A stretch of DNA of 64,000 nt from assembly GCA_041859965.1 (NCBI GenBank), contig JBFLGD010000007.1, positions 11,885 to 75,884 of the forward strand, read 5' to 3'. The translations under genes were made by a program, and so were the position numbers. This stretch comes from Bulleidia sp. Its GTDB lineage: Bacteria > Bacillota_I > Bacilli_A > Erysipelotrichales > Erysipelotrichaceae. The notes under the pieces were generated by a model. That model did not search any database and was not told the origin of the DNA. It worked only from the letters and a program-made list of their open reading frames with translations. Positions 1 through 64,000 of the stretch are shown here, piece by piece (position 1 is the first letter of the stretch; each line of letters begins with the position of its first letter).

Positions 1-1
1 A

Positions 2-814
2 GAAGGAATTGGTATTACCGAAAGAGACAATGCAAAGTTCTCCAGAGTACTGCAGAACAGTGCGGGTATGATACTGATCGTAGGCCCTACCGGTTCAGGA
101 AAGACAAGTACCCTGTATACAATGATTCAGGAATTGAAAAATGATTCCGTCAATATGATCTCACTGGAGGATCCAGTCGAATTCCAGATTGACGGGGTCA
201 CACAGGTAGCAATCAATGAGAAGGTCGGACTGACATTTGCTTCATCACTGAGAGCCTGCCTGAGACAGGATCCGGATATTATCTGCGTAGGAGAGATCCG
301 TGATGGTGAAACAGCCAGAATTGCTATGCAGGCAGCTATGACAGGACATCTTGTGCTGTCTACTATTCATACAGAGGATGCAATCAGTGCTATCGACAGA
401 CTGAAAGATCTGGGCATAGAACCATATCTGATTGGTGCTTCCGTACGTGCGGTTGTATCACAGCGTCTGGTAAGAAGAATCTGCCCGAACTGCCGTAAGG
501 AAGTGAAGCCTGATCTTGCGATGGCTGATCTGGCAGGCATTAAGAATCCTGAGAATTATCATTTCTACAAGGGAGAAGGATGTCATGCCTGCTTTAATAC
601 AGGATACAGAGGTAGAACAGGCGTCTTTGAAATACTGACAATGAACAGCGCACTGCGTGATGCTATTACAGAAGGTGAAAACTCTACTGAACTGAGAAAG
701 CTCGTTTATGAGCAGGGCAACTTCACACCGATGATCGTCAATGCAAGAGAGCTTGTTGAAAAGGGTGTAACTACACTGGAGGAAGTCGTACGTACCGTTG
801 CGACGATTGAATGA
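2..814 (+). CDS. pilB: Type IV pilus assembly ATPase PilB/PulE, 5'-truncated by window edge
   Basis: Frame open from window start; Walker [31 protein letters not shown], CxxC...CxxC zinc motif. Confidence 0.95.
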
Positions 815-1893
815 TTATGACGGATATCATAGAACACATTGCTCTGGGGGCTGATAAGGGAGCTTCCGATGTTCATTTCTCCAGAGGTATTCCAGTCAAA
901 TACAGAATAGACGGTGTCCTGCAGAATGCAGATGAGTATGCACTGACAAAGGAAGACTGTGAGAGATATGCAGAGGAACTTGCCGGTGATGAATACAAAC
1001 AGATTGAGAGTATAGGAGAACTGGATTCATCGGCTACTCTGGCTGGACATCGTGTACGTATTAATCTGTTCAGACAGCAGGGAGCAGTATCAGGTGCACT
1101 TCGTATTCTTTCAGATGATATACCGGAATTAAGCAGTCTGGGACTTCCTCCTGTTATTTCCAACTTCGTACAGTGGCAGAAGGGAATCATCCTTGTTACA
1201 GGTGAGACTGGTTCTGGTAAGTCTACAACAATGGCTTCTATTCTGAATCAGATCAACCATACAAGAAGAGAACATATCGTTACGCTTGAAGATCCTATTG
1301 AGTACATCTATCATCCTGATCACTGTCTGATCAACCAGAGAGAGATTGGAACTGATACAAAGAGCTATGCGGATGGTCTCAGAGCTATTTTGAGAGAAGA
1401 TCCGGATATCATTCTGATTGGTGAAATGAGAGATGGTGAAACGATAGAAACCGCTATGACAGCCGCTGAGACAGGACATCTTGTTTTTGCAACACTGCAT
1501 ACAAACAGTGCGGTTGACAGTGTTGACCGTATTGTAGGAACATTCCCGGCAGATAAGCAGCCACAGATAAGAATGCAGTTAAGTACGACCCTGAAGGCGG
1601 TTGTATCACAGCAGCTGCTCAGAAGAAAAGAAGGACATGGAAGAGCAGCTGCCTGTGAAGTAATGATTGTCACACCAGCTATTAGGAATATGATCCGTGA
1701 GGGAAGAACGCCGCAGATGCAGAGCGCATTGCTGAGCGGTGCAAGCCTTGGCTCTATTTCCATGGACAACAGTCTTATAGATATGGTTCATAAAGGAATC
1801 ATCAGCAGTGAACAGGCGATGGAAGCCTGTGCGGATGTTGATTACATGAAGAAGAATATAGGCGGCGGAATGACGGCTGTACGCAGATTCTAG
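811..1893 (+). CDS. pilT: Type IV pilus retraction ATPase PilT
   Basis: [26 protein letters not shown] and AIRNMIRE motif; ATGA overlap with pilB. Confidence 0.95.
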
Positions 1894-1909
1894 AAAGAGA
1901 GGGAGACCT

Positions 1910-3121
1910 ATGAAGTCTTATAAATACAGTGCTCTTTCTCCTGATGGAGCAAGAGTAGATGGAGTGGTAGAGGGAACAGATGAATACCATGCGGTCGACA
2001 AGATCAAGACAGAGTATCCAATCGTTCTGAGACTGCAGGAAGTAAAAACCGGCGGTATATGGGACTTTCTGAGAGCGGACATGAATACGAAGCTGGACAC
2101 AAAGGCTTTAAGTGTTATGTGCTCACAGTTCTCAGTTATTCTGAAGTCAGGTATCAGTCTGGACAGCTGTCTGCGATTAGTAGCAGGACAGACAATGGAC
2201 AAGCGTCTGAAGAAGATGCTGATGTCTTCTGCTGCAGACGTATCGCAGGGCATTCCATTAGCTACAGCATTTGAGAAGAATGATAAGAAGCTTCCTGTAC
2301 TGTTCGTAGAAACAATACGTGCAGGCGAAATGTCAGGTTCACTGGAAGATTCCTTTGCGAGTCTTCAGATCTACTATGAGAGACAGAGCGATGTCAGCGC
2401 AAAGGCTAAGCAGGCACTGACGTATCCTATGTTCGTTGTAGCTGTAGCAATTGTTGTATTGATTATTATCATGGTCAAGGTAGTTCCTACATTCATATCT
2501 GTGTTTGCAGATCTAGGCGGAGATCTTCCGGTTATGACACAGATACTGATTGCTATATCCAACTGGTTCAGCAATTACTGGATCTTCCTTGTGGCAATTA
2601 TGCTGATCATCTTCCTAGGAAGAATGATCTGGCTTTCCAAGGAGAAGGGACGCCTTCAGCATGCACGCATGCAGCTGAAGATGCCTGTTATGGGTAAGAT
2701 ACATAAACTGCAGGCGTCACAGCAGTTTGCCAATACCATGGCATCATTGATCAGAGCAGGACTCTCAATGGGAAATGCATTGGCAGTTACATCAAAGTGT
2801 ATGGATAATTCCTATCTTGGTGAAAGAGTCAGGAATATGGTAGAACAGGTAGAAACAGGACATTCTCTGACTGATACTATCAATCAGATAGACGAGTTCC
2901 CTGACATACTGAAACAGATGGTGGGAGTTGGAGAACGTACTGGTGAAATGGTTTCTACACTGGAAACCGTAGGTAAGTTCTATTCCCAGGAAACGGAATA
3001 CCAGACGAAGAAAGTACTGGCAAGACTGGAACCTACAATGCTGATTATCATTGCATTATTAGCTGGATTTGTAGTCATAGCAGTGTATCTTCCAATGTTC
3101 ACTATGTATAACTATATGTAG
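1910..3121 (+). CDS. pilC: Type IV pilus platform protein PilC (GspF family)
   Basis: GEMSGSLE and GERTGEM repeats, LTYPMFV, LEPTMLI..AVYLPMF TM pattern. Confidence 0.95.
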   Translation: MKSYKYSALSPDGARVDGVVEGTDEYHAVDKIKTEYPIVLRLQEVKTGGIWDFLRADMNTKLDTKALSVMCSQFSVILKSGISLDSCLRLVAGQTMDKRLKKMLMSSAADVSQGIPLATAFEKNDKKLPVLFVETIRAGEMSGSLEDSFASLQIYYERQSDVSAKAKQALTYPMFVVAVAIVVLIIIMVKVVPTFISVFADLGGDLPVMTQILIAISNWFSNYWIFLVAIMLIIFLGRMIWLSKEKGRLQHARMQLKMPVMGKIHKLQASQQFANTMASLIRAGLSMGNALAVTSKCMDNSYLGERVRNMVEQVETGHSLTDTINQIDEFPDILKQMVGVGERTGEMVSTLETVGKFYSQETEYQTKKVLARLEPTMLIIIALLAGFVVIAVYLPMFTMYNYM

Positions 3122-3179
3122 TCATAAATAATTTTTTATAAAATATGAGTATTTTACTTTACAAACATAAGGGAAATAC

Positions 3180-3188
3180 TGATATAAT
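3180..3188 (+). promoter_or_regulatory. Extended -10 promoter (TGnTATAAT) of major pilin
   Basis: TGATATAAT at 3180-3188; SD AAAGGAG before ATG 3252. Confidence 0.7.
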
Positions 3189-3251
3189 GTAGGCAGATAC
3201 AGAGATGCGGTATAAGAACCGCAATACAATCATTTAATAAAAAGGAGAAGA

Positions 3252-3626
3252 ATGATGAAAAAGTTAAACAAGAAAGGTTTTACCCTCGCTGAGTTACTTA
3301 TCGTTGTAGCGATTATCGCAGTCCTCGTTGGAATTTCCATCCCGATCTTCACTTCACAGCTGGAGAAGGCTAGAGAAGCAACAGACGCTGCTAATATCCG
3401 TGCAGCATATGCTGAAGTAAGTGCAAATTATCTAACAGCTGATGATGATAAGAAAGCTGAATCGAAAGAAGTCAAGTTAACACAGCAGACTGCAGGTTGG
3501 CAGGATGCAGCAATTAAGCTCCCAGAAAATCTGACTGTAGCAAAGGACGCAGTTCCGGCAGCTGGTGGCACAGCAACAGTTGCTGCTGATAAGGATGGCG
3601 CTATTACCCTTACCTACACCAAGTGA
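3252..3626 (+). CDS. pilA: Type IV major pilin (probable)
   Basis: Class III signal KKG|FTLAELLIVV; own promoter, strong SD and terminator. Confidence 0.9.
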   Translation: MMKKLNKKGFTLAELLIVVAIIAVLVGISIPIFTSQLEKAREATDAANIRAAYAEVSANYLTADDDKKAESKEVKLTQQTAGWQDAAIKLPENLTVAKDAVPAAGGTATVAADKDGAITLTYTK

Positions 3627-3652
3627 TTGTTAGTGTTTGTTCGTTAGTATAT

Positions 3653-3683
3653 GGGAGACAGGTCATACAATGATCTGTCTTTT
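3653..3683 (+). terminator. Rho-independent terminator after major pilin
   Basis: GAGACAGGTCA-tacaa-TGATCTGTCT followed by T run. Confidence 0.75.
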
Positions 3684-3772
3684 GTGTGTACTGTTGTATT
3701 GGCAAAAACAATTGCTACTGATTTTGATTTGAAATCGCATAAGAATGATTCCGAAATGGTCTTCTGGGATAC

Positions 3773-3799
3773 AAAAAGTCCTTGAAATAATTCAAGGGC
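3773..3799 (-). terminator. Rho-independent terminator of the inverted pilin pair
   Basis: Minus strand GCCCTTGAA-ttat-TTCAAGGAC-TTTTT, 19 nt past stop at 3818. Confidence 0.75.
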
Positions 3800-3817
3800 C
3801 TAATGGCAATATACTGT

Positions 3818-4261
3818 TTAGAATTGATTCTCTCCTATACCGGCTTGAATTGTATCATCAAGTTTTGCCTTTCCTTTAACGTAGTGAGGATAGGACAGCA
3901 GCAATTTACTTGAAATAGTGTATTTAATAGTTATGTATTCATAGATACCGTTGGAATCTTTTTTAGGCGCTGTTACAAACTTTGTTGATAGCTTAGAAGA
4001 ACTGACGTCATAGGTGTAATAATAAACATTAGAATATACAGCAGCTAATGCTTCACTGCCTTCATTTCCCATAATGTCATTCATTACTGCAGACTCAGCT
4101 GTTCAGATGTTGTATTCATTCTCCGCTATTTTTGCTTTATCTATCTGTGCTGTAAAGATAGGAATACTGACACCCACTAGTACTGCAATAATACCGACAA
4201 CAATGAGAAGTTCTGCCAATGTGAATCCAAGTCTGGAATGATGTTTGAGAATATTCTCCAT
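3818..4261 (-). pseudogene. Type IV pilin paralog interrupted by one in-frame TGA (4103-4105)
   Basis: SD AAAGAGGAAAGG, ATG 4261, RLG|FTLAE; ORF-track pieces 4103-4312 and 3818-4084 are in the same frame: NEYNI*TAESAVMNDIMGNEG aligns to NEYNIKSAEEAVLTDLMSNEG of the neighbour. Confidence 0.85.
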
Positions 4262-4289
4262 AATAGTTTTCCTTTCCTCTTTGATATGC

Positions 4290-4736
4290 TTATTTATTCC
4301 AGCTATTAACACCTGGAGAATTCACTATGGCTTCATCAAGTTTCGTCTTGTCTTTTACATAATGCGGTACAGTTCCGATTACCTGTGTATCTGTTTTGTA
4401 TATGATGAATATTGCTTTATATATGCCGTTTGAGTTCTTGTCTACTGATAACGCTGTTGATGAAATCTTTGCTGAACCCGTATCGTAATAGTAATAATAA
4501 GTATCACTTCTAGGATGCGATGCAGCACCGCTTCCTTCGTTGCTCATGAGATCTGTAAGTACAGCTTCTTCTGCTGATTTGATATTGTATTCATTTGCTG
4601 CAATCTTTGTTTTGTCCATCTGTGCAGTAAAAATTGGAATGCTGATACCTACAAGCACGGCAATAATAGCAACAACAATTAATAATTCAGCGAGCGTGAA
4701 ACCGAGCCTCCTGTGGGCTCTGCTTTTTCTATTCAT
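4290..4736 (-). CDS. Type IV pilin paralog (148 aa), Tyr-rich globular domain
   Basis: SD AGGAGG, ATG 4736, RRLG|FTLAELLIVVAIIAVLVGISIPIFT. Confidence 0.9.
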   Translation of the reverse strand: MNRKSRAHRRLGFTLAELLIVVAIIAVLVGISIPIFTAQMDKTKIAANEYNIKSAEEAVLTDLMSNEGSGAASHPRSDTYYYYYDTGSAKISSTALSVDKNSNGIYKAIFIIYKTDTQVIGTVPHYVKDKTKLDEAIVNSPGVNSWNK

Positions 4737-4856
4737 ATTATGAGTTCCTCCTGTGCTTATGACTGATTTCATAATAATACAGAATAGAAATCCTTACAAA
4801 TGTTATAACACTTGTATATCAGGCATTCAGCTATACATGTGTACTAGTAAATACGT

Positions 4857-4862
4857 TATAAT
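4857..4862 (+). promoter_or_regulatory. -10 box for downstream pil operon
   Basis: TATAAT 32 nt upstream of ATG 4894; -35 not convincing. Confidence 0.45.
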
Positions 4863-4893
4863 ATAGGCATAACCGAAACAGTAAGGTGTGTAT

Positions 4894-5340
4894 ATGATTC
4901 TAAATAACAGAAAAGGGAAAATATCCAGATTCGAGACAATATTAATTCTGGTGATTATTGCCTGCCTTGCCTTTTTCGTGTTCATTGGACTGAAATGGGA
5001 AAAAGATTCTCTTGATACAGGCAATGATTCATTAAGAGAGAATACAGCAAAGAGCGTAGCTATTGTTAACAGCAATAACGGCATTCAGTGCATGATAAAA
5101 GATTGCCCAAGCTATTCCGGCGGTACATGTACGCACCAGTACGGAACAGATGGATACTTTGGATATTATAATGATGTGTCCAATACGATCGTCGGCGATC
5201 TTCCATCAGGCTACAATGATGGTACTGAAATGGATATTGACGGTAAAAAGTATTATGGAGACCGTGGAACCATGGTCATTAAGGTGACAATTGAGCCTGG
5301 TGAAGAACCTGTGCTTTCATGGGTGAAAGGAAAGGAGTAA
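4894..5340 (+). CDS. Pilin-like membrane-anchored protein with non-canonical signal and Cys cluster
   Basis: NNRKGKISRFE + hydrophobic helix; CMIKDC..TCTH; located directly before pilD. Confidence 0.6.
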   Translation: MILNNRKGKISRFETILILVIIACLAFFVFIGLKWEKDSLDTGNDSLRENTAKSVAIVNSNNGIQCMIKDCPSYSGGTCTHQYGTDGYFGYYNDVSNTIVGDLPSGYNDGTEMDIDGKKYYGDRGTMVIKVTIEPGEEPVLSWVKGKE

Positions 5341-5343
5341 TGC

Positions 5344-6126
5344 ATGCCTTTTTCCTCATTTGATTCATACTTTATTATCTACTTTCTTGTGATCAGCGGG
5401 ATATTCGGAGCTGTTATGGGAAGCGCAGTTACATGTCAGGCAGATCGGCTGAGTGCGCATGAAAGCTGGCTGAAGGGCAGGAGCCACTGTGATGCCTGCG
5501 GACATGAACTTGGTATTCTAGACCTGATACCGGTATTCAGCTATCTCATTCATAAAGGGAAGTGCAGGTACTGCGGTACTAAACTAAGCAAAAAGTACCT
5601 GATTACTGAACTTCTGATGGCAGCTGGATTTGTATTAATTGCAATGCACTATAACTGCTTTACAGTACTGATCATTCGTGACTGGGGACTGATGTGTGCA
5701 CTGCTTGGACTGTCTGTGGTGGACATGGAATCCTATGAAATACCGGACCGTTATATTGTCTTCGGCATTGTATGGAGACTGCTGTTCCTGTTTGCTGAAG
5801 AGGACAGGGTATCAGCTTTGAAGAATGGTGTACTGACTGGCCTTGCTGTAGCAGGTTCACTGCTTGTGATATCCCTGATCATGGATCACATTCTCAAGAA
5901 GGAATCTATGGGTGGAGGAGACATCAAGCTCTTCTTCATGACCGGTCTCTATATGAACCTGTTTATGGGGCTGTTTAACGTGATTATCGCGTGTTTATGC
6001 GGTCTAAGTTTTATGGTAATATTAAAAAAAGAGAAAATACCTTTCGGACCTTCCATCAGTATTGCGACGGTCGTTACATTGCTGATTGGGACACAGTTCG
6101 TGCAGTGGTATTTAGGACTGCTCTAA
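5344..6126 (+). CDS. pilD: Prepilin peptidase/N-methyltransferase (A24)
   Basis: CxxC...GKCRYC zinc motifs, VVDMES and MGGGDIKL catalytic Asp motifs, IPFGPSI. Confidence 0.95.
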   Translation: MPFSSFDSYFIIYFLVISGIFGAVMGSAVTCQADRLSAHESWLKGRSHCDACGHELGILDLIPVFSYLIHKGKCRYCGTKLSKKYLITELLMAAGFVLIAMHYNCFTVLIIRDWGLMCALLGLSVVDMESYEIPDRYIVFGIVWRLLFLFAEEDRVSALKNGVLTGLAVAGSLLVISLIMDHILKKESMGGGDIKLFFMTGLYMNLFMGLFNVIIACLCGLSFMVILKKEKIPFGPSISIATVVTLLIGTQFVQWYLGLL

Positions 6127-6148
6127 GAAACGGAAAGGACTTTCACAT

Positions 6149-7120
6149 ATGGCAAAAGATATACTGGGAATCGAAATTGGAGAGAACCGTATTAAGCTGG
6201 TACAGATGTCACACGGCACTGTAACACGTTTTGTGTCTATTAAAGTACCTGAACAGAGTATCAGCGGTGATGCTGTTGTGGCATGGGATGCACTGGCTGA
6301 TGATGTGAAAAAGGCACTGAAGGAGAATAAGTTCAGTGCTAAGAGAACTGCGGTGGTGATACCTGATTCAGAAACATATGTCAGAAGACTGAAGATGCCT
6401 TCCATGACCGAGAGCCAACTGAACTTCAACCTCCCATACGAATTCAGAGATGTTATTCCTGATGAGAAGGACAAGTATATCTTTGACTATTCCGTCATCA
6501 GAGAATCTGAAGACGGCGGTGAAATGGAAATACTCGGCGCTGCAATTTCTAAGGAAAAACTGGAGAATTATGAACATCTGACTGCTAGATCCGGATTGAG
6601 ACTGGTCAAGGCTGCACCTAGAGTAATGGCACTGCAGTGCCTGATCAGAGAACTGAAAGGTGCTGACAATACGGAAGATACCGCAGTGATCAATTATGAA
6701 TGGAATACGACAAGAGTAGATATTTTCCATGAAGGGATCTATGAAGTAACCAGAAATATTGATACTGGTGTTAAGGATATCGTTAAAGCAGCCGCTGAGA
6801 AGCTGAACTGCGATCCGCATATTGCTGAAAGCTACTGTGCTGATAACAGCAATAATGTTCTGGAATCTCCTGAGTGCATTGCTGTGTATAACACAATATC
6901 AGTAGAGATTATGAGAGCTTTGAACTACTACACATATGAGAATCAGGGAAGCACATTGAATATGCTGTACTACTTCGGTGACGGTGCAGGTATCTCAAGA
7001 ATGATCGATGAACTTAAGAACACAGTATCACTGACAATCATGCCGCTTTCAGATCTTGCACAGGTAAATGCGGAAGCTTTGATCAATGGAGCAGATGCCG
7101 TAGGCATCTGTCTGGAATAG
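6149..7120 (+). CDS. pilM: Pilus alignment protein PilM (actin-like)
   Basis: GIEIGENRIK actin-fold start; position pilD-M-N-O. Confidence 0.85.
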   Translation: MAKDILGIEIGENRIKLVQMSHGTVTRFVSIKVPEQSISGDAVVAWDALADDVKKALKENKFSAKRTAVVIPDSETYVRRLKMPSMTESQLNFNLPYEFRDVIPDEKDKYIFDYSVIRESEDGGEMEILGAAISKEKLENYEHLTARSGLRLVKAAPRVMALQCLIRELKGADNTEDTAVINYEWNTTRVDIFHEGIYEVTRNIDTGVKDIVKAAAEKLNCDPHIAESYCADNSNNVLESPECIAVYNTISVEIMRALNYYTYENQGSTLNMLYYFGDGAGISRMIDELKNTVSLTIMPLSDLAQVNAEALINGADAVGICLE

Positions 7121-7130
7121 GAGGATTGCG

Positions 7131-7775
7131 ATGAATGAAGAGAAGAAAAAATCCGCACTTTCCAGAGATATTACTTTCGGGAAGAAAAAGGACAGGAAGC
7201 CAACCAAGGTTTCAATGAACTTTGTTAAGTATGACCGGAGCGCTGCTAATAAAAAAGCAGTTATTATCTTTGTCGTATTCCTTCTGGCACTGAGCTTGTT
7301 TATTAAGTTTGGGGTTGTTGACCAGATATCCAGAGTGAGTGCGGCCGAGAATGAGTACAATACACTGCAGTCACAGCTGGATGCGTATGACAGTGCAATG
7401 TCTGACTATGACGATGTGAAGAAGGAATACGATGAAAAGGTCGGCTCCTTCACGAGTGATTCCGAGATAGCTTCTGAAGACAGAGATGGTATCTTTACAA
7501 TGATCGATGAAGATATCGCTCCATCTGTTGCAGTAAAGGCTGTTTCAATCAAGAATAATCAGGTGTCAGTAACTACAGACAGTACAAGCCTTTCCACAGT
7601 ATCCTCTATCATCACAATTCTGCAGAGCGACTCACGCAACACATATGTAACAGTAACAACGACTGCAGCTTCCTCTGACAGTTCCGGCGATACAGTCATT
7701 GCAGACTTTGAAATCACCTATGGTCAGAAGGTAACAGCAGATGATACAGAAGAAACAGGAGGTACACAGCAATGA
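7131..7775 (+). CDS. pilN: PilN-like alignment protein
   Basis: SMNF motif, single TM, coiled coil, ferredoxin-like C-terminus; synteny. Confidence 0.7.
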   Translation: MNEEKKKSALSRDITFGKKKDRKPTKVSMNFVKYDRSAANKKAVIIFVVFLLALSLFIKFGVVDQISRVSAAENEYNTLQSQLDAYDSAMSDYDDVKKEYDEKVGSFTSDSEIASEDRDGIFTMIDEDIAPSVAVKAVSIKNNQVSVTTDSTSLSTVSSIITILQSDSRNTYVTVTTTAASSDSSGDTVIADFEITYGQKVTADDTEETGGTQQ

Positions 7776-8368
7776 AGCATAAGTTTACATTCCGTGAATC
7801 AGTACTTCTGGCTGTCGCTGCTGTGATGCTGCTGGCTGTCTTCTATTACATCGTTGTATATAAGAATGTAGAAAATCAGTTAGCACAGTATGATACTACA
7901 GATCTTGTAACTGAACAGACAATTGCTTCTCAGAAGTCTGCTGCATATACGCAGATGAAGAAGGCAATCTCCAGTGAAGAAACAAAGAGCCATGGTACAG
8001 TTGAGCCATATAATAACCTGGCAAATGAAGTGAATGCATTAGGTGCACAGCTGAATGGAAAGTCTACGGATATCCGTATCTCCTGGGCTGATCCGGTACT
8101 TACAGATACAACCGTCAGGAGAGTAGCACAGGTCTCCTGCAATGTAGGAAGCTATGCCGAAGCAGAAAGTCTCGTCAGAAATATTGAAAATCTGCAGTAT
8201 CGTTGCATCATTACAGATCTCACCATTGATTCCTCCGATACGACAGGCAATACAGTCAGCGTATCAATGACCGTGACATTCTTCGAAACAACAGATGGGG
8301 CTGTTTCTACGGAAGGACTGACAGTATCTGAAGATGATACTGCTACAGCCACATCAAACAGCAATTAA
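7772..8368 (+). CDS. pilO: PilO-like alignment protein
   Basis: FTFRE + TM, coiled coil; ATGA overlap with pilN; synteny. Confidence 0.7.
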   Translation: MKHKFTFRESVLLAVAAVMLLAVFYYIVVYKNVENQLAQYDTTDLVTEQTIASQKSAAYTQMKKAISSEETKSHGTVEPYNNLANEVNALGAQLNGKSTDIRISWADPVLTDTTVRRVAQVSCNVGSYAEAESLVRNIENLQYRCIITDLTIDSSDTTGNTVSVSMTVTFFETTDGAVSTEGLTVSEDDTATATSNSN

Positions 8369-8384
8369 AAAAGAAAGAAAAAGA

Positions 8385-11300
8385 ATGAAAAAGATCCTGA
8401 GCAGAATGAAGGACAACTGCAGAAAGGGATTCACGTTAGCAGAACTGATGATTGTTGTATCAATCACCATCATACTGGCGTCAATCGGAACCATTGCAAT
8501 TGTTCAATATCAGAAAAACTTAAAACTTGCGGAAATGAACAATATGGCCCGTGAGATTTTCGTTGCGGCTCAGAATCACTTAACAGACTCCAAGACAACA
8601 GGCAGCTGGCAGGAGTATGCTTCTACACTGAACAGCGGAGAAACTGCTTCAACAGACAGTTCTGTTTCAATAGACAATGCAGACAGCGCCTATCAGGGTG
8701 CAGTCACAGGAACAAAGTATTATTATGCTATCTACAGTTCAGATAAATCGGATGTACTGACTGATTCCAATTATGCACTGTCATATATGCTTCCATTTGG
8801 ATCGCTTGAGGATACAGTCAGAACATCCGGAAGCTATGTGATCATCTTCAATCCTGACAATGAAACAATTCATACTGTGTATTATACAGAGAAGGAGAAC
8901 TTTACCTCTGATGAAGTATCCAAACTGATGTCCATGGATAAAGGCGCATGGACTGTTATGACTGAGAAGGAGATTCCTGTCGGTGTTTATGGCGATGCGG
9001 ATAAGGGAAAATTCACAGCAACTGCATTGAAAACACCTGTGATTACTGTTCATAATGAAGATACCTTGAATATAGATATTCAGGATCTGAACACAGAGAA
9101 TACAACATTGGAGTTTACAGTCAGCGGTTTAACTAGCAAAGCAACAGCTAAGTTTGAAGTGACGCAGAACAATGGAACCGTGACTGTACTGAGCAAAGAC
9201 AATAACAGCACATGGACATACAGCAGTTCCAGCAAAACATTCAATGTTGTTCTGGATGATATCAGAACACAGAATCAGAACTTTATTACAAAGTTCTCTA
9301 AATTCTATCCGGGAGAAAACATAAGTGTAACAGCAAAGTTTAAATCGAGAACCACTTCGTCTGTATCTGTCAGTGCAAGTTCGATTACCAATTCACTGTA
9401 TGCTTCTGTTACGGATGAGAATGATGCTGGCACCAAGGTGAGTGCAGTTATCAATAATCCAAGACATCTGCAGAACCTAGACAGTTCTGTATCTTATGTA
9501 AATGCTTCCTATAAGAACAATGCAAATGGACTCACGGTAGACAATGCAGTGATTGCTTCTGATCTTGACTGGGCTGACTTTATCAGTGAAAACTGTGTAT
9601 ATAGAGCAACTGGCAAGGCAGTTGATGATGTTTCAAGTACGCATAGTTCAAAGTTCAGTTCTATCGTTAATGATTCATTGACTTCATTGACAAGTGATAC
9701 AGAAGGGACCTCACGTACTTTATCGAACTTTAACTTTGGATCCAATGGAGATGGAGCCGGTCTTTTAGGTGAGATTAATTTAACTTCAGCAGGTTTTAAG
9801 ATCAGCGACATCAATCTTGAGAACTGTAGATCCTACGGAACTGACAGTGTTGGAATGCTGGTTGGAATTGTTAACAATAACAATACGAGTGCTTATGTAC
9901 AGGTAAGCAATGTACATGCATATATGAAGGCAACAAGCACGCTGTCGATAGCGGACGCCTACAGTGAAGCAAGTGACTCTGATAACAGACGTATTGTGGA
10001 TGGAGGAAATAAATCCACAATCGGCGGACTGATAGGTACAGTTGATGGCAATCTAAGCATGAGGAACTCCTCGGCTTCTGTGAGAGTCGGTGATGGCAAG
10101 CAGATATATGCTGGTGGAATGATAGGAAGAATCACTTCAGGCACTGTATCAATCAATGAGTCGTATGTAGGCGGCTACCTTGGTAAGAATGGTACAAAGA
10201 CATCCTATGATATGGATAAGCCCAATGTTATGGCTTCAAACGGAAATACTGCAGCCGGTGGATTTATTGCCCAGGCAGATAATGCGGCTGTCACAATTAA
10301 GGAATGCTATACAACAGCATCTGTTTATGGACATACAGCCGGTGGATTTATTGGTGTCGATAATACGGGTGTCAGATATGCAGATGTTTATACGACTTCA
10401 TTTGTTCAGGGCAATACAGTTGGAAGATTTGTTGGTACAGGTACAGGCACACTTATTAGCTACAATACATATGCCGGTGTTTTAGAGACATCGCAACTTT
10501 ATGATATGAGCGGCAAGACAGCAGCTGAATCAGCACAGCCTTCATATGTAACTGAATTCCTTTCTTCAGAACTTAAGAACCAGTCAGGAAGCAGTACACA
10601 GACAGCATCTGTATATTCGTCTTCAGCATTGAAGAGTGCGGTATATCCATATCCTTCCAGTGCATCCAAGGGTACGCACTATGGAGACTGGGTAGAGGCA
10701 GCTGATCCTATTATCCCTACAGATGGCATAGGATTCCTTTATTACGAGAAGGTGGATGGAAGCTATTACTATAATGGAGTGCAGTGTTCTAAGAATGGAA
10801 AAGTAACGGCTGTAAGCAATCCAACATTGCTTAATAATGGCGGAACATACAGCCACTATACTGTTGAGGATGATGGGTACATTCTTGTCATTCCAAACGG
10901 ATATCTGGCAAGCAACTGGAATACAAGATTTTCTTTCAATTCCTATCATGGATACGATGATACACAGTGGGGAGGGATCTCCCTGGATTTACTGTATAGA
11001 AGTGGACTTGTCTCTTATACGTCAAGCACAATAACTTCAGCACTGGGAATTGGAGATGGGTATACTGCTGTTACGATTAATAAGAACAGCAGAACACTGG
11101 ATTATATGAATAATGACAGTCAGGGCGGACTGTCCATATATTTCAGAGGAAATGATGATATTCAGCGAAATTCTATAAAGGGAACGTTCAATTATAACTA
11201 TTGTTTTGGCAACAGTATTGAGGGAAGTACTAGAGATGCTGTTAACACCCCATATGAAATTAGAAGTGCTTCTCAGCTGAAACTACTCTTTAACGATAAC

Positions 11301-13574
11301 AGTGCTGATACATTCCTGAATTCGAATCATAAATATACTGTGACACAGACAATGGATATTACCGCAGAATCCAATATGTCGACTCTTGATGAACTCTTTG
11401 GAACATATCAGGGCATTATGATGGATGATGGCAATTACTCAAAATTATCCGATTTTGATTCTACTTTTGTAGGGTATGTAGGTCCGACCGGAATCATTCA
11501 GAATATCGTATTTGACGGCACTTACATAGATTCAAAATATGATCTTTACAGATACAATGGAGGATATGGAACATTCGTCTCTTCCTTGGAAGGAAAACTT
11601 CAGAATGTGACAGTCAATAACACTTCTGTGAAGGCAGGCAGCTGGAATTACAGCAGCTACAACTTCGGTGTTATAGGCTCAATGAGCGGAGGAAGCACTT
11701 CTGCAGTCAGCAACGTTAAAATTAGCAATGTTGATTTCACCGGTACATCTTTCTATGCAAACAGCCTTGGAGTTATCGCATCTGCAGGGGCTGGAAGTAT
11801 AACTGATACTTCTATTACAGGCGTCAGTATTAAATGTCCTACTTTGGCAGCAAAGAATACCGGTGTGATTGCGGCTGCTACCGGTGGATTTGTATCATGT
11901 AAGAATCTGACAATATCAGATGTTAATTGTACAGACAGCAAAGTCACATCAGATAATACCTTTGGTGCTATAGGAAGTGTGTCTGGCGGAAGTCTTGATA
12001 CAGTTTCAATCAGCAAGGTGAATATTAATGATTCTACAATCACTTCAGATTATGTAGGGGCAGTGGCGAATCTTGAATATGGCAGCGGAACGGTCTCAGG
12101 GCTGTCTGTCAGCAATATTAATGTCACAGACAGTACGATCAATTCAACGGTCACCGGTATAGGAATCGGCGGTATTGAAAATCAGACAATTTATAATACG
12201 TCTGTTTCAGATATAAAGATTTCAAAGGTGACAAATAAATCGTCATCCTCTGCTGGAATTATTGGAGAGATCGATAATGACGGGTATCTGAACAATACAG
12301 TAATTAGAAATATCTCAATACTTGATTCAAGTATAACTGCACAGTACACAGGTGCTATTGGAAATGTTGCTTCATCAGGGGCAGGAGTATACAACACATT
12401 AATTTCAGGTGTAACAATCGGTACCGATCCAGCGGATGATGAAGATGAAGTCAATGCGAAACTTGATGCGACTTATGCAGGCATAGCAGTTGGTTTCAAC
12501 AAAGGCGTTATTTCCGGTATCACGGTGGGAACACATGAAGCCGGTGTTACAGTCAACAAAGTGAATATTGATGCGGATAACTTTGGAATTATTGCATGCA
12601 ATTCCAATAATAATGGTTACATAGTTGACTATATTGATTCTGATGGCAACGGTGTTTCTGATGGGCAGTCAACATTTGAGCATATATCTCTGACAAATCT
12701 TACATTGAAGAATACTTCTGGCTATAATGTGCTGAATGCAGGAATCATCGCGAATAACTCCGGTATAATCACAGACTTTGCAATGAAGGATATTGTGATG
12801 ACGGGTTGGAATCTCCCGACGGATATTACGTCAATCAATGCTGGCGCAATAGGCAATAATTCTGGAACTATTGATAGAACAAGCGAATTTGAAACAAATC
12901 CTGTACGAAATCTGACAATGTCTGGTTTCACTTCCGGGACTGACAAGACTGCATATACAGATTATGCATTTGCAGGATTGAATTCTGGCTACAGTACATT
13001 GCTCAGATACATTACGATCAATGATTACTATACCGAAGGCTATGGAGCTGTCTATAACAATGCTGATGGTTCAACGATCAGCAATATCACAATCGATATG
13101 ACAGATCATACAGATGACATTCCATATGTGATCGATCCCGCTGATCCAAATGCTACAGAGAACAGAGTGATTCCGCATATTGGCAGAGATGGATTTGCAT
13201 ATAAGAATAGTTCCAGAGTATCAACGTGTGTGATCACGAATGCTGTTAAAGATACAGCAAATCCTGAGAACAGCAGCATCCTTGGCAATGTCTTTATTGA
13301 AGCAGCGAACAATACTGGAACCATCGACGACTGTGAAGTCACAGACTCTAATGGAACTGTATTGTGGCCTGTGACATCCAGAATGAGTGTTGCACCAGCT
13401 GCCGTCACACAGCAGCCTTCAACGCCGTCTGCATCCGCACAGAGCAATGCTTCGGCATCTGCATCATCATCCGCTGACAGCACAGCATCTGCTTCCGCTT
13501 CACCTTCACCTTCTCCGTCGGCTTCTTCAGCAGCTGGAAGCAGTGCATCACCTTCTGCTTCTGCAGGACAGTGA
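8385..13574 (+). CDS. Giant pilin/adhesin (~1,730 aa): class III signal, Ig-like segment, two GLUG-like beta-helix modules, S/A/P tail
   Basis: RKG|FTLAELMIVV at 8421-8450; repeated GGxIG/GVIG/GAIG units; start moved from 8334 to ATG 8385 (8406 also possible). Confidence 0.85.
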   Translation: MKKILSRMKDNCRKGFTLAELMIVVSITIILASIGTIAIVQYQKNLKLAEMNNMAREIFVAAQNHLTDSKTTGSWQEYASTLNSGETASTDSSVSIDNADSAYQGAVTGTKYYYAIYSSDKSDVLTDSNYALSYMLPFGSLEDTVRTSGSYVIIFNPDNETIHTVYYTEKENFTSDEVSKLMSMDKGAWTVMTEKEIPVGVYGDADKGKFTATALKTPVITVHNEDTLNIDIQDLNTENTTLEFTVSGLTSKATAKFEVTQNNGTVTVLSKDNNSTWTYSSSSKTFNVVLDDIRTQNQNFITKFSKFYPGENISVTAKFKSRTTSSVSVSASSITNSLYASVTDENDAGTKVSAVINNPRHLQNLDSSVSYVNASYKNNANGLTVDNAVIASDLDWADFISENCVYRATGKAVDDVSSTHSSKFSSIVNDSLTSLTSDTEGTSRTLSNFNFGSNGDGAGLLGEINLTSAGFKISDINLENCRSYGTDSVGMLVGIVNNNNTSAYVQVSNVHAYMKATSTLSIADAYSEASDSDNRRIVDGGNKSTIGGLIGTVDGNLSMRNSSASVRVGDGKQIYAGGMIGRITSGTVSINESYVGGYLGKNGTKTSYDMDKPNVMASNGNTAAGGFIAQADNAAVTIKECYTTASVYGHTAGGFIGVDNTGVRYADVYTTSFVQGNTVGRFVGTGTGTLISYNTYAGVLETSQLYDMSGKTAAESAQPSYVTEFLSSELKNQSGSSTQTASVYSSSALKSAVYPYPSSASKGTHYGDWVEAADPIIPTDGIGFLYYEKVDGSYYYNGVQCSKNGKVTAVSNPTLLNNGGTYSHYTVEDDGYILVIPNGYLASNWNTRFSFNSYHGYDDTQWGGISLDLLYRSGLVSYTSSTITSALGIGDGYTAVTINKNSRTLDYMNNDSQGGLSIYFRGNDDIQRNSIKGTFNYNYCFGNSIEGSTRDAVNTPYEIRSASQLKLLFNDNSADTFLNSNHKYTVTQTMDITAESNMSTLDELFGTYQGIMMDDGNYSKLSDFDSTFVGYVGPTGIIQNIVFDGTYIDSKYDLYRYNGGYGTFVSSLEGKLQNVTVNNTSVKAGSWNYSSYNFGVIGSMSGGSTSAVSNVKISNVDFTGTSFYANSLGVIASAGAGSITDTSITGVSIKCPTLAAKNTGVIAAATGGFVSCKNLTISDVNCTDSKVTSDNTFGAIGSVSGGSLDTVSISKVNINDSTITSDYVGAVANLEYGSGTVSGLSVSNINVTDSTINSTVTGIGIGGIENQTIYNTSVSDIKISKVTNKSSSSAGIIGEIDNDGYLNNTVIRNISILDSSITAQYTGAIGNVASSGAGVYNTLISGVTIGTDPADDEDEVNAKLDATYAGIAVGFNKGVISGITVGTHEAGVTVNKVNIDADNFGIIACNSNNNGYIVDYIDSDGNGVSDGQSTFEHISLTNLTLKNTSGYNVLNAGIIANNSGIITDFAMKDIVMTGWNLPTDITSINAGAIGNNSGTIDRTSEFETNPVRNLTMSGFTSGTDKTAYTDYAFAGLNSGYSTLLRYITINDYYTEGYGAVYNNADGSTISNITIDMTDHTDDIPYVIDPADPNATENRVIPHIGRDGFAYKNSSRVSTCVITNAVKDTANPENSSILGNVFIEAANNTGTIDDCEVTDSNGTVLWPVTSRMSVAPAAVTQQPSTPSASAQSNASASASSSADSTASASASPSPSPSASSAAGSSASPSASAGQ
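13384..13571 (+). repeat. Low-complexity Ser/Ala/Pro coding tail
   Basis: SASAQSNASASASSSADSTASASASPSPSPSASSAAG. Confidence 0.8.
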
Positions 13575-13583
13575 AGACAAAGG

Positions 13584-13612
13584 TTCAAAAATCAACACAA
13601 CTGCAGTAGAAT
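13584..13612 (+). promoter_or_regulatory. Sigma70 promoter of pfkB gene (likely leaderless)
   Basis: TTCAAA-17-TAGAAT, 7 nt, then ATG 13620; no SD. Confidence 0.6.
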
Positions 13613-13619
13613 AGTTAAC

Positions 13620-14528
13620 ATGAAAACTCTGGTAATAGGCTCATGTGTATGTGATGTAAGTATCTATCTGGACCATCTGCCATCAACAGAGGAAGATATC
13701 AACACTAAGGCACAGAAAATGTCTCTTGGCGGATGCGCTTATAACGTATCCAACATGCTCAGACTGTTTTCTGTGCCTTATATGCTGTATGCCCCTGTAG
13801 GTACAGGTATATTCGGTGACTATGTAGACAGCCATCTGCGTGCACAGGGCGTTATGCCTGCTAGACGTGTACAGGAGGAGAATGGTGCCTGCTACTGTCT
13901 GATTGATGAAGAAGGCAACCGTTCCTTTATGGCACTTCATGGAGCAGAATATCATATTCATAAAGATTGGCTGGATGAATTGGATATGCATGCGTATGAC
14001 ATGGTCTATGTATGCGGACTGGAATTAGAGGAAACAACAGGCGAGGAGATCCTTTCCTTCCTTGAAGAGCATAGAGAACTGAAAGTCGTATTTGCTTCGG
14101 GTCCACGTATTCAGTATATACAGAAGGATAGAATGGAAAGAATGATGAAGCTCCATCCTTTATGGCATCTGAATGGAAGAGAAGGAAGAACACTGCTGGG
14201 AGATATGTCATTGAGTGCACAGGAAACTGTAAAACGTCTGCATTCTCTTAGCGATGGTGCTGTGATTATGACAGATGGCGGAAATCCAGTGACAGTCTAT
14301 GACAATAATGATGTGGAGAGCATTCCAGTTGAGAAGGCTGAAGCAGTGGATGGCAATGGTGCCGGGGATGCACACATTGGTACTCTTATGGCACTTCTGC
14401 AGAAGGGATTTACACTGGAGAAGGCAATACAGAAGGCAAATCTTATCAGTGCTGCAGTGCTTGGCACAAAGGGAGCAGTACTCCCTGATGACAGATTTAA
14501 TACGATTAAAGACGGCATTCTTCGTTAA
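13620..14528 (+). CDS. PfkB/ribokinase-family carbohydrate kinase
   Basis: GGCAYNV N-terminal and DGNGAGDAH C-terminal PfkB signatures. Confidence 0.9.
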   Translation: MKTLVIGSCVCDVSIYLDHLPSTEEDINTKAQKMSLGGCAYNVSNMLRLFSVPYMLYAPVGTGIFGDYVDSHLRAQGVMPARRVQEENGACYCLIDEEGNRSFMALHGAEYHIHKDWLDELDMHAYDMVYVCGLELEETTGEEILSFLEEHRELKVVFASGPRIQYIQKDRMERMMKLHPLWHLNGREGRTLLGDMSLSAQETVKRLHSLSDGAVIMTDGGNPVTVYDNNDVESIPVEKAEAVDGNGAGDAHIGTLMALLQKGFTLEKAIQKANLISAAVLGTKGAVLPDDRFNTIKDGILR

Positions 14529-14563
14529 GGAGAATGTTTTCTTTCTTTTTATTTTCATGAAAA

Positions 14564-14580
14564 AGTAACTGTGAGTTACA
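14564..14580. promoter_or_regulatory. GlnR/TnrA-like box upstream of gdhA
   Basis: AGTAA-N7-TTACA, one mismatch to TGTNA-N7-TNACA; candidate promoter TTTTCA-17-TAGAAT at 14598-14626. Confidence 0.45.
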
Positions 14581-14650
14581 GTATACCGAAAGATGTGTTT
14601 TCATGACGGCTAAAATGGAATAGAATAGGAATGTTTCAAAGGAGACAGGA

Positions 14651-14800
14651 ATGTACATCTTTGATAAACAAAATATAAACAGTCAGATTAATCTGTCATC
14701 GCTGATGTACTACAGTCTGAGTATCTGCGGAAGAGTTGCAGGCTCCAGGGTGCATAGGGATTATCCCGGCGATGTTATTAACCAGTTCTTCATCCGCTGA
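14651..14800 (+). CDS. Unannotated 49-aa small ORF in gdhA leader
   Basis: SD AAAGGAG; MYIFDKQNINSQINLSSLMYYSLSICGRVAGSRVHRDYPGDVINQFFIR*; below ORF-track cutoff. Confidence 0.4.
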   Translation: MYIFDKQNINSQINLSSLMYYSLSICGRVAGSRVHRDYPGDVINQFFIR

Positions 14801-14850
14801 AGTGTGTTTTCAGCAAGATACATATAAAACAGAAAGAAGAGGAAGAAGAA

Positions 14851-16197
14851 ATGAACGAATATGTTGAAAGAGTAATCGCATCTACGAAAGCAAAGAATCC
14901 GGATCAGCCTGAATTCCTGCAGACAGTCACAGAAGTACTGACATCTCTGGAACCGGTTGTTGCAGCACATCCGGAATATGAGAAGAATGCTATTCTGGAA
15001 AGAATGGTAGAACCTGAAAGACAGGTAATGTTCAGAGTTGTATGGACGGATGATGAAGGCAAAGTACAGGTCAACAGAGGCTATCGTATTCAGTTCAACG
15101 GCGCTCTGGGTCCTTATAAGGGAGGCCTTCGTTTCCATCCGACTGTCAACCTTTCCATACTGAAGTTCCTGGGCTTCGAACAGGTACTGAAGAACAGTCT
15201 TACAACACTGCCTATCGGCGGCGGCAAGGGAGGCAGCGACTTCGATCCTCACGGAAAGAGCGATGCTGAGATTATGCGTTTCTGCCAGTCCTTTATGACA
15301 GAACTGCAGAGACATATTGGACCGAATGTTGATGTGCCTGCCGGTGATATCGGTGTAGGCGGAAGAGAGATTGGATTCATGTTCGGACAGTACAGAAGAA
15401 TCAGAGACTCCTGGGATAATGGTGTTCTGACAGGAAAGCCTCTGACATACGGCGGATCTCTGATTCGTCCAGAAGCGACAGGCTATGGTGCTCTGTACTA
15501 TGCAAATGAAGTATTTGCACATGAGAATGACAGTGCCAAGGGCAAGACATTCATCCTTTCTGGATATGGAAATGTTGCCTGGGGCTGTGCTAAGAAGATT
15601 GCTGAGCTTGGCGGGAAGGCTGTTACGATCTCTGGACATAATGGATATGTATATGATCCGGATGGAATTGTTACAGAGGAAAAGCTGAACTATCTGCTTG
15701 AAATAAGAGCTTCCAGAAATGCAAATGTTAAGATGTATGCTGATAAGTTCCACTGTGAGTTCCATGAGGGAGAAAAGCCTTGGGGCGTAAAGGGCGATGT
15801 ATATATTCCTTGTGCAACACAGAACGAAGTCGATGTTGAAGATGCTAAGAAGATCGCCGGATTCGGTGCTAAGTATTACTTTGAAGGATCCAACATGTCC
15901 ACCTCCAATGAAGGTATCGCTTATCTGCAGAGCAAGGGTGTTATTGTAGGACCGGCTAAGGCAGTCAATGCAGGCGGAGTTGCAGTATCTGCGCTGGAAA
16001 TGTCTCAGAATGCGGAACGTCTGTCATGGACCTCGGAGGAAGTTGATGAGTGGCTTCACAAGATCATGAAGTCCATCGTCAATGTCTCCGAGAAGGCAGC
16101 TGCAGAGTATGGTCTGGGATATGATCTGGTTAAGGGTGCCAACATCGCAGGTTTCACTAAGGTAGCTGATGCGATGCTGTCACAGGGACAGTTCTAA
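14851..16197 (+). CDS. gdhA: NADP-specific glutamate dehydrogenase
   Basis: GPYKGGLRFH, GGGKGGSDFDP, DVPAGDIGVG, RPEATGYG, NAGGVAVS. Confidence 0.97.
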   Translation: MNEYVERVIASTKAKNPDQPEFLQTVTEVLTSLEPVVAAHPEYEKNAILERMVEPERQVMFRVVWTDDEGKVQVNRGYRIQFNGALGPYKGGLRFHPTVNLSILKFLGFEQVLKNSLTTLPIGGGKGGSDFDPHGKSDAEIMRFCQSFMTELQRHIGPNVDVPAGDIGVGGREIGFMFGQYRRIRDSWDNGVLTGKPLTYGGSLIRPEATGYGALYYANEVFAHENDSAKGKTFILSGYGNVAWGCAKKIAELGGKAVTISGHNGYVYDPDGIVTEEKLNYLLEIRASRNANVKMYADKFHCEFHEGEKPWGVKGDVYIPCATQNEVDVEDAKKIAGFGAKYYFEGSNMSTSNEGIAYLQSKGVIVGPAKAVNAGGVAVSALEMSQNAERLSWTSEEVDEWLHKIMKSIVNVSEKAAAEYGLGYDLVKGANIAGFTKVADAMLSQGQF

Positions 16198-16208
16198 AAA
16201 TCATTCAT

Positions 16209-16252
16209 AAGCGGGGAAACGTCTGTTGAATACAGGGGATTCCCGCTTTTTT
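16209..16252 (+). terminator. Terminator after gdhA
   Basis: AAGCGGGGAA...TTCCCGCTTTTTT. Confidence 0.75.
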
Positions 16253-16272
16253 CGTGCATCAGAAGGAACTGT

Positions 16273-16329
16273 CTTAAGACTTTCTTAATGATTCTGGTGC
16301 TTTTTTCTTAATACAGATATTTCTACAAT
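16273..16329 (+). promoter_or_regulatory. OmpR/CiaR-type direct repeats plus TACAAT -10 ahead of dlt-like operon
   Basis: CTTAAG-N5-CTTAAT (16273-16289), third CTTAAT at 16307, TACAAT 16324-16329. Confidence 0.4.
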
Positions 16330-16524
16330 TAAACCATCAAAGGGGATGCTGAACATGAATAAACAGTCTAAATTGTATTAAGGTGTGAAATACCCGATTG
16401 CATTGTTTCAATGTTACATAAGTGTCATGACTGCTGTATGAGTACTTGTGATAGTATCGGAAGTATTAACACAGATAGAAAGGTTTCGCGGGAAGTGCTT
16501 TTCCCGAAGAATGAATGAAAACGT

Positions 16525-17451
16525 ATGAGATCAAATCAATACAGCTGGAAGAAAACAGTACTGTTTCTAATGTGCTTGGTAATGCTGCTGTTTGCAGCCA
16601 GCGCGCCATTTTATAAAGATGTTTCAGAGGGCTATCAGTATCAGAATGTGGGTCATAAGAAGCAAATGCTTGATTCTGTTAAGAAGGACAGTCTCGATGT
16701 TCTCCTGATGGGAGATTCACAGGTATGGGCAGGACTGTCTCCATTGCAGCTGTATGGAGAATATGGCATTGCTTCCTATAACTGTGCAACTTCAGGACAG
16801 TGTACCTATGACACAATGATTCTTCTGAAAGAAGCGCTGAAGAGACAGAATCCGAAAATAGTTGTTATAGGAACAAGCTCCTTCTATTCGGGACCGCAGC
16901 CACTGAAATTCCTGCTGACACATATACTGCCTGTCTTTCATTACCATGGTTTCAGCAACCGGAATACAAAGGCATACGGAGATGAAAAATATCTTGGCGC
17001 ACATCTGGTCAATACAGTGGATCCATATACGGGAAGCGGTAAATATATGGAGAAAAATAAAAAGTGTGATGAGATGTCACCTATTCAGAAAACATATCTG
17101 GATGATATGAAGGATATATGCAAGGCAAGAGGTATCAAGCTGGTCTTTGTTACAATGCCTACCGGCGTTAACTGGACAGATGGCAAACATGATGCGGTAC
17201 AGAAATATGCGGATGAATATAACATTCCATATTACGACTATAACGAAACAAAGGCTTTTACACGTCTCGGCTTCAACTGGTCTACTGATACAAGAGATGC
17301 TGGAAAACATGTCAACATTTCGGGATCCATTAAAATAACAAGAGACTTTGGGAGAATACTGAAAGCACATTATACGCTGCAGGATCATCGCGGTGAGAGT
17401 GAATATCAGAGCTGGGAAAATGAATATAAGAACTGCGGTTTCTATTCCTGA
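16525..17451 (+). CDS. Membrane-anchored SGNH-fold protein (DltD/AlgJ analogue)
   Basis: N-terminal TM, LLMGDSQ nucleophile block, DAGKH D..H block. Confidence 0.8.
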   Translation: MRSNQYSWKKTVLFLMCLVMLLFAASAPFYKDVSEGYQYQNVGHKKQMLDSVKKDSLDVLLMGDSQVWAGLSPLQLYGEYGIASYNCATSGQCTYDTMILLKEALKRQNPKIVVIGTSSFYSGPQPLKFLLTHILPVFHYHGFSNRNTKAYGDEKYLGAHLVNTVDPYTGSGKYMEKNKKCDEMSPIQKTYLDDMKDICKARGIKLVFVTMPTGVNWTDGKHDAVQKYADEYNIPYYDYNETKAFTRLGFNWSTDTRDAGKHVNISGSIKITRDFGRILKAHYTLQDHRGESEYQSWENEYKNCGFYS

Positions 17452-17477
17452 TGACCGCATGAAGGGAATATAGATAT

Positions 17478-19025
17478 ATGGATGGAATTCTTTCTTATAA
17501 CAAATTCACGTATTTTCTGGTGTTTCTGCCACTCGTGATCATACTGTATCAATTGATGCCTAAGAAATTCAGGTGGGCTGTTTTACTTCTGGCAAGCTAT
17601 GCATTCTTCTTCTCCTTCTCAAGGAAGCTGGTACTGTACAACGTTGCTGCATCTATTCTGACATATGCTTTTGGCAGAATCCTTGGCTCCATGAAGAAGG
17701 CACCGGAGGGAATGGACAGAAAGGCATTTAAGAAAAAGAAACACAGAATACTGGTACTTGCCGTCCTGATAGATCTAGGTGCATTGGTCCTTCTGAAATA
17801 TTCAAACTTCTTCGGGAGAACATTTGCTTCGCTGACCGGCAGTACATTTTCTCCAGTTGAATTCCTGGTGCCGCTGGGTATCAGCTACTATACGCTGCAG
17901 TGCATTTCCTATCTCTGCGATGTAGCAGGGAAGAAAATAGAACCTACGCATCACTTCTTTCAGCTGGCGCTGTATCTTAGCTTTTTTCCGACCATAATGG
18001 AAGGTCCTATCTGCCGTTTTGATCAGATTGGAGAGGATCTTTATGCCGGCAATTCAGTTACTTCCGAACATCTGGCATTAGGATATGAAAGAATCCTTTT
18101 TGGTCTGTTTAAGAAAATCATTATAGCGGACAGACTTTCACCGGTAGTGGATAACCTGTTTGCTTATCATACTGGTGAAGGTGCGCTCTGTCTGCTGGCC
18201 GCAATACTGTTTACGCTGCAGATGTATATGGATTTCTCGGGTATGATCGATATTGGAATAGGGTCCGCCCGTATCTTTGGAATTACTGTGCCGGAGAACT
18301 TCCGTCAGCCATTTTTTGCTAAGAATGCAGGCGATTTCTGGAGAAGATGGCATATTACGCTGGGGACATTCTTCCGTGACTATATCTTCTATCCGGTATC
18401 TTTATCAAAGCCAATCCAGCACTTAACAAAGTGGACTGGAAAGCATGTTGGCAAGAAGGCGTCACGCTATATCGGACCATTAATTGCACTGCTCTGTGTA
18501 TGGCTTGCGAATGGACTGTGGCATGGACCGCACTGGAATTATATTGTCTATGGACTGTATTACTTTTCACTGACTGCCATAGAAATGTTTACAGAGAAAC
18601 CATTTGAAGCATGGTGCCATAAGCATAATCTGAACATAGAAGGTGCAGGCATACGTACCTTCAGATTTATTAAACTGGTGCTGATTGTCATCACCGGTGA
18701 GATGTTCTTCCGTGCAGTTTCACTTCATGCAGGATGGACAATGCTGGTAAGTATCTTCACGAATTTTGATGTGAAGCAGATCTTTACAGTCCTTCCGCAG
18801 CTGGACATGAGCAGGGAAGATTATCTGATTGTAGCAGTGGCATTTGCGGCAGTGATTGCTGTCAGTGTACTGAAGGAAAAGAAGTTCCCAATCAGAGAAA
18901 AGTTCAACAGTATGCCGACTATGGCAAGGTGGGCTATACTGTATGTCATTATATTTGCGATTGTTCTGTTTGGCGCATATGGACCTGGGTATGACGCTGT
19001 TGCAGCAATGTATGCCGGGTTCTAA
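17478..19025 (+). CDS. MBOAT family acyltransferase (DltB/AlgI-like)
   Basis: LGISYYT, FFPTIMEGP, YMDFSG, ENFRQPF, FWRRWHITL, GLWHG catalytic His. Confidence 0.92.
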   Translation: MDGILSYNKFTYFLVFLPLVIILYQLMPKKFRWAVLLLASYAFFFSFSRKLVLYNVAASILTYAFGRILGSMKKAPEGMDRKAFKKKKHRILVLAVLIDLGALVLLKYSNFFGRTFASLTGSTFSPVEFLVPLGISYYTLQCISYLCDVAGKKIEPTHHFFQLALYLSFFPTIMEGPICRFDQIGEDLYAGNSVTSEHLALGYERILFGLFKKIIIADRLSPVVDNLFAYHTGEGALCLLAAILFTLQMYMDFSGMIDIGIGSARIFGITVPENFRQPFFAKNAGDFWRRWHITLGTFFRDYIFYPVSLSKPIQHLTKWTGKHVGKKASRYIGPLIALLCVWLANGLWHGPHWNYIVYGLYYFSLTAIEMFTEKPFEAWCHKHNLNIEGAGIRTFRFIKLVLIVITGEMFFRAVSLHAGWTMLVSIFTNFDVKQIFTVLPQLDMSREDYLIVAVAFAAVIAVSVLKEKKFPIREKFNSMPTMARWAILYVIIFAIVLFGAYGPGYDAVAAMYAGF

Positions 19026-19040
19026 AAAGGAAGTATAGAC

Positions 19041-20573
19041 ATGAAAACTAAGAATGTACTGGAGTGGCTTGAAGAAAGCGCAAAGAGAGTTCCTGATAAG
19101 GTGTCATTTGCAGATCCTGATGGAGAGATTTCTTTTGCACAGCTTGAAAAGGATGCACAGAGAATAGGTTCTTTTCTGTGTGGAAAGATAAACAGAAATG
19201 AACCGGTGTCCTTCTACCTTGAGAAAAGTACACTGGCAATGTCTGGAATGCTTGGTGCTGTTTATGCAGGAGGATTCTATTCGCTGCTGGATACGCGGCT
19301 GCCTGAGAGCAGACTGCAGAGTATTCTAGGCGTTCTGCGGCCATGCATCATTCTGACCGACAGCAAAAATAGAGAACAGGCTGAACATCTGTTTGATAAG
19401 GAAAGCTATGAGATCTATTCTCTTGAGGACATACTGGAGATTAATAAGTATGATCCGCAGGAACTGAAGATTCGAAGAGAGGAAGCACTGGATTGCGATC
19501 CTCTCTATGTCAATTTCACTTCGGGTTCTACAGGTATTCCAAAGGGTGTAGCAGTCAGTCATAGAAGTGTTATTGATTTCATTGAGATCTTTGACAGAAC
19601 ATTCGGCATAAAGGAAACAGATATACTTGGCAATCAGGCACCGTTTGATTTTGATGTTTCAGTAAAGGATATCTTTTCCGGCTTATATACAGGTGCTTCT
19701 GTACAGATTATTCCAAGAGAGTATTTTTCCAATCCAACTCTGCTGATGGACTATCTATGCGACAGAAATGCAACGGTACTGATATGGGCGGTCAGCGCTA
19801 TGTGCTTTGTGTCAATTATGAATGGTTTTGGATACAAAGTGCCTGAAAAAGTAAGAATGGTCCTGTTCAGTGGAGAAGTAATGCCTGTGAAGCAGCTGAA
19901 TAAATGGAGAAAGGCACTGCCGAATGCTATATATGTGAATCTTTATGGACCGACCGAGATTACCTGCAACTGCACATACTATGTACTGGATAATAGAGAG
20001 TATGCTGCAGATGAGATTATTCCAATCGGCAGACCTTTTGACAATGAGAAGGTGTTTCTTCTGAATGAAGAGAATGAACAGATACTTGAACCTGGAAAGC
20101 AGGGAGAAATATGTGTTTCCGGAACCTGCCTTGCCTTAGGGTATTACCGTGATAAAGAGAAAACAGATACGGTATTTACACAGAACCCATTGAATACATG
20201 TCTGCCTGAAAGGATATACCATACAGGTGATCTGGGACAGTACATGGATAATGGAAATCTGGTATACAGCGGCCGCAGGGATTTTCAGGTAAAGTATCTT
20301 GGTCATCGCATAGAACTCAATGATATTGAAGCACAGGTGCAAAGTGTTAATGGTATTGAAAGAGCCTGCTGTCTGTTCAATCAGGAGAAGAAAAGACTTC
20401 TTCTATTCTATACAGGCGGCCGTGAAAGCAGAGAACTGGCAGAAGAACTCAGAAAGATACTGCCGCCGTATATGCTGCCGAATAAACTGACAAAGCTGGA
20501 TGAAATGCCAATGACGAAGAATGGAAAGATAGACCGGAATATACTGAAACAGCAGGAAGGCATTCAGAAATGA
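19041..20573 (+). CDS. Stand-alone amino-acid adenylation enzyme (DltA-like, non-DltA pocket)
   Basis: FTSGSTGIPKG (A3), FDFDVSV (A4), YGPTE (A5), YHTGDLG (A7), GRRDFQVK (A8), NGKIDR (A10). Confidence 0.9.
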   Translation: MKTKNVLEWLEESAKRVPDKVSFADPDGEISFAQLEKDAQRIGSFLCGKINRNEPVSFYLEKSTLAMSGMLGAVYAGGFYSLLDTRLPESRLQSILGVLRPCIILTDSKNREQAEHLFDKESYEIYSLEDILEINKYDPQELKIRREEALDCDPLYVNFTSGSTGIPKGVAVSHRSVIDFIEIFDRTFGIKETDILGNQAPFDFDVSVKDIFSGLYTGASVQIIPREYFSNPTLLMDYLCDRNATVLIWAVSAMCFVSIMNGFGYKVPEKVRMVLFSGEVMPVKQLNKWRKALPNAIYVNLYGPTEITCNCTYYVLDNREYAADEIIPIGRPFDNEKVFLLNEENEQILEPGKQGEICVSGTCLALGYYRDKEKTDTVFTQNPLNTCLPERIYHTGDLGQYMDNGNLVYSGRRDFQVKYLGHRIELNDIEAQVQSVNGIERACCLFNQEKKRLLLFYTGGRESRELAEELRKILPPYMLPNKLTKLDEMPMTKNGKIDRNILKQQEGIQK

Positions 20574-21754
20574 TAGAGAATGCGGAACTGCAGCAGATTG
20601 CTGAGAAGTATGGAACACCTTGCTATGTATTTGATACTGAAGCACTGCAGAAATGGGTCGGGGAGATCAGAAAACAGGGTGAGGAAAAATATCATCTCTG
20701 TTTCTCTGTCAAAGCAAATCCATTTCTGATACCAACTATGGAAAAACTAGTGGATTCTCTGGAGGTGTGCTCACCAGGAGAATTCTCAATCTGCAGATAT
20801 CTTCATGTAGATCCTGATATGATTCTTTATTCTGGCGTCAATAAGACAGAAGAGGACATCCATGAAGCAATGCAGTATGGAACCAGTCATTTTACGGCAG
20901 AGTCACTGAAACATTTCAGAGAGATCAATGCGGAGGCAGTAAAAGAAAATAAATCGGTATCTGTTCTGCTCCGTATCAATACTGGATCTCAGTTTGGTAT
21001 GTCAATGAATGATCTTCTGGAGATTGTTGATCATAGAAATGAATATCCACATATTCATTTGAGCGGTATTCATTACTTTGCAGGTACAGAAAGAAGAAAG
21101 GCTGTAAAGCAGCTGAAGGAACTTGAAAAGCTGAAGGATCTGTATCATGAACTGGAACATGAGCATGCATGGAGACCGGAGAAACTTGAATATGGGCCGG
21201 GACTCAGTGTGCCTATGTTCACAAAGGATGATTTCTCTGACCCATTAATGCCATTAAGGAATATTCATAAAGAACTTTGTGACTTCGCAGAGAATGCAGA
21301 TGTCACCATAGAGATGGGAAGATTCTTCGCGTCATTCTGCGGTATGTACCTGACCGAAGTTATGGACACAAAAGAAAATGGAGGTGTAAATTACTGTATT
21401 ATTGACGGCGGTATTCATCATGTGAACTACTATGGTTCTATGATGGGTATGAATGCGCCGATTATAGAACATCTTTCAGCAGCAGATAATCATGAGAAGA
21501 AGGAATGGTGTATATGCGGATCTTTATGTTCCTTTAATGATGTACTGGTAAGAAGTTTCCCGGCGGAGGGACTGAAGGAAAAGGATATCCTTGTATTTAA
21601 GAATATAGGTGCCTATTCTGTAACCGAGGGAATGTATCTGTTCCTCAGCAGGAAGATGCCGAGAATACTGTTAAGAGATAAAAATGGCAGAATACAGGAA
21701 GCCAGAGCATATAAGGAATCCTGGAAACTGAATACAATGAAAGAAGGAGAATAA
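20570..21754 (+). CDS. Fold-type III PLP enzyme, diaminopimelate/ornithine decarboxylase family (BtrK-like candidate)
   Basis: YGTPCYVFD, SVKAN PLP lysine, IHYFAG, EMGR, CGSLC, GAYS. Confidence 0.85.
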   Translation: MIENAELQQIAEKYGTPCYVFDTEALQKWVGEIRKQGEEKYHLCFSVKANPFLIPTMEKLVDSLEVCSPGEFSICRYLHVDPDMILYSGVNKTEEDIHEAMQYGTSHFTAESLKHFREINAEAVKENKSVSVLLRINTGSQFGMSMNDLLEIVDHRNEYPHIHLSGIHYFAGTERRKAVKQLKELEKLKDLYHELEHEHAWRPEKLEYGPGLSVPMFTKDDFSDPLMPLRNIHKELCDFAENADVTIEMGRFFASFCGMYLTEVMDTKENGGVNYCIIDGGIHHVNYYGSMMGMNAPIIEHLSAADNHEKKEWCICGSLCSFNDVLVRSFPAEGLKEKDILVFKNIGAYSVTEGMYLFLSRKMPRILLRDKNGRIQEARAYKESWKLNTMKEGE

Positions 21755-21758
21755 AGAT

Positions 21759-21989
21759 ATGGATGAATTGATCGCATTATTAGAGGATATAAAGGAGGAT
21801 GTGGACTTCAGAAACTGCAGAACATTGATTGATGATCATATACTGGACTCATTTGATATTCTGCAGATTGTTTCTACACTGAATGATAACTATGACATTT
21901 CCATTCCTGCTTCAGACATTGTTCCATCTAACTTCAATTCAGCAGAAGCACTGCTGGCAATGGTAAAGAAACTGCAGGAAGAAGGCTGA
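21759..21989 (+). CDS. Acyl/aminoacyl carrier protein (DltC-like)
   Basis: 76 aa, acidic, LDSFD phosphopantetheine site, NFNS motif. Confidence 0.9.
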   Translation: MDELIALLEDIKEDVDFRNCRTLIDDHILDSFDILQIVSTLNDNYDISIPASDIVPSNFNSAEALLAMVKKLQEEG

Positions 21990-21990
21990 T

Positions 21991-22305
21991 CTACTTCTGA
22001 TGCACGGATACCATGGCAATGGCAATGCCTGCGTCATGGGAAATGCTGACTTCAATCTCCGGATGGCCCTTGATAAAGGGCTGTCCGTTTTCTTTGTTCA
22101 GAACAGTATAGGAAAGGTATTCAGGATCCTGCGTGGCCTTGAAAACAGCTTCCTTTACAGCAAAGCGGGAGGCAAGGTATGTTTTCTTTTCGCGGATCGT
22201 ATGCAGAGCTTCATAGACATGCTCTTCTTCATCCGTGAGGAAGAAGCATGCATTCTTACGATCTGGCTGCATACGGTCGATTTCAACAATATCAATTCCA
22301 ATCAT
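21991..22305 (-). CDS. acpS: Holo-ACP synthase (4'-phosphopantetheinyl transferase)
   Basis: GIDIVEIDR, LASRFAVKEAVFKA, SISHD. Confidence 0.9.
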   Translation of the reverse strand: MIGIDIVEIDRMQPDRKNACFFLTDEEEHVYEALHTIREKKTYLASRFAVKEAVFKATQDPEYLSYTVLNKENGQPFIKGHPEIEVSISHDAGIAIAMVSVHQK

Positions 22306-22393
22306 ACAGATATTATGACATGATTGCGGTGTACTGAACTATATGTTGCGGCTATAATAGACAAGTTAAGTCAAAGAAAGTGAGGCAGATCAT

Positions 22394-23761
22394 ATGTCAT
22401 CTCAGGGTAATTTTACAGAAGGAAAGATCTTTGGTCCGCTGATGAAGTTTACAATACCGGTAGTTCTTGCATTGGTACTGCAGTCTCTTTACGGGGCTGT
22501 GGATCTATGGGTTGTCGGCCAGTTTGCGGCAAGTTCTGATGTATCGGCAGTCTCTACCGGGTCACAGATCATGCAGACAATAACGAATGTCATTGCCGGT
22601 CTTGCCATGGGCACAACAATACTTCTCGGCCATCAGTTAGGAGAGAAAAAGAACAGAGAAGCAGGGCGTACAGTAGGCACTTCCATTCTTTTCTTTGCTG
22701 GCGTAGCAATCATATTTACAGCATTGATTCTTTTGAATGTGACAAATATTGCTAATATTATGAATGCCCCGCAGGAAGCTTTTACTGCGACAGAAAACTA
22801 TATACGAATCTGTGCAGCCGGACAGATTTTTATCATTGCATATAATCTGCTTGGTTCACTGTTCAGAGGTCTAGGCAATTCCAGACTCCCGCTGATATCT
22901 GTTGCCATTGCGGCAGTGATCAATGTATTCGGCGATCTGCTGTTCGTATGTGTATTTCATATGGGAGCTGCAGGTGCTGCATATGCGACAGTTATTTCAC
23001 AGGCAATCAGTGTTGTGATATCTCTTTGCATTATTATGCATATGGATCTTCCTTTTGAATTCAAGAAGCAGGATCTGACTTTCAATAGACAGCTTGCTAA
23101 GAAGATCTTCATGTTCGGCTTTCCGCTTGCATTGGCTGATTTCCTTGTTGGTATTTCTTTCTTGATCATTGTAGCAATTGTGAATTCATTGGGATTGATT
23201 GCGAGTGCGGGTGTTGGTGTAGCGGAAAAGGTATGCGCATTTATTATGCTGGTACCGAGTGCTTTCAGTCAGTCTATTGCTGCATATTCAGCACAGAACT
23301 ATGGTGCCCGCAAGCTTGACCGTGCCCATAAGGGACTGCACTATGCAATGGCGGTATCTTTCAGTATTGGACTTGTTATGGCATGGGCATCGTTTTTCCA
23401 TGGCGATGTACTGTGCGGCATATTTTCAGCAGACAGCGAAGTTGTGGCAGCCGGATGGCAGTATCTTCGTGCCTATTCCTTTGACTGCATGCTGACACCG
23501 TTCTTCTTCTGTATGTCAGGCTATTTTAACGGCTGCGGAGATACTAAATTTGTTATGGCACAGAATATGATCGGTGCACTTGCTGTACGTGTGCCGGTTT
23601 CATACCTGATGTCCAAGATGCAGCCTGTCTCACTGTTCCATGTAGGACTGGCAACACCATGTTCTTCACTGGTGCAGATCATTCTATGTGCTTCCTATAT
23701 GTTTCTGGTTGCCAGAAAGAAGGAAGCAGCGATTATGCATGAGAATACTGCGGTACAATAA
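22394..23761 (+). CDS. MATE family efflux transporter
   Basis: 12-TM pattern, two halves, LFRGLGNS/GCGDTK motifs. Confidence 0.92.
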   Translation: MSSQGNFTEGKIFGPLMKFTIPVVLALVLQSLYGAVDLWVVGQFAASSDVSAVSTGSQIMQTITNVIAGLAMGTTILLGHQLGEKKNREAGRTVGTSILFFAGVAIIFTALILLNVTNIANIMNAPQEAFTATENYIRICAAGQIFIIAYNLLGSLFRGLGNSRLPLISVAIAAVINVFGDLLFVCVFHMGAAGAAYATVISQAISVVISLCIIMHMDLPFEFKKQDLTFNRQLAKKIFMFGFPLALADFLVGISFLIIVAIVNSLGLIASAGVGVAEKVCAFIMLVPSAFSQSIAAYSAQNYGARKLDRAHKGLHYAMAVSFSIGLVMAWASFFHGDVLCGIFSADSEVVAAGWQYLRAYSFDCMLTPFFFCMSGYFNGCGDTKFVMAQNMIGALAVRVPVSYLMSKMQPVSLFHVGLATPCSSLVQIILCASYMFLVARKKEAAIMHENTAVQ

Positions 23762-23781
23762 TTGCAGAAAGGCAGGCGGCT

Positions 23782-24936
23782 ATGAGAATTGCACATCTTG
23801 CTGATCTTCATTTGGGGAAAACAGTCAATGGCTTTTCCATGATTGAAGATCAGAAGTTTATTCTGAATGAGATCTTCGGTGTTTTAAAAGAGGAAAAAGT
23901 GGATGCGGTGCTGCTTGCCGGAGATATCTATGATAGAAATGTTCCTTCTGCAGAAGCTACTGTGCTTCTTGATGATTTTCTGTCCTCACTGCAGAAGGGT
24001 GGATATGAAGTATTTATGATTGCCGGCAATCATGATAATGGGGATCGTGTAGCATATGGCTCCTCACTGCTGGATCATTTGAATATTCATATTGCCGGCA
24101 CATATAAAGGAGTTATTCCTTCCTATACGATGCACGATGCGTATGGGGCGATACATGTATATCTGCTCCCGTATGTAAGAGCGGTCAATGTGAATAGATA
24201 TATTGATAAAGAAAGTGAACATGCAGGAAGCTGTGAAGAAGCAGTAAAGAAAGCATTGGACACTGTTGCTCTGAATGAGAATGATAGAAATATCATACTT
24301 GCCCATCAGTTTATTACAGGGGCTGTGTATGACCCGGAGAATGGTTCGGAGGAAATATCATTAGGCGGATTGGATCAGGTCAGCGGACATCTGTTTGATC
24401 ATTTTGATTATGCGGCATTGGGGCATATTCATAGACCGCAGAAACTTCTGAGAGAAGAAATGCGCTATGCCGGTACGCCTTTAAAATATTCTTTTTCTGA
24501 AGCAGGACAGACAAAGTCGATACCTGTAATTGATTTGAAAGAAAAGGGAAATACTGAGATCAATCTGATTCCGCTGATCCCACAGCATGAACTGAGAGAA
24601 ATACATGGTATGTATCATGACATCATAAGCAGCATCCCCAATGATTCTACACGCTATGACTATATGCATATTACATTGAATGACGAGGAAGACGTGCCTG
24701 AAGCAATCAGAGATCTGCGTATGTTATATCCAAACATCATGAAACTGGACTATGACAATACAAGAACCAGAACATCTTCGGAAGTTACGCCATTGAAGGA
24801 TGCTGAAAAACAGTCGCCTCTTGACATTGTTACTGGTTTCTATGAGATGCGCAATGGGAAAGCGGTCAATGATGTTCAAAGAGAAGATCTTACTGAACTG
24901 ATCCGCAGTATCTGGGAAGGAGACGAGGAAAAATGA
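23782..24936 (+). CDS. sbcD: Exonuclease SbcD
   Basis: DLHLG, AGDIYD, GNHD, LGHIH, YAGTP metallophosphoesterase motifs. Confidence 0.95.
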   Translation: MRIAHLADLHLGKTVNGFSMIEDQKFILNEIFGVLKEEKVDAVLLAGDIYDRNVPSAEATVLLDDFLSSLQKGGYEVFMIAGNHDNGDRVAYGSSLLDHLNIHIAGTYKGVIPSYTMHDAYGAIHVYLLPYVRAVNVNRYIDKESEHAGSCEEAVKKALDTVALNENDRNIILAHQFITGAVYDPENGSEEISLGGLDQVSGHLFDHFDYAALGHIHRPQKLLREEMRYAGTPLKYSFSEAGQTKSIPVIDLKEKGNTEINLIPLIPQHELREIHGMYHDIISSIPNDSTRYDYMHITLNDEEDVPEAIRDLRMLYPNIMKLDYDNTRTRTSSEVTPLKDAEKQSPLDIVTGFYEMRNGKAVNDVQREDLTELIRSIWEGDEEK

Positions 24937-27731
24937 GACCGTTAAGACTCGTTATCTCCGCCTTTGGACCTTATGCGGATAAAACAGAACTGAATATGAA
25001 GAATCTGGGTGACAGTGGGCTTTACCTGATTACCGGTATTACCGGTGCAGGAAAAACTACTATTTTTGATGCGATTGCTTTTGCACTGTATGGGCAGCCA
25101 TCCGGTGACGTTCGTGAGGCAAAGATGCTGAGAAGTACATATTGTCTGCCGCAGGCAGAAACGTATGTAGAGCTCGATTTTGAACATCGCGGACAGACAT
25201 ACCATATTCGGAGAAATCCGGACTATACCTGGACCAGAATACTTAAAAACGGTACGCAGAGGGAGTCCAATAAGGCGGCGGATGCAGAAATTACTTTCCC
25301 TGATGGACATACGATTGCTAAGAGCACACAGGTCACAGCTGCTGTAACTGAATTGCTGGGATTAAATAGAGATCAGTTCACGCAGACAGCTATGATCGCG
25401 CAGGGCGCTTTTCAAAAGATACTGAGCAGTGATACAAAATCAAGAGGTGAACTTCTTCAGAAACTGTTCCATACAGGCAATTATGAAGTGCTTTCAAGAC
25501 GGCTGGCGGAAGAAGCACAGTCCTCTTTGAACATAATTAAGGATATGAGAGCGAAGTACAGCTATTCTGTTGCAGCACTTGTCTGCCTGCCGGAAGATGA
25601 AGAAAAACTGCAGAAACTTAAGAATGCAGGAGAGCAGGTCAGAACAGAGGATGTCAATGATTATATAGAGAAACAGGGGAAAAAGACGTCTCTTCTTTCT
25701 GCTGAAAAACAGAAGGAATTGGATCAGCTGAGTCAGAAAATCGGAAAGCTGAACAGAACGATAGGAGAGAAGAAGGCACTGCTGGAAAGAAAGGAAGAAC
25801 TGAAGAAGAACGAAGCACTTCTGCCGGCATTGCAGGAACAGAATAAAGAAGCAGCTGAAGCATATCAGCGGCTTATTGATATAAAGGAATCAGAACAGAT
25901 ACAGCAGCTTATTGCACAGAAGACAAGCGAAGAAAAAGAGCTGAGTGATTATGCAAAGCTGAAGACTGCAGAAGAAAGTATCTGCAGCTATCAGAAACGG
26001 ATAGGGGATCTGACTGTAAAAATAAAGAGTCTGGATACGAAAAAAAAGGAACATCAGAAATGGATAGGAGATACAGAAAAGAAACTGCAGGATCTTTCTA
26101 GTATCTCAGATCGTCTTACTGAAGTGCAGACTGCATTGGAAAAGAAGAATGAAGAATTAAAGAGACTGCAGGAATATAGCGAAATGCTGGATATTTATGA
26201 AACCGAAAAGAAAGAGTATGAAACGGCTGAGAAGGTATGCATGCATGCCGATGAACTGTATCAGAAAGCAGATCATCAGTACAGAGAAATGCGCAGTGCG
26301 TATATGTATGCACAGGCAGGTATACTTGCTTCCAATCTGCAGGATGGACAGGAGTGCCCTGTCTGCGGATCAAAGGAACATCCGCACTGTGCAGTGCTGA
26401 ACAAGGAAGCACCGTCTTCCGAAACTTTGGATGCGATGGAGAAGAAAAGAAATAATGCTGACCGAGATGCGAAGAAGAGCTCAGTTGTACTGAGTGAAAA
26501 GAAAACAGAAGCTTCGAAATCGGCAGAGTTCATTCAGAAATCCGGCGTTGCTGCTGACAGTGTGGAGGGATACAGAAATGCTTTTGCTAAGATCAATATA
26601 GAGATCAATGATGCACTGCTGACCTTGAATGAGAAACTGAAAGTATTGAAAAAGCAGAAGCAGGAATACGATTTATTGAATAAACAGCTTCCTGCTGTGA
26701 GAAGGGAAATGGATGTGATAACTTCGGTAACAGGGAAGGCATCTGCTTCTTATGCCGCATGCAATGCTTCGCTGAAAGCCGAGAAAACTTCTCGTGAGGA
26801 ACTTGCAGGAAAACTGAAATATTCCAGTGATACAGAAGCACGCAATCATATCATTGCATTGAACAATGAGGTAAAAGAAAGAAATAAAAACCTGCAGGAA
26901 ATACAGACAGCGGCTTCTAAGTCTGCTGCAGATCTCAGTGCTGCCGATAAGTATATTGCGAGCTTAAAGAAGTTACTGAAGAATACAAAGGGAATCAGCG
27001 AGAAGGGAATGGCTGCGGATACTGTGTATCTGCAGGAACTGATTGAGAAAGCTAATACTGTTCAGAAGGATATGAATTTGCTGAGTCAGGCTGTCAATTC
27101 ACTCAGAAGAGTACAGGAAGAAACAGCAGGTTTTGCTGAGAATCTGCAGAAGGAAACAGAACGATATTCCTATCGCCGTGCACTTGCGGATACTGCAAAT
27201 GGAAACCTGAGCGGTAAGGATCGCATGACACTGCAGGACTATGTACAGATGGCATACTTTGACAGGATTATTTACTATGCAAACGTCAGATATGCACGTA
27301 TGTCCAGCGGACAGTATGAACTTGTAAGAAGAGAAGATACTGAGAACCATAAAAATCATGTGGCACTGGATTTGAATGTCATTGATCATTACAATGGTAC
27401 GGAACGTTCTGTTAAGACCTTATCAGGAGGCGAATCATTCCTGGCCTCCCTTTCACTGGCACTGGGTATGTCTGATGAAATACAGGCGGAGGCTGGCGGT
27501 ATAGAAATTGATGCGATGTTTATTGATGAAGGTTTTGGAACACTGGATCATGAAACACTGGAACTGTCTGTAAGAACTCTGCAGGGGTTGAGCGGAGATG
27601 GCAGGCTGGTTGGTATTATTTCTCATGTAGAGGAACTGAGCAGCTATATTCATAAGGAAATTGCAGTCAAAAAGGATATGAGAACAGGTACTGGAAGTAC
27701 AGCAGAAATACAGATGGACAGTGAGAATTAG
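24933..27731 (+). CDS. sbcC: SbcC (Rad50-like ATPase)
   Basis: GITGAGKTT, CPVCGS zinc hook, LSGGE, IDEGFG. Confidence 0.95.
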   Translation: MRPLRLVISAFGPYADKTELNMKNLGDSGLYLITGITGAGKTTIFDAIAFALYGQPSGDVREAKMLRSTYCLPQAETYVELDFEHRGQTYHIRRNPDYTWTRILKNGTQRESNKAADAEITFPDGHTIAKSTQVTAAVTELLGLNRDQFTQTAMIAQGAFQKILSSDTKSRGELLQKLFHTGNYEVLSRRLAEEAQSSLNIIKDMRAKYSYSVAALVCLPEDEEKLQKLKNAGEQVRTEDVNDYIEKQGKKTSLLSAEKQKELDQLSQKIGKLNRTIGEKKALLERKEELKKNEALLPALQEQNKEAAEAYQRLIDIKESEQIQQLIAQKTSEEKELSDYAKLKTAEESICSYQKRIGDLTVKIKSLDTKKKEHQKWIGDTEKKLQDLSSISDRLTEVQTALEKKNEELKRLQEYSEMLDIYETEKKEYETAEKVCMHADELYQKADHQYREMRSAYMYAQAGILASNLQDGQECPVCGSKEHPHCAVLNKEAPSSETLDAMEKKRNNADRDAKKSSVVLSEKKTEASKSAEFIQKSGVAADSVEGYRNAFAKINIEINDALLTLNEKLKVLKKQKQEYDLLNKQLPAVRREMDVITSVTGKASASYAACNASLKAEKTSREELAGKLKYSSDTEARNHIIALNNEVKERNKNLQEIQTAASKSAADLSAADKYIASLKKLLKNTKGISEKGMAADTVYLQELIEKANTVQKDMNLLSQAVNSLRRVQEETAGFAENLQKETERYSYRRALADTANGNLSGKDRMTLQDYVQMAYFDRIIYYANVRYARMSSGQYELVRREDTENHKNHVALDLNVIDHYNGTERSVKTLSGGESFLASLSLALGMSDEIQAEAGGIEIDAMFIDEGFGTLDHETLELSVRTLQGLSGDGRLVGIISHVEELSSYIHKEIAVKKDMRTGTGSTAEIQMDSEN

Positions 27732-27745
27732 GAAGGAAGCAGTAA

Positions 27746-28924
27746 ATGCATTTTAATAAAACGGCGATAAAGAACTGTGTGCTTCACACACTTCAGTTTG
27801 GATTGAATATACTTTATCTATTAGGAGTCTGCGTACTTCTGCATGGTCTTCAGCTTGGAATATCCGGTGGATATATTGCATTGTTTGCGGCCATGGTCAT
27901 CTCTGGTGCAATAGTGGCTGGGATACTGGTGAATACCGCAATTCATCGCAGACAGGAAGATGATGTTTCAAGACTGTATGCAGCATGCATGGAAACAGCA
28001 CTTCTTTCAGCGATGGGATTTGTTTATGACCGAAGCTTTGGAATTATGGTGCTGGTACTGTCACTTGTACTGATCCTGTTCACTAAGTTTGCAAAAGGCA
28101 AAAAGATATACTCGCTTGGCAATGCTCTGTTTGGAATTGTCTGGTTTGCAGAAGCAATGATGATTGTTTTCTGCCTTGCAAAGAGCAGTATTACTTCCGC
28201 AAGAGCGATGCTTATGATATTTTGCTGTTCAGAATTGCTTTGGGAAATCAGAGAGATTGGATATCATTCTCCCGATCAGGAAGAAGTAAAGCTGACGAAG
28301 ACTGTCGGAGAATTGCTGAAACCTGATAAAAAAGATATTATCCCTGTTATTCTGCAGATAATGGTATTTTCGGGTGTTATGACTGCTTTTGGCATGACGG
28401 TGCCTTTGCTGATTAAGGCATTCAATGAAACTTCAGCGTTCAATGGAAACAGATACTTTGCGTATCTTGCGTGCTGTGTCATTGGAGTATGTGTTTTTCA
28501 GTTTATCCTGACACGCATTAACAGCACATCACTGCATGACTGTATTTTCAGAGGTGCAGTGTCTGCTGTACTCTGTGCAGCAGCTGCTTCTCTGTATCTG
28601 ATGAGTATTTCTCTGATGATAGGTGTTGTATGTATGTTCAGCATACTGGCTTCCATAGCAATAGGTGTGACGATGGAGAACAGCGGACATATGTCGAGCG
28701 ATGCTTTGTATAATGTGAGATATACTGCCGGGCAGATCTTTTCTATTCTGATACTGATCACTGCTTTTACACAGTATGACAGTATCATTGTAGATACCTC
28801 GGTTGTGATGATGGTTTGGTTTCTGTTCTTCGGTGTGCATATGTGCACACATGTATTTGAACATTATGATGTCTATCTTTCTGCAGCTGCTAAGAACAGA
28901 AAGGAAGAAGAGGAAACGGAATGA
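27746..28924 (+). CDS. Multi-pass membrane protein, unknown function
   Basis: About 11-12 hydrophobic segments in two halves; no family recognised. Confidence 0.7.
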   Translation: MHFNKTAIKNCVLHTLQFGLNILYLLGVCVLLHGLQLGISGGYIALFAAMVISGAIVAGILVNTAIHRRQEDDVSRLYAACMETALLSAMGFVYDRSFGIMVLVLSLVLILFTKFAKGKKIYSLGNALFGIVWFAEAMMIVFCLAKSSITSARAMLMIFCCSELLWEIREIGYHSPDQEEVKLTKTVGELLKPDKKDIIPVILQIMVFSGVMTAFGMTVPLLIKAFNETSAFNGNRYFAYLACCVIGVCVFQFILTRINSTSLHDCIFRGAVSAVLCAAAASLYLMSISLMIGVVCMFSILASIAIGVTMENSGHMSSDALYNVRYTAGQIFSILILITAFTQYDSIIVDTSVVMMVWFLFFGVHMCTHVFEHYDVYLSAAAKNRKEEEETE

Positions 28925-29196
28925 TCAGAACAGTATTTATTATCTGGGTCATTGCAATGGGACTGATTGCTTTCGGTATGTTTGGCATAGATAAACGCAA
29001 AGCAGTAAAAGGACAGTGGAGAATACCTGAGGCACAGCTTCTGACGAGTGCGGCACTTGGCGGCGGTATTGGGGCATGGCTTGGTATGCGTGTTTTCCGT
29101 CATAAAACAATGAAGAAGAAGTTTACGATACTGGTACCTCTGTTTACAGTGTGCTGGTGTATTCTTGCAATGTTCATTTTTGGCAGGGTACAATAG
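28921..29196 (+). CDS. DUF1294 family small membrane protein
   Basis: FGIDKRKA..WRIPE..GG..G..FRHKT. Confidence 0.9.
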   Translation: MIRTVFIIWVIAMGLIAFGMFGIDKRKAVKGQWRIPEAQLLTSAALGGGIGAWLGMRVFRHKTMKKKFTILVPLFTVCWCILAMFIFGRVQ

Positions 29197-29212
29197 GAAA
29201 CGGAGAAAAAAT

Positions 29213-30070
29213 ATGGCAATTAAGGCAATTCTACTTGATATAGATGGAACACTGACAAATGATCGCAAAGAGATAACACCCATAACAAAAAGAACCCTGA
29301 TGACAGCGCAGGAGTATGGCATACGTCTTGTGATAGCTTCAGGAAGACCATCAAGAGGTATTTTCCAATATGGAGATCAGCTTGAGATGAGATACCATAA
29401 CGGCTTATTTGTCTGCTACAACGGTGCCAGAGTTGTTGACTGTGAAACGGGCACTGTATATGTGGATATTACAATACCGCAGGATCTGACCAAGGCTGTG
29501 CTGGAACACATGAAGAAATTCGATGTCAGACCTGTGATCACACATGGCTCTCATATGGTAGTTGAGGATGTATACAACTGCATGGTTAAGGATGGCGACA
29601 GAAGATTCAATGTTATTGAATATGAGAGCAGAATGAATGGTTACAGATTGATGGAGGCAGAGGATCTGGAGAAGTACACGGATTTCCCGGTCAATAAGAT
29701 ACTGACTGCAGGCGACAGTGACTATCTGCAGGCACATTATAAGGAAATGTCAGCGCCATTCGAAGGAAAACTGTCGATGATGTTTACAGCAAACTTCTAT
29801 TATGAGTTCACTGCGCTCGGGGTTGATAAGGGAAGAGCACTTTCTGAAGCTATGCCGAAATTGGGTATTAAGCCGGAGGAATGCATTGCTTTTGGAGATG
29901 CAGAAAATGATATATCTATGCTGAAGTATGCTGGAATCGGTGTAGCCATGGGCAATGGCACTCAGGCAGTGAAGGATATTGCTGATGAAGTAACACTTGA
30001 TAACAATCATGATGGTATTGCTGAAGCGCTGTCAAAGCATATACCGCAGCTTAATACAATTGATAACTGA
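29213..30070 (+). CDS. Cof-type HAD-IIB hydrolase
   Basis: DIDGTL, ASGR, YNGA, DKGRAL, FGDAENDISM; start at ATG 29213 with SD GGAG. Confidence 0.93.
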   Translation: MAIKAILLDIDGTLTNDRKEITPITKRTLMTAQEYGIRLVIASGRPSRGIFQYGDQLEMRYHNGLFVCYNGARVVDCETGTVYVDITIPQDLTKAVLEHMKKFDVRPVITHGSHMVVEDVYNCMVKDGDRRFNVIEYESRMNGYRLMEAEDLEKYTDFPVNKILTAGDSDYLQAHYKEMSAPFEGKLSMMFTANFYYEFTALGVDKGRALSEAMPKLGIKPEECIAFGDAENDISMLKYAGIGVAMGNGTQAVKDIADEVTLDNNHDGIAEALSKHIPQLNTIDN

Positions 30071-30108
30071 AAACGAACGGACCAATTACTGATCCGTTCG
30101 TTCTTTTT
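30070..30108. terminator. Bidirectional terminator
   Basis: AAAACGAACGGA...TCCGTTCGTT-T run between convergent genes. Confidence 0.7.
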
Positions 30109-30382
30109 AAAGGTTTCTGCAATCTTCAATTCTTCTCTTGATGCCATTCAGTACGACGTAGCCATCTTCCGGTTCCTCATGAACAATGTAGCGAGGCTGT
30201 GATTCAGCTTTACTGTGTTCATGACCGTATTCTCCTTCACAGGTAATATCCATTTTCTTTGGAATCCTGTGCCCGTCATCCGAGACTGTAGGCTTATGCT
30301 GCTTGAGGGCAGCACTGCTTGACGCTGCAATACTGATGAATACAATCACGAGGACGAAGAGTATAAAGAATATGTCGGCCAT
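30107..30382 (-). CDS. Small N-terminally anchored protein (91 aa)
   Basis: TM then DGH..C..YGHEH; start overlaps SPFH stop. Confidence 0.7.
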   Translation of the reverse strand: MADIFFILFVLVIVFISIAASSSAALKQHKPTVSDDGHRIPKKMDITCEGEYGHEHSKAESQPRYIVHEEPEDGYVVLNGIKRRIEDCRNL

Positions 30383-31320
30383 TAGGATTCCTTAATTGTT
30401 TCCTTAAGACCTGCTGCGAGTCCTGCAAGTCCCTGTATTTCTGATGGAATAATGATCTTGTTTGCAGGACCATTGGCAGCGGCAGTGAATGCTTCAAGAG
30501 ATTTCAGCTTGATAACTGCATCATTGGCATCAGCTGCTTTCACAGCCTTCAGACCATCAGCAGTAGCGTTCTGCACTTCTCTGATTGCTGCAGCACGTCC
30601 TTCAGCTTCACGCATTTCTTTTTCCTTCTCACCTTCAGCAGCGAGAATCGTAGCCTGTTTCTTTGCTTCAGCTTCCAGTACTGCAGATTCCTTTTTACCT
30701 TCAGCTTCCAGGATCATAGACTGCTTTTCACCCTCAGCAGTCAGAATGACAGCACGTTTTTCACGTTCAGCTTTCATCTGTTTCTCCATGGCTTCACGGA
30801 TAGCAGTTGGCGGTTCAATGTTCTTAAGCTCTACTCTGGTAACTTTGATGCCCCATGGATCAGTTGCGAGATCAATCGTCTCCAGCATTTTGGAGTTGAT
30901 CTGCTCACGGGATGTTAGGGTGGCATCCAGTTCCATATCACCGATGATGTTTCTCAGTGTGGTGGCAGTGAGGTTCTCCATGGCCATGATTGGATTTTCA
31001 ACACCATATGCATAGTCATGCACATTCATGACCTTGAAGTAGACAACGGAATCAATACGCATTGTAACGTTATCCTTTGTGATAACTGGCTGCGGTGCAA
31101 AATCGGCTACCTGCTCCTTCAGTGAAGCTCTTCTGGCAATACGGTCAAAGAATGGAATGCGGATGTGAATGCCGGCATTCCATGTAGCATGGAATTTGCC
31201 AAGACGTTCTACGACATATGCATTCTGCTGTGGGACAATGTTCAGACATGTGAAGAACAGGTACAGAACAACAGCAATGATGACTGCCCATTTAATGATT
31301 TCAAATAATACGCTATTCAT
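30382..31320 (-). CDS. SPFH/band 7 (stomatin-like) protein
   Basis: VVERLGKF, ITKDNV, LRNIIG, WGIKVTRVE, AEREKRA coiled coil. Confidence 0.95.
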   Translation of the reverse strand: MNSVLFEIIKWAVIIAVVLYLFFTCLNIVPQQNAYVVERLGKFHATWNAGIHIRIPFFDRIARRASLKEQVADFAPQPVITKDNVTMRIDSVVYFKVMNVHDYAYGVENPIMAMENLTATTLRNIIGDMELDATLTSREQINSKMLETIDLATDPWGIKVTRVELKNIEPPTAIREAMEKQMKAEREKRAVILTAEGEKQSMILEAEGKKESAVLEAEAKKQATILAAEGEKEKEMREAEGRAAAIREVQNATADGLKAVKAADANDAVIKLKSLEAFTAAANGPANKIIIPSEIQGLAGLAAGLKETIKES

Positions 31321-31491
31321 AAGTACTCCCCTCCTGTTTCCTATAGGAAACTTATATCTAATATACCATACACTGACCAGCGGTCAAATAGAAAACAATA
31401 AGTCTTTTATACAGACAACAGTAAAAAGGTCAAGAGATGCCTTTTACGAGTGTCGTGGTATGATAAACAGGCATGAAGGGAGCAAACAATC

Positions 31492-33783
31492 ATGAATGAT
31501 GAAATTATCAGCAGAATATCAGAGGAACTGAAGATCAGTGTCCCTCAGGTAAAGAATACGCTGAGCATGCTTGAAGAAGGCAATACAGTACCTTTTATTG
31601 CCCGTTATCGTAAGGAACAGACTAAGGGACTGGATGAAGAGCAGATCCTTTATATTCAGAAGCAGTATGACTACCAGATCAAGCTGGCCGAGCGCAAGGA
31701 AAATGTACTGAGTCTTATTTCCGAACAGGGAAAACTGACAGATGAGATTCAGAAGAGTGTTATGGAATGCACAAAGCTGTCACAGGTCGAAGATTTGTAC
31801 AGACCTTATGCGCAGAAGAAAAAGACAAGAGCTGCTACTGCTATCAAGAATGGTCTGCAGCCATTGGCTGACTGGATGCTGGCATTGCCTGCAGACGGAA
31901 GTCTTGAAGACGAGGCTGCTAAGTATGTGACTGAGACAGTCAAGACGGTGAAGGCCGCAATTCAGGGTGCTGAAGATATTGTAGCTGAAAGTGTGTCGGA
32001 TAATGCCAAGCAGAGATGGGCATTCAAGGACAGCATTCTTAAGAGCGGTGTATTGGCCACCAAGATCAAGAAGGATGCCAAGGATGATGAAAAGGTCTAC
32101 GAGATGTACTACGACCGTTCTGAGAAGATTTCTCAGATTGCAGATCATAGAATCATGGCAATTGACCGTGCTGAGAAGGAAAAAGTCATCACTGTTTCCT
32201 TTGTATTCGATGAGGAGCATCTGGAAGATACAGCTTTCCAGTCTCTGATTAAGGGACAGAAGACTGCTGTTGAAGAAGAACTGAAGGCTGCCGTAAAGGG
32301 TGGCTGCGAGAGACTGCTGTTCCCTTCTATTGAAAGAGAAATACGTTCTGATCTGAGCGAGAGAGCACAGAATAAATCTATAGAAATATTCTCCATGAAT
32401 CTTGAAAAGCTGCTGCTGCAGGCACCGTTAAAGGGCAGAGTTGTACTGGGCTTCGATCCTGGTTTCTATAATGGCTGCAAGCTTGCAGTTATTGATGAAA
32501 CAGGCAAGATGCTGACGGTAGATAAGGTCTATCCTTTCAAGGGAAAGGGTGAAGATGCGGATGCGATTGCCCTTGCTAAGAAGAAGGTGCTGACGCTTAT
32601 TAACAAGTATCATGTACAGATCATTGCAATTGGGAATGGTACAGCAAGCAGAGAGAGTGAGAAGCTCTGTTCTGAATTGATTCATGAGAATAATCTGGAT
32701 GTGCAGTATGCAATTGTATCGGAAGCCGGTGCTTCCGTTTGGTCTGCACAGAAGGAAGCCAGAGAGGAATTCCCTGATATGGCAGTTGAGGAAAGATCTG
32801 CTGTATCTATCGGAAGAAGACTTCTGGATCCTTTAGCAGAGCTGATCAAGATCGACCCGCAGTCTATCGGCGTTGGACAGTATCAGCATGATCTGCCTCA
32901 GAAGGCTCTTTCCGACAGACTGGATGAAGTGGTTATGAAGAGTGTTAACAGAACCGGCGCAGATGCCAATACTGCTTCCATAGAACTTCTGACACATATC
33001 TCCGGACTGAATGCAGGCATTGCCAAGGAAATTATCAATTACCGCAATACGAATGGCAAATTCACAAACAGAAAGCAGCTCCTGAAAGTAAAGAAACTGG
33101 GACCTAAGGCATATGAACAGTGTGCAGGCTTCTTAAGAATCACTGACGGCGAGGAACCTCTGGATGAAACATCCATCCATCCGGAATCTTATGACGCAGC
33201 TAAGAAGGTTATGCAGGCATGCGGTATCTCACAGATGGGCGAAGCTGATGCACAGTTCCCTGAAGATAAGACAAAAGACCTTGGCATTGACTCCTACACA
33301 CTGAAGGATATTGAAGAGGCAATTCGTCAGCCATTGAGAGATTATCGTGATCAGTTTGACGGTGCTCTTCTGAAGAGCGATGTACTGCAGATCAGCGATC
33401 TGCATAAGGGAGATTCTCTTTCCGGCACGGTCAGAAATGTAGTTGATTTCGGTGCCTTTGTTGACATTGGTCTGCATGATGATGGACTGGTGCATATTTC
33501 TCACATGTCCATGAACAGAATCAAGCATCCTTCAGAGATTGTCTCTGTTGGCGATATTGTGACGGTATATATCTACGATGTGGATGAGGAAAGAGGCAGG
33601 GTACAGCTGTCACTTCTGCCGCTGGACCAGCTGGAGCAGAGAGATGCACAGATTGCACGCCGCAGAAGTTCCGGAGATCGCAAGAAGTATCCTCACAAGA
33701 ATGTCCCGCATAAGGAAGAGAAAAAGCCGGTAACCATGGATGATGCTATGGCAAAGCTGATGCAGAGATTCGGAAGAGACTGA
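31492..33783 (+). CDS. tex: Tex/YhgF transcription accessory protein
   Basis: GNTVPFIARYRKE, YqgF-like domain, HhH, C-terminal S1 (NVVDFGAFVDIG). Confidence 0.95.
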   Translation: MNDEIISRISEELKISVPQVKNTLSMLEEGNTVPFIARYRKEQTKGLDEEQILYIQKQYDYQIKLAERKENVLSLISEQGKLTDEIQKSVMECTKLSQVEDLYRPYAQKKKTRAATAIKNGLQPLADWMLALPADGSLEDEAAKYVTETVKTVKAAIQGAEDIVAESVSDNAKQRWAFKDSILKSGVLATKIKKDAKDDEKVYEMYYDRSEKISQIADHRIMAIDRAEKEKVITVSFVFDEEHLEDTAFQSLIKGQKTAVEEELKAAVKGGCERLLFPSIEREIRSDLSERAQNKSIEIFSMNLEKLLLQAPLKGRVVLGFDPGFYNGCKLAVIDETGKMLTVDKVYPFKGKGEDADAIALAKKKVLTLINKYHVQIIAIGNGTASRESEKLCSELIHENNLDVQYAIVSEAGASVWSAQKEAREEFPDMAVEERSAVSIGRRLLDPLAELIKIDPQSIGVGQYQHDLPQKALSDRLDEVVMKSVNRTGADANTASIELLTHISGLNAGIAKEIINYRNTNGKFTNRKQLLKVKKLGPKAYEQCAGFLRITDGEEPLDETSIHPESYDAAKKVMQACGISQMGEADAQFPEDKTKDLGIDSYTLKDIEEAIRQPLRDYRDQFDGALLKSDVLQISDLHKGDSLSGTVRNVVDFGAFVDIGLHDDGLVHISHMSMNRIKHPSEIVSVGDIVTVYIYDVDEERGRVQLSLLPLDQLEQRDAQIARRRSSGDRKKYPHKNVPHKEEKKPVTMDDAMAKLMQRFGRD

Positions 33784-33808
33784 TATACAGTCTTATAAAA
33801 TCTGCTCA

Positions 33809-33836
33809 TTGACTCTTGAAACAGAATCAATATAAT
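33809..33836 (+). promoter_or_regulatory. Sigma70 promoter for riboswitch-ATPase transcript
   Basis: TTGACT-16-TATAAT. Confidence 0.75.
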
Positions 33837-33842
33837 ATTCCT

Positions 33843-33936
33843 ACGAGGGAGTAATTCGGCATATCTTCTTATTGCCAAGCATACCCGTCAGGACGGCTGT
33901 TCGAACAGCCCGGGTGCTTATAGAGAATGAGACTCA
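33843..33936 (+). ncRNA. yybP-ykoY (Mn2+) riboswitch aptamer
   Basis: GAGGGAGUA...CCGUCAGGACGG...AUGAGACUC; P2 GGCA/UGCC, P3 AAGCAUACCCG/CGGGUGCUU, P4 GGCUGU/ACAGCC; upstream of P-type ATPase. Confidence 0.75.
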
Positions 33937-33962
33937 TACATCTTAAGTGTATGGGTCTTTTA
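33930..33962 (+). terminator. Riboswitch expression-platform terminator
   Basis: GACTCATACA-tcttaag-TGTATGGGTC-TTTT overlaps aptamer 3' strand. Confidence 0.75.
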
Positions 33963-34013
33963 TATATAATTATTTGAGATCACATGTACTGAGTAGGAAA
34001 AGAAGGGGTATAC

Positions 34014-36658
34014 ATGGAAGAAAAGAGATATCTGGAAGAAGCGGATGCGGTCGTATCTGAACTGAAAACGGATAAACAGAACGGTCTAAGCCAAAATGAA
34101 GCTGAGGAAAGACAGAAACAGCATGGTCTGAACTGCTTGAAGGCTGCACCGAAGAAGACCAATCTGCAGAGATTTATCGGGGAACTGAAGGATCCGATGC
34201 TGCTGATACTGCTGTCAGCTGCGGCTGTATCGGCTGTGACGAATTTTATTGAAGGCGGATCTATGGCAGAAGTATTTATCATTCTGCTTGTTGTAATACT
34301 CAATGCAGTGCTTGGCGTTTATCAGGAGTCCAAGGCTGAGGCGGCAATTGAAGCATTGCAGACAATGACAGCTGCTACCTGCAAGGTCATCAGAGGCGGC
34401 AGGGAATCATCAATAGAAAATTCACAGCTTGTTCCAGGCGATATTGTAGTGCTTGAAGCTGGAGATTCAGTTCCTGCTGATGGACGCATTCTTGAATCGG
34501 CATCACTGAAGATTGAGGAAGCTGCTTTGACAGGTGAATCTGTACCAGTCGAGAAAATGATTGCAGTGCTGAACCTGGGAGAATTGAAAGAGATACCTCT
34601 GGGTGATAGAAGAAACATGTGCTATATGGGATCTTCCGTCGTTTATGGAAGAGGAAGAGCTGTTATTACCCATACCGGCATGGATACCGAGATGGGAAGA
34701 ATTGCCGGGGCCCTAGCTGATACTGCAGATGAGGAAACACCTCTGCAGAAAAAGATGAATGAACTTGGCAGGACACTTTCCAAGCTGGTACTTGGCATCT
34801 GTGTATTTATCTTTGTGTTTGATCTGTTCATGGCCGGTTCACTGACATTGGATTCTATTCTTTCTACATTCATGGTAGCTGTATCGCTTGCAGTAGCTGC
34901 GATTCCTGAGGGATTGGCGACTGTTGTTACAGTGGTGCTCTCTATTGGCGTTACAAGAATGTCAAAGCAGAATGCTGTATCAGAAGGCTGACGGCAGTAG
35001 AGACACTTGGATGCACGCAGGTCATCTGTACTGATAAGACAGGTACATTGACACAGAATAGGATGACGGTTGTAAAGCATACTGGCGATACAAAGCTTCT
35101 TGCGGCAGCTATGGCATTGTGCAGTGATGCTTATCTTGATGAAGAGGGCAATGCGCAGGGAGAGCCGACGGAAGCTGCTCTGGTCGCATTTGCGGCTAAG
35201 GAAGACTGCTCCAGTACAGAACTGAGAAGAGAGCTTCCACGTGTGGATGAAGCACCATTTGATTCCATGCGTAAGATGATGAGCACTGTTCATCAGGATG
35301 GCGATAGGTTTGTTCAGTATACTAAGGGTGCTCCGGATGAAGTGCTGAAGCACTGTAAGTACATCATGATCGATGGTGCCAGAGTTGAACTGAATGAAGA
35401 AAGAAGAAGAGAAGTACTCAGTGAGAATAAGCAGATGGCTGATAAAGCACTGCGTGTATTAGCTGGAGCCTGCAGAGTATATAAGGAGAAGCCGGAAGAT
35501 CATTCACCGGAAAAACTGGAGAGAGATCTTACATTTGCTGGATTATGCGGCATGATTGATCCAATACGTCCGGAAGTAAAGGCAGCCATTGAAGAATGTA
35601 CGGCTGCAGGTATTACACCTGTCATGATCACAGGCGATCATCTGGATACAGCAGTTGCAATTGCCAAAGAGCTTGGTATTCTGAAGCACCGTTCAGAAGC
35701 AGTGACGGGTGCACAGCTGGATGAGATGGATGATGCACAGCTGGATGAGAATATTAAAAAGTATCATGTCTATGCAAGAGTACAGCCGGAGCATAAGGTC
35801 CGTATTGTAAAGGCATGGAAGAAGACCGGGGCAATTACTGCTATGACAGGTGACGGTGTCAATGATGCGCCATCTATCAAGGCGGCGGATATTGGTATTG
35901 GAATGGGCATCACCGGAACAGATGTTACGAAGAATGTTGCGGATATGATACTGGCAGATGATAACTTCGCAACAATTGTCAAAGCAGTTGAGGAAGGAAG
36001 AAGAATCTATGACAATATTCGCAAGGCAGTTCAGTTCCTTCTTGGATCCAATCTTGCAGAAGTAGTTGGGGTATTTGCGGCTACACTGATGGGCTTTACA
36101 CTTCTGAAACCTGTCCATCTTCTGTTCATTAATCTGATTACTGACTGTTTCCCGGCTCTTGCTTTAGGAATGGAGAAACAGGAAAAGAACATTATGAAGA
36201 GAAAGCCGCGAGATTCCAAGGAAGGATTCTTCGCTGGCGGAATGGGTGCAGATATTGCGTACCAAGGTATCCTGATTGCGGCAATCACACTGTTCTCCTA
36301 TGTACTTGGGCACTGCATGGAAGTTGGATACTTTGAAATGCCTGCCGGCATTTCACCAGATGGCATGACAATGGCATTCCTGACATTGAATATGTGTGAG
36401 ATGTTCCACAGTTTCAATATGCGTTCACAAAGAGGTTCTATTCTGAAGTCCGGCGGTCATAACAAGGCGCTGTATTTTTCTCTTGCCGGAGCGATGGCAA
36501 TTCTGGTGCTGGTTACAGAAGTGCCATTCATTGCCTCATTGTTTGGATTTACTATGATTTCCTGGCAGGAGTTTGGCATTGCCATGCTGTTGGGATGGAC
36601 GATCATGCCGCTTGTTGAGCTTGTTAAATGGATACAGAGAAGCGCTGCTGCAAAGTAA
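34014..36658 (+). pseudogene. Ca2+/Mn2+ P-type ATPase (YoaB/MgtA-like), split by a 1-nt deletion near 34978
   Basis: TGES, PEGL in frame 1; DKTGTLT, KGAP, MITGD, TGDGVND in the -1 frame; one added base gives an 881-aa protein with NAVIRRLTAVETLG. Confidence 0.85.
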
Positions 36659-36664
36659 GAATAT

Positions 36665-36696
36665 AAAAATCCCTGGGGCGGCAGCTCCAGGGATTA
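36665..36696. terminator. Bidirectional terminator
   Basis: AATCCCTGG...CCAGGGATT between convergent genes. Confidence 0.65.
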
Positions 36697-36714
36697 AATA
36701 TATTCATGCATGAA

Positions 36715-37542
36715 TTACTGATTCATCAGTTCAAGAAGATAAGGGACTGCTTGTTCAAAGTTGACACCATATGTATTATGACCTTCTTCAGCAAGAGTAA
36801 GATGTATGCATTCTGCAACAAACTGGCAGGCAATGGTCATGGCATCCTGAAAGGATTTTCCATTGACTAGAGCACCGCACAGAACAGAAGCCCATATGTC
36901 GCCAGTGCCATGAAAATGTTCGGGTTCCTCGCTGCCGAAATAAGCAATGTAACTGTTGGCGGCGCTGTCATATGCATAAGCACCAAGTTTCCCCTTTTCA
37001 AGACTGATTCCTGTCAGGACTGCTTTTCTGCATCCGAGGTCAGTCAGCTTTTTCAGTATATCTTTTACGTATGCTTCATCATATTCCTCTGTATATGGGA
37101 TGTTCAGAAGGAAGGAAGCTTCCGTCATATTAGGACAGATGATATCAGCTTGCGCGCAGAGCTTTGCCATTGATGCAGCGAATTCTTTTGTGAAACCGGG
37201 ATAGAGAGCACCATTATCAGCCATACATGGATCGACCAGCTTCAGACCGCTGCCAAAATCACTGAACAGAGCAGAAGCCAGTTTCAGCTGTTCAAAGGAA
37301 CCAAGATATCCAGTATAAACAGCATCGAAATGAAACCCTTCCTCTTTCCAATGGCTCATGATAGGCTGTATTTCATTAGTCAGATCATGAAATGTAAAAC
37401 CTTTGAACATTGTATGTGTAGAAAGTACTGCAGTAGGAAGAACGGCTGTTTCAATGCCCATGGCAGATATGACAGGCAGTGCTACGGTGAGCGAGCACTT
37501 TCCCACGCAGGAAATGTCCTGCATTGTTACGACTTTTTTCAT
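36715..37542 (-). CDS. pdxK: Pyridoxal/pyridoxamine kinase
   Basis: QDISCVGKCSL, LSTHT, TGYLGS, VDPCMAD, FHGTGD; start ATG 37542 with SD AGGAGG. Confidence 0.9.
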   Translation of the reverse strand: MKKVVTMQDISCVGKCSLTVALPVISAMGIETAVLPTAVLSTHTMFKGFTFHDLTNEIQPIMSHWKEEGFHFDAVYTGYLGSFEQLKLASALFSDFGSGLKLVDPCMADNGALYPGFTKEFAASMAKLCAQADIICPNMTEASFLLNIPYTEEYDEAYVKDILKKLTDLGCRKAVLTGISLEKGKLGAYAYDSAANSYIAYFGSEEPEHFHGTGDIWASVLCGALVNGKSFQDAMTIACQFVAECIHLTLAEEGHNTYGVNFEQAVPYLLELMNQ

Positions 37543-37620
37543 ACGAATAACCTCCTGTGAATACAGCAATCCTATCCTGAATGGGTTATAATAAACATAA
37601 TCAGACGGAATAAATATTTT

Positions 37621-38133
37621 ATGACCAGTCTCTTCGATCAGGTACCGGACATACATCATAGGAATATACATCTCAGAAAGATAACAGCAGCCGATACCGC
37701 AGACATGCAGAAGCTTTTCCCCTATCCTCTTTCAATGCAGCAGACAGTGCATATGATGGCAGGCTTTGAAGCGTGCATCCAGAACCGTACAGCGATGATA
37801 CTTGCTGTTGCTTATGGTGAGGATGACAATGCTGTCGGTGTTATTGAACTGTACCAGAAAAGAAATGCATGTATGGAAATAGGCTATCGAATTCGGAAGG
37901 AATACCGCGGCCGAGGACTTTGCGGACAGAGTACAGAGGCATTGATGAAATATCTTGAGAAAACAGATATTCAATACATTACTGCGTCTGTTTCTATCGA
38001 CAATGGGGCATCCTGTCATATACTTATCAATAATGAATTCAAACAGGTGGATTCCAGAGATGGAACACTGTACTTTGTGAGAAAAATCCGTCATGGAGAG
38101 CAGGGAGATCACTATGCAGAAAAACATATATAA
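37621..38133 (+). CDS. GNAT acetyltransferase (RimJ/RimL type)
   Basis: EIGYRI...YRGRGL, NGASCHIL..NEF. Confidence 0.8.
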   Translation: MTSLFDQVPDIHHRNIHLRKITAADTADMQKLFPYPLSMQQTVHMMAGFEACIQNRTAMILAVAYGEDDNAVGVIELYQKRNACMEIGYRIRKEYRGRGLCGQSTEALMKYLEKTDIQYITASVSIDNGASCHILINNEFKQVDSRDGTLYFVRKIRHGEQGDHYAEKHI

Positions 38134-40237
38134 GGAAGGCTATACACAGAATCGTGAAATATCATGGCTTCACTTTGATGACCGTGTGCTGAATGAGGCA
38201 AAAGATAAGAATGTGCCTCTTCTAGAAAGAATGAAGTCAGTTTATTTCTATTCTTCGAATCTGACAGAATTCTTCAGAGTCAGAGTGGGCAGCCTGTATG
38301 ACCTGAATAAGGCCAAAGTAAAAAAGGCGGATAATAAGTCTGGACTGACTCCGCAGGAACAGCTGAATGCGATATATAAGATGGCTAAACGCGGTACAGA
38401 AAAGCGGGATGAGATCTTTGCGGATCTGAAGAAGCAGCTGACCCGAGAAGGCGTGGAAGATATTAAAATATCTGAGTGTACAAAGAACGAAACTGCGTTC
38501 CTGAAGAAATACTACAAGCACAAGGTTGCTCCTATACTGGCACCGCAGATTGTGGATTCCCATCATCCATTTCCTGCATTGCAGAACCATATAACGTATA
38601 TTGCAGCAATTCTTCAGGTCAGAAAGCATGGCGTGTTCTGTTTTGTGCCGATTCCGCTGACATTGCCTGAGATCATTGTTCTTCCGCATAAGAAGAAGAT
38701 CCGCTATGTTCATATGGAGGATCTGATCCTGGCAAATATCAATTCTGTATTCCCTGATGCGAAGGTTACTGAAATTACCAAGCTGACAGTTGCGAGAAGT
38801 GCGGTTGTAGATCCAGAAGATGAGATGTTTGATGAAATCGTTGACTATCGCAAAAAGATGGAGAGAGTGCTGAAGGAAAGAAAAAAGATGAATGTTACGG
38901 TACTGGCGGTATCGCATAATGTCAGTCCTTATTTTCGCAAATATCTCCTTTCACATCTGAAGATAGGCGCAAAGGAATTCTTTGTGCGCACTGCGCCTAT
39001 GAATTTGAAATATGTATTCGGTCTGGAGAATCTGCTGAATGATGAGCAGAAGAGCAGACTGGTATATGAACCATATACACCGAAACTGTACAGAGGCCTT
39101 GATTACAGAAAAAATTTGTTTTCACAGATCCAGAAGAAGGATGTTCTTCTGCAGTATCCGTACAATTCCATGGAACCATTCCTTCAGCTGGTCAGAGAAG
39201 CAGCCGGAGATCCTTCTACGGTATCTATCAGGATCACAATCTACCGTCTTGCCAGAAACGCTAGACTGGTAGACTATCTCTGTCAGGCAGCAGAAAACGG
39301 CAAGGAAGTAGATGTATTGATTGAATTGAAGGCACGCTTTGATGAACAGAATAATATCGATTATTCTGAGAGACTGGAAGATGCCGGCTGCACAGTAACG
39401 TATGGCTTTGATAAGTATAAAGTGCATTCGAAGATATGCCTGATCACAAAGATGCAGCAGGGAAAACCATGCTATGCAGTGCTGCTTGCTACAGGTAATT
39501 TTAATGAGAGCACAGCAAAGACATATACAGATCTTGCTTATATCACAAGCAGAACTGGGATTGTAAAGGATGCGATATCCTTCTTTAATAACATGGCTAT
39601 CGGCAAATTGGATGGTACATATCATCAGCTGCTGGTCGCACCGGTATCAATGAAGCCAACAATCCTTTCGCTGATGGATGGCGAAATAGAAAAAGGGAAG
39701 AATGGATATATCTTTGCTAAAGTCAATTCCATTACAGATGAAGAGATCATTGCAAAGATTTCAGAAGCTTCATGTGCGGGGGTGAAGGTTGATCTTCTTG
39801 TTAGGGGAATCAGCTGTATCCTTCCAGGAATTCCGGGCAGAACAGACAATGTCACGGTACGTTCCATTGTCGGAAGATATCTGGAACATTCACGTATTTA
39901 TATCTTCGGAACTGGGAAGACTGAGAAGATGTATATATCCTCAGCTGACTTCATGACCCGCAATACAGAGAGAAGGGTAGAAATTGCCTGTCCGATTCCT
40001 GATGCGGATACACGCCGTATTATTCATGGATATATTTCTATATGCATGCAGGATAATACAAAGGCACGCACACTGGGGAAGACTGGCAGATATCATAAGA
40101 TCAATGATGGTGAACTGCCTTTCAATTCACAGAATGCAATGATGCGTATGGTGCCCGCATCTTCCATAGAACTGCCGAATGCCGGCAGCCGCAATCGCAC
40201 CAGTGTATTTAATACGAGGTATAAAAAGAAGAAATGA
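38114..40237 (+). CDS. ppk1: Polyphosphate kinase 1
   Basis: NREISWL.F..RVL, ELKARFDE..NI, KVHSK, TGNFN, RYLEHSR, SSADFM.RN. Confidence 0.95.
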   Translation: MQKNIYKEGYTQNREISWLHFDDRVLNEAKDKNVPLLERMKSVYFYSSNLTEFFRVRVGSLYDLNKAKVKKADNKSGLTPQEQLNAIYKMAKRGTEKRDEIFADLKKQLTREGVEDIKISECTKNETAFLKKYYKHKVAPILAPQIVDSHHPFPALQNHITYIAAILQVRKHGVFCFVPIPLTLPEIIVLPHKKKIRYVHMEDLILANINSVFPDAKVTEITKLTVARSAVVDPEDEMFDEIVDYRKKMERVLKERKKMNVTVLAVSHNVSPYFRKYLLSHLKIGAKEFFVRTAPMNLKYVFGLENLLNDEQKSRLVYEPYTPKLYRGLDYRKNLFSQIQKKDVLLQYPYNSMEPFLQLVREAAGDPSTVSIRITIYRLARNARLVDYLCQAAENGKEVDVLIELKARFDEQNNIDYSERLEDAGCTVTYGFDKYKVHSKICLITKMQQGKPCYAVLLATGNFNESTAKTYTDLAYITSRTGIVKDAISFFNNMAIGKLDGTYHQLLVAPVSMKPTILSLMDGEIEKGKNGYIFAKVNSITDEEIIAKISEASCAGVKVDLLVRGISCILPGIPGRTDNVTVRSIVGRYLEHSRIYIFGTGKTEKMYISSADFMTRNTERRVEIACPIPDADTRRIIHGYISICMQDNTKARTLGKTGRYHKINDGELPFNSQNAMMRMVPASSIELPNAGSRNRTSVFNTRYKKKK

Positions 40238-41898
40238 TTTCATTGAAAATAAAGCTGCCGGATGGCAGAGAAGAACACGGTACATATCCGGAAGGTATAT
40301 GTGCAGAAGACATTCTGAAGAGTCTGAAGATAAAGCCAGAGCATCGCATTCTTGCATGCCGCATTAACAATACTTACAAGAGACTGCGCCATAGGATTAT
40401 GGATGACAGCACAGTAGTGATGTGTGATCTGAGAGATAATTATGCAAACATGTCCTATCAGCAGTCCTTGTCACTGCTGTATGTAAAGGCTGTGCATGAC
40501 ATACTTGGAAAGAATACAGAAGCAGTCATTGCAAACTCTCTTTCAAAGGGTCTCTTTACAACGATACGCACTGCTTCAGTCAGCGAGGAACAGGTAAAAA
40601 AGATAGAAGACCGAATGCATGAACTGGTGAAGATGGATCTTCCTATATCAGAACAGAAATTGGAAAGAGATGAAGCAATTGCCTATTTGAAAAAGAATGG
40701 ACCGAAGGTTGATCTGAATCTGGTAATGAGTGCATATGATCTTTCCAATCTGTATCTATGTTCACTGGATGGTGAGACGGACTTTGAAAAGGATCATCTG
40801 CTTCCTTCAACGGGATATCTGGATCTGTTTGAACTGAGAAAATACAGAAATGGTGTTCTTCTTCGTTTTCCATATTTTGTCGCACCGGATACGGTTCCTG
40901 CCTATGCGGAGCAGAAGCTTCTTTATGAAGCATTCTCTGAAGAGAATAAATGGGATAGGCTGCTAGGGATCAGCTATGCTTCTGATTTGAACAGAGCTGT
41001 CAAGAGCGGGGAAAGCAGAGATACGATCCTGCTGAGCGAAGCACTGCATGAAAAGAAAATTGCTGACATAGCAGGTATGATCATGAAGAGCGGGAAGCGA
41101 ATTATTCTGATTGCAGGACCTTCTTCATCAGGCAAGACGAGTTTTGCAAAGCGTCTGTGTATACAGCTGCGTGTCATTGGTCTTCATCCTCTTTACTTAG
41201 GTACTGATGATTACTTTATCAACCGCGCTGATGTAAAGCCGGGACCGGACGGAAAAGTGGATCTGGAAGCATTGAGTGCTGTGGACACCGGATTGTTTGC
41301 TGAACAGATGAATCAGCTGCTGAGCGGAAAGAAAGCAGACCTTCCCGAGTATGACTTTCTGAAGGGACAGAAGATTTTTGGAAACAGAATTACTTCTATT
41401 GAAGCCTCACAGCCAATTGTCATAGAAGGCATTCATGGTCTGAATCCCAAGATGACAGAAGGTATTCCGGAAGAGGAAAAATTCAGGATCTATATCAGTC
41501 CGCTGACACAGCTGAACATTGATGCACATCATAGGATCCCGACAACAGATGCAAGAATGCTGAGGAGAATGGTCAGAGACTATCGCACAAGAGGAAACAG
41601 TGCGGCCAGCACAATTGACACCTGGCCGCAGGTAAGAAGCGGTGAAGAGAAGAATATATTCCCATACAATGAGGAGGCGGATGTGTTCTTCAATTCACAG
41701 TGCACATATGAACTGGCTGTTTTGAAGAAATATGCAGAACCATTGCTGAAGGATATCTCCATTGAAATGCCAGAATATCCAGAAGCACAGCGGATGCTGA
41801 AGTTCCTGCAGTTCTTTATCCCGATTCTGGATGACAGCCTGATTCCGAACAACAGTATCATTCGGGAGTTTATCGGTGGAAGTGTATTAGTGGATTAG
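40234..41898 (+). CDS. Nucleoside (uridine) kinase fused to TGS/ThrRS-like N-terminal domains
   Basis: GPSSSGKT, IEGIHGLN, RRMVRD; N-terminal TGS-like and ThrRS SAD-like region. Confidence 0.85.
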   Translation: MISLKIKLPDGREEHGTYPEGICAEDILKSLKIKPEHRILACRINNTYKRLRHRIMDDSTVVMCDLRDNYANMSYQQSLSLLYVKAVHDILGKNTEAVIANSLSKGLFTTIRTASVSEEQVKKIEDRMHELVKMDLPISEQKLERDEAIAYLKKNGPKVDLNLVMSAYDLSNLYLCSLDGETDFEKDHLLPSTGYLDLFELRKYRNGVLLRFPYFVAPDTVPAYAEQKLLYEAFSEENKWDRLLGISYASDLNRAVKSGESRDTILLSEALHEKKIADIAGMIMKSGKRIILIAGPSSSGKTSFAKRLCIQLRVIGLHPLYLGTDDYFINRADVKPGPDGKVDLEALSAVDTGLFAEQMNQLLSGKKADLPEYDFLKGQKIFGNRITSIEASQPIVIEGIHGLNPKMTEGIPEEEKFRIYISPLTQLNIDAHHRIPTTDARMLRRMVRDYRTRGNSAASTIDTWPQVRSGEEKNIFPYNEEADVFFNSQCTYELAVLKKYAEPLLKDISIEMPEYPEAQRMLKFLQFFIPILDDSLIPNNSIIREFIGGSVLVD

Positions 41899-41904
41899 AA
41901 ATAG

Positions 41905-41949
41905 AAAAGGAGAATGCATCCTATCGATAGGTGATGCATTCTCCTTTTT
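41905..41949. terminator. Bidirectional terminator
   Basis: AAAAGGAGAATGCATC...GATGCATTCTCCTTTT. Confidence 0.85.
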
Positions 41950-42490
41950 AGACGGTCTCGTGTGTATATGGCTGCAGCTGTTTTTCGTGGAAATGCCATT
42001 CCTGATGCAGGTAGCCTTCCAGAAAATCCTGTGCAAGGCTCTCTTTTCGTATTGCTTTTTCTGCTTCACTGAATGTCATCCATGTATAGGAATCAATTTC
42101 AGTGTTGGCATGTATCTCCGTATTCTTGACAGTGACTGTAAAGTTAAGCATCAGTGTGTTGGAAGGCGCAAAATAATGGGAGTGATTGAAGGAAACCGAA
42201 TCTGCCTGCAGACCAAGTTCTTCATTTAGTTCACGGCGGCACGTTTCTTCAGCATCTTCACCCTTGTTTACATAGCCGGCCACTAGAATATACTTATCAC
42301 CGCCATACTGACGTATCAGTACGACTTTATCCTTGAACTGATCAGTGACAATCATTGAAACAGCACAGGAAAAATGAGGAAAGCGAAAATCGCTGCAGGA
42401 CGGACAGTAAGGAATTGTATGTCCCTCACTCTCAAGATATTTTTCAATCAGTTCAGTGCCGCATATTTCACAGTAATGCTTTGTGCTCAT
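41948..42490 (-). CDS. NudC-like NUDIX hydrolase with zinc ribbon
   Basis: CEICG..CPSC; AGYVNKGEDAEETCRRELNEELGL Nudix box. Confidence 0.9.
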   Translation of the reverse strand: MSTKHYCEICGTELIEKYLESEGHTIPYCPSCSDFRFPHFSCAVSMIVTDQFKDKVVLIRQYGGDKYILVAGYVNKGEDAEETCRRELNEELGLQADSVSFNHSHYFAPSNTLMLNFTVTVKNTEIHANTEIDSYTWMTFSEAEKAIRKESLAQDFLEGYLHQEWHFHEKQLQPYTHETV

Positions 42491-42501
42491 GATTTGCTCT
42501 C

Positions 42502-43023
42502 CTAATCCTGGCGGCCGTGAATGATGGTGCAGGCAATTCCTGCTCCAATCAGAGTGCCAAGTGTATTGTTAATCATATCTGTTACATCAAAGATGCGATA
42601 GGTGGAAAGGAAAGGCTGGATGACCTCTATACACAGTGACAGCAGGAAGCCAAATAATACTGTTTTTGCAAAGTTATGTTTATTGCAGCAGTAGAGGAAT
42701 GTGCCTAGTGGAACAAACAGAAGGATATTGCCGGCTATCTGTTCTACATAGGAGCCATATCCATTGATAGCATCTACGAATGGAATAAAGTTGAATCGGG
42801 TTGTGATACCGTCAAACAAATTGGGAATATCTACTAATAATGGCATCAGTGTAAAGTAGAGAATCAGCGACCACGATAAATAGAGACAGGAGAGAAGAAC
42901 TTTATTCTTCCGACTGTCTCTTTTAAGATACTTTTCATATATGTAGCAGTACAGTACGATCAGAAGTACCAGATCAGGTATGGACTGCAGTATGTTTCTT
43001 GTCATAAGAAGTAGGTCAATCAT
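42502..43023 (-). CDS. VanZ family membrane protein
   Basis: NFIPF, GNILLFVPLG, IEVIQ, RIFDVTDMINNTLG. Confidence 0.9.
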   Translation of the reverse strand: MIDLLLMTRNILQSIPDLVLLIVLYCYIYEKYLKRDSRKNKVLLSCLYLSWSLILYFTLMPLLVDIPNLFDGITTRFNFIPFVDAINGYGSYVEQIAGNILLFVPLGTFLYCCNKHNFAKTVLFGFLLSLCIEVIQPFLSTYRIFDVTDMINNTLGTLIGAGIACTIIHGRQD

Positions 43024-43082
43024 ATCATAATCTGTTCATTGAACTATGTGACAATATGGCAGGAGTCTGAATCTTACATGAA

Positions 43083-43096
43083 TGTAAGCGTTCACA
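43083..43096. promoter_or_regulatory. CcpA cre site
   Basis: TGTAAGCGTTCACA matches TGWNANCGNTNWCA exactly; promoter TTGACT-16-TATATT at 43110-43137. Confidence 0.6.
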
Positions 43097-43166
43097 GGCA
43101 CTCTGCATATTGACTTTTTCTATTCTGCGCCTATATTTGTGAGTGCTAAGGCGAAAGGATGTGGAT

Positions 43167-44459
43167 ATGAGATTTCTAGAATATTTCAATACATTTGCGA
43201 GTGCAGTCGTTATGCTTCTGTCAGTACTGTACGCCTATCAGATGTTCTATGTTCTATACAGTATCCTTCATCGGAAGGTGCCAGCTTTGAAAGAAGCTGC
43301 AGTAAATCATAAGTATGCAATCTTTGTGAGTGCGAGAAATGAATCTGGTGTTATTGGGGAACTGATGGACAGCTTAAATGGGCTGGATTATCCAAGAGAA
43401 GATTATGACGTGTTTGTTGTCGCAGATAACTGCACGGATAACACAGCAGAAATAGCAGCAGCGAAGAATGCTCATGTATATGAGAGACAGAATCATGAAC
43501 AGGTAGGAAAGGGATATGCACTTAACTATCTGTATCATAAGGTGACCGAGTTAAAAGGCAGTGATTACTATGATGGATTCGTTGTATTCGATGCCGACAA
43601 TCTGGTTGATAAGCGTTTTCTGACGGAGCTGAATAAGAAGTTTGATACAGGCAGATATGATGCATTGACAACTTATAGAAACTCCAAGAATTTCTCCGAG
43701 AACTGGCTGACAGCAGCCTATTCCATTTGGTTCATGCATGAGGCAAGACATCTGAACTATGTCAGAGACAGTATTGGTGCGCAGTGCATGATATCCGGGA
43801 CAGGTTTCATGGTATCTGCAAAGCTAATGAAGGAGAATGATGGCTGGCCATATTACTTCCTGACCGAGGATATTCAGTTCTCGGTTGCAAGTACATTGAA
43901 GGGATTGAGGATCGGGTTTGTTGATTCCGCCATTCTCTATGATGAACAGCCTGCAGAAATGAAACAGTCATGGATGCAGAGGCTGAGATGGGCAAAGGGA
44001 TTCTATCAGATCGACGGCAAGTATATGCGTGAACTGATTGTCGGATCTCTGTCACCAACGAAAAAGGGACATCACTTTGCATGCTACGATGTGCTGATGA
44101 CAGTGCTGCCATGTTCACTTCTGACAGTAGCACTTGTTATAGGAGCTGCTTGGATCATCGGGGCAGCAGGATTCATGCCTTACTATGTACAGCTGGTATT
44201 CCGCAATGAGATGATCCAGTTCTTGGGACTGCTTCTTCTGAATATGTGGCTGGGAATGATGGCATTGGCGTCTGTTACAGTTGTCAGTGAATGGCAGCGC
44301 ATACACGCTACCGGCTGGCAGAAAGTAAAGTATATTGCGATATTCCCGATGTACATGCTGACATATCTGCCTATCTCAATACAGGCACTGTTCGCAAAGG
44401 TACAGTGGACACCAATTCATCATTATTCAACTGAGGAACTGGCTGTTAATCGTAAGTGA
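43167..44459 (+). CDS. GT2 family processive-type glycosyltransferase
   Basis: ARNE, VADNC, GKGYAL, FDAD, TED, QRLRW; flanking TMs. Confidence 0.9.
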   Translation: MRFLEYFNTFASAVVMLLSVLYAYQMFYVLYSILHRKVPALKEAAVNHKYAIFVSARNESGVIGELMDSLNGLDYPREDYDVFVVADNCTDNTAEIAAAKNAHVYERQNHEQVGKGYALNYLYHKVTELKGSDYYDGFVVFDADNLVDKRFLTELNKKFDTGRYDALTTYRNSKNFSENWLTAAYSIWFMHEARHLNYVRDSIGAQCMISGTGFMVSAKLMKENDGWPYYFLTEDIQFSVASTLKGLRIGFVDSAILYDEQPAEMKQSWMQRLRWAKGFYQIDGKYMRELIVGSLSPTKKGHHFACYDVLMTVLPCSLLTVALVIGAAWIIGAAGFMPYYVQLVFRNEMIQFLGLLLLNMWLGMMALASVTVVSEWQRIHATGWQKVKYIAIFPMYMLTYLPISIQALFAKVQWTPIHHYSTEELAVNRK

Positions 44460-44469
44460 CAGAATGACA

Positions 44470-44533
44470 GGGAGCTTGAAAAAGCTCCTTTTGTTATGTA
44501 TCAAAAAAGAGAGGACAGTGAAGTCCTCTCTTT
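44470..44533. terminator. Two hairpin terminators between GT2 gene and tRNA
   Basis: GGAGCTT-gaa-AAAGCTCC-TTTT and AAAAGAGAGGAC-agtgaa-GTCCTCTCTTT. Confidence 0.7.
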
Positions 44534-44536
44534 GAG

Positions 44537-44610
<74 letters not shown>

Positions 44611-44818
44611 ATGCTTTATCAGCGACATTTATAGTACCACATGCATGGGTAAAATACCATCATTTTCAGGCGATGCTTTTCTTGGCCGCAGAAGGTAATA
44701 AATGGCTGTTTATGTTCGGAATTCTTAGAAATGCTACTGTTTTCTATCACTATTCCCGTATCTGCCTTGAAAAGGAAAATATGAGAGTTTATTATCAAAT
44801 TACGGAGGTTTATTGAAT

Positions 44819-45220
44819 ATGTCAGAAACAATTATGTTTGACAACAGTCTGAGCATTTTCCAGAATCTGGTTGTCGTTTACTGTGATGAGAATGGAAAGA
44901 AGTATATTGGCAATACGTATTACTACAATGGAAGAGGGAACCTGGATTACATGTGCGTTATGTGCAAGGATTCCCTGCCGGATAATATGGATCTGATTAT
45001 GGCATGGAACTGGCTGGATGATAACAGCCCTGCCGTCACACTGGTTCCTGAAGTTTCCATGGAAACTGGTGTTGAAGATTTTCTGTATGCACATGGTAAG
45101 GCTAAGGATTGGAAGACTGTATCCTATCATGTTATTGAGGAATGGCCTGATATGGAGAAGTATATTAAGGATCATCCAATCAAGAATGGTGAAGTTATTG
45201 GATTTGGCATCAAAAAATAA
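44819..45220 (+). CDS. Hypothetical acidic cytoplasmic protein
   Basis: SD GGAGG, normal codon style, terminator GCTGCAC-gaaa-GTGCGGC-TTTTT after it. Confidence 0.7.
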   Translation: MSETIMFDNSLSIFQNLVVVYCDENGKKYIGNTYYYNGRGNLDYMCVMCKDSLPDNMDLIMAWNWLDDNSPAVTLVPEVSMETGVEDFLYAHGKAKDWKTVSYHVIEEWPDMEKYIKDHPIKNGEVIGFGIKK

Positions 45221-45322
45221 TCTGTCCCTTGAAGGCTGCACGAAAGTGCGGCTTTTTGTATATCTGCATTGCATGCTAGAATGGACATATTAATACAATC
45301 GATGCAGTGAGGGGGAAATGAT

Positions 45323-46528
45323 ATGAAGCATGGAAAGAAACATCTGCGGGCTTGGGTGAAGATACTGATTGCTGCAGCAGTTTTAACTGTCCTTGGTTTT
45401 TCGGGGTATTCAATCTACCGAAAATATGGAGACAGTCAGCAGGCTTCTTCTTCAGTACAGGAGACGGCATCTGCATCGCCTTCTGAAGAACCAGTTACAA
45501 CATCTGCATCCATGTTCATGGTGGGCGATGGACTTCTTCATACAACACTGGATGCAGCTGCAGATGACGGCAATGGCGGATATGACTTTACAAAATTGTT
45601 AGGCAGAATAGGAGCGATTGCAGAGCCCTATGATCTGGAGTACTACAACCAGGAAACAATTCTGGCGGGCGATGAATATGGCATCCATGGCTATCCGACT
45701 TTCAATGGACCGCGTGCTTTCGGGGATACAATGTGCAGCTATGGCTTCAATCTTGTATCGCTTGCGAACAATCACAGTTTGGATATGGGGGCTGCCGGAA
45801 CAATTGCGTCAACAGAATACTGGAAGAGCAAGACCAACACGGTTTCAAGCGGTACCTATACGTCACAGGCAGACAGGGATGCAATTACGATTCATGAAGT
45901 GAATGGCATCAAGTATGCTTTCTTCTCTTGGACATATGGAATGAACGGATTTGAGAATCCTTCCGATCAGCCGTATCTTGTGGCGTGCTATGACGGTCAT
46001 ACGGATGAAATGCTGAATCAAATTACAGAAGCCAAGAAACAGGCGGATGTTGTTATTGTGGCAATGCACTGGGGAACTGAATATCAGACAGAGCCTTCTG
46101 AGGAACAGCAGGAACTCGCCCAGCAGCTTTCTGATGCAGGCGCAGATATTATTATTGGCAATCATCCGCACTGCATACAGCCGATCCAGAAACTGAATGA
46201 TCATACAATATGCTTCTATGCATTGGGCAATCTCTGTGCAGCACAGTATGGTCTTAGCAGAGTGGAAATGATGGGCGCACTGACAATAGAGAAAACGGTA
46301 TATAAGGGTGAAACAGCGATTGCAATCAAAGATGTAAAAGCAGATCTTATGTACTGCTACGCAGATGCTTCGTTTTCCGATAATGAAGTGGTTCCTTTCT
46401 CACAGATGACGGATGACACATATACGACTGATAAAGGCGGGGTGACACTGGACCATAATGCTGTATATAACCAGTATGTGGGGATTATTACGGAGATGGA
46501 TCCAGAAGTACAGGTAGGCGGTTTCTGA
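45323..46528 (+). CDS. CapA/PGA_cap family metallophosphoesterase, membrane anchored
   Basis: VGD, NQET, LANNHSLD, MHWGTEY, IIGNHPH, YALGN. Confidence 0.9.
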   Translation: MKHGKKHLRAWVKILIAAAVLTVLGFSGYSIYRKYGDSQQASSSVQETASASPSEEPVTTSASMFMVGDGLLHTTLDAAADDGNGGYDFTKLLGRIGAIAEPYDLEYYNQETILAGDEYGIHGYPTFNGPRAFGDTMCSYGFNLVSLANNHSLDMGAAGTIASTEYWKSKTNTVSSGTYTSQADRDAITIHEVNGIKYAFFSWTYGMNGFENPSDQPYLVACYDGHTDEMLNQITEAKKQADVVIVAMHWGTEYQTEPSEEQQELAQQLSDAGADIIIGNHPHCIQPIQKLNDHTICFYALGNLCAAQYGLSRVEMMGALTIEKTVYKGETAIAIKDVKADLMYCYADASFSDNEVVPFSQMTDDTYTTDKGGVTLDHNAVYNQYVGIITEMDPEVQVGGF

Positions 46529-47259
46529 TGAGAATTGTTTTCCTGACAATATGTCCTGAAGTGTTTGACGGATTCCTGAAGGAACCAATAGTCATGCATG
46601 CAGTGCATGGCGGGCAGATAGAGATCGCGGTTAAGGATATCAAGGAGTATGCCAAAGGAAGCTTCCGTCATATTGATGATTCTCCCTATGGCGGCGGGGC
46701 TGGTATGCTGATGCGAGTACAGCCTGTCATGGACGCACTGCGCAGTGTCAGAACAAAGGAAAGCCATGTGGTGGCAGTGATTCCTGCTGGAGAAAAATAT
46801 ACACAGAAAAAAGCACATATACTGACAGAAGAAAAGGATCTGATCTTCATATGCGGGCATTATGAAGGCATGGATGCTAGAATCTATGATGCCTGCGATG
46901 AAAGACTGTCAGCAGGAGATTATATTGTTTCAGGAGGAGAACTGCCTGCGATGATGATGGCGGATTCTGTAATCCGTCTTCTGAAGGGTGTTATTCGTGA
47001 TGAGAGCACTGCAGAGGAATCCTATGAGGATTCCCTGCTGGAATATCCGCAGTATACAAAGCCGGCAGAATATGAAGGAAAGAAAGTACCGGACGTACTC
47101 CGTACAGGCAATCACGAAAAGATCAGAAAATGGAGACTGCGGGAATCTCTTCGAACAACACTGCAGTACAGAGAAGATTTGATTGATATGAAAACATGTT
47201 CTGCGGAAGAAGAAAGGATCATAAAAAAACTGAAGGACACTGAGTCCTTCAGAGAATAA
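46528..47259 (+). CDS. trmD: tRNA (guanine37-N1) methyltransferase TrmD
   Basis: DDSPYGGGAGM, CGHYEGMD, GDYIVSGGE, LLEYPQYT, GNH. Confidence 0.9.
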   Translation: MRIVFLTICPEVFDGFLKEPIVMHAVHGGQIEIAVKDIKEYAKGSFRHIDDSPYGGGAGMLMRVQPVMDALRSVRTKESHVVAVIPAGEKYTQKKAHILTEEKDLIFICGHYEGMDARIYDACDERLSAGDYIVSGGELPAMMMADSVIRLLKGVIRDESTAEESYEDSLLEYPQYTKPAEYEGKKVPDVLRTGNHEKIRKWRLRESLRTTLQYREDLIDMKTCSAEEERIIKKLKDTESFRE

Positions 47260-47557
47260 TTGCTTCGGTGATCAATACAGTAATACAGCAGGCTGCCGCT
47301 ACCATTGGCAGCCCTTTATTATTCCATGCGAGAATAACTCCGACAATCAGAGCAGCTGCTCCGGCAATGGGAACGGCTGTTGCCTGAATAATTGCCGGGA
47401 ATGTCATGACTGCAAGTGTTGCATAAGGAACATAATAGAAGAAGGAACATACAAAAGGATTGGTGATTGGTCTGCGTATCAGGGTCAGAGGAAGAATGCG
47501 AAGCATTGCAACAACTGCAAATGATACGAGAATATATGCCATTACTGTGTTATGCAT
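47249..47557 (-). CDS. azlD: AzlD family branched-chain amino acid exporter small subunit
   Basis: LRILPL, YVPYATLAVMTFP; coupled to azlC. Confidence 0.88.
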   Translation of the reverse strand: MHNTVMAYILVSFAVVAMLRILPLTLIRRPITNPFVCSFFYYVPYATLAVMTFPAIIQATAVPIAGAAALIVGVILAWNNKGLPMVAAACCITVLITEAIIL

Positions 47558-48308
47558 CTGTTTCCTCCTTAATTCGTACCGGTACAGGTTTGATGATTGC
47601 GGCGGCGGCGGATATCAGAACTGTCAGAATAATGATACGGGTGCCGCTGCCAAGAGAAGATATAACGGGAAGTATTCCGCACAGCCAGCTTGTTATGAAA
47701 CCGGCAATGACAATGACCAGTACGGTTCTGTCTTTTCTGGAAGGCGGAATGATAATTGCCAGAAACATACCGTACAGTGCAACGCTTAATGCAGAGACAA
47801 TCCGTACTGGCAGAATGTTTCCAAGTACGACTCCGAAAGCTGAACCAAGTGCCCATGGCAGGATGGATACTGCCATAGCTCCATAGCTATAGAAGGGATT
47901 TAGAGATCCTTTTCTGCTGCTGGAGATGGCGAAGATTTCGTCTGTGATGCCAAAGCCGAGAATGATACGTTTCTTCTGACTAGTTTCAGGAGAGAGTTTT
48001 TGGGCTAGGGAACATGACATTAGAATATATCGTGCATCTGCGATAAACGTCATCAGTGCCATTTCCAGAAGTGAACCTGAAGAAGCGATGACCTGTATCG
48101 CTGCATATTCTCCGGCACTGGCAAGGTTTGTAAAGGAAAGCATAAAGCCTTCGAACCATGACATACCGGCATTGCGCATTGCTATACCCAAAGCAAAGGA
48201 CACTGCAAAATATCCTGCTCCGATGGGAATGCCGTCACGCATTCCTTCCTTGAATTCTGTGAAATCAGTTCCGTCTGTCTGTGTAAAGATCTCTTCTGCT
48301 GTGCTCAT
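47550..48308 (-). CDS. azlC: AzlC family permease
   Basis: PIGAGYF.VSF.LG, ASAGEY, ARYILMS, ITDEIFA. Confidence 0.92.
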   Translation of the reverse strand: MSTAEEIFTQTDGTDFTEFKEGMRDGIPIGAGYFAVSFALGIAMRNAGMSWFEGFMLSFTNLASAGEYAAIQVIASSGSLLEMALMTFIADARYILMSCSLAQKLSPETSQKKRIILGFGITDEIFAISSSRKGSLNPFYSYGAMAVSILPWALGSAFGVVLGNILPVRIVSALSVALYGMFLAIIIPPSRKDRTVLVIVIAGFITSWLCGILPVISSLGSGTRIIILTVLISAAAAIIKPVPVRIKEETDA

Positions 48309-48391
48309 TTTTCTGTCCTCGTGAATAAATATATTGAATTTTCAGCATAAGTAAAGATAATAATATTAATATAAGTATAAGGAAAACAAAT

Positions 48392-49285
48392 ATGATAACG
48401 AGATATGGAATACTGGCAAAAGTAATAGAAACAGGGTCTTTCTCAAAGACCGCGGAAGAGCTTGGGTACTCACAGCCAGCTGTTTCACAGGCTGTGAAGG
48501 GAATTGAAAGTGAGCTTCATACAGTACTGATACAGAGAAACAGAGAAGGACTTACTCTGACAAAGGATGGAGAATCATACCTTCCGTATATCAGAGCCAT
48601 TGTAACGGCAGAAGAGAATCTTGACCGTAAACGGGATGAAATGGATGGCCTGGAAGAACAGACAATACGCATTGGTACATTTACCAGTGTGTCCAGAAAT
48701 CTTCTGCCGCCTCTGATGGCTTCTTTTCATCAGAAGCATCCTTCCGTACAATTTGAATTGAGACAGGGCGAGTATGATAATATTCATGAGTGGCTTCTGA
48801 GCGGTCTGATTGATTTTGGCTTTACAAGAGCCGGTATTTATCCGGATCTGCATACGGAAGTGATCTGCCGTGATACCATGGTTGCAGTTCTTCCTCCGCA
48901 TCACAGGCTGTGCAGAAGAAAAACAGTCTCTCTGCAGGATCTTGCCGAGGAACCGTTTATTCTGCTGGATGAGGGCAAGAACAGCATTCCGCTGAAGGCA
49001 TTTGCGGAATATGGACTGTCGCCTAGAATTGCTTATAAGGTGTATGACGATTATTCTATTATGGCCATGGTAAAGCAGAACATGGGCGTTTCCATGCTTT
49101 ATAGGATGGTGACGGCGGGCTTTGAGAAGGATGCGGAAGTCAGAGAAATCAGAGAACCAGTGGGCCGCCTGATTGCAATGGTATGCAGAAATCCTGAAAC
49201 GACCGGGATTGCCGCAAAGGCATTTATGGAATATATAAGAGAGGAAGTACCGGGAGTGCTGGGAAAACTCGGGATAAAGGTATGA
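48392..49285 (+). CDS. LysR family regulator, divergent from azlCD
   Basis: SFSKTAEELGYSQPAVSQ HTH, PBP2 domain. Confidence 0.95.
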   Translation: MITRYGILAKVIETGSFSKTAEELGYSQPAVSQAVKGIESELHTVLIQRNREGLTLTKDGESYLPYIRAIVTAEENLDRKRDEMDGLEEQTIRIGTFTSVSRNLLPPLMASFHQKHPSVQFELRQGEYDNIHEWLLSGLIDFGFTRAGIYPDLHTEVICRDTMVAVLPPHHRLCRRKTVSLQDLAEEPFILLDEGKNSIPLKAFAEYGLSPRIAYKVYDDYSIMAMVKQNMGVSMLYRMVTAGFEKDAEVREIREPVGRLIAMVCRNPETTGIAAKAFMEYIREEVPGVLGKLGIKV

Positions 49286-49920
49286 AAAGAAGAACGATTG
49301 TTAAAACAATTGATGTGATTATTATTCTGACAGCAGCTGCCGGACTGCTTTATCAGTTTGGCTATATAACCGGAGAGAGAACATTTGAGTCCTTGAAGCT
49401 CTTTTCTATTATTAATGTACTGTTTACAGCAGTTTACTATCTGTGTGCACTGGTCTACCTCAGTTTTAAGGAAAGAGGCGTACTGATGCCTATATGGAAG
49501 TATTCCTCTTTTGTGACGATTACTTTCTGCTCCATGATTGAATGGTCTTTCCTGAGCCCGTTCCATGCAAATTTTGCGGCTAATGAAATGACAGCGATGC
49601 AGCTGCTGCATATTGCACTGCCGCTGGAAGTGTTTGCAGAATGGCTGTTTTCTGAAAAGGGACATTTCAGTAAAAAATATATCCCTGCCGGTCTTCTTCC
49701 GAGTATAGTATACGGGGCTGTGAGCCTTGGAGCAGCGGCACTAGGACATGGCTTTGGTGTGAATGGAAATATATACCCGTATGATTTCCTGAACGCAAAG
49801 CTGCTTGGCTATCATATTGTGCTTGGCTCCTGTGCACTGTTTATTCTCTGCATGCTTATCTACTGTGAAATTGTATGTGCAATAGATAGAAGTATGTATA
49901 AAAGAGGCAGAAAAAGATGA
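49282..49920 (+). CDS. Pr6Pr-like integral membrane protein
   Basis: 6 TMs, H...P....EW and YPYDFLN motifs. Confidence 0.65.
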   Translation: MKRRTIVKTIDVIIILTAAAGLLYQFGYITGERTFESLKLFSIINVLFTAVYYLCALVYLSFKERGVLMPIWKYSSFVTITFCSMIEWSFLSPFHANFAANEMTAMQLLHIALPLEVFAEWLFSEKGHFSKKYIPAGLLPSIVYGAVSLGAAALGHGFGVNGNIYPYDFLNAKLLGYHIVLGSCALFILCMLIYCEIVCAIDRSMYKRGRKR

Positions 49921-50327
49921 TTCGCAGAATCGTCAGAGATGAAATCTTTCTGCAGAGACCTTCGACAGAGGCGGGGAAAGAGGATCTGCAGACGGGTATG
50001 GATCTTTTAGATACGCTCCATGCACATCAGGACATATGCGCGGGAATGGCCGCTAATATGATCGGTGTATCCAAAAACATTATCGTGATGAATGCAGGAT
50101 TGATGGATGTGCTGATGTTCAATCCAGTGATTATTTCAGGAAGGGATCTCTATGAAACGGAAGAGGGATGTCTTTCTCTCGATGGAAAAAGAAAAACAAA
50201 GAGATACCGCAATATCAAAGTTAAATATGAAGATATGCACTTCCACAAAAAGACTGGTGAATTCAGCGGATTTGCGGCTGAGATCATCCAGCATGAGGTG
50301 GATCACTGCAGAGGAATACTGATCTGA
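49917..50327 (+). CDS. def: Short peptide deformylase paralog (DefA type)
   Basis: EGCLS and QHEVDH kept; motif 1 is CAGMAANMIG; 136 aa. Confidence 0.85.
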   Translation: MIRRIVRDEIFLQRPSTEAGKEDLQTGMDLLDTLHAHQDICAGMAANMIGVSKNIIVMNAGLMDVLMFNPVIISGRDLYETEEGCLSLDGKRKTKRYRNIKVKYEDMHFHKKTGEFSGFAAEIIQHEVDHCRGILI

Positions 50328-50364
50328 GAAGACAGTATGTCTGGTTGTGGTAGAATAACAGCGT

Positions 50365-51231
50365 ATGAAAATTGCAGATAAGATTAAAAACAGAGAAGAG
50401 TTCACGCCTACAGAGAATACGATTGCGAAGTATCTGCAGGAGAACAGCAGGGATGTCGTGGGGATGTCTCTGGATGAGCTGGCTAATACACTGTATGTTT
50501 CCAAGTCCTCGATCATTCGTTTCTGCAAGAAACTGGGCTTTCAGGGACATAAAGAACTTTGTGTACAGCTTGCAAGAGAACTGAATACCTTTGTGTTTGA
50601 CGGTAAGTATCTGAACCCGTCGTTTCCTTATGAAGCAGACGACACTGCAAAGGTACTGGCGGAAAAGGCGTATTCTCTGAACTACGGTGCTCTGTCTGAG
50701 ACGTTTAATGATTTGGATCCTGAACAGCTGTATAAGATAGCGAAGCAGATCCACGATGGAAAGTCTTTGTATCTGTACTGCTGTGAAGGAAGCTATATGC
50801 CTGCCAGTGACTTTGAAAGCAAGTTGAGAGATATCAATTTTCCGGTCAGACTGATAACGGTACCTGGCTCCAACCTGAAGCAGGCACTGATACAGGAAGA
50901 GGGAAGCATAGCGCTGATCATTTCATACAGTGAAAGAGACGAAGGAATACTGAAGGTAGCTAGAGTGCTGTCGGATAGAAGCATACCGATGTTCATGGTG
51001 ACAGGTCCTACCCGCAGTGTAGTAATGAAATATGTACAGGATACGATTCAGGTAAGCTACTTTGAACCGTATCCGAAGATAGCTTCCATTGGCTCCAGAA
51101 CAGCAGTTATGCTGGTGCTGGACATTCTCTATGCTGATTTGTTCGCAATGGATTATGAACAGAATATGGCATTGATCAATGATGCGGATGAAAGAAGAAA
51201 AGCACTGCTGACAAAGGATCATCAGGGCTGA
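50365..51231 (+). CDS. MurR/RpiR family regulator
   Basis: VSKSSIIRFCKKLGFQG HTH plus SIS domain. Confidence 0.92.
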   Translation: MKIADKIKNREEFTPTENTIAKYLQENSRDVVGMSLDELANTLYVSKSSIIRFCKKLGFQGHKELCVQLARELNTFVFDGKYLNPSFPYEADDTAKVLAEKAYSLNYGALSETFNDLDPEQLYKIAKQIHDGKSLYLYCCEGSYMPASDFESKLRDINFPVRLITVPGSNLKQALIQEEGSIALIISYSERDEGILKVARVLSDRSIPMFMVTGPTRSVVMKYVQDTIQVSYFEPYPKIASIGSRTAVMLVLDILYADLFAMDYEQNMALINDADERRKALLTKDHQG

Positions 51232-51256
51232 ATTTTACAGAAAGGAACTTTGTTTT

Positions 51257-52522
51257 ATGCATGAGGTCATAAAGATAGAAGGCGGGCATCCGCTGAATGG
51301 AGAGGTGACGATATCCGGTGCCAAGAATGCTACGGTGGCACTGATTCCGGCAGCTGTACTGGCGCATGGTCCTGTTACAATTGTTGGCATTCCGCAGATA
51401 GCGGATGTTACTAACCTGTGCGAGATACTGGAAATATTGAATGTTGAGGTCACCAGAGTAGCTCCGGATCATCTGATCATTGATCCGACTCATATGAAGA
51501 ATATCGATCTGGTGGATGATGCGGTAACGAAACTGCGTGCTTCCTACTATTTCATGGGGGCACTGCTTGGCAAGTATGGCCATGTATGCATGAAGATGCC
51601 GGGCGGGTGCTATTTAGGACCTCGTCCTATTGATCTGCATATCAAGGGCTTTGAAGCACTGGGGGCCGATGTGAAGTTTGAGAAGGGCTGCTACACAATT
51701 ACAGCAGACCATCTGACTGGTGCTAAGATTTTCCTGGATATTTCTTCGGTAGGAGCGACTATCAATATTATGATGGCTGCTGTCTATGCAGAGGGACGTA
51801 CTACGATCGAGAATGCTGCCAAGGAGCCTGAGATTATTGATGTTGCTACACTTCTGAACAGAATGGGCGCACATGTGACAGGTGCTGGTACCAATGTCAT
51901 CACAATTGAAGGCACTGCACATCTGAATGGCTGCTTCCATGAAATCATTCCTGACCGTATTGAAGCTGGGACATTTGCAATTATTGCGGCAGCCTGCGGA
52001 GAACATGTCAGCATCCGCAATGTCATTCCTCAGCATATCGATGCACTTCTTTCGAAACTGCAGGAAATGGGTGCAAATATCAAGGTTGGTGTTGATTATA
52101 TTGAAGTGGAAAAGTCTGGACCTCTGAAGGGGACAGATATTGTTACAAGACCGTATCCTGGTTTTGCAACAGATCTGCAGCAGCCTCTGACTGCATTGAT
52201 GACACAGGCAGTAGGTGACTCCAAGATTATCGACACCATCTATCCGGAGAGATTTAAGCATTGTACTGAACTGGGCAGAATGGGAGCAAATATTGAAGTC
52301 AGGAATGGAGAAGCAGATATTAAAGGACCGACACCTTTGTATGGGACTACAGTTTACGCTACTGATCTGAGATGCGGCGCAGCGATGATTGTAGCAGGAC
52401 TGATTGCTGAAGGAGAGACAGTCATTGGCAATGTCTATCATATTGACAGAGGCTACTCGGAACTGGACAAGAAGCTGAAGAAGCTGGGTGCTGTCATCCA
52501 TCGCGAAATGAAGGATGATTAA
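51257..52522 (+). CDS. murA: UDP-GlcNAc 1-carboxyvinyltransferase
   Basis: SGAKNA, LRASYY, PGGCYLGPRPIDLH with active Cys, PDRIEAGT, TDLRCG. Confidence 0.97.
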   Translation: MHEVIKIEGGHPLNGEVTISGAKNATVALIPAAVLAHGPVTIVGIPQIADVTNLCEILEILNVEVTRVAPDHLIIDPTHMKNIDLVDDAVTKLRASYYFMGALLGKYGHVCMKMPGGCYLGPRPIDLHIKGFEALGADVKFEKGCYTITADHLTGAKIFLDISSVGATINIMMAAVYAEGRTTIENAAKEPEIIDVATLLNRMGAHVTGAGTNVITIEGTAHLNGCFHEIIPDRIEAGTFAIIAAACGEHVSIRNVIPQHIDALLSKLQEMGANIKVGVDYIEVEKSGPLKGTDIVTRPYPGFATDLQQPLTALMTQAVGDSKIIDTIYPERFKHCTELGRMGANIEVRNGEADIKGPTPLYGTTVYATDLRCGAAMIVAGLIAEGETVIGNVYHIDRGYSELDKKLKKLGAVIHREMKDD

Positions 52523-52532
52523 GCGGTAAATA

Positions 52533-52561
52533 TTGCATTCCACCGGGAATTATAGTACTAT
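52533..52561 (+). promoter_or_regulatory. rpmE promoter
   Basis: TTGCAT-17-TACTAT. Confidence 0.6.
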
Positions 52562-52617
52562 CTAAAAGCACTTTCTTTATGCACGTTTAGAGGCATAAGG
52601 CAGAAGGGAGAACAAAC

Positions 52618-52821
52618 ATGAAAGACGGAATTCATCCAAAGTATTACAAGGCCAAGGTTATCTGCACATCCTGCGGCGCTGAATTTGAAACAGGTTCAAC
52701 ACTGAAGGAAATTAAAGTAGATACATGCTCAAACTGCCATCCATTCTATACAGGACGTCAGAGATTCGCAGCATCTGCTGGCCAGGTTGAAAAGTTCAAT
52801 AAAAAATACGGACTTAAGTAA
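52618..52821 (+). CDS. rpmE: 50S ribosomal protein L31 (Zn-binding type)
   Basis: [24 protein letters not shown]. Confidence 0.97.
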
Positions 52822-52827
52822 GGAAAT

Positions 52828-52854
52828 AAGGTGGATGGAGACATTCACTTTTTT
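52828..52854 (+). terminator. Terminator after rpmE
   Basis: AAGGTGGATG-gaga-CATTCACTT-T run. Confidence 0.65.
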
Positions 52855-52914
52855 CATGCCGCTGCTTCATTTCAAAGACTTAAAAATATGATAGAGTTAC
52901 AGGAACAGGGGTAG

Positions 52915-54084
52915 ATGATGAAGAAAGAAAAGAAACAGACAGTGATGTCCCTTGAGGATATCAAGAAATACTTTCTGAAGAAATCTGCAGGCGAGCAGGA
53001 AATCACTCAGAAGGAAATGATGGAAATGGCCGAGAAGAATCATCTTTCTGAAGAAGAGGAAGAGGAGATTTTTGACTGGGCACAGGAGAACAGCGATATT
53101 CTGATGAAGGTTGAGAACGATGATATTCTCGAGGATGATACAGAACCGTCAGAAGAGGACAGCAGCGAGGAAGAGGATACAGAGGAAGAGGAAGAAGATA
53201 CAGAGGAGGAAGTTCCTGAGAAAACAGTCAGGAAGCCTGCCACCAAGTCTTCCGATTCCATTAAGGCATATCTGCAGGAAATTGGTGAGATTGACAGACT
53301 GACACCTGAAGAAGAAGTTGAACTTGCCAAGAAAATAGAGAAGGGCGATGCACAGGCTAAGGAGCAGATGATCAATGCCAATCTGCGTCTTGTTGTGTCT
53401 ATTGCCAAGAAATATAAGGACAGGGGCCTGTCTCTGCAGGATCTGATACAGGAAGGCAATATCGGTCTGATGAGAGCCGTGGAGAAGTTTGATTATCGTA
53501 AAGGATTCCGTTTCTCTACGTATGCAACATGGTGGATCAGACAATCCATGACTAGAGCAGTCGCAGATCAGTCCCGAGATATTCGTATTCCAATCCATAG
53601 AGTTGAGCAGATCAATCGTATCAAGAGAATGCAGAATGAACTGGAACAGAAACTTGGCAGAGCACCGACAGCAGGTGAAATTGCTGAACAGATGAAAGAT
53701 CTGGACGAGAAGCAGGTAGTGGAGTTTCTGGGACTTTCAGAACCTACTGTTTCTCTGGAAAATCCAATCAGGGATGATGACGACAGTACGAGAGCAGATA
53801 TTACACCGGATGAAAATGCAATTGACCCGGCTGCCTATACAAGCAGTCAGGATACAAGAGAAGTGGTAGATAAGATGCTGAAGGATCTTCCTCCAAGAGA
53901 AGAACAGATTATACGTATGCGTTTCGGACTGGATGGTACAGGGAAACCTAAGACGCTGGAGGAAGTGGGAAAGCAGTTTCATGTTACAAGAGAAAGGGTA
54001 AGGCAGATTGAATCCAAGGCAATCAGACGTCTGCATTACAATATCAACACAAAAAAGGACTACAGAGGTCTGAAGAACGATTAG
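52915..54084 (+). CDS. RpoD/SigA-type sigma-70 factor, not linked to dnaG
   Basis: Regions 1.2 (YLQEIG), 2 ([22 protein letters not shown]), 3 and 4 ([17 protein letters not shown]). Confidence 0.9.
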
Positions 54085-54094
54085 GAGAAAATGA

Positions 54095-55171
54095 ATGGAC
54101 GCAGTTAGAACAAAGCTGATCGAGATAGAGAAAAGATATAATGAGATCAATGAGCAGCTGACGAAAGAAGAAATTGTTTCCGATCCAAGAAGGGTCGCGA
54201 AACTTGCCAAAGAAGAAGCAAATCTGAAACAGACGGTAGATGCCTGGCATGAGCTGAAGAGCCTTGACGAACGCATAGAACAGGCAGATGCCATGATGGA
54301 TGAACATGATCCGGATATGAAGGAAATGGCGGAGATGGAGAGGGAAGAATGTGAACCGGAAAGAGAGAAGCTGCTGGTTCATATTCAGACACTTCTGATT
54401 CCTCATGATCCGGAAGACGATCATGATGTCATTATGGAGATCAGAGGCGGTGCAGGCGGAGATGAAGGCAATATCTTTGCGGGTGATCTTTATCGTATGT
54501 ACACAAGATATGCTGAAAGCAAAGGATGGAAGGTGCAGGTAATGGATGCCAATGACAGTGAAGCCGGCGGGTTTTCGCTGATTGTATTTTCCATCAAGGG
54601 AACTGACATCTATAAGCATCTGAAGTGGGAATCGGGTACACATCGCGTACAGAGAGTGCCTAAGACTGAGTCACAGGGCAGAATCCATACTTCGACAGCG
54701 ACGGTGCTCTGCCAGCCTGAAATGGATGATGATGATATTGAGATAGATCCTAAGGATCTGACTTTTGAAACACATCGTGCTTCTGGTGCAGGCGGGCAGC
54801 ATATCAATAAGACGGATTCTGCTGTTCGTATTGTGCATGTTCCTACAGGTATTACGGTCAACTGTCAGGAGGGGCGCTCACAGATAGAAAACAGAGAAAC
54901 AGCACTGCGCATTATACGTACCCGTGTTTATGAGGAACTGAAGAGAAGAAAAGAAGAAGCAGCTGGAAAGATTCGCCGTGCCAAGATAGGTACAGGTGAT
55001 CGTTCCGAGAAGATCAGAACCTATAATTACCCGCAGAACAGAGTGACGGATCACAGAATCCACCTGACAATACCGCATCTGGATCAGATTATGGATGGAA
55101 AGATGGATGAGCTCATTGCCGGACTGATGGCAGAAGAGGAAAAAAGAAAGCTGGAGGAGACCGGAGAGTGA
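54095..55171 (+). CDS. prfA: Peptide chain release factor 1
   Basis: PKT specificity tripeptide, GAGGQH, RSEKIRTYNYPQNR. Confidence 0.97.
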   Translation: MDAVRTKLIEIEKRYNEINEQLTKEEIVSDPRRVAKLAKEEANLKQTVDAWHELKSLDERIEQADAMMDEHDPDMKEMAEMEREECEPEREKLLVHIQTLLIPHDPEDDHDVIMEIRGGAGGDEGNIFAGDLYRMYTRYAESKGWKVQVMDANDSEAGGFSLIVFSIKGTDIYKHLKWESGTHRVQRVPKTESQGRIHTSTATVLCQPEMDDDDIEIDPKDLTFETHRASGAGGQHINKTDSAVRIVHVPTGITVNCQEGRSQIENRETALRIIRTRVYEELKRRKEEAAGKIRRAKIGTGDRSEKIRTYNYPQNRVTDHRIHLTIPHLDQIMDGKMDELIAGLMAEEEKRKLEETGE

Positions 55172-56022
55172 CAACATTTTCAAAGAGCGTCAGAAGATAT
55201 GAGAAACTGTGTGTACAGAAACAGATTCCTGAAGAAACAGTAATGGCTTTTCTTGTTGAACTGTCACAGAAGGAGAGATACGATCTGTATCTTCACTATG
55301 AAGAGGAAATGCCGGAAGAACTCGAGAAGGCATTTGATGCTGGGATGGAACGAATACTTGATCATGAACCGATGGAACATATCATTGGCTATTCCTGGTT
55401 CTATGGGTACAAGATGATCGTCAACGAGGATGTTCTGATCCCACGTCCTGAAACTGAGGAACTGTGTGCCAATATACTGGCCGAGATAGATCGAAGGTTC
55501 CCTGGACAGGATAAGGTGGAATGTGCGGATATTGGCACTGGATCCGGAGCTATAGCAATTGCTGTAGCGAAAGAGGAACCGCGCGTGCATATGATGGCCA
55601 CGGATATTTCGGAAGAGGCTCTTGTAACAGCGAGAAGGAATGCAGAGCTGAATGGGGCGGATATCTCCTTTACAGCAGGTGATATGCTGAAGCCTTTGAT
55701 AGAGACCGGGAAGAAACTGGATGTCCTGATCTCCAATCCTCCCTATATTCCTGCGGAGGAAAAGATGGAGGAGTCTGTCGTTGGCTATGAGCCGCATGTG
55801 GCTTTGTTCGGCGGTGAGGACGGGCTGAAGTTCTATCGTGAAATATTCAATGACTGCAGGAAGGTTCTGAGGGATAAGGCTTTTATGGCATTTGAGATGG
55901 GCTGGGATCAGCGTGAACGAATGTCTGCTTTGGTGGAGAAAACTCTTCCCGAAGCAGAATACGAGATTCTGAAGGACATGAATGGGAAAGACAGGATGCT
56001 GCTGGTCTACTTTAACTGCTGA
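55168..56022 (+). CDS. prmC: Release factor glutamine methyltransferase
   Basis: LIPRPETE, DIGTGSG, SNPPY. Confidence 0.96.
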   Translation: MTTFSKSVRRYEKLCVQKQIPEETVMAFLVELSQKERYDLYLHYEEEMPEELEKAFDAGMERILDHEPMEHIIGYSWFYGYKMIVNEDVLIPRPETEELCANILAEIDRRFPGQDKVECADIGTGSGAIAIAVAKEEPRVHMMATDISEEALVTARRNAELNGADISFTAGDMLKPLIETGKKLDVLISNPPYIPAEEKMEESVVGYEPHVALFGGEDGLKFYREIFNDCRKVLRDKAFMAFEMGWDQRERMSALVEKTLPEAEYEILKDMNGKDRMLLVYFNC

Positions 56023-56125
56023 ATGAATGGGCGGCTGGATCGCTCTTTTTCTGCGTGGTCTCAGCAGATGTCGAAAGAATGAGCTGAATGGAGTATAATC
56101 ATGCAGGAAGCTGAGAAAATAAATT

Positions 56126-57994
56126 ATGAGAAAGTTCTATAGATTTATCAGCAGATACAGAGAAGTATTCATGATCATCATAGATACACTGACCGTGATC
56201 GTCTCCTACCTGCTTGCATACTATATAAGATCTGATTTTGGCAGAGCGGCATATGAGCTTGAAGCATATGCGGTGATCGACAACATGATCTGGGTGGTCC
56301 TGATCAATATCGCAACAGGGCTTCTATTCAGACTGAACCGTTCTCTTTGGATGTACGTTTCAGTGGATGAAGCATTCCGTGTAGGGACGGCGGTTTTCAC
56401 TGGAAACTTTGCATGGTGGCTGATCGTTATCGCTCTGCATATACCTTTCTACACAAGATCCATACCGATCATTGCAACACTGATTCAGCTGATTCTGATG
56501 CTTGGTATGAGAGTTATTTACCGCGTCATAAGAAGAGACAGTTCGCAGTCCACCAGAAATCATCGTGCATTGATACTTGGCGCAGGGACGGCAGGTGATA
56601 TGGCACTGCGTGAGATAACCTATTCAGACAGATATGATACAAAGGTAATCGGTTTCTTGGATAACAATAAAAAGAAGGTAAAGAAAAGAATCGGCGGTGT
56701 CAGTGTCCTTGGTACAGATGATGAGATGGCGGAGATCGTTGATAAATACAATATCGATACTGTCTTTATCGCTATCAAGAATATTTCCAAGACAGATCTC
56801 AAGAATCTGATTGAAAAGTGCAGAGCTTTGAATCTGCGTACAAAGATCATTTCTTTTGAGCTTAGAGATGATGCAATCTCGGCAGCGTCTGTCCGCAACG
56901 TCAGTATTAATGATCTGCTTGGACGCGGTGAGCTGAATCTGAATAATGATGAGATTGGTTCTTATCTTAGCGGCAAGACGGTCATGGTCACCGGCGCTGG
57001 GGGATCGATAGGTTCTGAACTGGTAAGGCAGATCATGAATTTCACACCGAAGAGAATCGTTCTTCTCGATATCTACGAAAATAATATGTACGACCTTCAG
57101 CAGGAGATCAATATTCTCCGCCGCAAGGGGGACGAGCAGGAGCAGACAGATGTTGTGTGTCTGCTTGGTTCGGTCAGAGATAAGCACAGGATCAATGAGA
57201 TCATGGCTAAGTATCATCCGGATGTTGTCTTCCATGCAGCAGCGCATAAGCATGTACCGCTTGTAGAGGGATCGCCGCTGGAGGCTATCAAGAACAATGT
57301 TTTTGGTACCAAGAATGTTATTGAATGCTGCATCATGAATGGTGTTAAGAAGTTTGTTATGATATCTACAGACAAGGCAGTACGCACTACCAATGTGATG
57401 GGTGCTACAAAAAGAATGTGTGAACTGTTCGTAGAGGCATATAAAAACAATGGGGTTACAAAGCTGTGCGCAGTCAGATTCGGCAATGTACTTGGATCAA
57501 GCGGATCTGTTATTCCTCTGTTTGAAAAACAGATTGAGAATGGCGGCCCGGTCACAGTTACTGATCCAAACATTATCCGCTATTTCATGACAATTCCAGA
57601 AGCAGCACAGCTGGTATTGCAGGCAGGTGCTTATGCGGATACGGGAGAAATATTTATTCTGGATATGGGCAAGCCTGTAAAGATTAAGGATCTTGCTGAG
57701 AATCTGATTGAATTATCGGGATTGATTCCAGGGGAAGATATTGAGATTAAGTACACAGGGCTGCGGCCTGGTGAAAAGTTGTATGAAGAATTGCTAGTGG
57801 ATCCAACGACTGCCACAAAGACAGACAATAACCTGATCTTTGTAGCAACACCTGAGGATATCAGCTTTGAGGAAGTGAATGAAAAAGCCGACAGGCTTCA
57901 GAATCTGCTGGACAGCGATGATGCGGAGAATGATAAGATCATCAGTATCATCACATCTGAACCTGACGATAAACAGACGGATCAGGCTGCCTGA
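56126..57994 (+). CDS. CapD/PglF-like membrane-bound UDP-GlcNAc 4,6-dehydratase
   Basis: 4 TMs, CoA-binding-like domain, TGAGGSIGSEL, HAAAHKHVP, STDKAV, YxxxK variant MGATK, VRFGNV. Confidence 0.92.
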   Translation: MRKFYRFISRYREVFMIIIDTLTVIVSYLLAYYIRSDFGRAAYELEAYAVIDNMIWVVLINIATGLLFRLNRSLWMYVSVDEAFRVGTAVFTGNFAWWLIVIALHIPFYTRSIPIIATLIQLILMLGMRVIYRVIRRDSSQSTRNHRALILGAGTAGDMALREITYSDRYDTKVIGFLDNNKKKVKKRIGGVSVLGTDDEMAEIVDKYNIDTVFIAIKNISKTDLKNLIEKCRALNLRTKIISFELRDDAISAASVRNVSINDLLGRGELNLNNDEIGSYLSGKTVMVTGAGGSIGSELVRQIMNFTPKRIVLLDIYENNMYDLQQEINILRRKGDEQEQTDVVCLLGSVRDKHRINEIMAKYHPDVVFHAAAHKHVPLVEGSPLEAIKNNVFGTKNVIECCIMNGVKKFVMISTDKAVRTTNVMGATKRMCELFVEAYKNNGVTKLCAVRFGNVLGSSGSVIPLFEKQIENGGPVTVTDPNIIRYFMTIPEAAQLVLQAGAYADTGEIFILDMGKPVKIKDLAENLIELSGLIPGEDIEIKYTGLRPGEKLYEELLVDPTTATKTDNNLIFVATPEDISFEEVNEKADRLQNLLDSDDAENDKIISIITSEPDDKQTDQAA

Positions 57995-58110
57995 GGACAG
58001 TATGATTCGTTTTCTTTTTCCCATAAAGTCACACAAAACATACACACGGGCATATAAAAATAGTTGGAGAAATATGATAAAATTGTTAGGCAATTATTTG
58101 GAGGTTTGAC

Positions 58111-58875
58111 ATGAATAAAGCCGAACAGAATAAAGGAAAAAAGAAAAAGAATGCCAACAATCGTCTGGTCGCTATACTTCTGATTGTATGCCTAGCGGTA
58201 ACCGGCGCCTTTGTTTTCAATATAGTGCGTATTCTTGTAGCGGACAGCGGCAGCGGTTCTACCGTTGATACGGATCAGAATGAATCGAACAGTGCCTATA
58301 CTATCGGGAACAATCCTACGGATGTCAACAAAGAGTACTTTAAGGAACTGACAGATGCAGTGAATGGCCTGAAGGATGATGACGATGATACGCATGTTAC
58401 ATTAGCAACTGCTCTTGTAAAGACATTTATTACTGAGTACTATACGTGGACCAATAAGGACGGCAACTATGATATCGGCGGAATGCAGTATATGTTTAAG
58501 CCGAAGCAGACTGATTTTGAGGATTATACACTGGATAATTTTTATGCGGACATGGATCTTTATATTTCACAGTATGGACGTGCCAAACTGATGCAGGTAA
58601 AGAAAGTTGCTGTAGACAGTGCGCAGAAGGCGGCAGATTATACGGTTGCTCTGCCTGCTGATACAAGTGAAGTTACAGATGATTCAGCAGTTCAGACGGA
58701 GACTCTGCCTTGTGTAGAGGTATCTGCTACATGGACTTATGAAGATAACAGTTCGATTGATACCGCACAATTCCAGAATCATGCAGTATTTGAAGTTGTA
58801 AATGATTCAGGACGCTGGGAGATTGGCGCAATTACGAATACAACATCGTCAGCAAATACCACGGAAGCAAACTGA
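58111..58875 (+). CDS. Membrane-anchored extracytoplasmic protein, possible NTF2-like fold
   Basis: Basic N-terminus + TM; C-terminal FEVVNDSGRWEIGAI strand pattern. Confidence 0.65.
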   Translation: MNKAEQNKGKKKKNANNRLVAILLIVCLAVTGAFVFNIVRILVADSGSGSTVDTDQNESNSAYTIGNNPTDVNKEYFKELTDAVNGLKDDDDDTHVTLATALVKTFITEYYTWTNKDGNYDIGGMQYMFKPKQTDFEDYTLDNFYADMDLYISQYGRAKLMQVKKVAVDSAQKAADYTVALPADTSEVTDDSAVQTETLPCVEVSATWTYEDNSSIDTAQFQNHAVFEVVNDSGRWEIGAITNTTSSANTTEAN

Positions 58876-58885
58876 TAAGGAGAAA

Positions 58886-60814
58886 ATGAGTATGAGTGCA
58901 AATATTGACCAGGACAGAACTCAGGATCTTCCAACAGTTCCGGAGGAAATGTGTACAGCACCAAAGGCACCGGTATTCCCGGATAATCCCCAAAATATGA
59001 ATTCAGCGGGCAATGGCCCAGACAGCAGGAATAAGAAGCAGAAGAAACAGTCAAAGGGAAGATTTCATAAGGATACAAAAGCACTGAATATCGTAATGAC
59101 GATATTGACGATTGCAATCAATGCTGTTGTGTTCTATGCAATGTTCAATTTGAGCAGGTATGCATCTTTCAGCAAGAAAACATTTGTATTGATCAATGTG
59201 GCAGTGCTTCTCGTGCTGCTGATCTATAACGTTCTGATTATCATGCTGATACGTTCCAAGAAGATATTCATCTTTGTTATTGATGTGATCGTAGCTGCAT
59301 TGCTGACCGGAGTTGGCGGATATGCAGTTTATGCATTGTTCAGAGTAGACTCTAATGTTAATAAGATAACAGGATCCACAGATGAGGAAGATGTTTCTGC
59401 CAGTCTTGTTGTTTATAATGGCAGCAGCAATTCTCTGATTACGGATACTGCTGATCTGGATGGCAAGACAGTAGGCATTGCCAAGGATACAAAGACAGCT
59501 GAGATTGCAAAGAAGAAGCTTTCAGCAGAGGGAATCAATGTTACCTATGCGGAACTTCCTGGATATACTGATGTATTTACGAACCTAGTAAATGGAAAGA
59601 TAGACTGTGCTGTTCTGCCGGTTACATACCAGTCTGACTATGCAGATGATTCAACACTGTCTCAGTATCTGACTGAATGCACTTCCATACTGGATTTCAG
59701 TGATACGGTCACAACAACAACTAGCAGCGGCGCAGATAAGGATATTACGACAGAACCATTTACGGTACTTGTTACAGGTGAGAATCAGGGCCTGGCTGAT
59801 ACGATTATTCTGATGACAGTCAATCCAATCAGTATGAAGATTGTTATGACTTCCATAGCACGTGATTCCTTTGTGCCAATTACCTGTTATAACGGTACAG
59901 ATTCAAAGATCAACAGTGCACATGCTGTCAGTGAGGACTGTATGGTAAAGACAGTTGAAGAACTGACTGGTGTGGATATTGATTACACGATTGAATTTAA
60001 CTTCGCATCTGTCATACAGGTAGTAGATGCGGTTGGCGGAGTTGATGTTGATATTCCTGTATCCTTTGATGCACAGGGATGGGATGTTACAACAGATTCT
60101 CTCTATGTTATTCCTCTGCAGGCAGGCAATAACGTTCATTTGAATGGTATGGAAGCACTTGGCTTTGCAAGAGAAAGAATGGCTTTTGCAGATGGCGACT
60201 TTGCAAGACAGAGGCATCAGCAGGAAATCATTGAGCAGGTTGTGTCTAAAATAATGGCAACAAAGAATCCACAGACATTCCTTGATATTCTGGATGCTGC
60301 TGGTGACAACATTAAGACAAACTTCTCAGTGAATCAGATGACAAGTTTCATCAGCTATGCAATGCAGAAGGCAAAGCGCTATTACAACTCTGATTCTGTA
60401 TCAGGACTGTTCCATTTCGTGACATCCAGAATCTATGGCTACAATGCGAACATCTGGGATTCCAGTTTAGGTATGAATCTGTACATTTATAGACTGTATA
60501 ATGGATCGATTTCTGACAACGCAGAGGCATTGAAGAGAAATGAAGATATGACATCTTCCATAGGCACATCTGTACCAGTGGATTGGAGTGCTGCAAATAC
60601 ATATGAAGCAGATCCTATATCGCAGGAAACGTACAGTGAAGCGACGATAACAGACACAGGAGAGCCAACAGCAACACCAGAAGCAACAGCGGTGGCGACA
60701 GCAACACCAGAACCGACAGCTGCATCAACCCCAGATAGCAATTCGGAGAATACAAATTCTAGTGACGGAGCTGAAGGCGAAAATCCTAGTGAGACCGAAA
60801 ACGCTGCAGGCTAA
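58886..60814 (+). CDS. LCP (LytR-CpsA-Psr) protein with PBP2-like accessory domain (CpsA-like)
   Basis: 3 TMs; ADTIIL, SIARD, KINSAH, ALGFARER, DFARQRHQQ; P/T/A-rich tail. Confidence 0.9.
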   Translation: MSMSANIDQDRTQDLPTVPEEMCTAPKAPVFPDNPQNMNSAGNGPDSRNKKQKKQSKGRFHKDTKALNIVMTILTIAINAVVFYAMFNLSRYASFSKKTFVLINVAVLLVLLIYNVLIIMLIRSKKIFIFVIDVIVAALLTGVGGYAVYALFRVDSNVNKITGSTDEEDVSASLVVYNGSSNSLITDTADLDGKTVGIAKDTKTAEIAKKKLSAEGINVTYAELPGYTDVFTNLVNGKIDCAVLPVTYQSDYADDSTLSQYLTECTSILDFSDTVTTTTSSGADKDITTEPFTVLVTGENQGLADTIILMTVNPISMKIVMTSIARDSFVPITCYNGTDSKINSAHAVSEDCMVKTVEELTGVDIDYTIEFNFASVIQVVDAVGGVDVDIPVSFDAQGWDVTTDSLYVIPLQAGNNVHLNGMEALGFARERMAFADGDFARQRHQQEIIEQVVSKIMATKNPQTFLDILDAAGDNIKTNFSVNQMTSFISYAMQKAKRYYNSDSVSGLFHFVTSRIYGYNANIWDSSLGMNLYIYRLYNGSISDNAEALKRNEDMTSSIGTSVPVDWSAANTYEADPISQETYSEATITDTGEPTATPEATAVATATPEPTAASTPDSNSENTNSSDGAEGENPSETENAAG

Positions 60815-60863
60815 ATGCTAGATTCAGAGAATACTAAGAGTACATTACAGATAGATAGCATTT

Positions 60864-60903
60864 GAGAGTCTACATGTTTGACATGTGGATTCTCTTTCTT
60901 TTC
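60864..60903 (+). terminator. Terminator after LCP gene
   Basis: GAGAGTCTACATG-tttga-CATGTGGATTCTC-T run. Confidence 0.75.
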
Positions 60904-61044
60904 ATAAGGATGATTACGCAATAATGCCACCGATACTGCACGTTGGCAGTGTTACTGAATGACTTATGCTTATGAAAAATCACGTGGCTATTTTCATAGA
61001 ACAAAAGGAAATCTAAGATAAAAGTAGAATTTTATATTGTTTTA

Positions 61045-62252
61045 CGCTAAGTTCAAGACAATAGTTGGTGATCGTTGAAAACACCATAGTGAAACTCTTC
61101 GTATGCTTGTCTGAGATCAATAGGCATAGGAACCTTGCATACGTTTATTGTTGTGATACTGATCTGTTTCTTCATGGCTGCTAAATAGGATTCTACTTTT
61201 CTTCTTTTTCCATCAATCCGATATTTAAGCTGTTTACAGAAGACAAGCCAGTTTAGATATCCTGGCAGATGCCGTGTACTGACCCCATGTTTCTTTTTGT
61301 TAAGATCGCTTAACATCTGATGAATCTGGTTGATATCAGCCAACGTTTTCCCCTTTGGTGATTTATACCCAGTTGTGGGAATAACTTCAGCGGTCATGCC
61401 ATTCTCATAGGCAAATGTCCTGAGACATGCCTTCTCATCGCAGATTATTGAAGAACCGGATTTGAAATGTTCTCTGAATGGATCAAGTTTAGCTTTATCC
61501 TCAGCACCTAATCCGGCAATCTTGAAAAAGACATTATCATGGCTGTCTATCGCAGATATCAGGCACACTTTATGATGACTGATCCCACGCAAATTCTTTT
61601 CTGAATATCTCTTACTCTTCTGAGACCTTCCTCTTTTTTTGGAAATTCTAGGCATATTCACCGGTTTTGTACCTTTTAGATTAATCTTCTCATAGGTTGG
61701 ATCCAGTTCTATTTCATCATGCAGAACAGTTCTATCCTGTATATCAGAAAGTGCATCATACAGTTTATGACGCATATTAAAGCATGTTGTCTTAGATTTA
61801 CTGATTGTTATCACTTCCTGCTCGAGTGTCAGGCTGTTGATCTCACAGGCAATGAAATCAATCCAATCATGATAGGAAGTGTTTGAGTAAGCGAATACTG
61901 TTCCAGATGTCGGTACATATGTTCTCTTGCAGTCCTTACAGAGATATCTTTGTTTTGCGGACTTCTTTCCATAGTTGTAGCCCCATTTAATAACGTGCTT
62001 AGATCCACATTTAGGACAGCAGTTAACAGAGGCATTCAGATTTTCGTAGTTTGTTGTGTCTGGCGTAACTTTTTCACGGTAAAGCTCAAGAATGTAGGCA
62101 TAAACATATTCAGCTTCAATAGGTGACATCTTTTGCAGTTCTTTTCTACTCAATAACATATATTGTCCTCGACTTATATGCTCAGTGTAGAGTTATTTCT
62201 TCAAAATACTGTGCATAGATATGTACTACCAACTAATCTCTTGAACTTAGCG
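61045..62252 (-). mobile_element. IS1595-family insertion sequence (1,208 bp)
   Basis: IRs CGCTAAGTTCAAGACAATAGTTGGT (61045-61069) and 62228-62252, 23/25 match; 8-bp direct repeat TTGTTTTA at 61037-61044 and 62253-62260. Confidence 0.93.
61053..62159 (-). CDS. IS1595-family DDE/N transposase with zinc ribbon
   Basis: CPKCG..YLCKDC zinc ribbon, HTH, ELDPTY, ICDEK, INQIH, YLNW. Confidence 0.9.
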   Translation of the reverse strand: MLLSRKELQKMSPIEAEYVYAYILELYREKVTPDTTNYENLNASVNCCPKCGSKHVIKWGYNYGKKSAKQRYLCKDCKRTYVPTSGTVFAYSNTSYHDWIDFIACEINSLTLEQEVITISKSKTTCFNMRHKLYDALSDIQDRTVLHDEIELDPTYEKINLKGTKPVNMPRISKKRGRSQKSKRYSEKNLRGISHHKVCLISAIDSHDNVFFKIAGLGAEDKAKLDPFREHFKSGSSIICDEKACLRTFAYENGMTAEVIPTTGYKSPKGKTLADINQIHQMLSDLNKKKHGVSTRHLPGYLNWLVFCKQLKYRIDGKRRKVESYLAAMKKQISITTINVCKVPMPIDLRQAYEEFHYGVFNDHQLLS

Positions 62253-62300
62253 TTGTTTTAAAATTATTCCTGTGGCATATTATATACAGATATAAGAAAT

Positions 62301-62325
62301 GGGTTGTTACTGAAAAGGCAAAACC
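62301..62325 (+). promoter_or_regulatory. RAT (ribonucleic antiterminator) site
   Basis: GGGTTGTTACTG-aaa-AGGCAAAACC, BglG/LicT consensus. Confidence 0.9.
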
Positions 62326-62370
62326 AGTTTTTATTACCAGGGTGTATTGGTAATGGAACTGGTTTTATTT
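62322..62370 (+). terminator. RAT-overlapping attenuator terminator
   Basis: ACCAGTT..ATTACCA-gggtgtat-TGGTAAT..AACTGGT-TTTATTT. Confidence 0.85.
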
Positions 62371-62402
62371 ATTGGGGATAAGAAGAATGAAAGGGGGATT
62401 CT

Positions 62403-63239
62403 ATGAAGGTCGAAAAAGTCATTAACAATAATATTGTTTCTGCATTTGATTCTGATCATGTCGAAGTCATCGTCATGGGAAGAGGATTAGGATTTGGATG
62501 CAAGCCTGGGCAGATCATTCCTGAAGATAAGATTGAAAAAATATTTAGAATTACAAAGTCAGATGTTGCTAGAAAGTTTGAAGACTTGCTGACCAACATG
62601 CCTCTTGAACATCTTCAAATCTCAAGTGATGTTATTGAATATGCAAAGAAGCATCTGCACCATGAGCTGAATCCAAGCATTTATGTTACCTTGACAGATC
62701 ATATTGATTTTGTTCTGAAGAGAGTCAGAGAAGGAATCAGTATTGAGAATGCATTGCTATTGGAAACAAAGACGTATTACGAAAATGAATATGAAATTGG
62801 CCGATATGCAATTGAACTGATAGAAGAGAGATTGCATGTTCAGCTGCCGGATGATGAAGCAGGATTTATAGCACTGCACTTTGTAAACAGTGAATACGGT
62901 GAAAATATTAAAGATGCAGCAAAGTTCCCGAATCTGCTGAAGGAAATCATAGGAATTATTCAGACGGATCTGCATAAAAAGCTTGATGTAAATTCACTGC
63001 ATTACAGCAGGCTTGTAACGCATGTAAAGTTCCTGCTGCAAAGAATCTACCGCAATGAACTGCTTCCGGATGATGAGATGCAGATGATACGTCTGATGCA
63101 GGATAAATATCACAGAGAATATGCATGCAGTATAAAGATAGCTGATTATCTTGAAAAGGAAACGGGCTGCAGACTGTCCGATGAGGAAATAATGTATATG
63201 GCTATTCATATACGCAGAGCTACTGGCGAAGAGAATTAG
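62403..63239 (+). CDS. BglG/LicT family PRD antiterminator
   Basis: KVINNNIV..VMGRGLGF CAT domain; TLTDHI, FIALHF, LVTHV, YMAIHI PRD histidines. Confidence 0.95.
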   Translation: MKVEKVINNNIVSAFDSDHVEVIVMGRGLGFGCKPGQIIPEDKIEKIFRITKSDVARKFEDLLTNMPLEHLQISSDVIEYAKKHLHHELNPSIYVTLTDHIDFVLKRVREGISIENALLLETKTYYENEYEIGRYAIELIEERLHVQLPDDEAGFIALHFVNSEYGENIKDAAKFPNLLKEIIGIIQTDLHKKLDVNSLHYSRLVTHVKFLLQRIYRNELLPDDEMQMIRLMQDKYHREYACSIKIADYLEKETGCRLSDEEIMYMAIHIRRATGEEN

Positions 63240-63254
63240 GGAAAGAAGGCGCAT

Positions 63255-63731
63255 ATGTTCGATCAGTTTAGAAAAAAGAAAAAAATCGGATCCCCTGTAA
63301 TGGGAAAGAGTATTCCCCTAAAGGAGGTTCCAGATCCAACGTTCAGTGAGGAACTTGTTGGTAAAGGCGCAGCGGTGATTCCATCTGAAGGAAAGATATA
63401 TGCACCGTGTGATGGAAAAGTCACTGTTCTGTTTGAAACACTGCACGCTGTCTGTATTCAGACAGACTATGATGCAGAAATACTGATACACATTGGTCTT
63501 GATACAGTCCTGATGAAGGGCGATGGATTCAAGGCGCATGTCAAGGTTGATGACATGGTAAAGAAGGGTGATCTGCTGATTGAAGTAGATCTTGAGAAAG
63601 TAAAGAATGCAGGACACAGCATCGTTACACCGATTGTTGTATGCAATCCAACGGTTTTCAAAGATGTGCAGTCATCTGCAGGCAGTGACAAGAAGCCTGG
63701 CGATGATCTAATCACCGTCACACTGAAGTAG
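63255..63731 (+). CDS. crr: PTS EIIA, glucose family
   Basis: VPDPTFS..LVGKG, TLHAV, LIHIGLDTV. Confidence 0.93.
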   Translation: MFDQFRKKKKIGSPVMGKSIPLKEVPDPTFSEELVGKGAAVIPSEGKIYAPCDGKVTVLFETLHAVCIQTDYDAEILIHIGLDTVLMKGDGFKAHVKVDDMVKKGDLLIEVDLEKVKNAGHSIVTPIVVCNPTVFKDVQSSAGSDKKPGDDLITVTLK

Positions 63732-63791
63732 TATTTTTGATCGGCTAGGGGATTGCCGGTCTGGAATAAAAAAGAGGAGGAATAAAAGGTT

Positions 63792-64000
63792 ATGATGAAG
63801 TTTTTGCAGAAGCTCGGCAAAGCGCTGATGCTTCCGGTAGCCTGCCTGCCATTATGCGGTATTCTGATGGGCATCGGCTATCTGCTCTGTCCTGCATCTA
63901 TGCAGGGTGGAACTATCACAGGTTTTTTACCAACATTCGGTTTGTTCTTAGTTAAAGCGGGTGGAGCTTTAATTGATAACATTGCTCTGCTGTTCGTTGT
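63792..64000 (+). CDS. PTS EIIC(B), glucose/N-acetylglucosamine class, 3'-truncated
   Basis: MMKFLQKLGKALMLPVACLPLCGILMGIG; NagE-like start. Confidence 0.85.
   Translation, partial: MMKFLQKLGKALMLPVACLPLCGILMGIGYLLCPASMQGGTITGFLPTFGLFLVKAGGALIDNIALLFV

What the first reader, a model, noticed from the sequence alone, without database searches (positions are those of the whole stretch)
3773..4760. Inverted tandem pilin cassette embedded in the pil locus: same N-terminal protein, different DNA
Seen: two ~148-codon paralogous pilin genes on the minus strand with their own SDs and terminator, convergent on the major pilin. The 26 residues GFTLAELLIVVAIIAVLVGISIPIFT are identical between the major pilin (3276-3353) and the 4736 pilin (4703-4626), yet by hand count 19 of 26 codons differ synonymously. 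The C-terminal domains are unrelated to the major pilin but related to each other. Inference: strong protein-level selection for co-assembly into the same filament, i.e. independently regulated alternative or minor pilins that change the pilus surface by transcriptional switching rather than pilE/pilS-type recombination.
Basis: partly seen in the sequence, partly recalled or inferred. Interest (0 to 1): 0.7.

Follow-up and report, generated by a model that had tools for sequence, protein, structure and literature searches.

The report
Strain-variable accessory pilin pair, one broken
Inside the type IV pilus gene cluster of an uncultured Bulleidia-like gut/bioreactor bacterium sits a two-gene operon of extra pilins. 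One gene is intact and the other is knocked out by a stop codon. Comparison with related strains shows the region varies by recombination, decay and mobile-element insertion, which is an ordinary way for pilins to evolve, and there is no sign of a regulated switch.

Summary
The sequence observation holds. The 26 residues GFTLAELLIVVAIIAVLVGISIPIFT are identical in the putative major pilin and in pilin copy 1, and 19 of 26 codons (21 of 78 nt) differ.

The 26-mer is the consensus of a very large Firmicute pilin family: 104 of 119 other protein clusters differ at 2 positions or fewer. Its identity here therefore shows generic purifying selection. It does not show special co-assembly.

Copy 1 and copy 2 form one operon, with one promoter-like site, a 28-nt spacer and one terminator.

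Conspecific metagenome contigs with 97-98% identical flanks carry four allele types:
- a tandem pair with copy 2 intact (CGA);
- a tandem pair with the TGA;
- a tandem pair whose copy 2 has lost its start codon and carries two frameshifts;
- a single hybrid gene made by an exact 475-bp deletion between the conserved 5' segments.

Short gene-conversion tracts also link the two copies. All 14 loci have the same orientation. Copy 1 is under purifying selection (pN/pS 0.09-0.23).

Verdict: this is a strain-variable accessory pilin locus shaped by recombination and decay. I found no RNA data to test regulation. It is a new member of a known kind, of modest interest.

The parts
3252..3626 (+). Putative major pilin gene (124 aa, leader MMKKLNKKG|F). 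The N-terminal 55 residues are invariant among strains; the C-terminal ~70 residues are hypervariable.
3647..3689 (+). Terminator-like hairpin after the major pilin gene
3780..3797 (-). Terminator-like hairpin (CCTTGAA-TTAT-TTCAAGG + T run) that ends the cassette operon
3818..4261 (-). Pilin copy 2. It has 147 codons, its own SD (GAGGAAAGG) and leader MENILKHHSRLG|F, but is inactivated by an in-frame stop. It is a pseudogene in this genome.
4103..4105 (-). In-frame TGA at codon 53 of copy 2. The ancestral codon is CGA (Arg), as seen in L004, L087-L089 and in runs X7-X9 (4105 A>G).
4290..4736 (-). Pilin copy 1 (148 aa, leader MNRKSRAHRRLG|F, E at +5). It is intact and under purifying selection.
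4747..4751 (-). Shine-Dalgarno GGAGG of copy 1
4771..4799 (-). Promoter-like site TTGTAA-17 nt-TATTAT upstream of copy 1. It is the only such site for the cassette.
4795..4816 (.). 22-bp palindrome TACAAATGTTATAACACTTGTA overlapping the -35 hexamer. It is a possible operator; this is inference only.
4056..4234 (-). Direct-repeat arm in copy 2, covering the 5' coding segment. Its partner is at 4531-4709, the period is 475 bp and identity is 72% over 179 nt. The crossover octamer ATTGTTGT is at 4197-4204.
4531..4709 (-). Direct-repeat arm in copy 1. The crossover octamer ATTGTTGT is at 4672-4679. Deleting the 475 bp between the octamers gives the hybrid gene of L004-L006.
3276..3367 (+). Inverted-repeat arm (major pilin N-terminal coding segment). 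It pairs with 4612-4703 at 74% complementarity. The longest exact shared run is 8 nt.

Best explanation
The cassette is a strain-variable accessory pilin operon in the type IVa pilus locus of an uncultured Erysipelotrichaceae bacterium. The bacterium is Bulleidia/Solobacterium-like and comes from anaerobic bioreactor, fermentation and manure communities.

Copy 1 is a functional prepilin. I infer that the locus-encoded PilD cleaves it after Gly. Because its alpha1-N helix equals that of the major pilin, I infer that it can enter the same filament core as an alternative or additional subunit with a different exposed C-terminal domain. Copy 2 is a recently inactivated paralogue in this genome.

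Diversity arises at the population level. It comes from unequal recombination and short gene conversion between the conserved 5' coding segments of the tandem copies, and from point mutations, indels and mobile-element insertions. It does not come from a regulated switch within a cell. Selection probably favours different pilus surfaces in co-existing strains.

Shown here: the anatomy, the stop codon, the set of alleles, the recombination junction and the selective constraint on copy 1. Inferred: processing, incorporation into pili, and the agent of selection.
For: Locus anatomy. The locus runs pilB-pilT-pilC-pilA | copy 2 < copy 1 < | orfX-pilD-pilM-pilN-pilO-giant pilin. The signal peptides are canonical: G-1, F+1, E+5.

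One operon. The cassette has one promoter-like site, a 28-nt spacer and one terminator.

Copy 1 is constrained. pN/pS is 0.09 (against L089), 0.13 (against L091) and 0.23 (against L090), compared with 0.03-0.11 for the flanking pil genes.

Copy 2 looks relaxed. Its pN/pS is 0.38-0.51 against intact alleles, compared with 0.15 between two intact alleles. It is also damaged independently in other lineages: TGA plus a Gly-1 to Val change in L090, and ATG to ATA plus +1 and -1 frameshifts in L091/L092.

Intact tandem pairs exist. L087 and L089 carry them; the short L088 contig shows copy 2 intact with only the end of copy 1.

The hybrid allele. L004-L006 carry a single hybrid gene. The flanks match the window at 97-98%. 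The 5' end is copy 1 and the rest is copy 2, with the switch between diagnostic sites 9 and 10 of 26.

Conversion tracts. Five consecutive copy-1 states occur in the copy 2 of L091/L092, and a copy-2-like tract occurs in the copy 1 of L090.

Co-existence. Tandem and hybrid forms occur together in one metagenome. In X7 the path depths are 43.2 and 95.7 against a flank depth of 142. The hybrid junction is also seen in X5 and X8.

Neighbouring variability. The C-terminal third of the major pilin is likewise hypervariable among strains.

Precedents. Streptococcus sanguinis pili contain two or three pilin paralogues with identical N-termini, and the gene number differs among strains (PMC4832360, PMC11121087). 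Tandem paralogue clusters can diversify by recombination at a conserved segment, with the unit being 3' end + spacer + next 5' end (PMC2568036).
Against: - I found no transcription or protein data; no RNA run could be listed. Expression of copy 1 and its presence in pili are therefore unproven.
- The structure model is of low confidence (mean pLDDT 55.8), so the pilin fold of the C-terminal domain is only suggested.
- The hybrid junction is the same wherever it was seen. It may reflect a single ancestral deletion and not recurrent recombination.
- The direction of change (deletion from a tandem pair, or import of a tandem pair into a single-copy strain) rests on parsimony.
- The pN/pS values for copy 2 rest on only 7-9 non-synonymous differences.
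- Logan contig depths are approximate.
Confidence: 0.6

Rival explanations
1. The cassette encodes independently regulated alternative pilins, and the cell changes its pilus surface by switching transcription between the major pilin and the cassette.
For: The cassette is on the opposite strand and has its own promoter-like site and terminator. A 22-bp palindrome overlaps the -35 hexamer and could bind a regulator. Copy 1 is under purifying selection. Its helix is identical to that of the major pilin.
Against: Only one cassette gene is intact here. The two copies share one transcription unit. The helix identity is the family consensus and is not a specific match. All the variation actually observed is at the DNA level. 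No RNA data exist.
Confidence: 0.15
2. Programmed recombinational variation of the pilE/pilS type. Copy 2 would be a silent donor cassette whose C-terminal domain is moved behind the expressed copy 1 promoter and leader by recombination in the conserved 5' segment.
For: Copy 2 is non-expressible as a full protein in several lineages, yet it is otherwise well conserved. The hybrid allele places the copy 2 domain, without the stop, behind the copy 1 promoter and leader. Conversion tracts occur between the copies. Tandem and hybrid forms co-exist in one community.
Against: - Copy 2 keeps its own SD, start codon and leader, and it is intact in L087-L089. It is therefore not a dedicated promoterless, 5'-truncated silent copy.
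- The hybrid is a deletion that destroys copy 1, so it is irreversible.
- The conversion tracts are confined to the conserved segment.
- The copies are about 80% identical over 99-129 nt and share at most 11 exact nt.
- There is no G-quadruplex motif in 3000-5500.
- There is only one donor.
Confidence: 0.07
3. Copy 1 is a low-abundance minor pilin, for example a tip or priming subunit or an adhesin carrier. It would not be a filament-forming alternative subunit.
For: The gene lies outside the main pil transcription units. Its GC content is lower (38% against 43%). Its C-terminal domain is an orphan with only two real relatives among 1.84 billion representatives, as is common for accessory pilins.
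Against: Its N-terminal 26 residues are identical to the major pilin, as in the co-polymerising PilE1/PilE2 of S. sanguinis (PMC4832360). The locus already has candidate minor pilins upstream of pilB (L004 genes at 13168-14639) and a giant modular pilin at 8334-13574.
Confidence: 0.25
4. The whole cassette is a decaying remnant with no present function.
For: Copy 2 is broken in three different ways in different lineages. An ISL3 element sits next to the cassette in L092/L093. The cassette has low GC.
Against: Copy 1 is intact in every tandem-bearing locus. Its pN/pS of 0.09-0.23 is similar to that of the essential pil genes. Every conspecific locus recovered keeps at least one intact cassette-type gene.
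Confidence: 0.08

Closest known systems
Streptococcus sanguinis type IV pili with multiple major pilins (PilE1/PilE2; PilA1-3 in CGMH010)
   Same: It is a Gram-positive, clustered pil locus. It has several pilin paralogues with identical N-terminal helices and divergent C-termini. The number of pilin genes differs among strains, and single pilins are dispensable (PMC4832360, PMC11121087).
   Different: In S. sanguinis the paralogues are 70-94% identical overall, lie in line with the machinery genes and are shown to be in the pili. Here the cassette domains are unrelated to the major pilin, the operon is convergent with its own promoter, one copy is a pseudogene, and nothing has been shown experimentally.
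Tandem paralogue cluster diversification by recombination at a conserved intragenic segment (Staphylococcus aureus lpl cluster, Tsuru and Kobayashi 2008, PMC2568036)
   Same: A conserved segment inside each ORF acts as the recombination site. The unit gained or lost is the 3' variable part + spacer + 5' part of the next ORF, which here is 475 bp. Strains differ in copy number and carry hybrids.
   Different: The protein family is different. There are only two copies here, the conserved segment is at the 5' end and not central, and only one crossover type was recovered.
Neisseria pilE/pilS antigenic variation (from established knowledge)
   Same: There is a conserved N-terminal coding region, variable C-terminal regions, a non-expressed copy beside an expressed one, and recombination between them.
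   Different: pilS copies lack a promoter and the 5' coding region, and there are many of them. They donate variable segments by non-reciprocal, RecA-dependent conversion that needs a G4 element. Here the second copy is a complete gene that has recently been inactivated, the tracts lie in the conserved part, the hybrid arises by deletion, and no G4 motif is present.
Moraxella bovis/lacunata Q/I pilin inversion (Piv) and shufflons (from established knowledge)
   Same: Two pilin coding regions face each other and share an N-terminal segment. This geometry could in principle swap C-termini by inversion.
   Different: There is no recombinase gene in the locus. The arms are only 74% identical, with at most 8 exact nt. 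All 14 related loci have the same orientation.
Allelic pilin islands in Pseudomonas aeruginosa (pilA groups) and Dichelobacter nodosus (fimA serogroups) (from established knowledge)
   Same: Within a species, pilin C-terminal regions and the adjacent DNA are replaced between conserved flanks, and co-existing strains carry different alleles.
   Different: Those are Gram-negative systems, the variable unit is the major pilin with accessory genes, and there is no tandem accessory pilin pair.

Membership tests
Type IV pilin (class III signal peptide; PF07963 / TIGR02532) | A short basic leader ending in Gly, then Phe+1, Glu+5 and about 20 hydrophobic residues | tested here: met
   Copy 1 reads MNRKSRAHRRLG|FTLAELLIVV... 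and copy 2 reads MENILKHHSRLG|FTLAELLIVV... N_methyl E-values are 2.5e-06 and 5.1e-06; TIGR02532 scores exceed the cut-off.
Type IV pilin (class III signal peptide; PF07963 / TIGR02532) | Encoded together with a prepilin peptidase, an assembly ATPase and a platform protein | tested here: met
   PilD (A24_N_bact + Peptidase_A24), PilM, a PilO-like protein, PilC, PilT and PilB are in the same locus.
Type IV pilin (class III signal peptide; PF07963 / TIGR02532) | A long N-terminal helix packed on an antiparallel beta-sheet | tested here: inconclusive
   The AF2 model has helix 15-65 and five strands, but mean pLDDT is 55.8 and pTM is 0.29. PDB sequence hits cover only the N-terminal helix.
Type IV pilin (class III signal peptide; PF07963 / TIGR02532) | Cleaved by PilD and found in the filament | not testable with these tools
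   This needs immunoblots in a pilD mutant and mass spectrometry of sheared pili.
Multi-major-pilin pili of the S. sanguinis type | Paralogues share an identical N-terminal helix | tested here: met
   26 of 26 residues are identical between the major pilin and copy 1. The match is 24 of 26 with the window's copy 2.
Multi-major-pilin pili of the S. sanguinis type | Paralogues are highly similar over most of their length and lie in line with the machinery genes | tested here: not met
   There is no detectable similarity beyond about residue 55. The cassette is convergent and has its own promoter and terminator.
pilE/pilS-type antigenic variation | Silent copies lack a promoter, a start codon and the 5' coding region | tested here: not met
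   Copy 2 has an SD, an ATG and a full leader. It is intact in L087-L089.
pilE/pilS-type antigenic variation | Non-reciprocal transfer of variable C-terminal segments into the expressed gene | tested here: not met
   The conversion tracts lie only in the conserved 5' segment. The hybrid is a 475-bp deletion.
pilE/pilS-type antigenic variation | A G-quadruplex-forming element near the expression locus | tested here: not met
   No G3+N1-7 x4 motif is present on either strand of 3000-5500.
Invertible pilin switch (Piv / shufflon type) | A site-specific recombinase gene in or beside the locus | tested here: not met
   There is no recombinase ORF in window 1-14500. The serine recombinase seen in L001 belongs to an inserted mobile element that is absent from the window.
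Invertible pilin switch (Piv / shufflon type) | Both orientations are present in populations | tested here: not met
   All 14 conspecific loci have the same orientation. The only opposite-strand joint is a 392-nt foldback contig in X4, inside copy 2.
Tandem paralogue cluster with a recombination-prone conserved segment (lpl type) | Strains differ by gain or loss of a unit made of 3' variable part + spacer + next 5' part, with the crossover in the conserved segment | tested here: met
   The period is 475 bp. L004-L006 lack exactly one unit. The crossover is in ATTGTTGT at 4197-4204 / 4672-4679.

The most novel reading that the evidence does not exclude
The conserved N-terminal coding segments of Gram-positive pilin genes may serve as recombination anchors in a two-layer subunit-replacement system.
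1. A defective downstream cassette is reactivated when a deletion fuses it to the expressed promoter and leader of copy 1.
2. A serine-recombinase mobile element integrates into codon ~22 of the major pilin gene and may excise again. This would turn the main subunit off and leave the cassette pilin as the only filament subunit.

If so, this would be a DNA-level pilin switching mechanism in Erysipelotrichaceae.
Probability: 0.1. Interest if true: 0.6.

Novelty: new member of a known kind. Interest (0 to 1): 0.3.

Why it matters
Type IV pili of Gram-positive anaerobes are little studied. A full PilB/PilT/PilC/PilM-type locus is not among the pilus systems described for cultured Bulleidia, where only tad and comG are reported (PMC12786226).

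This locus gives a clean natural series for watching how pilin repertoires turn over within one species in engineered anaerobic ecosystems. The series comprises an intact pair, three independently broken pairs and a fusion gene.

The practical lesson for genome scans is that an identical pilin N-terminus with different codons is the normal state of this protein family. It should not be read as a signal of a special mechanism.

Tried and rejected
- Genome-collection scan with the C-terminal domain alignment: no relative found.
- Genome-collection scan with PilM: only a 23%-identity hit. The species is not among the GTDB representatives searched.
- Metagenome-collection scans: the first found nothing; the second found only N-terminal matches.
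- RNA runs: none could be listed, so transcription could not be tested.
- Structure: the AF2 model from a 3-sequence alignment was too poor (pLDDT 55.8) to justify a fold search, so none was run.
- PDB sequence search: only the N-terminal helix matched.
- Codon-bias explanation for the synonymous differences: rejected. The major pilin and the cassette genes have similar C/T-ending preferences (0.38, 0.40, 0.34).
- TGA recoding: rejected. TGA ends 21 of 47 ORFs in the window, and the orthologous codon is Arg, not Trp or Sec.
- Inversion between the facing N-terminal segments: rejected on sequence (74% identity, 8-nt longest exact run) and on population data.
- Rfam scan of the window: found only one tRNA.

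Full report
**1. What is at the coordinates**

Window 1-14500 is a Gram-positive type IVa pilus locus. Its genes are:
- pilB (partial, 68-814);
- pilT (811-1893);
- pilC (1910-3121);
- a 124-aa pilin (3252-3626, +) with its own terminator;
- on the minus strand, two pilin paralogues;
- back on the plus strand, a 148-aa membrane protein (4894-5340);
- pilD (5344-6126);
- pilM (6149-7120);
- a 214-aa ORF at the pilN position (7131-7775) with no Pfam match;
- a pilO-like gene (7772-8368) with a weak T2SSM match;
- a 1746-aa protein with a pilin-type N-terminus (8334-13574).

These assignments rest. Copy 1 runs 4736-4290 (148 aa). Copy 2 runs 4261-3818.

**2. Checking the observation**

GFTLAELLIVVAIIAVLVGISIPIFT is encoded at 3276-3353 (+) and at 4703-4626 (-). 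19 of 26 codons and 21 of 78 nucleotides differ, with no amino-acid change.

The C-terminal domains of the two copies resemble each other (49-55% identity). They do not resemble the major pilin.

It therefore yields only 52-aa and 88-aa fragments. TGA is a real stop in this organism. It ends 21 of 47 ORFs in the window, including the major pilin. The orthologous codon elsewhere is CGA, Arg. The stop is not an assembly error of this record, because it recurs in independent assemblies L001, L002 and L090.

**3. Is the N-terminal identity special?**

It is not. Of the 119 other best-scoring clusters from the protein search, 40 differ from the 26-mer at one position and 64 at two. Their C-terminal domains are unrelated, and they come from Lachnospiraceae, Eubacteriales, Erysipelotrichaceae and other groups.

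Synonymous sites are saturated between the paralogues. pS is 0.85 for major pilin against copy 1 and 0.66 for copy 1 against copy 2 in the helix. The genes are therefore old paralogues held by purifying selection, with no recent gene conversion between the major pilin and the cassette. This is the ordinary state of the alpha1-N helix of type IV pilins. Codon bias does not explain the differences.

**4. Transcription units**

The only promoter-like site for the cassette is TTGTAA-17-TATTAT at 4799-4771 (-). The spacer between the copies is 28 nt, with no promoter or terminator match. One terminator-like hairpin follows copy 2 at 3797-3780. The two copies therefore form one operon. A 22-bp palindrome (4795-4816) overlaps the -35 hexamer and could be an operator; that is inference. 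No RNA run could be found.

**5. Organism and habitat**

The window's Tex protein is 82-84% identical to its nearest relatives, one of which is named as a Bulleidia sp. MAG. The closest named homologue of the cassette pilin is from a Solobacterium sp. MAG. The organism is therefore an uncultured Erysipelotrichaceae bacterium.

It is not among the species representatives searched. Runs that hold the cassette are bioreactor-sludge, fermentation, manure and wastewater metagenomes. Cultured Bulleidia extructa is reported to have only tad and comG filament systems (PMC12786226).

**6. The C-terminal domain is nearly an orphan**

The full-database search found only three clusters that cover the whole protein. 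An exhaustive search of 1.84 billion representatives with the C-terminal 96 residues found two real relatives.

The more distant relatives, P0003 and P0257, are single genes in a sister lineage. They lie downstream of mupG and PTS genes and outside any pil locus. P0003 is followed by a fic gene. P0257 is followed by a region with ParA, ParB, DUF6075 and an SpaA/TED adhesin.

**7. Comparison among conspecific strains**

This was the most informative step. Contigs whose flanking pil genes are 97-98% identical to the window carry four forms of the cassette.

(a) Tandem pair with copy 2 intact. L087 and L089 show this. L088 is a 566-nt contig that shows copy 2 intact with only the end of copy 1.

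(b) Tandem pair with the CGA-to-TGA change. This is found in the window, L001, L002 and L090. L090 also changes the cleavage-site Gly to Val.

(c) A lineage whose cassette is about 92% identical to the window's (L091-L094). The sequences examined (L091, L092) show that copy 2 has lost its start codon (ATG to ATA) and carries a +1 and a -1 frameshift. In L092 and L093 an ISL3 transposase lies between the cassette and the major pilin.

(d) A single hybrid gene (L004-L006; proteins P0002 and P0129). It carries the copy 1 promoter, leader and first nine mature codons, followed by copy 2 without the stop.

The hybrid differs from the tandem form by exactly one 475-bp repeat unit. The crossover lies in the shared octamer ATTGTTGT (4197-4204 / 4672-4679), between diagnostic sites 9 and 10 of 26.

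The same site-by-site analysis shows short mosaic tracts. Five consecutive copy-1 states occur inside the copy 2 of L091/L092. A copy-2-like tract occurs inside the copy 1 of L090.

Contig depths indicate that tandem and hybrid forms co-exist in one community. In X7 the depths are 43.2 and 95.7 against a flank depth of 142. The hybrid junction appears as a loose end in X5 and X8. In X7-X9 only the CGA allele is seen at 4105.

All 14 loci have the cassette in the same orientation. The facing N-terminal segments share at most 8 exact nucleotides. I therefore see neither evidence of inversion nor a plausible DNA substrate for it.

**8. Selection**

Copy 1 orthologues have pN/pS of 0.09-0.23, which is close to the 0.03-0.11 of the flanking pil genes. 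The window's copy 2 gives 0.38-0.51 against intact alleles, compared with 0.15 between two intact alleles. The copy 2 counts are small (7-9 non-synonymous changes), but they agree with recent loss of constraint.

In the L091 lineage the cassette is more diverged (pS 0.225) than its flanks (0.064-0.085). The cassette alleles are therefore older than the surrounding genome or were imported. Cassette GC is 36-38% against 43% for the window.

**9. The neighbouring major pilin is also variable**

Its first 55 residues are invariant. Its last ~70 residues fall into four allele types in five loci, and the DNA from about 3451 to 3816 does not align between strains. Several alternative continuations after position 3416 are present in X5-X9.

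**10. Most likely working**

Copy 1 is a functional accessory pilin that is transcribed on its own. I infer that PilD cleaves it and that its family-standard helix lets it enter the filament. Copy 2 is a recently dead paralogue in this genome.

The locus diversifies among co-existing strains in several ways: unequal recombination and conversion in the conserved 5' segments, point mutations, indels and mobile-element insertion.

This resembles two known cases. One is the multi-pilin pili of Streptococcus sanguinis, where paralogues with identical N-termini co-occur in pili and their number differs among strains (PMC4832360, PMC11121087). The other is the recombination-driven turnover of tandem paralogue clusters (PMC2568036).

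It does not meet the defining features of pilE/pilS variation or of invertible pilin switches; the membership table gives the details. What drives the diversity (phage, predators or surface specificity) is unknown.

**11. Verdict**

The sequence observation is accurate but incomplete. The region does hold accessory pilins under strong N-terminal constraint. It is not a demonstrated transcriptional switch, and the only variation that can be documented is recombinational and mutational.

The kind of thing is known. This member and its orphan C-terminal domain are new. Interest is modest.

Noticed in passing
window 3317|3318; L001:9308-11532: In L001, which is 99.96% identical to the window over 9.3 kb, the major pilin gene is interrupted at codon ~22, inside the conserved helix. 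The insert is a mobile element that carries a 412-aa unknown ORF and a large serine recombinase (Recombinase + Zn_ribbon_recom). The same right junction appears as a loose end in runs X1 and X3-X9. In X3 the intact and interrupted alleles have similar depth (3.8 and 3.7). The element is absent from the window. It could act as an on/off insertion in the main pilin gene.
   Followed up: partly
window 3242 (run X1): The X1 contig that comes from pilC leaves the window sequence at 3242, not at 3317. The left junction of the inserted element therefore does not mirror the right one, and 75 bp (SD, start codon, leader) are unaccounted for.
   Followed up: no
window 3416-3816: The C-terminal third of the major pilin and the spacer down to the cassette are hypervariable among strains that are otherwise 97-98% identical. 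There are four allele types in five loci, and several alternative continuations after 3416 in X5-X9.
   Followed up: partly
window 3267 (runs X7-X9): Contigs join the pilin N-terminal coding DNA from a different upstream sequence that encodes the leader MTNRKG. Another pilin gene or allele therefore shares near-identical 5' DNA with the major pilin. This fits the five- to ten-fold excess depth over 3314-3427.
   Followed up: no
L092:1744-3168; L093:1509-2933: An ISL3-family transposase, split into 259-aa and 206-aa ORFs, lies between the cassette and the major pilin in the ~92% lineage.
   Followed up: no
window 8334-13574: A 1746-aa protein has a pilin-type class III signal peptide (RKG|FTLAELMIVV), a very long repetitive body and a Ser/Ala-rich tail. 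It is a giant modular pilin, probably an adhesin carried on the pilus.
   Followed up: no
window 4894-5340: A 148-aa membrane protein upstream of pilD has a degenerate pilin-like N-terminus (RKGKISRFETILILVII) and no family match. It is conserved (97.5-98.9% nt) in all related loci.
   Followed up: no
window 4795-4816: A 22-bp palindrome, TACAAATGTTATAACACTTGTA, overlaps the -35 hexamer of the predicted copy 1 promoter and may be an operator. Its core is conserved in L004, and one allele in run X8 carries insertions within it.
   Followed up: no
window 4704-4720 (+): A terminator-like hairpin (GAGCCTCCTGTGGGCTC + T run) lies on the plus strand, antisense to the copy 1 leader codons. It is not expected in the L091 lineage, whose leader differs, so it is probably a chance match.
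   Followed up: no
L007:8001-8441; L095:8001-8444: Orphan homologues of the cassette pilin (P0003, P0257) occupy one chromosomal site in a sister lineage, downstream of mupG and PTS genes and away from any pil locus. P0003 is next to a fic gene. P0257 is followed by a region with ParA, ParB, DUF6075 and an SpaA/TED adhesin. The two alleles differ strongly.
   Followed up: partly
window 4021-4083 (run X4): One 392-nt contig joins opposite strands inside copy 2, giving a foldback next to the stop codon. It is most likely an assembly artefact in a low-depth run.
   Followed up: no
L004:13168-14639: Upstream of pilB, beyond the window's left end, the related locus has three small genes. One has a faint N_methyl match. 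They are candidate minor pilins.
   Followed up: no

Follow-up and report, generated by a model that had tools for sequence, protein, structure and literature searches.

Analysis of the window (the entire stretch of Bulleidia sp. DNA under study, 64,000 nucleotides long) revealed a dlt-like operon to which we assign, with moderate confidence, a pathway in which aspartate, less likely glutamate, is loaded on a carrier protein, converted there to a beta-alanyl (or GABA-yl) group and passed via a Tyr of an MBOAT acyltransferase and a Ser of an SGNH-fold protein to an extracytoplasmic glycopolymer. This would be a carrier-dependent aminoacylation of an envelope glycopolymer, made up of three known modules whose combination we have not found described; full-text literature searches gave no published account of such a surface decoration, in line with the earlier note, which had known of no characterised example. 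The evidence for the whole system is computational throughout; apart from the refinements given below, each part of the earlier interpretation accessible to such analysis agreed with the prediction.

In the proposed pathway, the AcpS-type transferase probably primes the 76-aa carrier, turning it into the holo form. The adenylation enzyme would then activate L-aspartate via its beta carboxyl, or less likely glutamate via its gamma carboxyl, and thioesterify it to the carrier, with the amine held by the conserved Asp235 and the free alpha-carboxylate by the invariant Lys239. From the tethered substrate, the BtrK/CtaF/VinO-like decarboxylase would strip the alpha-carboxylate, yielding beta-alanyl-S-carrier (or 4-aminobutyryl-S-carrier). 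At the cytoplasmic face, the His292/His349 site of the MBOAT protein would take the aminoacyl group off the phosphopantetheine arm and move it, at the outer face, onto the Tyr in the protein's terminal MYAGF sequence, from where the SGNH partner would accept it on Ser65 and esterify an extracytoplasmic polymer, candidate acceptors being a teichoic-acid-like or a rhamnose-type wall polysaccharide. If this is true, the wall would bear an amine-containing ester with a charge effect like that of D-alanylation.

Gene organisation of the operon

The six genes recognised in the earlier note are all present as open reading frames with exactly the boundaries given in Table 1. Five lie tightly packed on the plus strand, spaced by 26, 15, −4 and 4 nt in order; the ATGA overlap that joins the adenylation gene to the decarboxylase gene can be read directly in the sequence, and translational coupling of the latter to the former is predicted from it. 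The acpS gene is convergent and ends 1 nt past the carrier gene.

Table 1. Features of the operon and its flanks in window coordinates.
Feature	Position	Strand	Length	Basis or remark
Intergenic leader	16198..16524	+	327 nt	ahead of operon
SGNH-fold membrane-anchored protein	16525-17451	+	308 aa	ORF reading
MBOAT acyltransferase	17478-19025	+	515 aa	PF03062
NRPS-type adenylation enzyme, stand-alone	19041-20573	+	510 aa	AMP-binding, TIGR01733
Fold-III PLP decarboxylase, BtrK type	20570-21754	+	394 aa	Pfam, NCBIfam, PDB matches
Carrier protein	21759-21989	+	76 aa	PP-binding, LDSFD motif
AcpS-type phosphopantetheinyl transferase, convergent	21991-22305	-	104 aa	PF01648, TIGR00556
Terminator-like hairpin	22060..22087	+		12 pairs + T-run; inside convergent acpS coding region

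The leader opens with a hairpin and T-run resembling a terminator of the upstream gdh gene and presumably contains the operon promoter; scanning it gave no significant promoter match, no Rfam family and no DltX-like micro-ORF. The hairpin within acpS is a possible operon terminator, being a pattern match alone in a region where terminator-like patterns were not more numerous than in shuffles. No glycopolymer genes adjoin the operon in the window.

Proposed membrane transfer and its linkage to the donor genes

The MBOAT protein matches PF03062 (E 2e-13) and scored 164 bits on the DltB model TIGR04091, below the cut-off of 375 bits. Its sole sequence matches in the PDB are DltB (6bug and 8jem, E 4e-21), and a Foldseek search with its AF2 model (pLDDT 83) gave DltB as top matches (TM 0.66-0.70). 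The DltB-like core (residues ~7-407) is followed by an extension of ~105 aa with two hydrophobic segments (446-468 and 478-508), ending in ...AAMYAGF, an acyl-shuttle Tyr motif. His292, His349 and Tyr512 are invariant, and a C-terminal [FM]xYxx[FY] was found in 56 of 58 linked MBOATs. For DltX and PatA, the FxYxxF-type tail was shown experimentally to be the acyl-shuttle motif (PMC12148441). Because the window protein has its [FM]xYxxF tail fused to its own C-terminus, it is expected to be independent of DltX. The earlier equation with DltB thus holds for the core; the protein as a whole is not DltB-type, as the fused Tyr motif is that of PatA/AlgI-type enzymes, and the joining of a DltB-like core to a PatA-type shuttle tail is new.

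In O-acetylation by PatA/PatB and AlgI/AlgJ/AlgX, the MBOAT likewise carries a C-terminal FxYxxF hexapeptide on two extra transmembrane helices and works with a separate extracytoplasmic SGNH-fold partner, but these systems have neither adenylation enzyme nor carrier and use acetyl-CoA, as do the fused-shuttle MBOATs characterised to date (PMC12148441). The window operon, in contrast, co-encodes adenylation enzyme, decarboxylase and carrier, and the transferred group should therefore be aminoacyl, not acetyl; despite its PatA-type tail, the MBOAT protein appears to be fed by the carrier.

The product of the first gene matched no Pfam or NCBIfam model. Its AF2 model (pLDDT 87) retrieved solely SGNH/GDSL folds from the PDB with Foldseek, led by TesA, PAF-AH and 4ppy, with DltD (6pfx) at rank 38. 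An N-terminal transmembrane helix spans residues ~8-33, and Ser65 (GDS), Asp258 and His262, a putative triad, are invariant in 19 homologues. The protein is predicted to be an extracytoplasmic transferase and a functional analogue of DltD or PatB; of the earlier designation as SGNH-type DltD analogue, fold and Ser/Asp/His motif were borne out, and membership of the DltD family was not.

Linkage was evaluated in 80 related loci fetched from among 386 matching species genomes. The adenylation gene lies directly upstream of the decarboxylase gene in 79 of them, that is, wherever that DNA is present, and a carrier gene was found in 71. An MBOAT gene occurs within 8 kb of this trio in 53 loci, 49 loci contain an adjacent MBOAT and SGNH-like pair, and 12 are colinear with the window operon. 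Because this linkage recurs, the gene arrangement is not due to chance. The supposition that such clusters are widespread in gut Firmicutes proved correct and can be extended: the system is conserved in hundreds of anaerobes from gut, rumen and oral cavity, and the loci studied span Erysipelotrichaceae, Lachnospiraceae, Oscillospiraceae and Christensenellales as well as Coriobacteriia.

In about one third of the loci, the trio is unlinked from an MBOAT gene or adjoins other acyltransferases. No MBOAT gene was found within 8 kb in 27 of the 80, many of which are short contigs; loci of Solobacterium, Bulleidia and Wujia and some of Roseburia have full flanks and still show none. A hexapeptide acyltransferase adjoins the trio in locus L039 and an AT3 protein in locus L075. 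Where the pair is absent locally, an MBOAT 51% identical to that of the window is encoded elsewhere in the genome, after a co-oriented gene without Pfam matches, and in Bulleidia this distant MBOAT gene adjoins LytR-CpsA-Psr and rml genes. Several loci hold 2-4 MBOAT/partner pairs per single trio, so that some of the pairs may work without the carrier.

These exceptions would suit an alternative that we consider unlikely, namely that pair and trio are two independent modules merely sharing envelope loci. The pair would then O-acetylate a wall polymer from acetyl-CoA, like PatA/PatB, and the trio's beta-alanyl- or GABA-yl-carrier would serve a cytoplasmic acceptor, such as an amino sugar nucleotide to be N-acylated or a lipid, via a transferase encoded elsewhere; the use of acyl-CoA by the studied fused-shuttle MBOATs, without a carrier, also points in this direction (PMC12148441). 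Several observations argue against such a separation. The window and the 12 colinear loci each present one compact five-gene operon without any other transferase, the MBOAT core is nearest to DltB, the one carrier-fed MBOAT, and the 53 loci with an MBOAT gene within 8 kb are well above a chance expectation that was estimated, not computed, for a family with few copies in each genome. Moreover, CoA and holo-carrier offer the same phosphopantetheine arm, so that a switch of donor would be mechanistically small.

Transfer from the carrier to a wall polymer, as favoured here, is consistent with the surroundings of the operon in relatives, where wall-polymer genes, namely TagD/TagF-like, GT2, GtrA, AT3 and LytR-CpsA-Psr genes, were found. 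Conservation decreases from the carrier via adenylation enzyme and decarboxylase to, much lower, the MBOAT and finally the SGNH-like protein, a gradient which would fit constant donor chemistry with variable acceptors.

Adenylation, decarboxylation and the probable identity of the donor

The adenylation enzyme is recognised by the AMP-binding model (E 7e-60) and, above the cut-off, by TIGR01733 for amino-acid adenylation domains (320.5 vs 317.4 bits); on DltA models it remained below the cut-offs (285-294 bits vs 476 and 560). Reading of the pocket from motif anchors and an alignment with LgrA revealed the specificity code DVKILSLCNK. Among 76 family sequences (47-70% identical), the code DVK[VIT][ML]SLCNK is nearly invariant, with Asp235 retained, an invariant Lys at position 239 and bulky residues at positions 278, 299 and 322 (I/V, L/M and L), as in small-substrate codes. 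By its sequence, the enzyme classes as a DltA analogue and carrier-loading NRPS-type domain, and the pocket Lys, which is expected for an acidic substrate, agrees with the dicarboxylic amino acid postulated in the earlier note. Against the proposed activation of the side-chain carboxyl, which is an inference, stand the retained Asp235 and the likeness of the code to that for an alpha-amino acid (Ser-like). An unprotected GABA thioester would lactamise; for this reason and because of the pocket shape, Asp is preferred over Glu, so that of the two groups considered from the outset, beta-alanyl is chemically the more likely and GABA-yl is kept as second candidate.

The decarboxylase contains the Pfam domains Orn_Arg_deC_N and Orn_DAP_Arg_deC, matches Ala_racemase_N as well (E 1e-10) and is publicly annotated as diaminopimelate decarboxylase or alanine racemase. 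It scored 159 bits on the LysA model TIGR01048 (cut-off 298) and 24 bits on the alr model (cut-off 168), and its best solved relatives in a PDB search were BtrK 2j66 and 7ru7 (E 6e-30). PLP Lys48, His168, Glu248, Cys320 and Asp324 are invariant and make up a full decarboxylase catalytic set. Upon comparison with solved LysA, the motifs DAGMNDLIRPxxY and CE(S/T)GD, which we take to bind the distal end of DAP, were absent: LysA has 'DAGMNDLIRPSIY' and 'ICETGD', where 'DGGIHH' and 'LCSFND' stand in the window enzyme and 'DGGMHH' and 'LCTPED' in BtrK. An ordinary LysA was rejected on the basis of score, missing motifs and nearest solved relative, in keeping with the earlier assignment.

The operon shares its layout with Dlt (DltA, DltB, DltC, DltD and DltX), the system that D-alanylates teichoic acids: a small, AcpS-primed carrier is charged by an adenylation enzyme that stands alone, an MBOAT, here nearest to DltB by sequence and fold, carries the group across the membrane via a Tyr ester, and an SGNH-fold protein transfers it to the wall polymer. 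It is nevertheless very improbable that the operon is an ordinary Dlt variant, in which D-Ala or another simple amino acid is loaded and the PLP enzyme acts on a free substrate, be it as LysA, as racemase or as a decarboxylase supplying the amino acid. The 285-294 bits on DltA models, the match of the MBOAT to the DltB model only, the racemase domain hit and the public names would be compatible with it, but all four counterparts are far below the curated Dlt equivalog cut-offs, as is the PLP enzyme for LysA and alr. Unlike Dlt, the window lacks a DltX micro-ORF, its shuttle motif being fused to the MBOAT on two extra hydrophobic segments, its SGNH protein is outside the DltD family, and the decarboxylase gene stands between adenylation and carrier genes, a position fixed in nearly all loci. 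BtrK-like motifs and a conserved catalytic set including Cys320, together with a pocket Lys that is unexpected for Ala, also speak against this variant.

Even less probable is the loading of meso-diaminopimelate via its L-centre carboxyl, with the distal D-centre carboxyl removed on the carrier to give L-lysyl-carrier and, finally, a lysyl wall ester with two positive charges; Asp235 would bind the alpha-amine and Lys239 the distal carboxylate. Placement of the PLP enzyme in the DAP decarboxylase branch, reflected by its lysA score, and the presence of the pocket Lys beside Asp235, retained as in alpha-amino-acid domains, would allow for this, but the two LysA motifs are missing and the bulky pocket is of small-substrate style, whereas Lys and Orn codes are more open. 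With free lysine available, the detour would also have no obvious advantage.

An AMP-forming ligase adjoins a fold-III PLP decarboxylase also in the exosortase-A-associated TIGR03098/TIGR03099, which we take from the TIGRFAM descriptions to be an uncharacterised pair of proteobacterial EPS loci. The window enzymes scored 180 and 156 bits on these models, far below the cut-offs of 592 and 478, and that pair differs in taxa and partner genes.

For decarboxylation of aspartate on the carrier, the reading favoured here, the precedents named in the earlier note, BtrK acting on glutamyl-S-carrier and VinO, are correct, and CtaD/CtaE/CtaF adds a third, converting Asp-S-PCP to beta-Ala-S-PCP with free Asp being no substrate of CtaF; characterised enzymes of this type act only on tethered Glu, Asp or 3-methyl-Asp (PMC7183216; PMC11284099). 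As in the window, the decarboxylase gene adjoins genes for a ligase and a stand-alone carrier in BtrI/BtrJ/BtrK of butirosin, CtaD/CtaE/CtaF of closthioamide and VinN/VinL/VinO or FlvN of macrolactams. The DGGxHH motif is common to BtrK and the window enzyme, though their identity is low; BtrJ and CtaD are ATP-grasp ligases, whereas the window ligase is an adenylation enzyme, as is VinN. That the operon makes a thiotemplated, NRPS-independent small molecule comparable to closthioamide or the butirosin side chain, with the MBOAT as exporter or lipid acyltransferase, is the least probable reading, for although every on-carrier decarboxylase of fold III characterised, namely BtrK, CtaF and VinO, is from secondary metabolism (PMC7183216; PMC11284099), the operon has no condensation, ATP-grasp, PKS, transglutaminase, protecting-group or tailoring genes, the genes around it in relatives encode glycosyltransferases and TagF-like, LytR-CpsA-Psr, AT3 and GtrA proteins, its MBOAT is paired with an SGNH protein and ends in the shuttle motif of polymer acylation, and its product appears to be envelope-bound.

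Carrier protein and AcpS

The carrier scored 20.7 bits on the PP-binding model (cut-off 20.8) and below the cut-offs of the AsbD and DltC models; its phosphopantetheine site is the Ser within LDSFDI, and it is, as judged from these features, a DltC analogue. With a median identity to relatives of 62%, rising to 80% in the 12 colinear loci, it exceeds every enzyme of the cluster, which makes it the best-conserved part of the whole system; its relatives make up 244 representatives of 50%-identity clusters at E<=1e-10. AcpS matches PF01648 and, above the cut-off, TIGR00556 (51.8 vs 45.35 bits). The convergent acpS gene described earlier is thus present, with the refinement that its linkage is restricted to Erysipelotrichaceae relatives: among the loci examined, it is missing from the trio loci of other clades; Galactobacillus and one Erysipelotrichaceae MAG have it next to the carrier gene in convergent orientation, and Solobacterium has it nearby.

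Operon layout and linkage in relatives

ORF calling recovered the six genes proposed in the earlier note at exactly the same coordinates, and Pfam and NCBIfam profiles confirmed an MBOAT, an NRPS-type adenylation domain, a fold-III Orn/DAP/Arg-type PLP decarboxylase, a phosphopantetheine carrier and an AcpS-type transferase among their products. The five co-directional genes are spaced by 26, 15, -4 and 4 nt, and the ATGA overlap as well as Shine-Dalgarno-like purine runs are directly legible in the DNA. The operon is preceded by a leader of 327 nt, located 3' of a gdh gene and starting with a hairpin and T-run. No Rfam family was found in the part of the window from 14 to 24 kb, leader included, and a small-ORF check revealed no DltX-like micro-ORF upstream of the operon. 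Promoter-like and terminator-like pattern matches were no more numerous than in shuffles. A strong hairpin with a T-run inside the convergent acpS could end the operon transcript there. The downstream MatE gene was rejected as a flippase partner, since its position next to the cluster is not kept in relatives. The stretch is present in DNA runs from bioreactor-sludge, fermentation and manure metagenomes, while no RNA sequencing runs containing it were found.

Coordinates of features in the window and, for homologous loci (L numbers), in the local numbering of each locus
Feature	Sequence	Position	Strand	Description
SGNH-like gene	window	16525-17451	+	ORF, 308 aa
MBOAT gene	window	17478-19025	+	ORF, 515 aa
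Adenylation enzyme gene	window	19041-20573	+	ORF, 510 aa
Decarboxylase gene	window	20570-21754	+	ORF, 394 aa
Carrier protein gene	window	21759-21989	+	ORF, 76 aa
AcpS gene	window	21991-22305	-	ORF, 104 aa; converges on the five + genes
Hairpin with T-run	window	22060-22087	+	12 pairs, within acpS coding region
MatE gene	window	22394-23761		downstream of operon
Pilus cluster	window	68-13574	+	type IV pilus / T2SS-like
Last gene of pilus cluster	window	8334-13574		giant 1746-aa protein
P-type ATPase	window	34014-36658	+	cation-transporting, in two ORFs
ATPase ORF 1	window	34014-34991	+	N-terminus and E1-E2 domain
ATPase ORF 2	window	35048-36658	+	hydrolase and C-terminal domains
GT2	window	43143-44459	+	envelope gene
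PGA_cap	window	45323-46528	+	envelope gene; capsule-synthesis protein
Polysacc_synt_2	window	56126-57994	+	envelope gene
LytR-CpsA-Psr ligase	window	58802-60814	+	envelope gene
MBOAT/SGNH-like array	L007	127-6240		two MBOATs and three SGNH-like genes with one trio
Hexapeptide-repeat transferase	L039 (Wujia)	5294-6415		directly 5' of carrier gene
AT3 acyltransferase	L075 (Roseburia)	5350-6360		directly 5' of adenylation gene
DUF3048	L001	16109-17179		near cluster
DUF3048	L088 (Roseburia)	18884-20020		near cluster
DUF3048	L075 (Roseburia)	12048-13178		near cluster
DUF3048	L090	2147-3238		near cluster
TetR and MCRA genes	L086 (Solobacterium)	10711-13191		after decarboxylase
TetR and MCRA genes	L087 (Solobacterium)	5152-7632		after decarboxylase

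A survey of one genome per species gave 386 genomes with a relative of the decarboxylase, and the best 80 of these 386 loci were compared, which showed the linkage postulated in the earlier note to be kept and its spread to be wide. These 80 loci belong to Erysipelotrichaceae (Galactobacillus, the closest at 63% identity, Solobacterium and Bulleidia), Lachnospiraceae (Roseburia, Butyrivibrio, Eubacterium, Wujia), Oscillospiraceae (Gemmiger formicilis ATCC 27749), Christensenellales and Coriobacteriia (Olsenella, Tractidigestivibacter). The adenylation gene directly precedes the decarboxylase gene in 79/80, a contig end truncating the one exception; a carrier gene was detected in 71/80, an MBOAT lies at a distance of up to 8 kb in 53, MBOAT and SGNH-like genes are adjacent in 49, and 12 loci are colinear with the window. 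Linkage to a convergent AcpS was confined to Erysipelotrichaceae among the same best 80 of 386 loci, and AcpS was downgraded as a core component.

Loci devoid of a local pair of MBOAT and SGNH-like partner have, elsewhere, an MBOAT with 51% identity to the window protein and with a co-oriented gene without Pfam match 5' of it. In Bulleidia, it is found 46 kb off on the same contig, beside LytR-CpsA-Psr and rhamnose-synthesis genes, and an MBOAT of this kind is likewise present in Solobacterium. In relatives, the cluster is surrounded by genes for wall polymers (TagD/TagF-like, GT2, GtrA/GtrII, AT3, LytR-CpsA-Psr, DUF3048). Median identity to the window is highest for the carrier (62%), the best-conserved component, followed by adenylation enzyme (57%), decarboxylase (51%), MBOAT (34%) and SGNH-like protein (31%), a gradient to be expected of a hub carrier whose donor chemistry is constant and whose acceptors vary.

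DUF3048 genes recur near the clusters of three Roseburia loci and Galactobacillus, and in Roseburia loci a pair of FrhB_FdhB_C and 4Fe-4S ferredoxin genes recurs (in L075, the FrhB gene alone was scanned). In two Solobacterium loci, the decarboxylase gene is followed by genes for a TetR regulator and an MCRA protein (oleate hydratase-type), which in L086 stand between the decarboxylase and a 71-aa candidate carrier gene plus AcpS. Some database entries (proteins P0049, P0051, P0054, P0056) are 586 aa long and join TetR and decarboxylase domains; read-through or fusion in gene calling could account for them.

Proposed loading and decarboxylation on the carrier

The decarboxylase comprises PF02784 and PF00278, which make up the Orn/DAP/Arg decarboxylase fold, and is expected to be active because the catalytic set (PLP Lys48, His168, Glu248, Cys320, Asp324) is invariant in the family. 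An ordinary LysA, the outcome named in the earlier note as contradicting its proposal, is contradicted by a TIGR01048 score of 159.2 bits against a cut-off of 297.9 and by the absence of the LysA motifs DAGMNDLIRPxxY and CE(S/T)GD. Alignment revealed DAGMNDLIRPSIY and GPICETGD of Aquifex LysA to be replaced by DGGIHHVNYYG and GSLCSFND (LCSFND at the core) in the window enzyme and by DGGMHHHAAS and GPLCTPED in BtrK. We take the distal end of DAP to be bound, in LysA structures, by Arg and Tyr from the first of these motifs and by Glu from the second. The best solved relatives were two BtrK entries (E 6e-30), ranking before any LysA. Scores for the exosortase-A-associated pair were likewise below the cut-offs (TIGR03098, 180.4 vs 592.35 bits; TIGR03099, 156.5 vs 478.45).

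Three such enzymes, BtrK, CtaF and VinO, act only on carrier-tethered substrate, and BtrK converts Glu to GABA on the carrier (PMC7183216; PMC11284099). CtaF converts Asp to beta-Ala and refuses free Asp (PMC7183216), and 3-methyl-Asp or Asp is the substrate of VinO and in the FlvN pathway (PMC11284099); the precedents for on-carrier decarboxylation invoked for this operon are, hence, borne out by the literature. The window decarboxylase shares with these enzymes the fold, the PLP Lys and the catalytic Cys, and its gene likewise neighbours those of a ligase that activates carboxylates and of a stand-alone carrier. Its best solved relative, BtrK, and the missing LysA motifs suggest indirectly that it works on tethered rather than free substrate.

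The adenylation enzyme scored above the cut-off of TIGR01733, identifying an NRPS-type, carrier-loading domain, and below those of both DltA models (TIGR01734, 284.7 vs 559.85 bits; NF003417, 294.2 vs 476). Similarly, the carrier, whose family comprises 244 representatives of 50%-identity clusters at E<=1e-10, stayed below both DltC cut-offs (28.9 vs 68 and 17.1 vs 52.35 bits). The stand-alone adenylation enzyme and the phosphopantetheine carrier are analogues of DltA and DltC that score outside those families.

Motif anchors (A4, A5, A10) together with an HMMER alignment to LgrA located the ten specificity positions, which gave the pocket code DVKILSLCNK. In 76 homologues with 47-70% overall identity, the code was DVK[VIT][ML]SLCNK, with Asp235, Lys239, Ser301, Cys330 and Asn331 fixed; near-constancy at such divergence implies a single substrate for the family. 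Lys at position 239 is also a feature of Glu-activating domains (DAKDLGVVDK), and the other positions resemble the code for Ser, a small substrate (DVWHLSLIDK). Fairly shallow and equipped with a cationic residue, the pocket makes a small, acidic amino acid the probable substrate. To our knowledge, a PLP enzyme can decarboxylate no carbon other than the one that bears the amine, so that the thioester would be formed through the side-chain carboxyl, by analogy with VinN, BtrJ and CtaD. Asp yielding beta-alanyl is favoured over Glu yielding GABA-yl because the pocket appears small and because 4-aminobutyryl, as a thioester or ester with its amine unprotected, can close into a five-membered lactam. 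In the pathways to butirosin and vicenistatin, gamma-glutamyl and alanyl groups are put on the amine (PMC7183216; PMC11284099), which we read as amine protection; no enzyme adding such a group is present in the operon.

Predicted membrane transfer by MBOAT and SGNH-like partner

The MBOAT (PF03062) matched the DltB model and DltB structures alone in sequence searches, with H292 (WRRWH) and H349 (WHG) invariant in 26 sequences. DltB was also nearest to its AlphaFold model (pLDDT 83, the last four residues being of low confidence) with a TM of 0.66-0.70, before HHAT and PORCN. The earlier assignment as DltB holds for this core but not for the family: TIGR04091 gave 164.5 bits against a cut-off of 375, and the protein is about 105 residues longer, with two more hydrophobic segments and a shuttle tail of its own. 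This tail ends in ...AAMYAGF, with Tyr512 invariant in the 26 sequences, and [FM]xYxx[FY] terminates 56 of the 58 trio-linked MBOATs of other genomes (trio: adenylation enzyme, decarboxylase and carrier).

The hexapeptide FxYxxF has been shown experimentally to be an acyl shuttle in DltX and in the C-terminus of PatA, where its Tyr takes over the acyl group at the MBOAT and hands it on to Ser in the SGNH partner (PMC12148441). Whereas the Dlt system has the motif on the separate DltX, the window MBOAT bears it itself. It, thus, combines the features of the PatA/PatB type: the MBOAT His residues, a C-terminal hexapeptide on extra hydrophobic segments and an adjacent SGNH partner. That partner has an N-terminal TM helix and matched no Pfam or NCBIfam profile, DltD included; in its family, Ser65 (in GDS), Asp258 and His262 are invariant. 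A Foldseek search of the PDB with its AlphaFold2 model (pLDDT 87) returned only SGNH/GDSL proteins, with DltD at rank 38, so that the supposed DltD analogue is upheld in fold and motif and not as a DltD family member. Pathways of MBOAT and SGNH partner other than Dlt work without a carrier protein and use acyl-CoA (PMC12148441); here, the adenylation enzyme, decarboxylase and carrier encoded in the same operon argue against acyl-CoA as the donor.

With a DltB-like core, a fused shuttle tail and the trio in one operon, the system is, as judged from sequence, a hybrid in which adenylation enzyme, carrier and AcpS form a donor side like that of Dlt, joined to BtrK-like editing on the carrier and a PatA-like MBOAT with fused shuttle and SGNH partner. 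Asp (or Glu) bound to the dedicated carrier would be decarboxylated to beta-alanyl (or GABA-yl), which the carrier-fed MBOAT would export by its own Tyr shuttle as a wall-glycopolymer ester. We hold it as likely as not that such esters are made in this way by many Gram-positive anaerobes of gut, rumen and mouth; we infer substrate, regiochemistry, MBOAT donor and acceptor polymer from computational evidence.

Rival readings, implications and neighbouring genes

In the strongest rival to ester formation from the carrier, the MBOAT pair would simply transfer acetyl groups from acetyl-CoA, and the trio would supply some other transferase. This rival gains from trios that are unlinked or stand beside an AT3 or hexapeptide acyltransferase, and from loci with several MBOAT pairs, but it has to account for the DltB-like MBOAT core and for the compact five-gene operon of the window and 12 colinear loci, in which no other transferase is found. 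Decarboxylation of DAP to lysyl-carrier is a possible but poorly supported alternative, and a secondary-metabolite pathway is a further reading, against which the absence of assembly genes speaks. A plain Dlt variant or LysA is contradicted by curated cut-offs, motifs and pocket Lys alike.

Several MBOAT/partner pairs can accompany one trio: four were found in Roseburia L088, and two MBOATs with three SGNH-like genes in L007 and in the Olsenella group (L053, L055, L079, L081). Such arrays hint at more than one acceptor or acceptor position, or at mixed acetyl and aminoacyl transfer. In MBOAT-less loci, other acyltransferases abut the trio, as in Roseburia L075 and in Wujia L039, the latter of which also has a GT2 and a TagF-like gene; various transferases may draw on the aminoacyl-carrier module.

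No published description of the system was found in full-text searches of a literature with few subscription journals, so absence is not proof, nor in the paper on the MBOAT-SGNH mechanism (PMC12148441) or the Lipocone preprint; the earlier note had likewise known of no characterised example. Teichoic-acid D-alanylation is, in Gram-positive bacteria, a major determinant of surface charge, cationic-peptide resistance, autolysis and host signalling and is a drug target. If carrier decarboxylation does feed the MBOAT, a second Gram-positive envelope aminoacylation chemistry would stand alongside it, and this would be the first fused-shuttle MBOAT shown to draw its acyl group from a carrier protein, widening the newly established Tyr-shuttle mechanism to such donors. 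Surface models of the little-studied commensals Roseburia, Butyrivibrio, Gemmiger, Solobacterium and Olsenella would be altered, and beta-alanine or GABA would be predicted to face the host as a small amine newly recognised on the wall; by general chemistry, a beta- or gamma-aminoacyl ester should resist base better than an alpha-aminoacyl ester. The labels that such genes widely bear in public annotation (diaminopimelate decarboxylase, alanine racemase, DltB, AlgI) would then stand corrected.

Within the window, the GT2, PGA_cap, Polysacc_synt_2 and LytR-CpsA-Psr genes are candidate makers of the acceptor polymer, though 20-35 kb from the operon. The pilus cluster comprises two T2SSE ATPases, T2SSF, a prepilin peptidase, PilM and a T2SSM-like gene. 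The sole Pfam match of its 1746-aa protein is an N-terminal prepilin methylation motif (GFTLAELMIVVSI), followed by a long, repetitive, S/T/N/G-rich body and an S/A/P-rich tail, and it may be a giant pilin-like adhesin. The split of the P-type ATPase may reflect a frameshift, a pseudogene or an assembly error.

What the first reader, a model, noticed from the sequence alone, without database searches (positions are those of the whole stretch)
19644..19970. Adenylation pocket is not DltA-like and has Lys at GrsA position 239
Seen, hand-aligned: FDFDVSVKD (DltA typically FSFDLSVMD), LFSGE (DltA FCGE, whose Cys contributes to D-Ala preference), YGPTEITCN. Approximate code D-V-K-I-L-S-L-C-N-K. Known from memory: the SrfAA Glu module code DAKDLGVVDK also has Lys239. 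Inference: acidic substrate (Glu/Asp), consistent with the decarboxylase model. The glutamate-producing gdhA lies immediately upstream, though separated by a terminator, so that adjacency may be chance.
Basis: partly seen in the sequence, partly recalled or inferred. Interest (0 to 1): 0.6.

Follow-up and report, generated by a model that had tools for sequence, protein, structure and literature searches.

The report
DltA-like ligase with lysine pocket
A cell-wall decoration enzyme related to the D-alanine ligase DltA has a rebuilt substrate pocket with an invariant lysine, conserved in hundreds of gut anaerobes, so it probably loads an acidic amino acid rather than D-alanine, but the substrate is still unproven.

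Summary
Bona fide DltAs read D-L-M-T/V-L-C-T-V-A-K.

Lys209 replaces the Met of FDLSVMD, and Ser277 replaces the Cys that excludes L-Ala. Lys209 is invariant in 120 database homologues and 80 genomic loci. The family occurs in at least 593 species genomes.

- An acidic substrate fits. The overlapping PLP decarboxylase is most like BtrK, which decarboxylates carrier-bound glutamate.
- That chemistry needs activation of the side-chain carboxyl. The SrfA-A analogy implies activation of the alpha-carboxyl instead.
- The VinN hallmark of a shortened loop is absent.
- Nine loci have the same or nearly the same pocket but no decarboxylase; eight of their genomes lack an orthologue.

A diaminopimelate substrate is refuted here, because the genome has no dapA, dapF or lysA. 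Preformed beta-alanine or GABA is unlikely, because panD and GAD were not found. The gdhA adjacency is chance (1 of 80 loci, with a terminator between).

This scan has noted the same operon in at least 16 other genomes. I found no paper describing it.

The parts
19041..20573 (+). Stand-alone adenylation enzyme (510 aa, P0001). It belongs to the DltA clade but is not a DltA.
   Evidence: TIGR01733 320.5 bits (cut-off 317.4). DltA models score 294 and 285 bits against cut-offs 476 and 560. AF2 model pLDDT 88.2. Foldseek finds 1amu, and 3e7w at TM 0.80.
19644..19970 (+). Pocket-lining segment F202-N310, the reported finding
19647..19649 (+). Asp203 (GrsA 233). Invariant in the family; Ser in DltA. 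Role unknown.
19653..19658 (+). Asp205 and Val206 (GrsA 235 and 236; DltA D197 and L198)
   Evidence: review
19665..19667 (+). Lys209 (GrsA 239; the Met of FDLSVMD in DltA). Invariant.
19782..19784 (+). Ile248 (GrsA 278; I, V or T in the family)
   Evidence: The mapping to 278 rests on ungapped spacing.
19863..19871 (+). Leu275-Phe276-Ser277 (GrsA 299-301). Ser277 replaces DltA Cys269.
   Evidence: review
19941..19943 (+). Leu301 (GrsA 322)
19965..19970 (+). Cys309 and Asn310 (GrsA 330 and 331; DltA V301 and A302). Both invariant.
20526..20528 (+). Lys496 (GrsA K517, catalytic lysine of motif A10)
20570..21754 (+). Fold-III PLP decarboxylase (394 aa, P0122). Its ATG overlaps the stop of the A gene (ATGA).
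   Evidence: Pfam Orn_Arg_deC_N and Orn_DAP_Arg_deC. Best solved relative is BtrK, 2j66/7ru7, E 6e-30. It keeps SVKAN Lys48, EMGR and CGSLC, shares DGGIHH with BtrK, and lacks the RPxxY of DAP decarboxylase.
21759..21989 (+). Carrier protein (76 aa, P0002), DltC-like, with a DS motif
   Evidence: PP-binding. DltC and AsbD models give weak hits. Follows the decarboxylase in 70 of 80 loci.
17478..19025 (+). MBOAT membrane acyltransferase, DltB-like
   Evidence: PF03062. TIGR04091 scores 164 bits against a cut-off of 375. Present in 67 of 80 loci.
16525..17451 (+). 308-aa protein in the DltD position. It has an N-terminal hydrophobic segment and a GDS motif (LLMGDSQVWAG). No Pfam or NCBIfam hit.
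   Evidence: A related family of about 359 aa lies beside the MBOAT gene in 46 loci.
21991..22305 (-). AcpS-type phosphopantetheinyl transferase, convergent with the carrier gene
   Evidence: PF01648, E 2.2e-10. Conserved next to the operon in only 1 of 80 loci.
16209..16254 (+). Intrinsic terminator after gdhA. It marks the upstream boundary of the operon.
   Evidence: Hairpin -19.7 kcal/mol, z -3.78, followed by U6. The consensus scanner missed it because the loop is long.

Best explanation
Shown: the gene encodes a stand-alone amino-acid adenylation enzyme of the DltA clade. It has the same length and frame through the pocket as solved DltAs, and it keeps the amino-binding Asp (D205) and the catalytic Lys (K496). 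The residues that hold D-alanine in DltA are replaced: L198 by V, the Met by K, C269 by S, V301 by C, and A302 by N. These replacements are fixed across hundreds of species. The genome has no canonical DltA. Inferred: the enzyme activates an acidic amino acid, L-Asp or L-Glu with a slight lean to Asp, through its side-chain carboxyl. Asp205 would hold the amino group and Lys209 would pair with the free alpha-carboxylate. The enzyme would then thioesterify the amino acid to the 76-aa carrier protein. The BtrK-like PLP decarboxylase would remove the alpha-carboxylate on the carrier, giving beta-alanyl- or GABA-carrier protein. The MBOAT and the GDS-motif protein would pass the acyl group to an envelope polymer, as DltB and DltD do for D-alanine. 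In the minority of species without the decarboxylase, the undecarboxylated amino acid would be transferred.
For: Pocket mapping to the DltA crystal contacts. Invariance of K209, D203, S277, C309 and N310 in 120 homologues and 80 loci. Lys at 239 is rare in NRPS A domains, 26 of 861, and about a third of those codes are of the DAKD.G.V(D/N)K type, which I know as the Glu code. The order A, decarboxylase, carrier is kept in 70 of 80 loci with an ATGA overlap here. The decarboxylase's best solved relative is BtrK, which acts on carrier-bound gamma-glutamyl. VinN/VinO/VinL and FlvN show the same logic with an A enzyme and Asp-type substrates. Ser at 301 and a beta-branched residue at 236 match VinN S299 and the A236V change of beta-Phe-specific TycA. 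An independent ligase-decarboxylase pair (TIGR03098/TIGR03099) also has a basic pocket residue, an Arg in a loop that is 3 residues shorter. Only five gene families recur around the A gene, so the substrate must be a common metabolite. No canonical DltA was found in the own genome or in five named carriers.
Against: There is no biochemical data and no ligand-bound model. The beta13-beta14 loop is not shortened, and positions 330/331 are Cys/Asn rather than Lys/Arg, so the VinN mechanism is not reproduced. Nine loci lack the decarboxylase; eight keep the pocket code within the family's normal variation (L029 differs at 236 and 301), and eight of the nine genomes lack an orthologue. Under this model those species would add a net-neutral group, which is an odd replacement for D-alanylation. 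The upper pocket (V236, L299, S301, L322) matches the Ser/Cys-type codes as I remember them at more positions than the Glu code. Lys209 could be neutralised by the invariant Asp203 and never touch the substrate.
Confidence: 0.5

Rival explanations
1. The enzyme loads a small neutral amino acid (Gly, L-Ala, L-Ser or still D-Ala). Lys209 only fills the bottom of the pocket, as Met does in DltA, and is perhaps paired with Asp203. The decarboxylase would then serve another step.
For: The framework is DltA-like with no indel. Nearly the same pocket occurs in four-gene operons (MBOAT, GDS-motif protein, A, carrier) without any decarboxylase. No canonical DltA was found in six carrier genomes, which suggests functional replacement. 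Positions 236, 299, 301 and 322 (V, L, S, L) resemble Ser/Cys-type codes as I remember them.
Against: It gives no role to a decarboxylase that is translationally coupled to A and lies between A and the carrier gene in 70 of 80 loci. Carrier-bound Ala, Gly or Ser has no carboxyl to lose. A buried, uncompensated or merely structural Lys would not be expected to stay invariant together with C309 and N310.
Confidence: 0.2
2. The decarboxylase acts first, on free Asp or Glu. The A enzyme then loads the product, beta-alanine or GABA.
For: It would give a cationic decoration directly. Asp205 could hold a beta- or gamma-amino group as in VinN-type enzymes.
Against: The decarboxylase is closest to the carrier-dependent BtrK. 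Beta-alanine and GABA have no second carboxylate for Lys209. None of the nine genomes whose operon lacks the decarboxylase shows PanD or glutamate decarboxylase, so they would have no internal source of the substrate while keeping the same or nearly the same pocket.
Confidence: 0.1
3. The enzyme activates the alpha-carboxyl of L- or D-Glu (or Asp), exactly as SrfA-A module 1 does, with Lys209 on the side-chain carboxylate. The surface receives glutamyl or aspartyl esters, and the decarboxylase has an unknown, non-canonical role.
For: Lys at 239 is the discriminating residue of Glu-type codes. The Glu-to-Gln switch by point mutation (Eppelmann 2002) is cited in PMC7960918; that the residue is 239 is from my own knowledge. 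The loop has the length typical of alpha-amino-acid enzymes. Operons without the decarboxylase exist.
Against: A fold-III PLP decarboxylase needs a free alpha-amino-acid moiety, which an alpha-thioester lacks. The other Glu-code residues (D278, G301, D331) are absent. The product would not be cationic.
Confidence: 0.1
4. The substrate is meso-diaminopimelate, loaded through one end and decarboxylated at the other to give lysyl-carrier protein.
For: The decarboxylase belongs to the DAP-decarboxylase clade. A pocket holding both a Lys and an extra Asp could bind a distal zwitterion. The decoration would be cationic with or without the decarboxylase.
Against: The own genome (96.85% complete) has no dapF, no dapA and no lysA, so it has no DAP. 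The decarboxylase lacks the RPxxY motif that DAP decarboxylases carry at that place.
Confidence: 0.02

Closest known systems
DltA, D-alanine--D-alanyl carrier protein ligase (TIGR01734; PDB 3dhv, 3e7w, 7vhv)
   Same: Stand-alone A enzyme of about 505 aa. It shares the motifs NQAPF.FD.SV.D, F.GE..P and N.YGPTE.T with no indel through the pocket. It is encoded with a DltC-like carrier and a DltB-like MBOAT. Foldseek TM is 0.80 to 3e7w.
   Different: It scores half the family cut-off. Every residue that contacts the D-Ala methyl group is changed: L to V, M to K, C to S. Positions 322, 330 and 331 also change, and there is an extra invariant Asp at 233. Its operon carries a PLP decarboxylase.
VinN/VinO/VinL and FlvN/FlvO/FlvL (macrolactam starter-unit pathways of actinomycetes)
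   Same: An A enzyme loads an Asp-type amino acid through the side-chain carboxyl onto a stand-alone carrier, and a PLP decarboxylase then removes the free carboxyl on the carrier. Ser stands at GrsA position 301, and position 236 is larger than Ala.
   Different: VinN holds the carboxylate with K330 and R331 on a beta13-beta14 loop that is one residue shorter. Here the loop has full length, 330/331 are Cys/Asn, and the only basic pocket residue is at 239. The product goes to an MBOAT, not to a polyketide synthase.
BtrJ/BtrK/BtrI of butirosin biosynthesis
   Same: The decarboxylase here is most similar to BtrK among solved structures (E 6e-30) and shares its DGG(I/M)HH motif. BtrK turns gamma-glutamyl-S-carrier into GABA-S-carrier.
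   Different: BtrI is loaded by an ATP-grasp ligase, not by an adenylation enzyme. Identity to BtrK is low, and the substrate here is unknown.
Glu-activating NRPS A domains (Stachelhaus code DAKDLGVVDK, SrfA-A module 1)
   Same: Lys at position 239. Codes of that type were seen among NRPS domains fetched here.
   Different: Asp278, Gly301 and Asp331 are not shared. Those domains activate the alpha-carboxyl, which does not fit on-carrier decarboxylation.
TIGR03098/TIGR03099, the ligase and decarboxylase pair named 'exosortase A system-associated' by NCBIfam (function unknown)
   Same: An ANL-family ligase with the amino-binding Asp is encoded next to a fold-III decarboxylase. Both proteins of the window hit these models (180 and 156 bits).
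   Different: Both scores are far below the cut-offs. True members (L119-L134) read FSFDYGLNQ and YGLTEA-FRSTY: Asn or Ser at 239 and an Arg in a loop that is three residues shorter.

Membership tests
Amino-acid adenylation domain (TIGR01733, ANL superfamily) | Score over the curated cut-off | tested here: met
   320.5 bits against 317.4. PF00501 E 7e-60.
Amino-acid adenylation domain (TIGR01733, ANL superfamily) | Asp235 for the amino group and Lys517 of motif A10 | tested here: met
   D205 and K496 are invariant.
DltA (TIGR01734 / NF003417) | Score over the curated cut-off | tested here: not met
   284.7 against 559.85, and 294.2 against 476. True DltAs score 565-711.
DltA (TIGR01734 / NF003417) | D-Ala pocket: L198, the Met of FDLSVMD, C269 and V301 (B. 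cereus numbering) | tested here: not met
   The residues here are V206, K209, S277 and C309 (contacts listed in PMC11253843).
DltA (TIGR01734 / NF003417) | Encoded with a DltC-type carrier and a DltB-type MBOAT | tested here: met
DltA (TIGR01734 / NF003417) | Activates D-alanine | not testable with these tools
   Needs an enzyme assay.
[quoted passage not shown] | beta13-beta14 loop one residue shorter than in alpha-amino-acid enzymes | tested here: not met
   Constant offset of 8 to B. cereus DltA from residue 197 to 301, and no gap against seven DltAs.
[quoted passage not shown] | Basic residues at 330/331 holding the substrate carboxylate | tested here: not met
   C309 and N310.
[quoted passage not shown] | Larger residues at 236 and 301 (F231 and S299 in VinN) | tested here: inconclusive
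   S277 matches S299. V206 is larger than Ala but smaller than the Leu of DltA and the Phe of VinN.
[quoted passage not shown] | Works with a stand-alone carrier and a PLP decarboxylase | tested here: met
   Gene order A, decarboxylase, carrier in 70 of 80 loci. This is gene context only.
Glu-specific NRPS A domains (code DAKDLGVVDK) | Lys239 together with Asp278, Gly301 and Asp331 | tested here: not met
   Only Lys239 is shared. Positions 278, 301 and 331 are I, S and N. The reference code is from memory; similar codes were seen.
BtrK-type carrier-dependent decarboxylase (the neighbouring gene) | Fold-III decarboxylase with the PLP lysine and catalytic Cys, closest to BtrK | tested here: met
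BtrK-type carrier-dependent decarboxylase (the neighbouring gene) | Acts on a carrier-bound aminoacyl thioester | not testable with these tools
   Needs mass spectrometry of the loaded carrier.
TIGR03098 / TIGR03099 pair | Scores over the curated cut-offs | tested here: not met
   180.4 against 592.35, and 156.5 against 478.45.

The most novel reading that the evidence does not exclude
A DltA-derived ligase has evolved a second, VinN-independent way to activate the side-chain carboxyl of Asp or Glu, using Lys at position 239 in a loop of normal length. It feeds an undescribed beta-alanyl or GABA esterification of the cell envelope. This would replace D-alanylation in hundreds of gut, rumen and oral Firmicutes and Coriobacteriia.
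Probability: 0.35. Interest if true: 0.75.

Novelty: new variant of a known kind. Interest (0 to 1): 0.55.

Why it matters
D-alanylation of teichoic acids sets surface charge, resistance to cationic peptides and immune recognition in Firmicutes. The genomes examined here have no canonical DltA and carry this ligase instead. The family occurs in at least 593 species genomes, many of them dominant gut and rumen lineages. Knowing what the ligase loads would show which group decorates their envelopes. The fixed pocket (Lys209, Ser277, Cys309, Asn310, Asp203) gives a short list of substrates and point mutants to test. If side-chain activation is confirmed, it would also add a second structural solution to the one known from VinN.

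Tried and rejected
1. Diaminopimelate as substrate. It was attractive because it would explain Lys209 plus Asp203 and the operons without a decarboxylase. I rejected it because the genome has no dapA, dapF or lysA.
2. A complementarity test for preformed beta-alanine or GABA. The genomes whose operon lacks the decarboxylase do not carry PanD or GAD.
3. A replacement enzyme in the loci without a decarboxylase. The genes after the carrier gene are unrelated: aldose epimerase, a transglutaminase-like protein, DNA polymerase III delta', and DegV.
4. The search of protein representatives with the A enzyme. The list was swamped by giant NRPSs whose domain scores add up, so it gave no intermediate relatives. 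I reused those proteins only to count residues at position 239.
5. A printed alignment to 1AMU. The five best PDB entries were all LgrA constructs. GrsA numbering therefore rests on motif equivalence, the review's list of code positions and my memory of the GrsA sequence.
6. The VinN structure paper (PMC4223343) is not held, so I used a review instead.
7. A sample of 400 Actinomycetota genomes did not bring in VinO-type macrolactam clusters. It brought in the TIGR03098/TIGR03099 pair instead.
8. The AF2 model and Foldseek confirm the fold. They give no coordinates, so the Lys209-Asp203 distance and the pocket geometry could not be measured.
9. The consensus terminator scan missed the gdhA terminator. 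Folding the region found it.
10. Literature searches for this operon or for beta-alanyl or GABA esters on teichoic acids found nothing relevant.
Full report
**What is at the coordinates.** The interval 19644-19970 covers codons F202 to N310 of a 510-aa ORF on the + strand (19041-20573).

The protein passes the amino-acid adenylation model TIGR01733 (320.5 bits, cut-off 317.4). It reaches only half the cut-offs of the two DltA models (294/476 and 285/560).

It lies in a five-gene + strand operon:
- a 308-aa protein with a GDS motif and no family hit (16525-17451);
- a DltB-like MBOAT (17478-19025);
- the A enzyme;
- a fold-III PLP decarboxylase whose ATG overlaps the A gene's stop (20570-21754);
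- a 76-aa carrier protein (21759-21989).

A convergent AcpS gene follows at 21991-22305.

**Does the lysine sit in the pocket?** phmmer of residues 196-216 finds only DltA structures. It aligns residues 198-215 to positions 190-207 of B. cereus DltA. The offset of 8 also holds further on:

| This enzyme | B. cereus DltA |
|---|---|
| D205 | D197 |
| V206 | L198 |
| K209 | the Met of FDLSVMD |
| S277 | C269 |
| G303 | G295 |
| C309 | V301 |

A review of A-domain structures names D197, G295 and V301 as contacts of the amino group. It names L198, the Met and C269 as contacts of the D-Ala methyl group, with C269 excluding L-Ala (PMC11253843).

The same review lists the GrsA code positions 235, 236, 239, 278, 299, 301, 322, 330, 331 and 517. 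It equates VinN F231, S299, K330 and R331 with GrsA 236, 301, 330 and 331. Alignment to LgrA places FDFDVSVKD on FSFDGSALD and YIFDISVAE.

Only the assignment of I248 to position 278 rests on ungapped spacing and on my memory of the GrsA sequence.

The AF2 model is confident (pLDDT 88.2). It puts D205 and K209 one turn apart on helix 204-217. Foldseek returns ordinary A domains, including 1amu, and 3e7w at TM 0.80.

**Comparison with real DltAs.** I took seven enzymes over the TIGR01734 cut-off from a sample of 301 genomes of the phylum of a Lachnospiraceae carrier (L099-L105, 565-711 bits). They read NQAPFSFDLSVMD, FLFCGE and NTYGPTEATVAV.

Their code is D-L-M-(T/V)-L-C-T-V-A-K, with Ser at position 233. 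The window's enzyme shares the frame without any indel. It differs at positions 233, 236, 239, 301, 322, 330 and 331. So it is a DltA-clade enzyme with a rebuilt pocket.

**Conservation and spread.**
- K209 is invariant in 120 database homologues down to 57% identity. So are D203, D205, V206, W249-S258, F276-E279 and N300-C311 with trivial exceptions.
- A scan of one genome per species found at least 593 genomes that encode a relative. They include Lachnospiraceae, Erysipelotrichaceae, Oscillospiraceae, Coriobacteriia and one Treponema bin.
- The scan patterns did not include residue 209, yet all 80 loci kept have Lys there.
- Among 861 A domains of 150 NRPS proteins, Lys occupies position 239 in 26.

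**Neighbours.** Among the 80 loci, the decarboxylase follows the A gene in 70, the carrier gene is present in 70 and the MBOAT in 67.

gdhA occurs once, 10 kb away. In the window, a hairpin of -19.7 kcal/mol followed by U6 separates gdhA from the operon. The gdhA adjacency is chance.

Clustering all ORFs within 6 kb of the A gene gives only five recurrent families. There is no racemase and no substrate-synthesis gene, so the substrate is a common metabolite.

**The decarboxylase.** Its best solved relative is BtrK, the L-glutamyl-[BtrI carrier protein] decarboxylase (E 6e-30). That is ahead of every DAP decarboxylase.
- It keeps the PLP lysine (SVKAN), the EMGR motif and the catalytic Cys (CGSLC).
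- It shares DGG(I/M)HH with BtrK.
- It lacks the RPxxY that the DAP decarboxylase shows at that place.

BtrK turns gamma-glutamyl-S-carrier into GABA-S-carrier (PMC7857480). VinN, VinO and VinL do the same with 3-methylaspartate, and FlvN with aspartate, using an A enzyme for loading (PMC11284099).

**What this means for the substrate.** A fold-III decarboxylase needs a free alpha-amino acid moiety. If it works on the carrier, the A enzyme must activate the side-chain carboxyl, and Lys209 would pair with the alpha-carboxylate.

The VinN marks of side-chain activation are only partly present. Ser at 301 matches. Val at 236 recalls the A236V change of beta-Phe-specific TycA. But the beta13-beta14 loop is not shortened, and 330/331 are Cys/Asn.

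An independent ligase-decarboxylase pair turned up in a sample of Actinomycetota. It is the TIGR03098/TIGR03099 pair, with L127 over both cut-offs. Its ligase shows a loop three residues shorter, with an Arg (YGLTEA-FRSTY).

So both ligase families that travel with such a decarboxylase carry a basic pocket residue, and DltA does not. I count this as modest comparative support for an acidic substrate.

**Operons without the decarboxylase.** Nine long loci have the order MBOAT, GDS-motif protein, A, carrier, followed by unrelated genes. Eight keep the pocket code within the family's normal variation; one, L029, differs at 236 and 301.

Whole-genome searches found an orthologue of the decarboxylase in only one of those nine genomes. 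The others gave nothing or LysA-like hits at 22-26% identity. Some of these genomes are metagenome bins and may be incomplete.

The pocket therefore does not depend on the decarboxylase. This weakens any argument that runs from the decarboxylase to the substrate, and it keeps a neutral small substrate in play.

**Alternatives tested.**
- *Diaminopimelate.* It would explain a pocket with both Lys209 and Asp203, and a cationic product with or without the decarboxylase. But the own genome (2.01 Mb, 96.85% complete) has no dapF, no dapA and no lysA.
- *Preformed beta-alanine or GABA.* This is unlikely. None of the nine genomes whose operon lacks the decarboxylase has PanD or glutamate decarboxylase, and neither does the own genome.
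- *Canonical DltA elsewhere in the genome.* None was found in the own genome or in five named carriers: Lachnospiraceae bacterium 3-1, Owariibacterium komagatae, Faecalicatena contorta, Anaerobium acetethylicum and Tractidigestivibacter montrealensis. This suggests that the system stands in for Dlt.

The inference of an acidic substrate is the best available reading, at about even odds. I would correct it in one respect: the lysine would hold the alpha-carboxylate of a side-chain-activated Asp or Glu. The main rival is a small neutral amino acid with a structural lysine.

I found no paper describing the operon. Earlier notes of this scan report the same operon in at least 16 other genomes, with the same beta-alanyl or GABA guess. 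Those notes are not independent evidence.

Noticed in passing
whole genome G000 (window = C77:11885-75884): No dapA, dapF, lysA, panD or glutamate decarboxylase was found in a genome that is 96.85% complete. The organism is probably a lysine auxotroph without DAP. Its kin in the genome sample include many small Mycoplasma-like genomes, so it is probably Erysipelotrichales-like.
   Followed up: partly
L119-L134 (Actinomycetota genomes, e.g. L127:74-2625): The TIGR03098/TIGR03099 ligase-decarboxylase pair, named 'exosortase A-associated', was among the decarboxylase hits found in 34 of 401 sampled Actinomycetota genomes. Its ligase keeps the amino-binding Asp and has a beta13-beta14 loop three residues shorter with an invariant Arg (YGLTEA-FRSTY). 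This resembles VinN and suggests an acidic or beta-amino-acid substrate.
   Followed up: partly
L087 (G068:C1:411129-412601): A different DltA-like stand-alone enzyme (299 bits) occurs in a genome of the same order. It reads FYFSMSVTD, so it lacks the amino-binding Asp235 and may activate a non-amino acid.
   Followed up: no
L082 (G001:C11:297-1460): One Coriobacteriaceae bin whose operon lacks the decarboxylase carries a 38%-identical copy of it at the edge of another contig. This is either a second, split system or an assembly break.
   Followed up: no
window 16209-16254: The gdhA terminator is a 9-bp GC-rich stem with an inner 5-bp helix, followed by U6. The consensus scanner missed it because the loop is long.
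   Followed up: yes
window 21991-22305 (-): A 104-aa AcpS-type phosphopantetheinyl transferase is convergent with the carrier gene and 1 nt from its stop. It is conserved beside the operon in only 1 of 80 related loci, so the linkage is local.
   Followed up: partly
L029 (uncultured Coriobacteriaceae, A gene 10001-11521): This is the only locus with a changed pocket: Gly at 236 and Thr at 301 (code DGKTMTLCNK). It also lacks the decarboxylase.
   Followed up: no
NRPS proteins P0123-P0272: Among 861 A domains, the codes with Lys at 239 fall into a few types: DAKD.G.V(D/N)K, DLKN(F/V)G(S/T)D(I/V)K and DAK(Q/H).ALILK. The last two I could not assign to a substrate.
   Followed up: no
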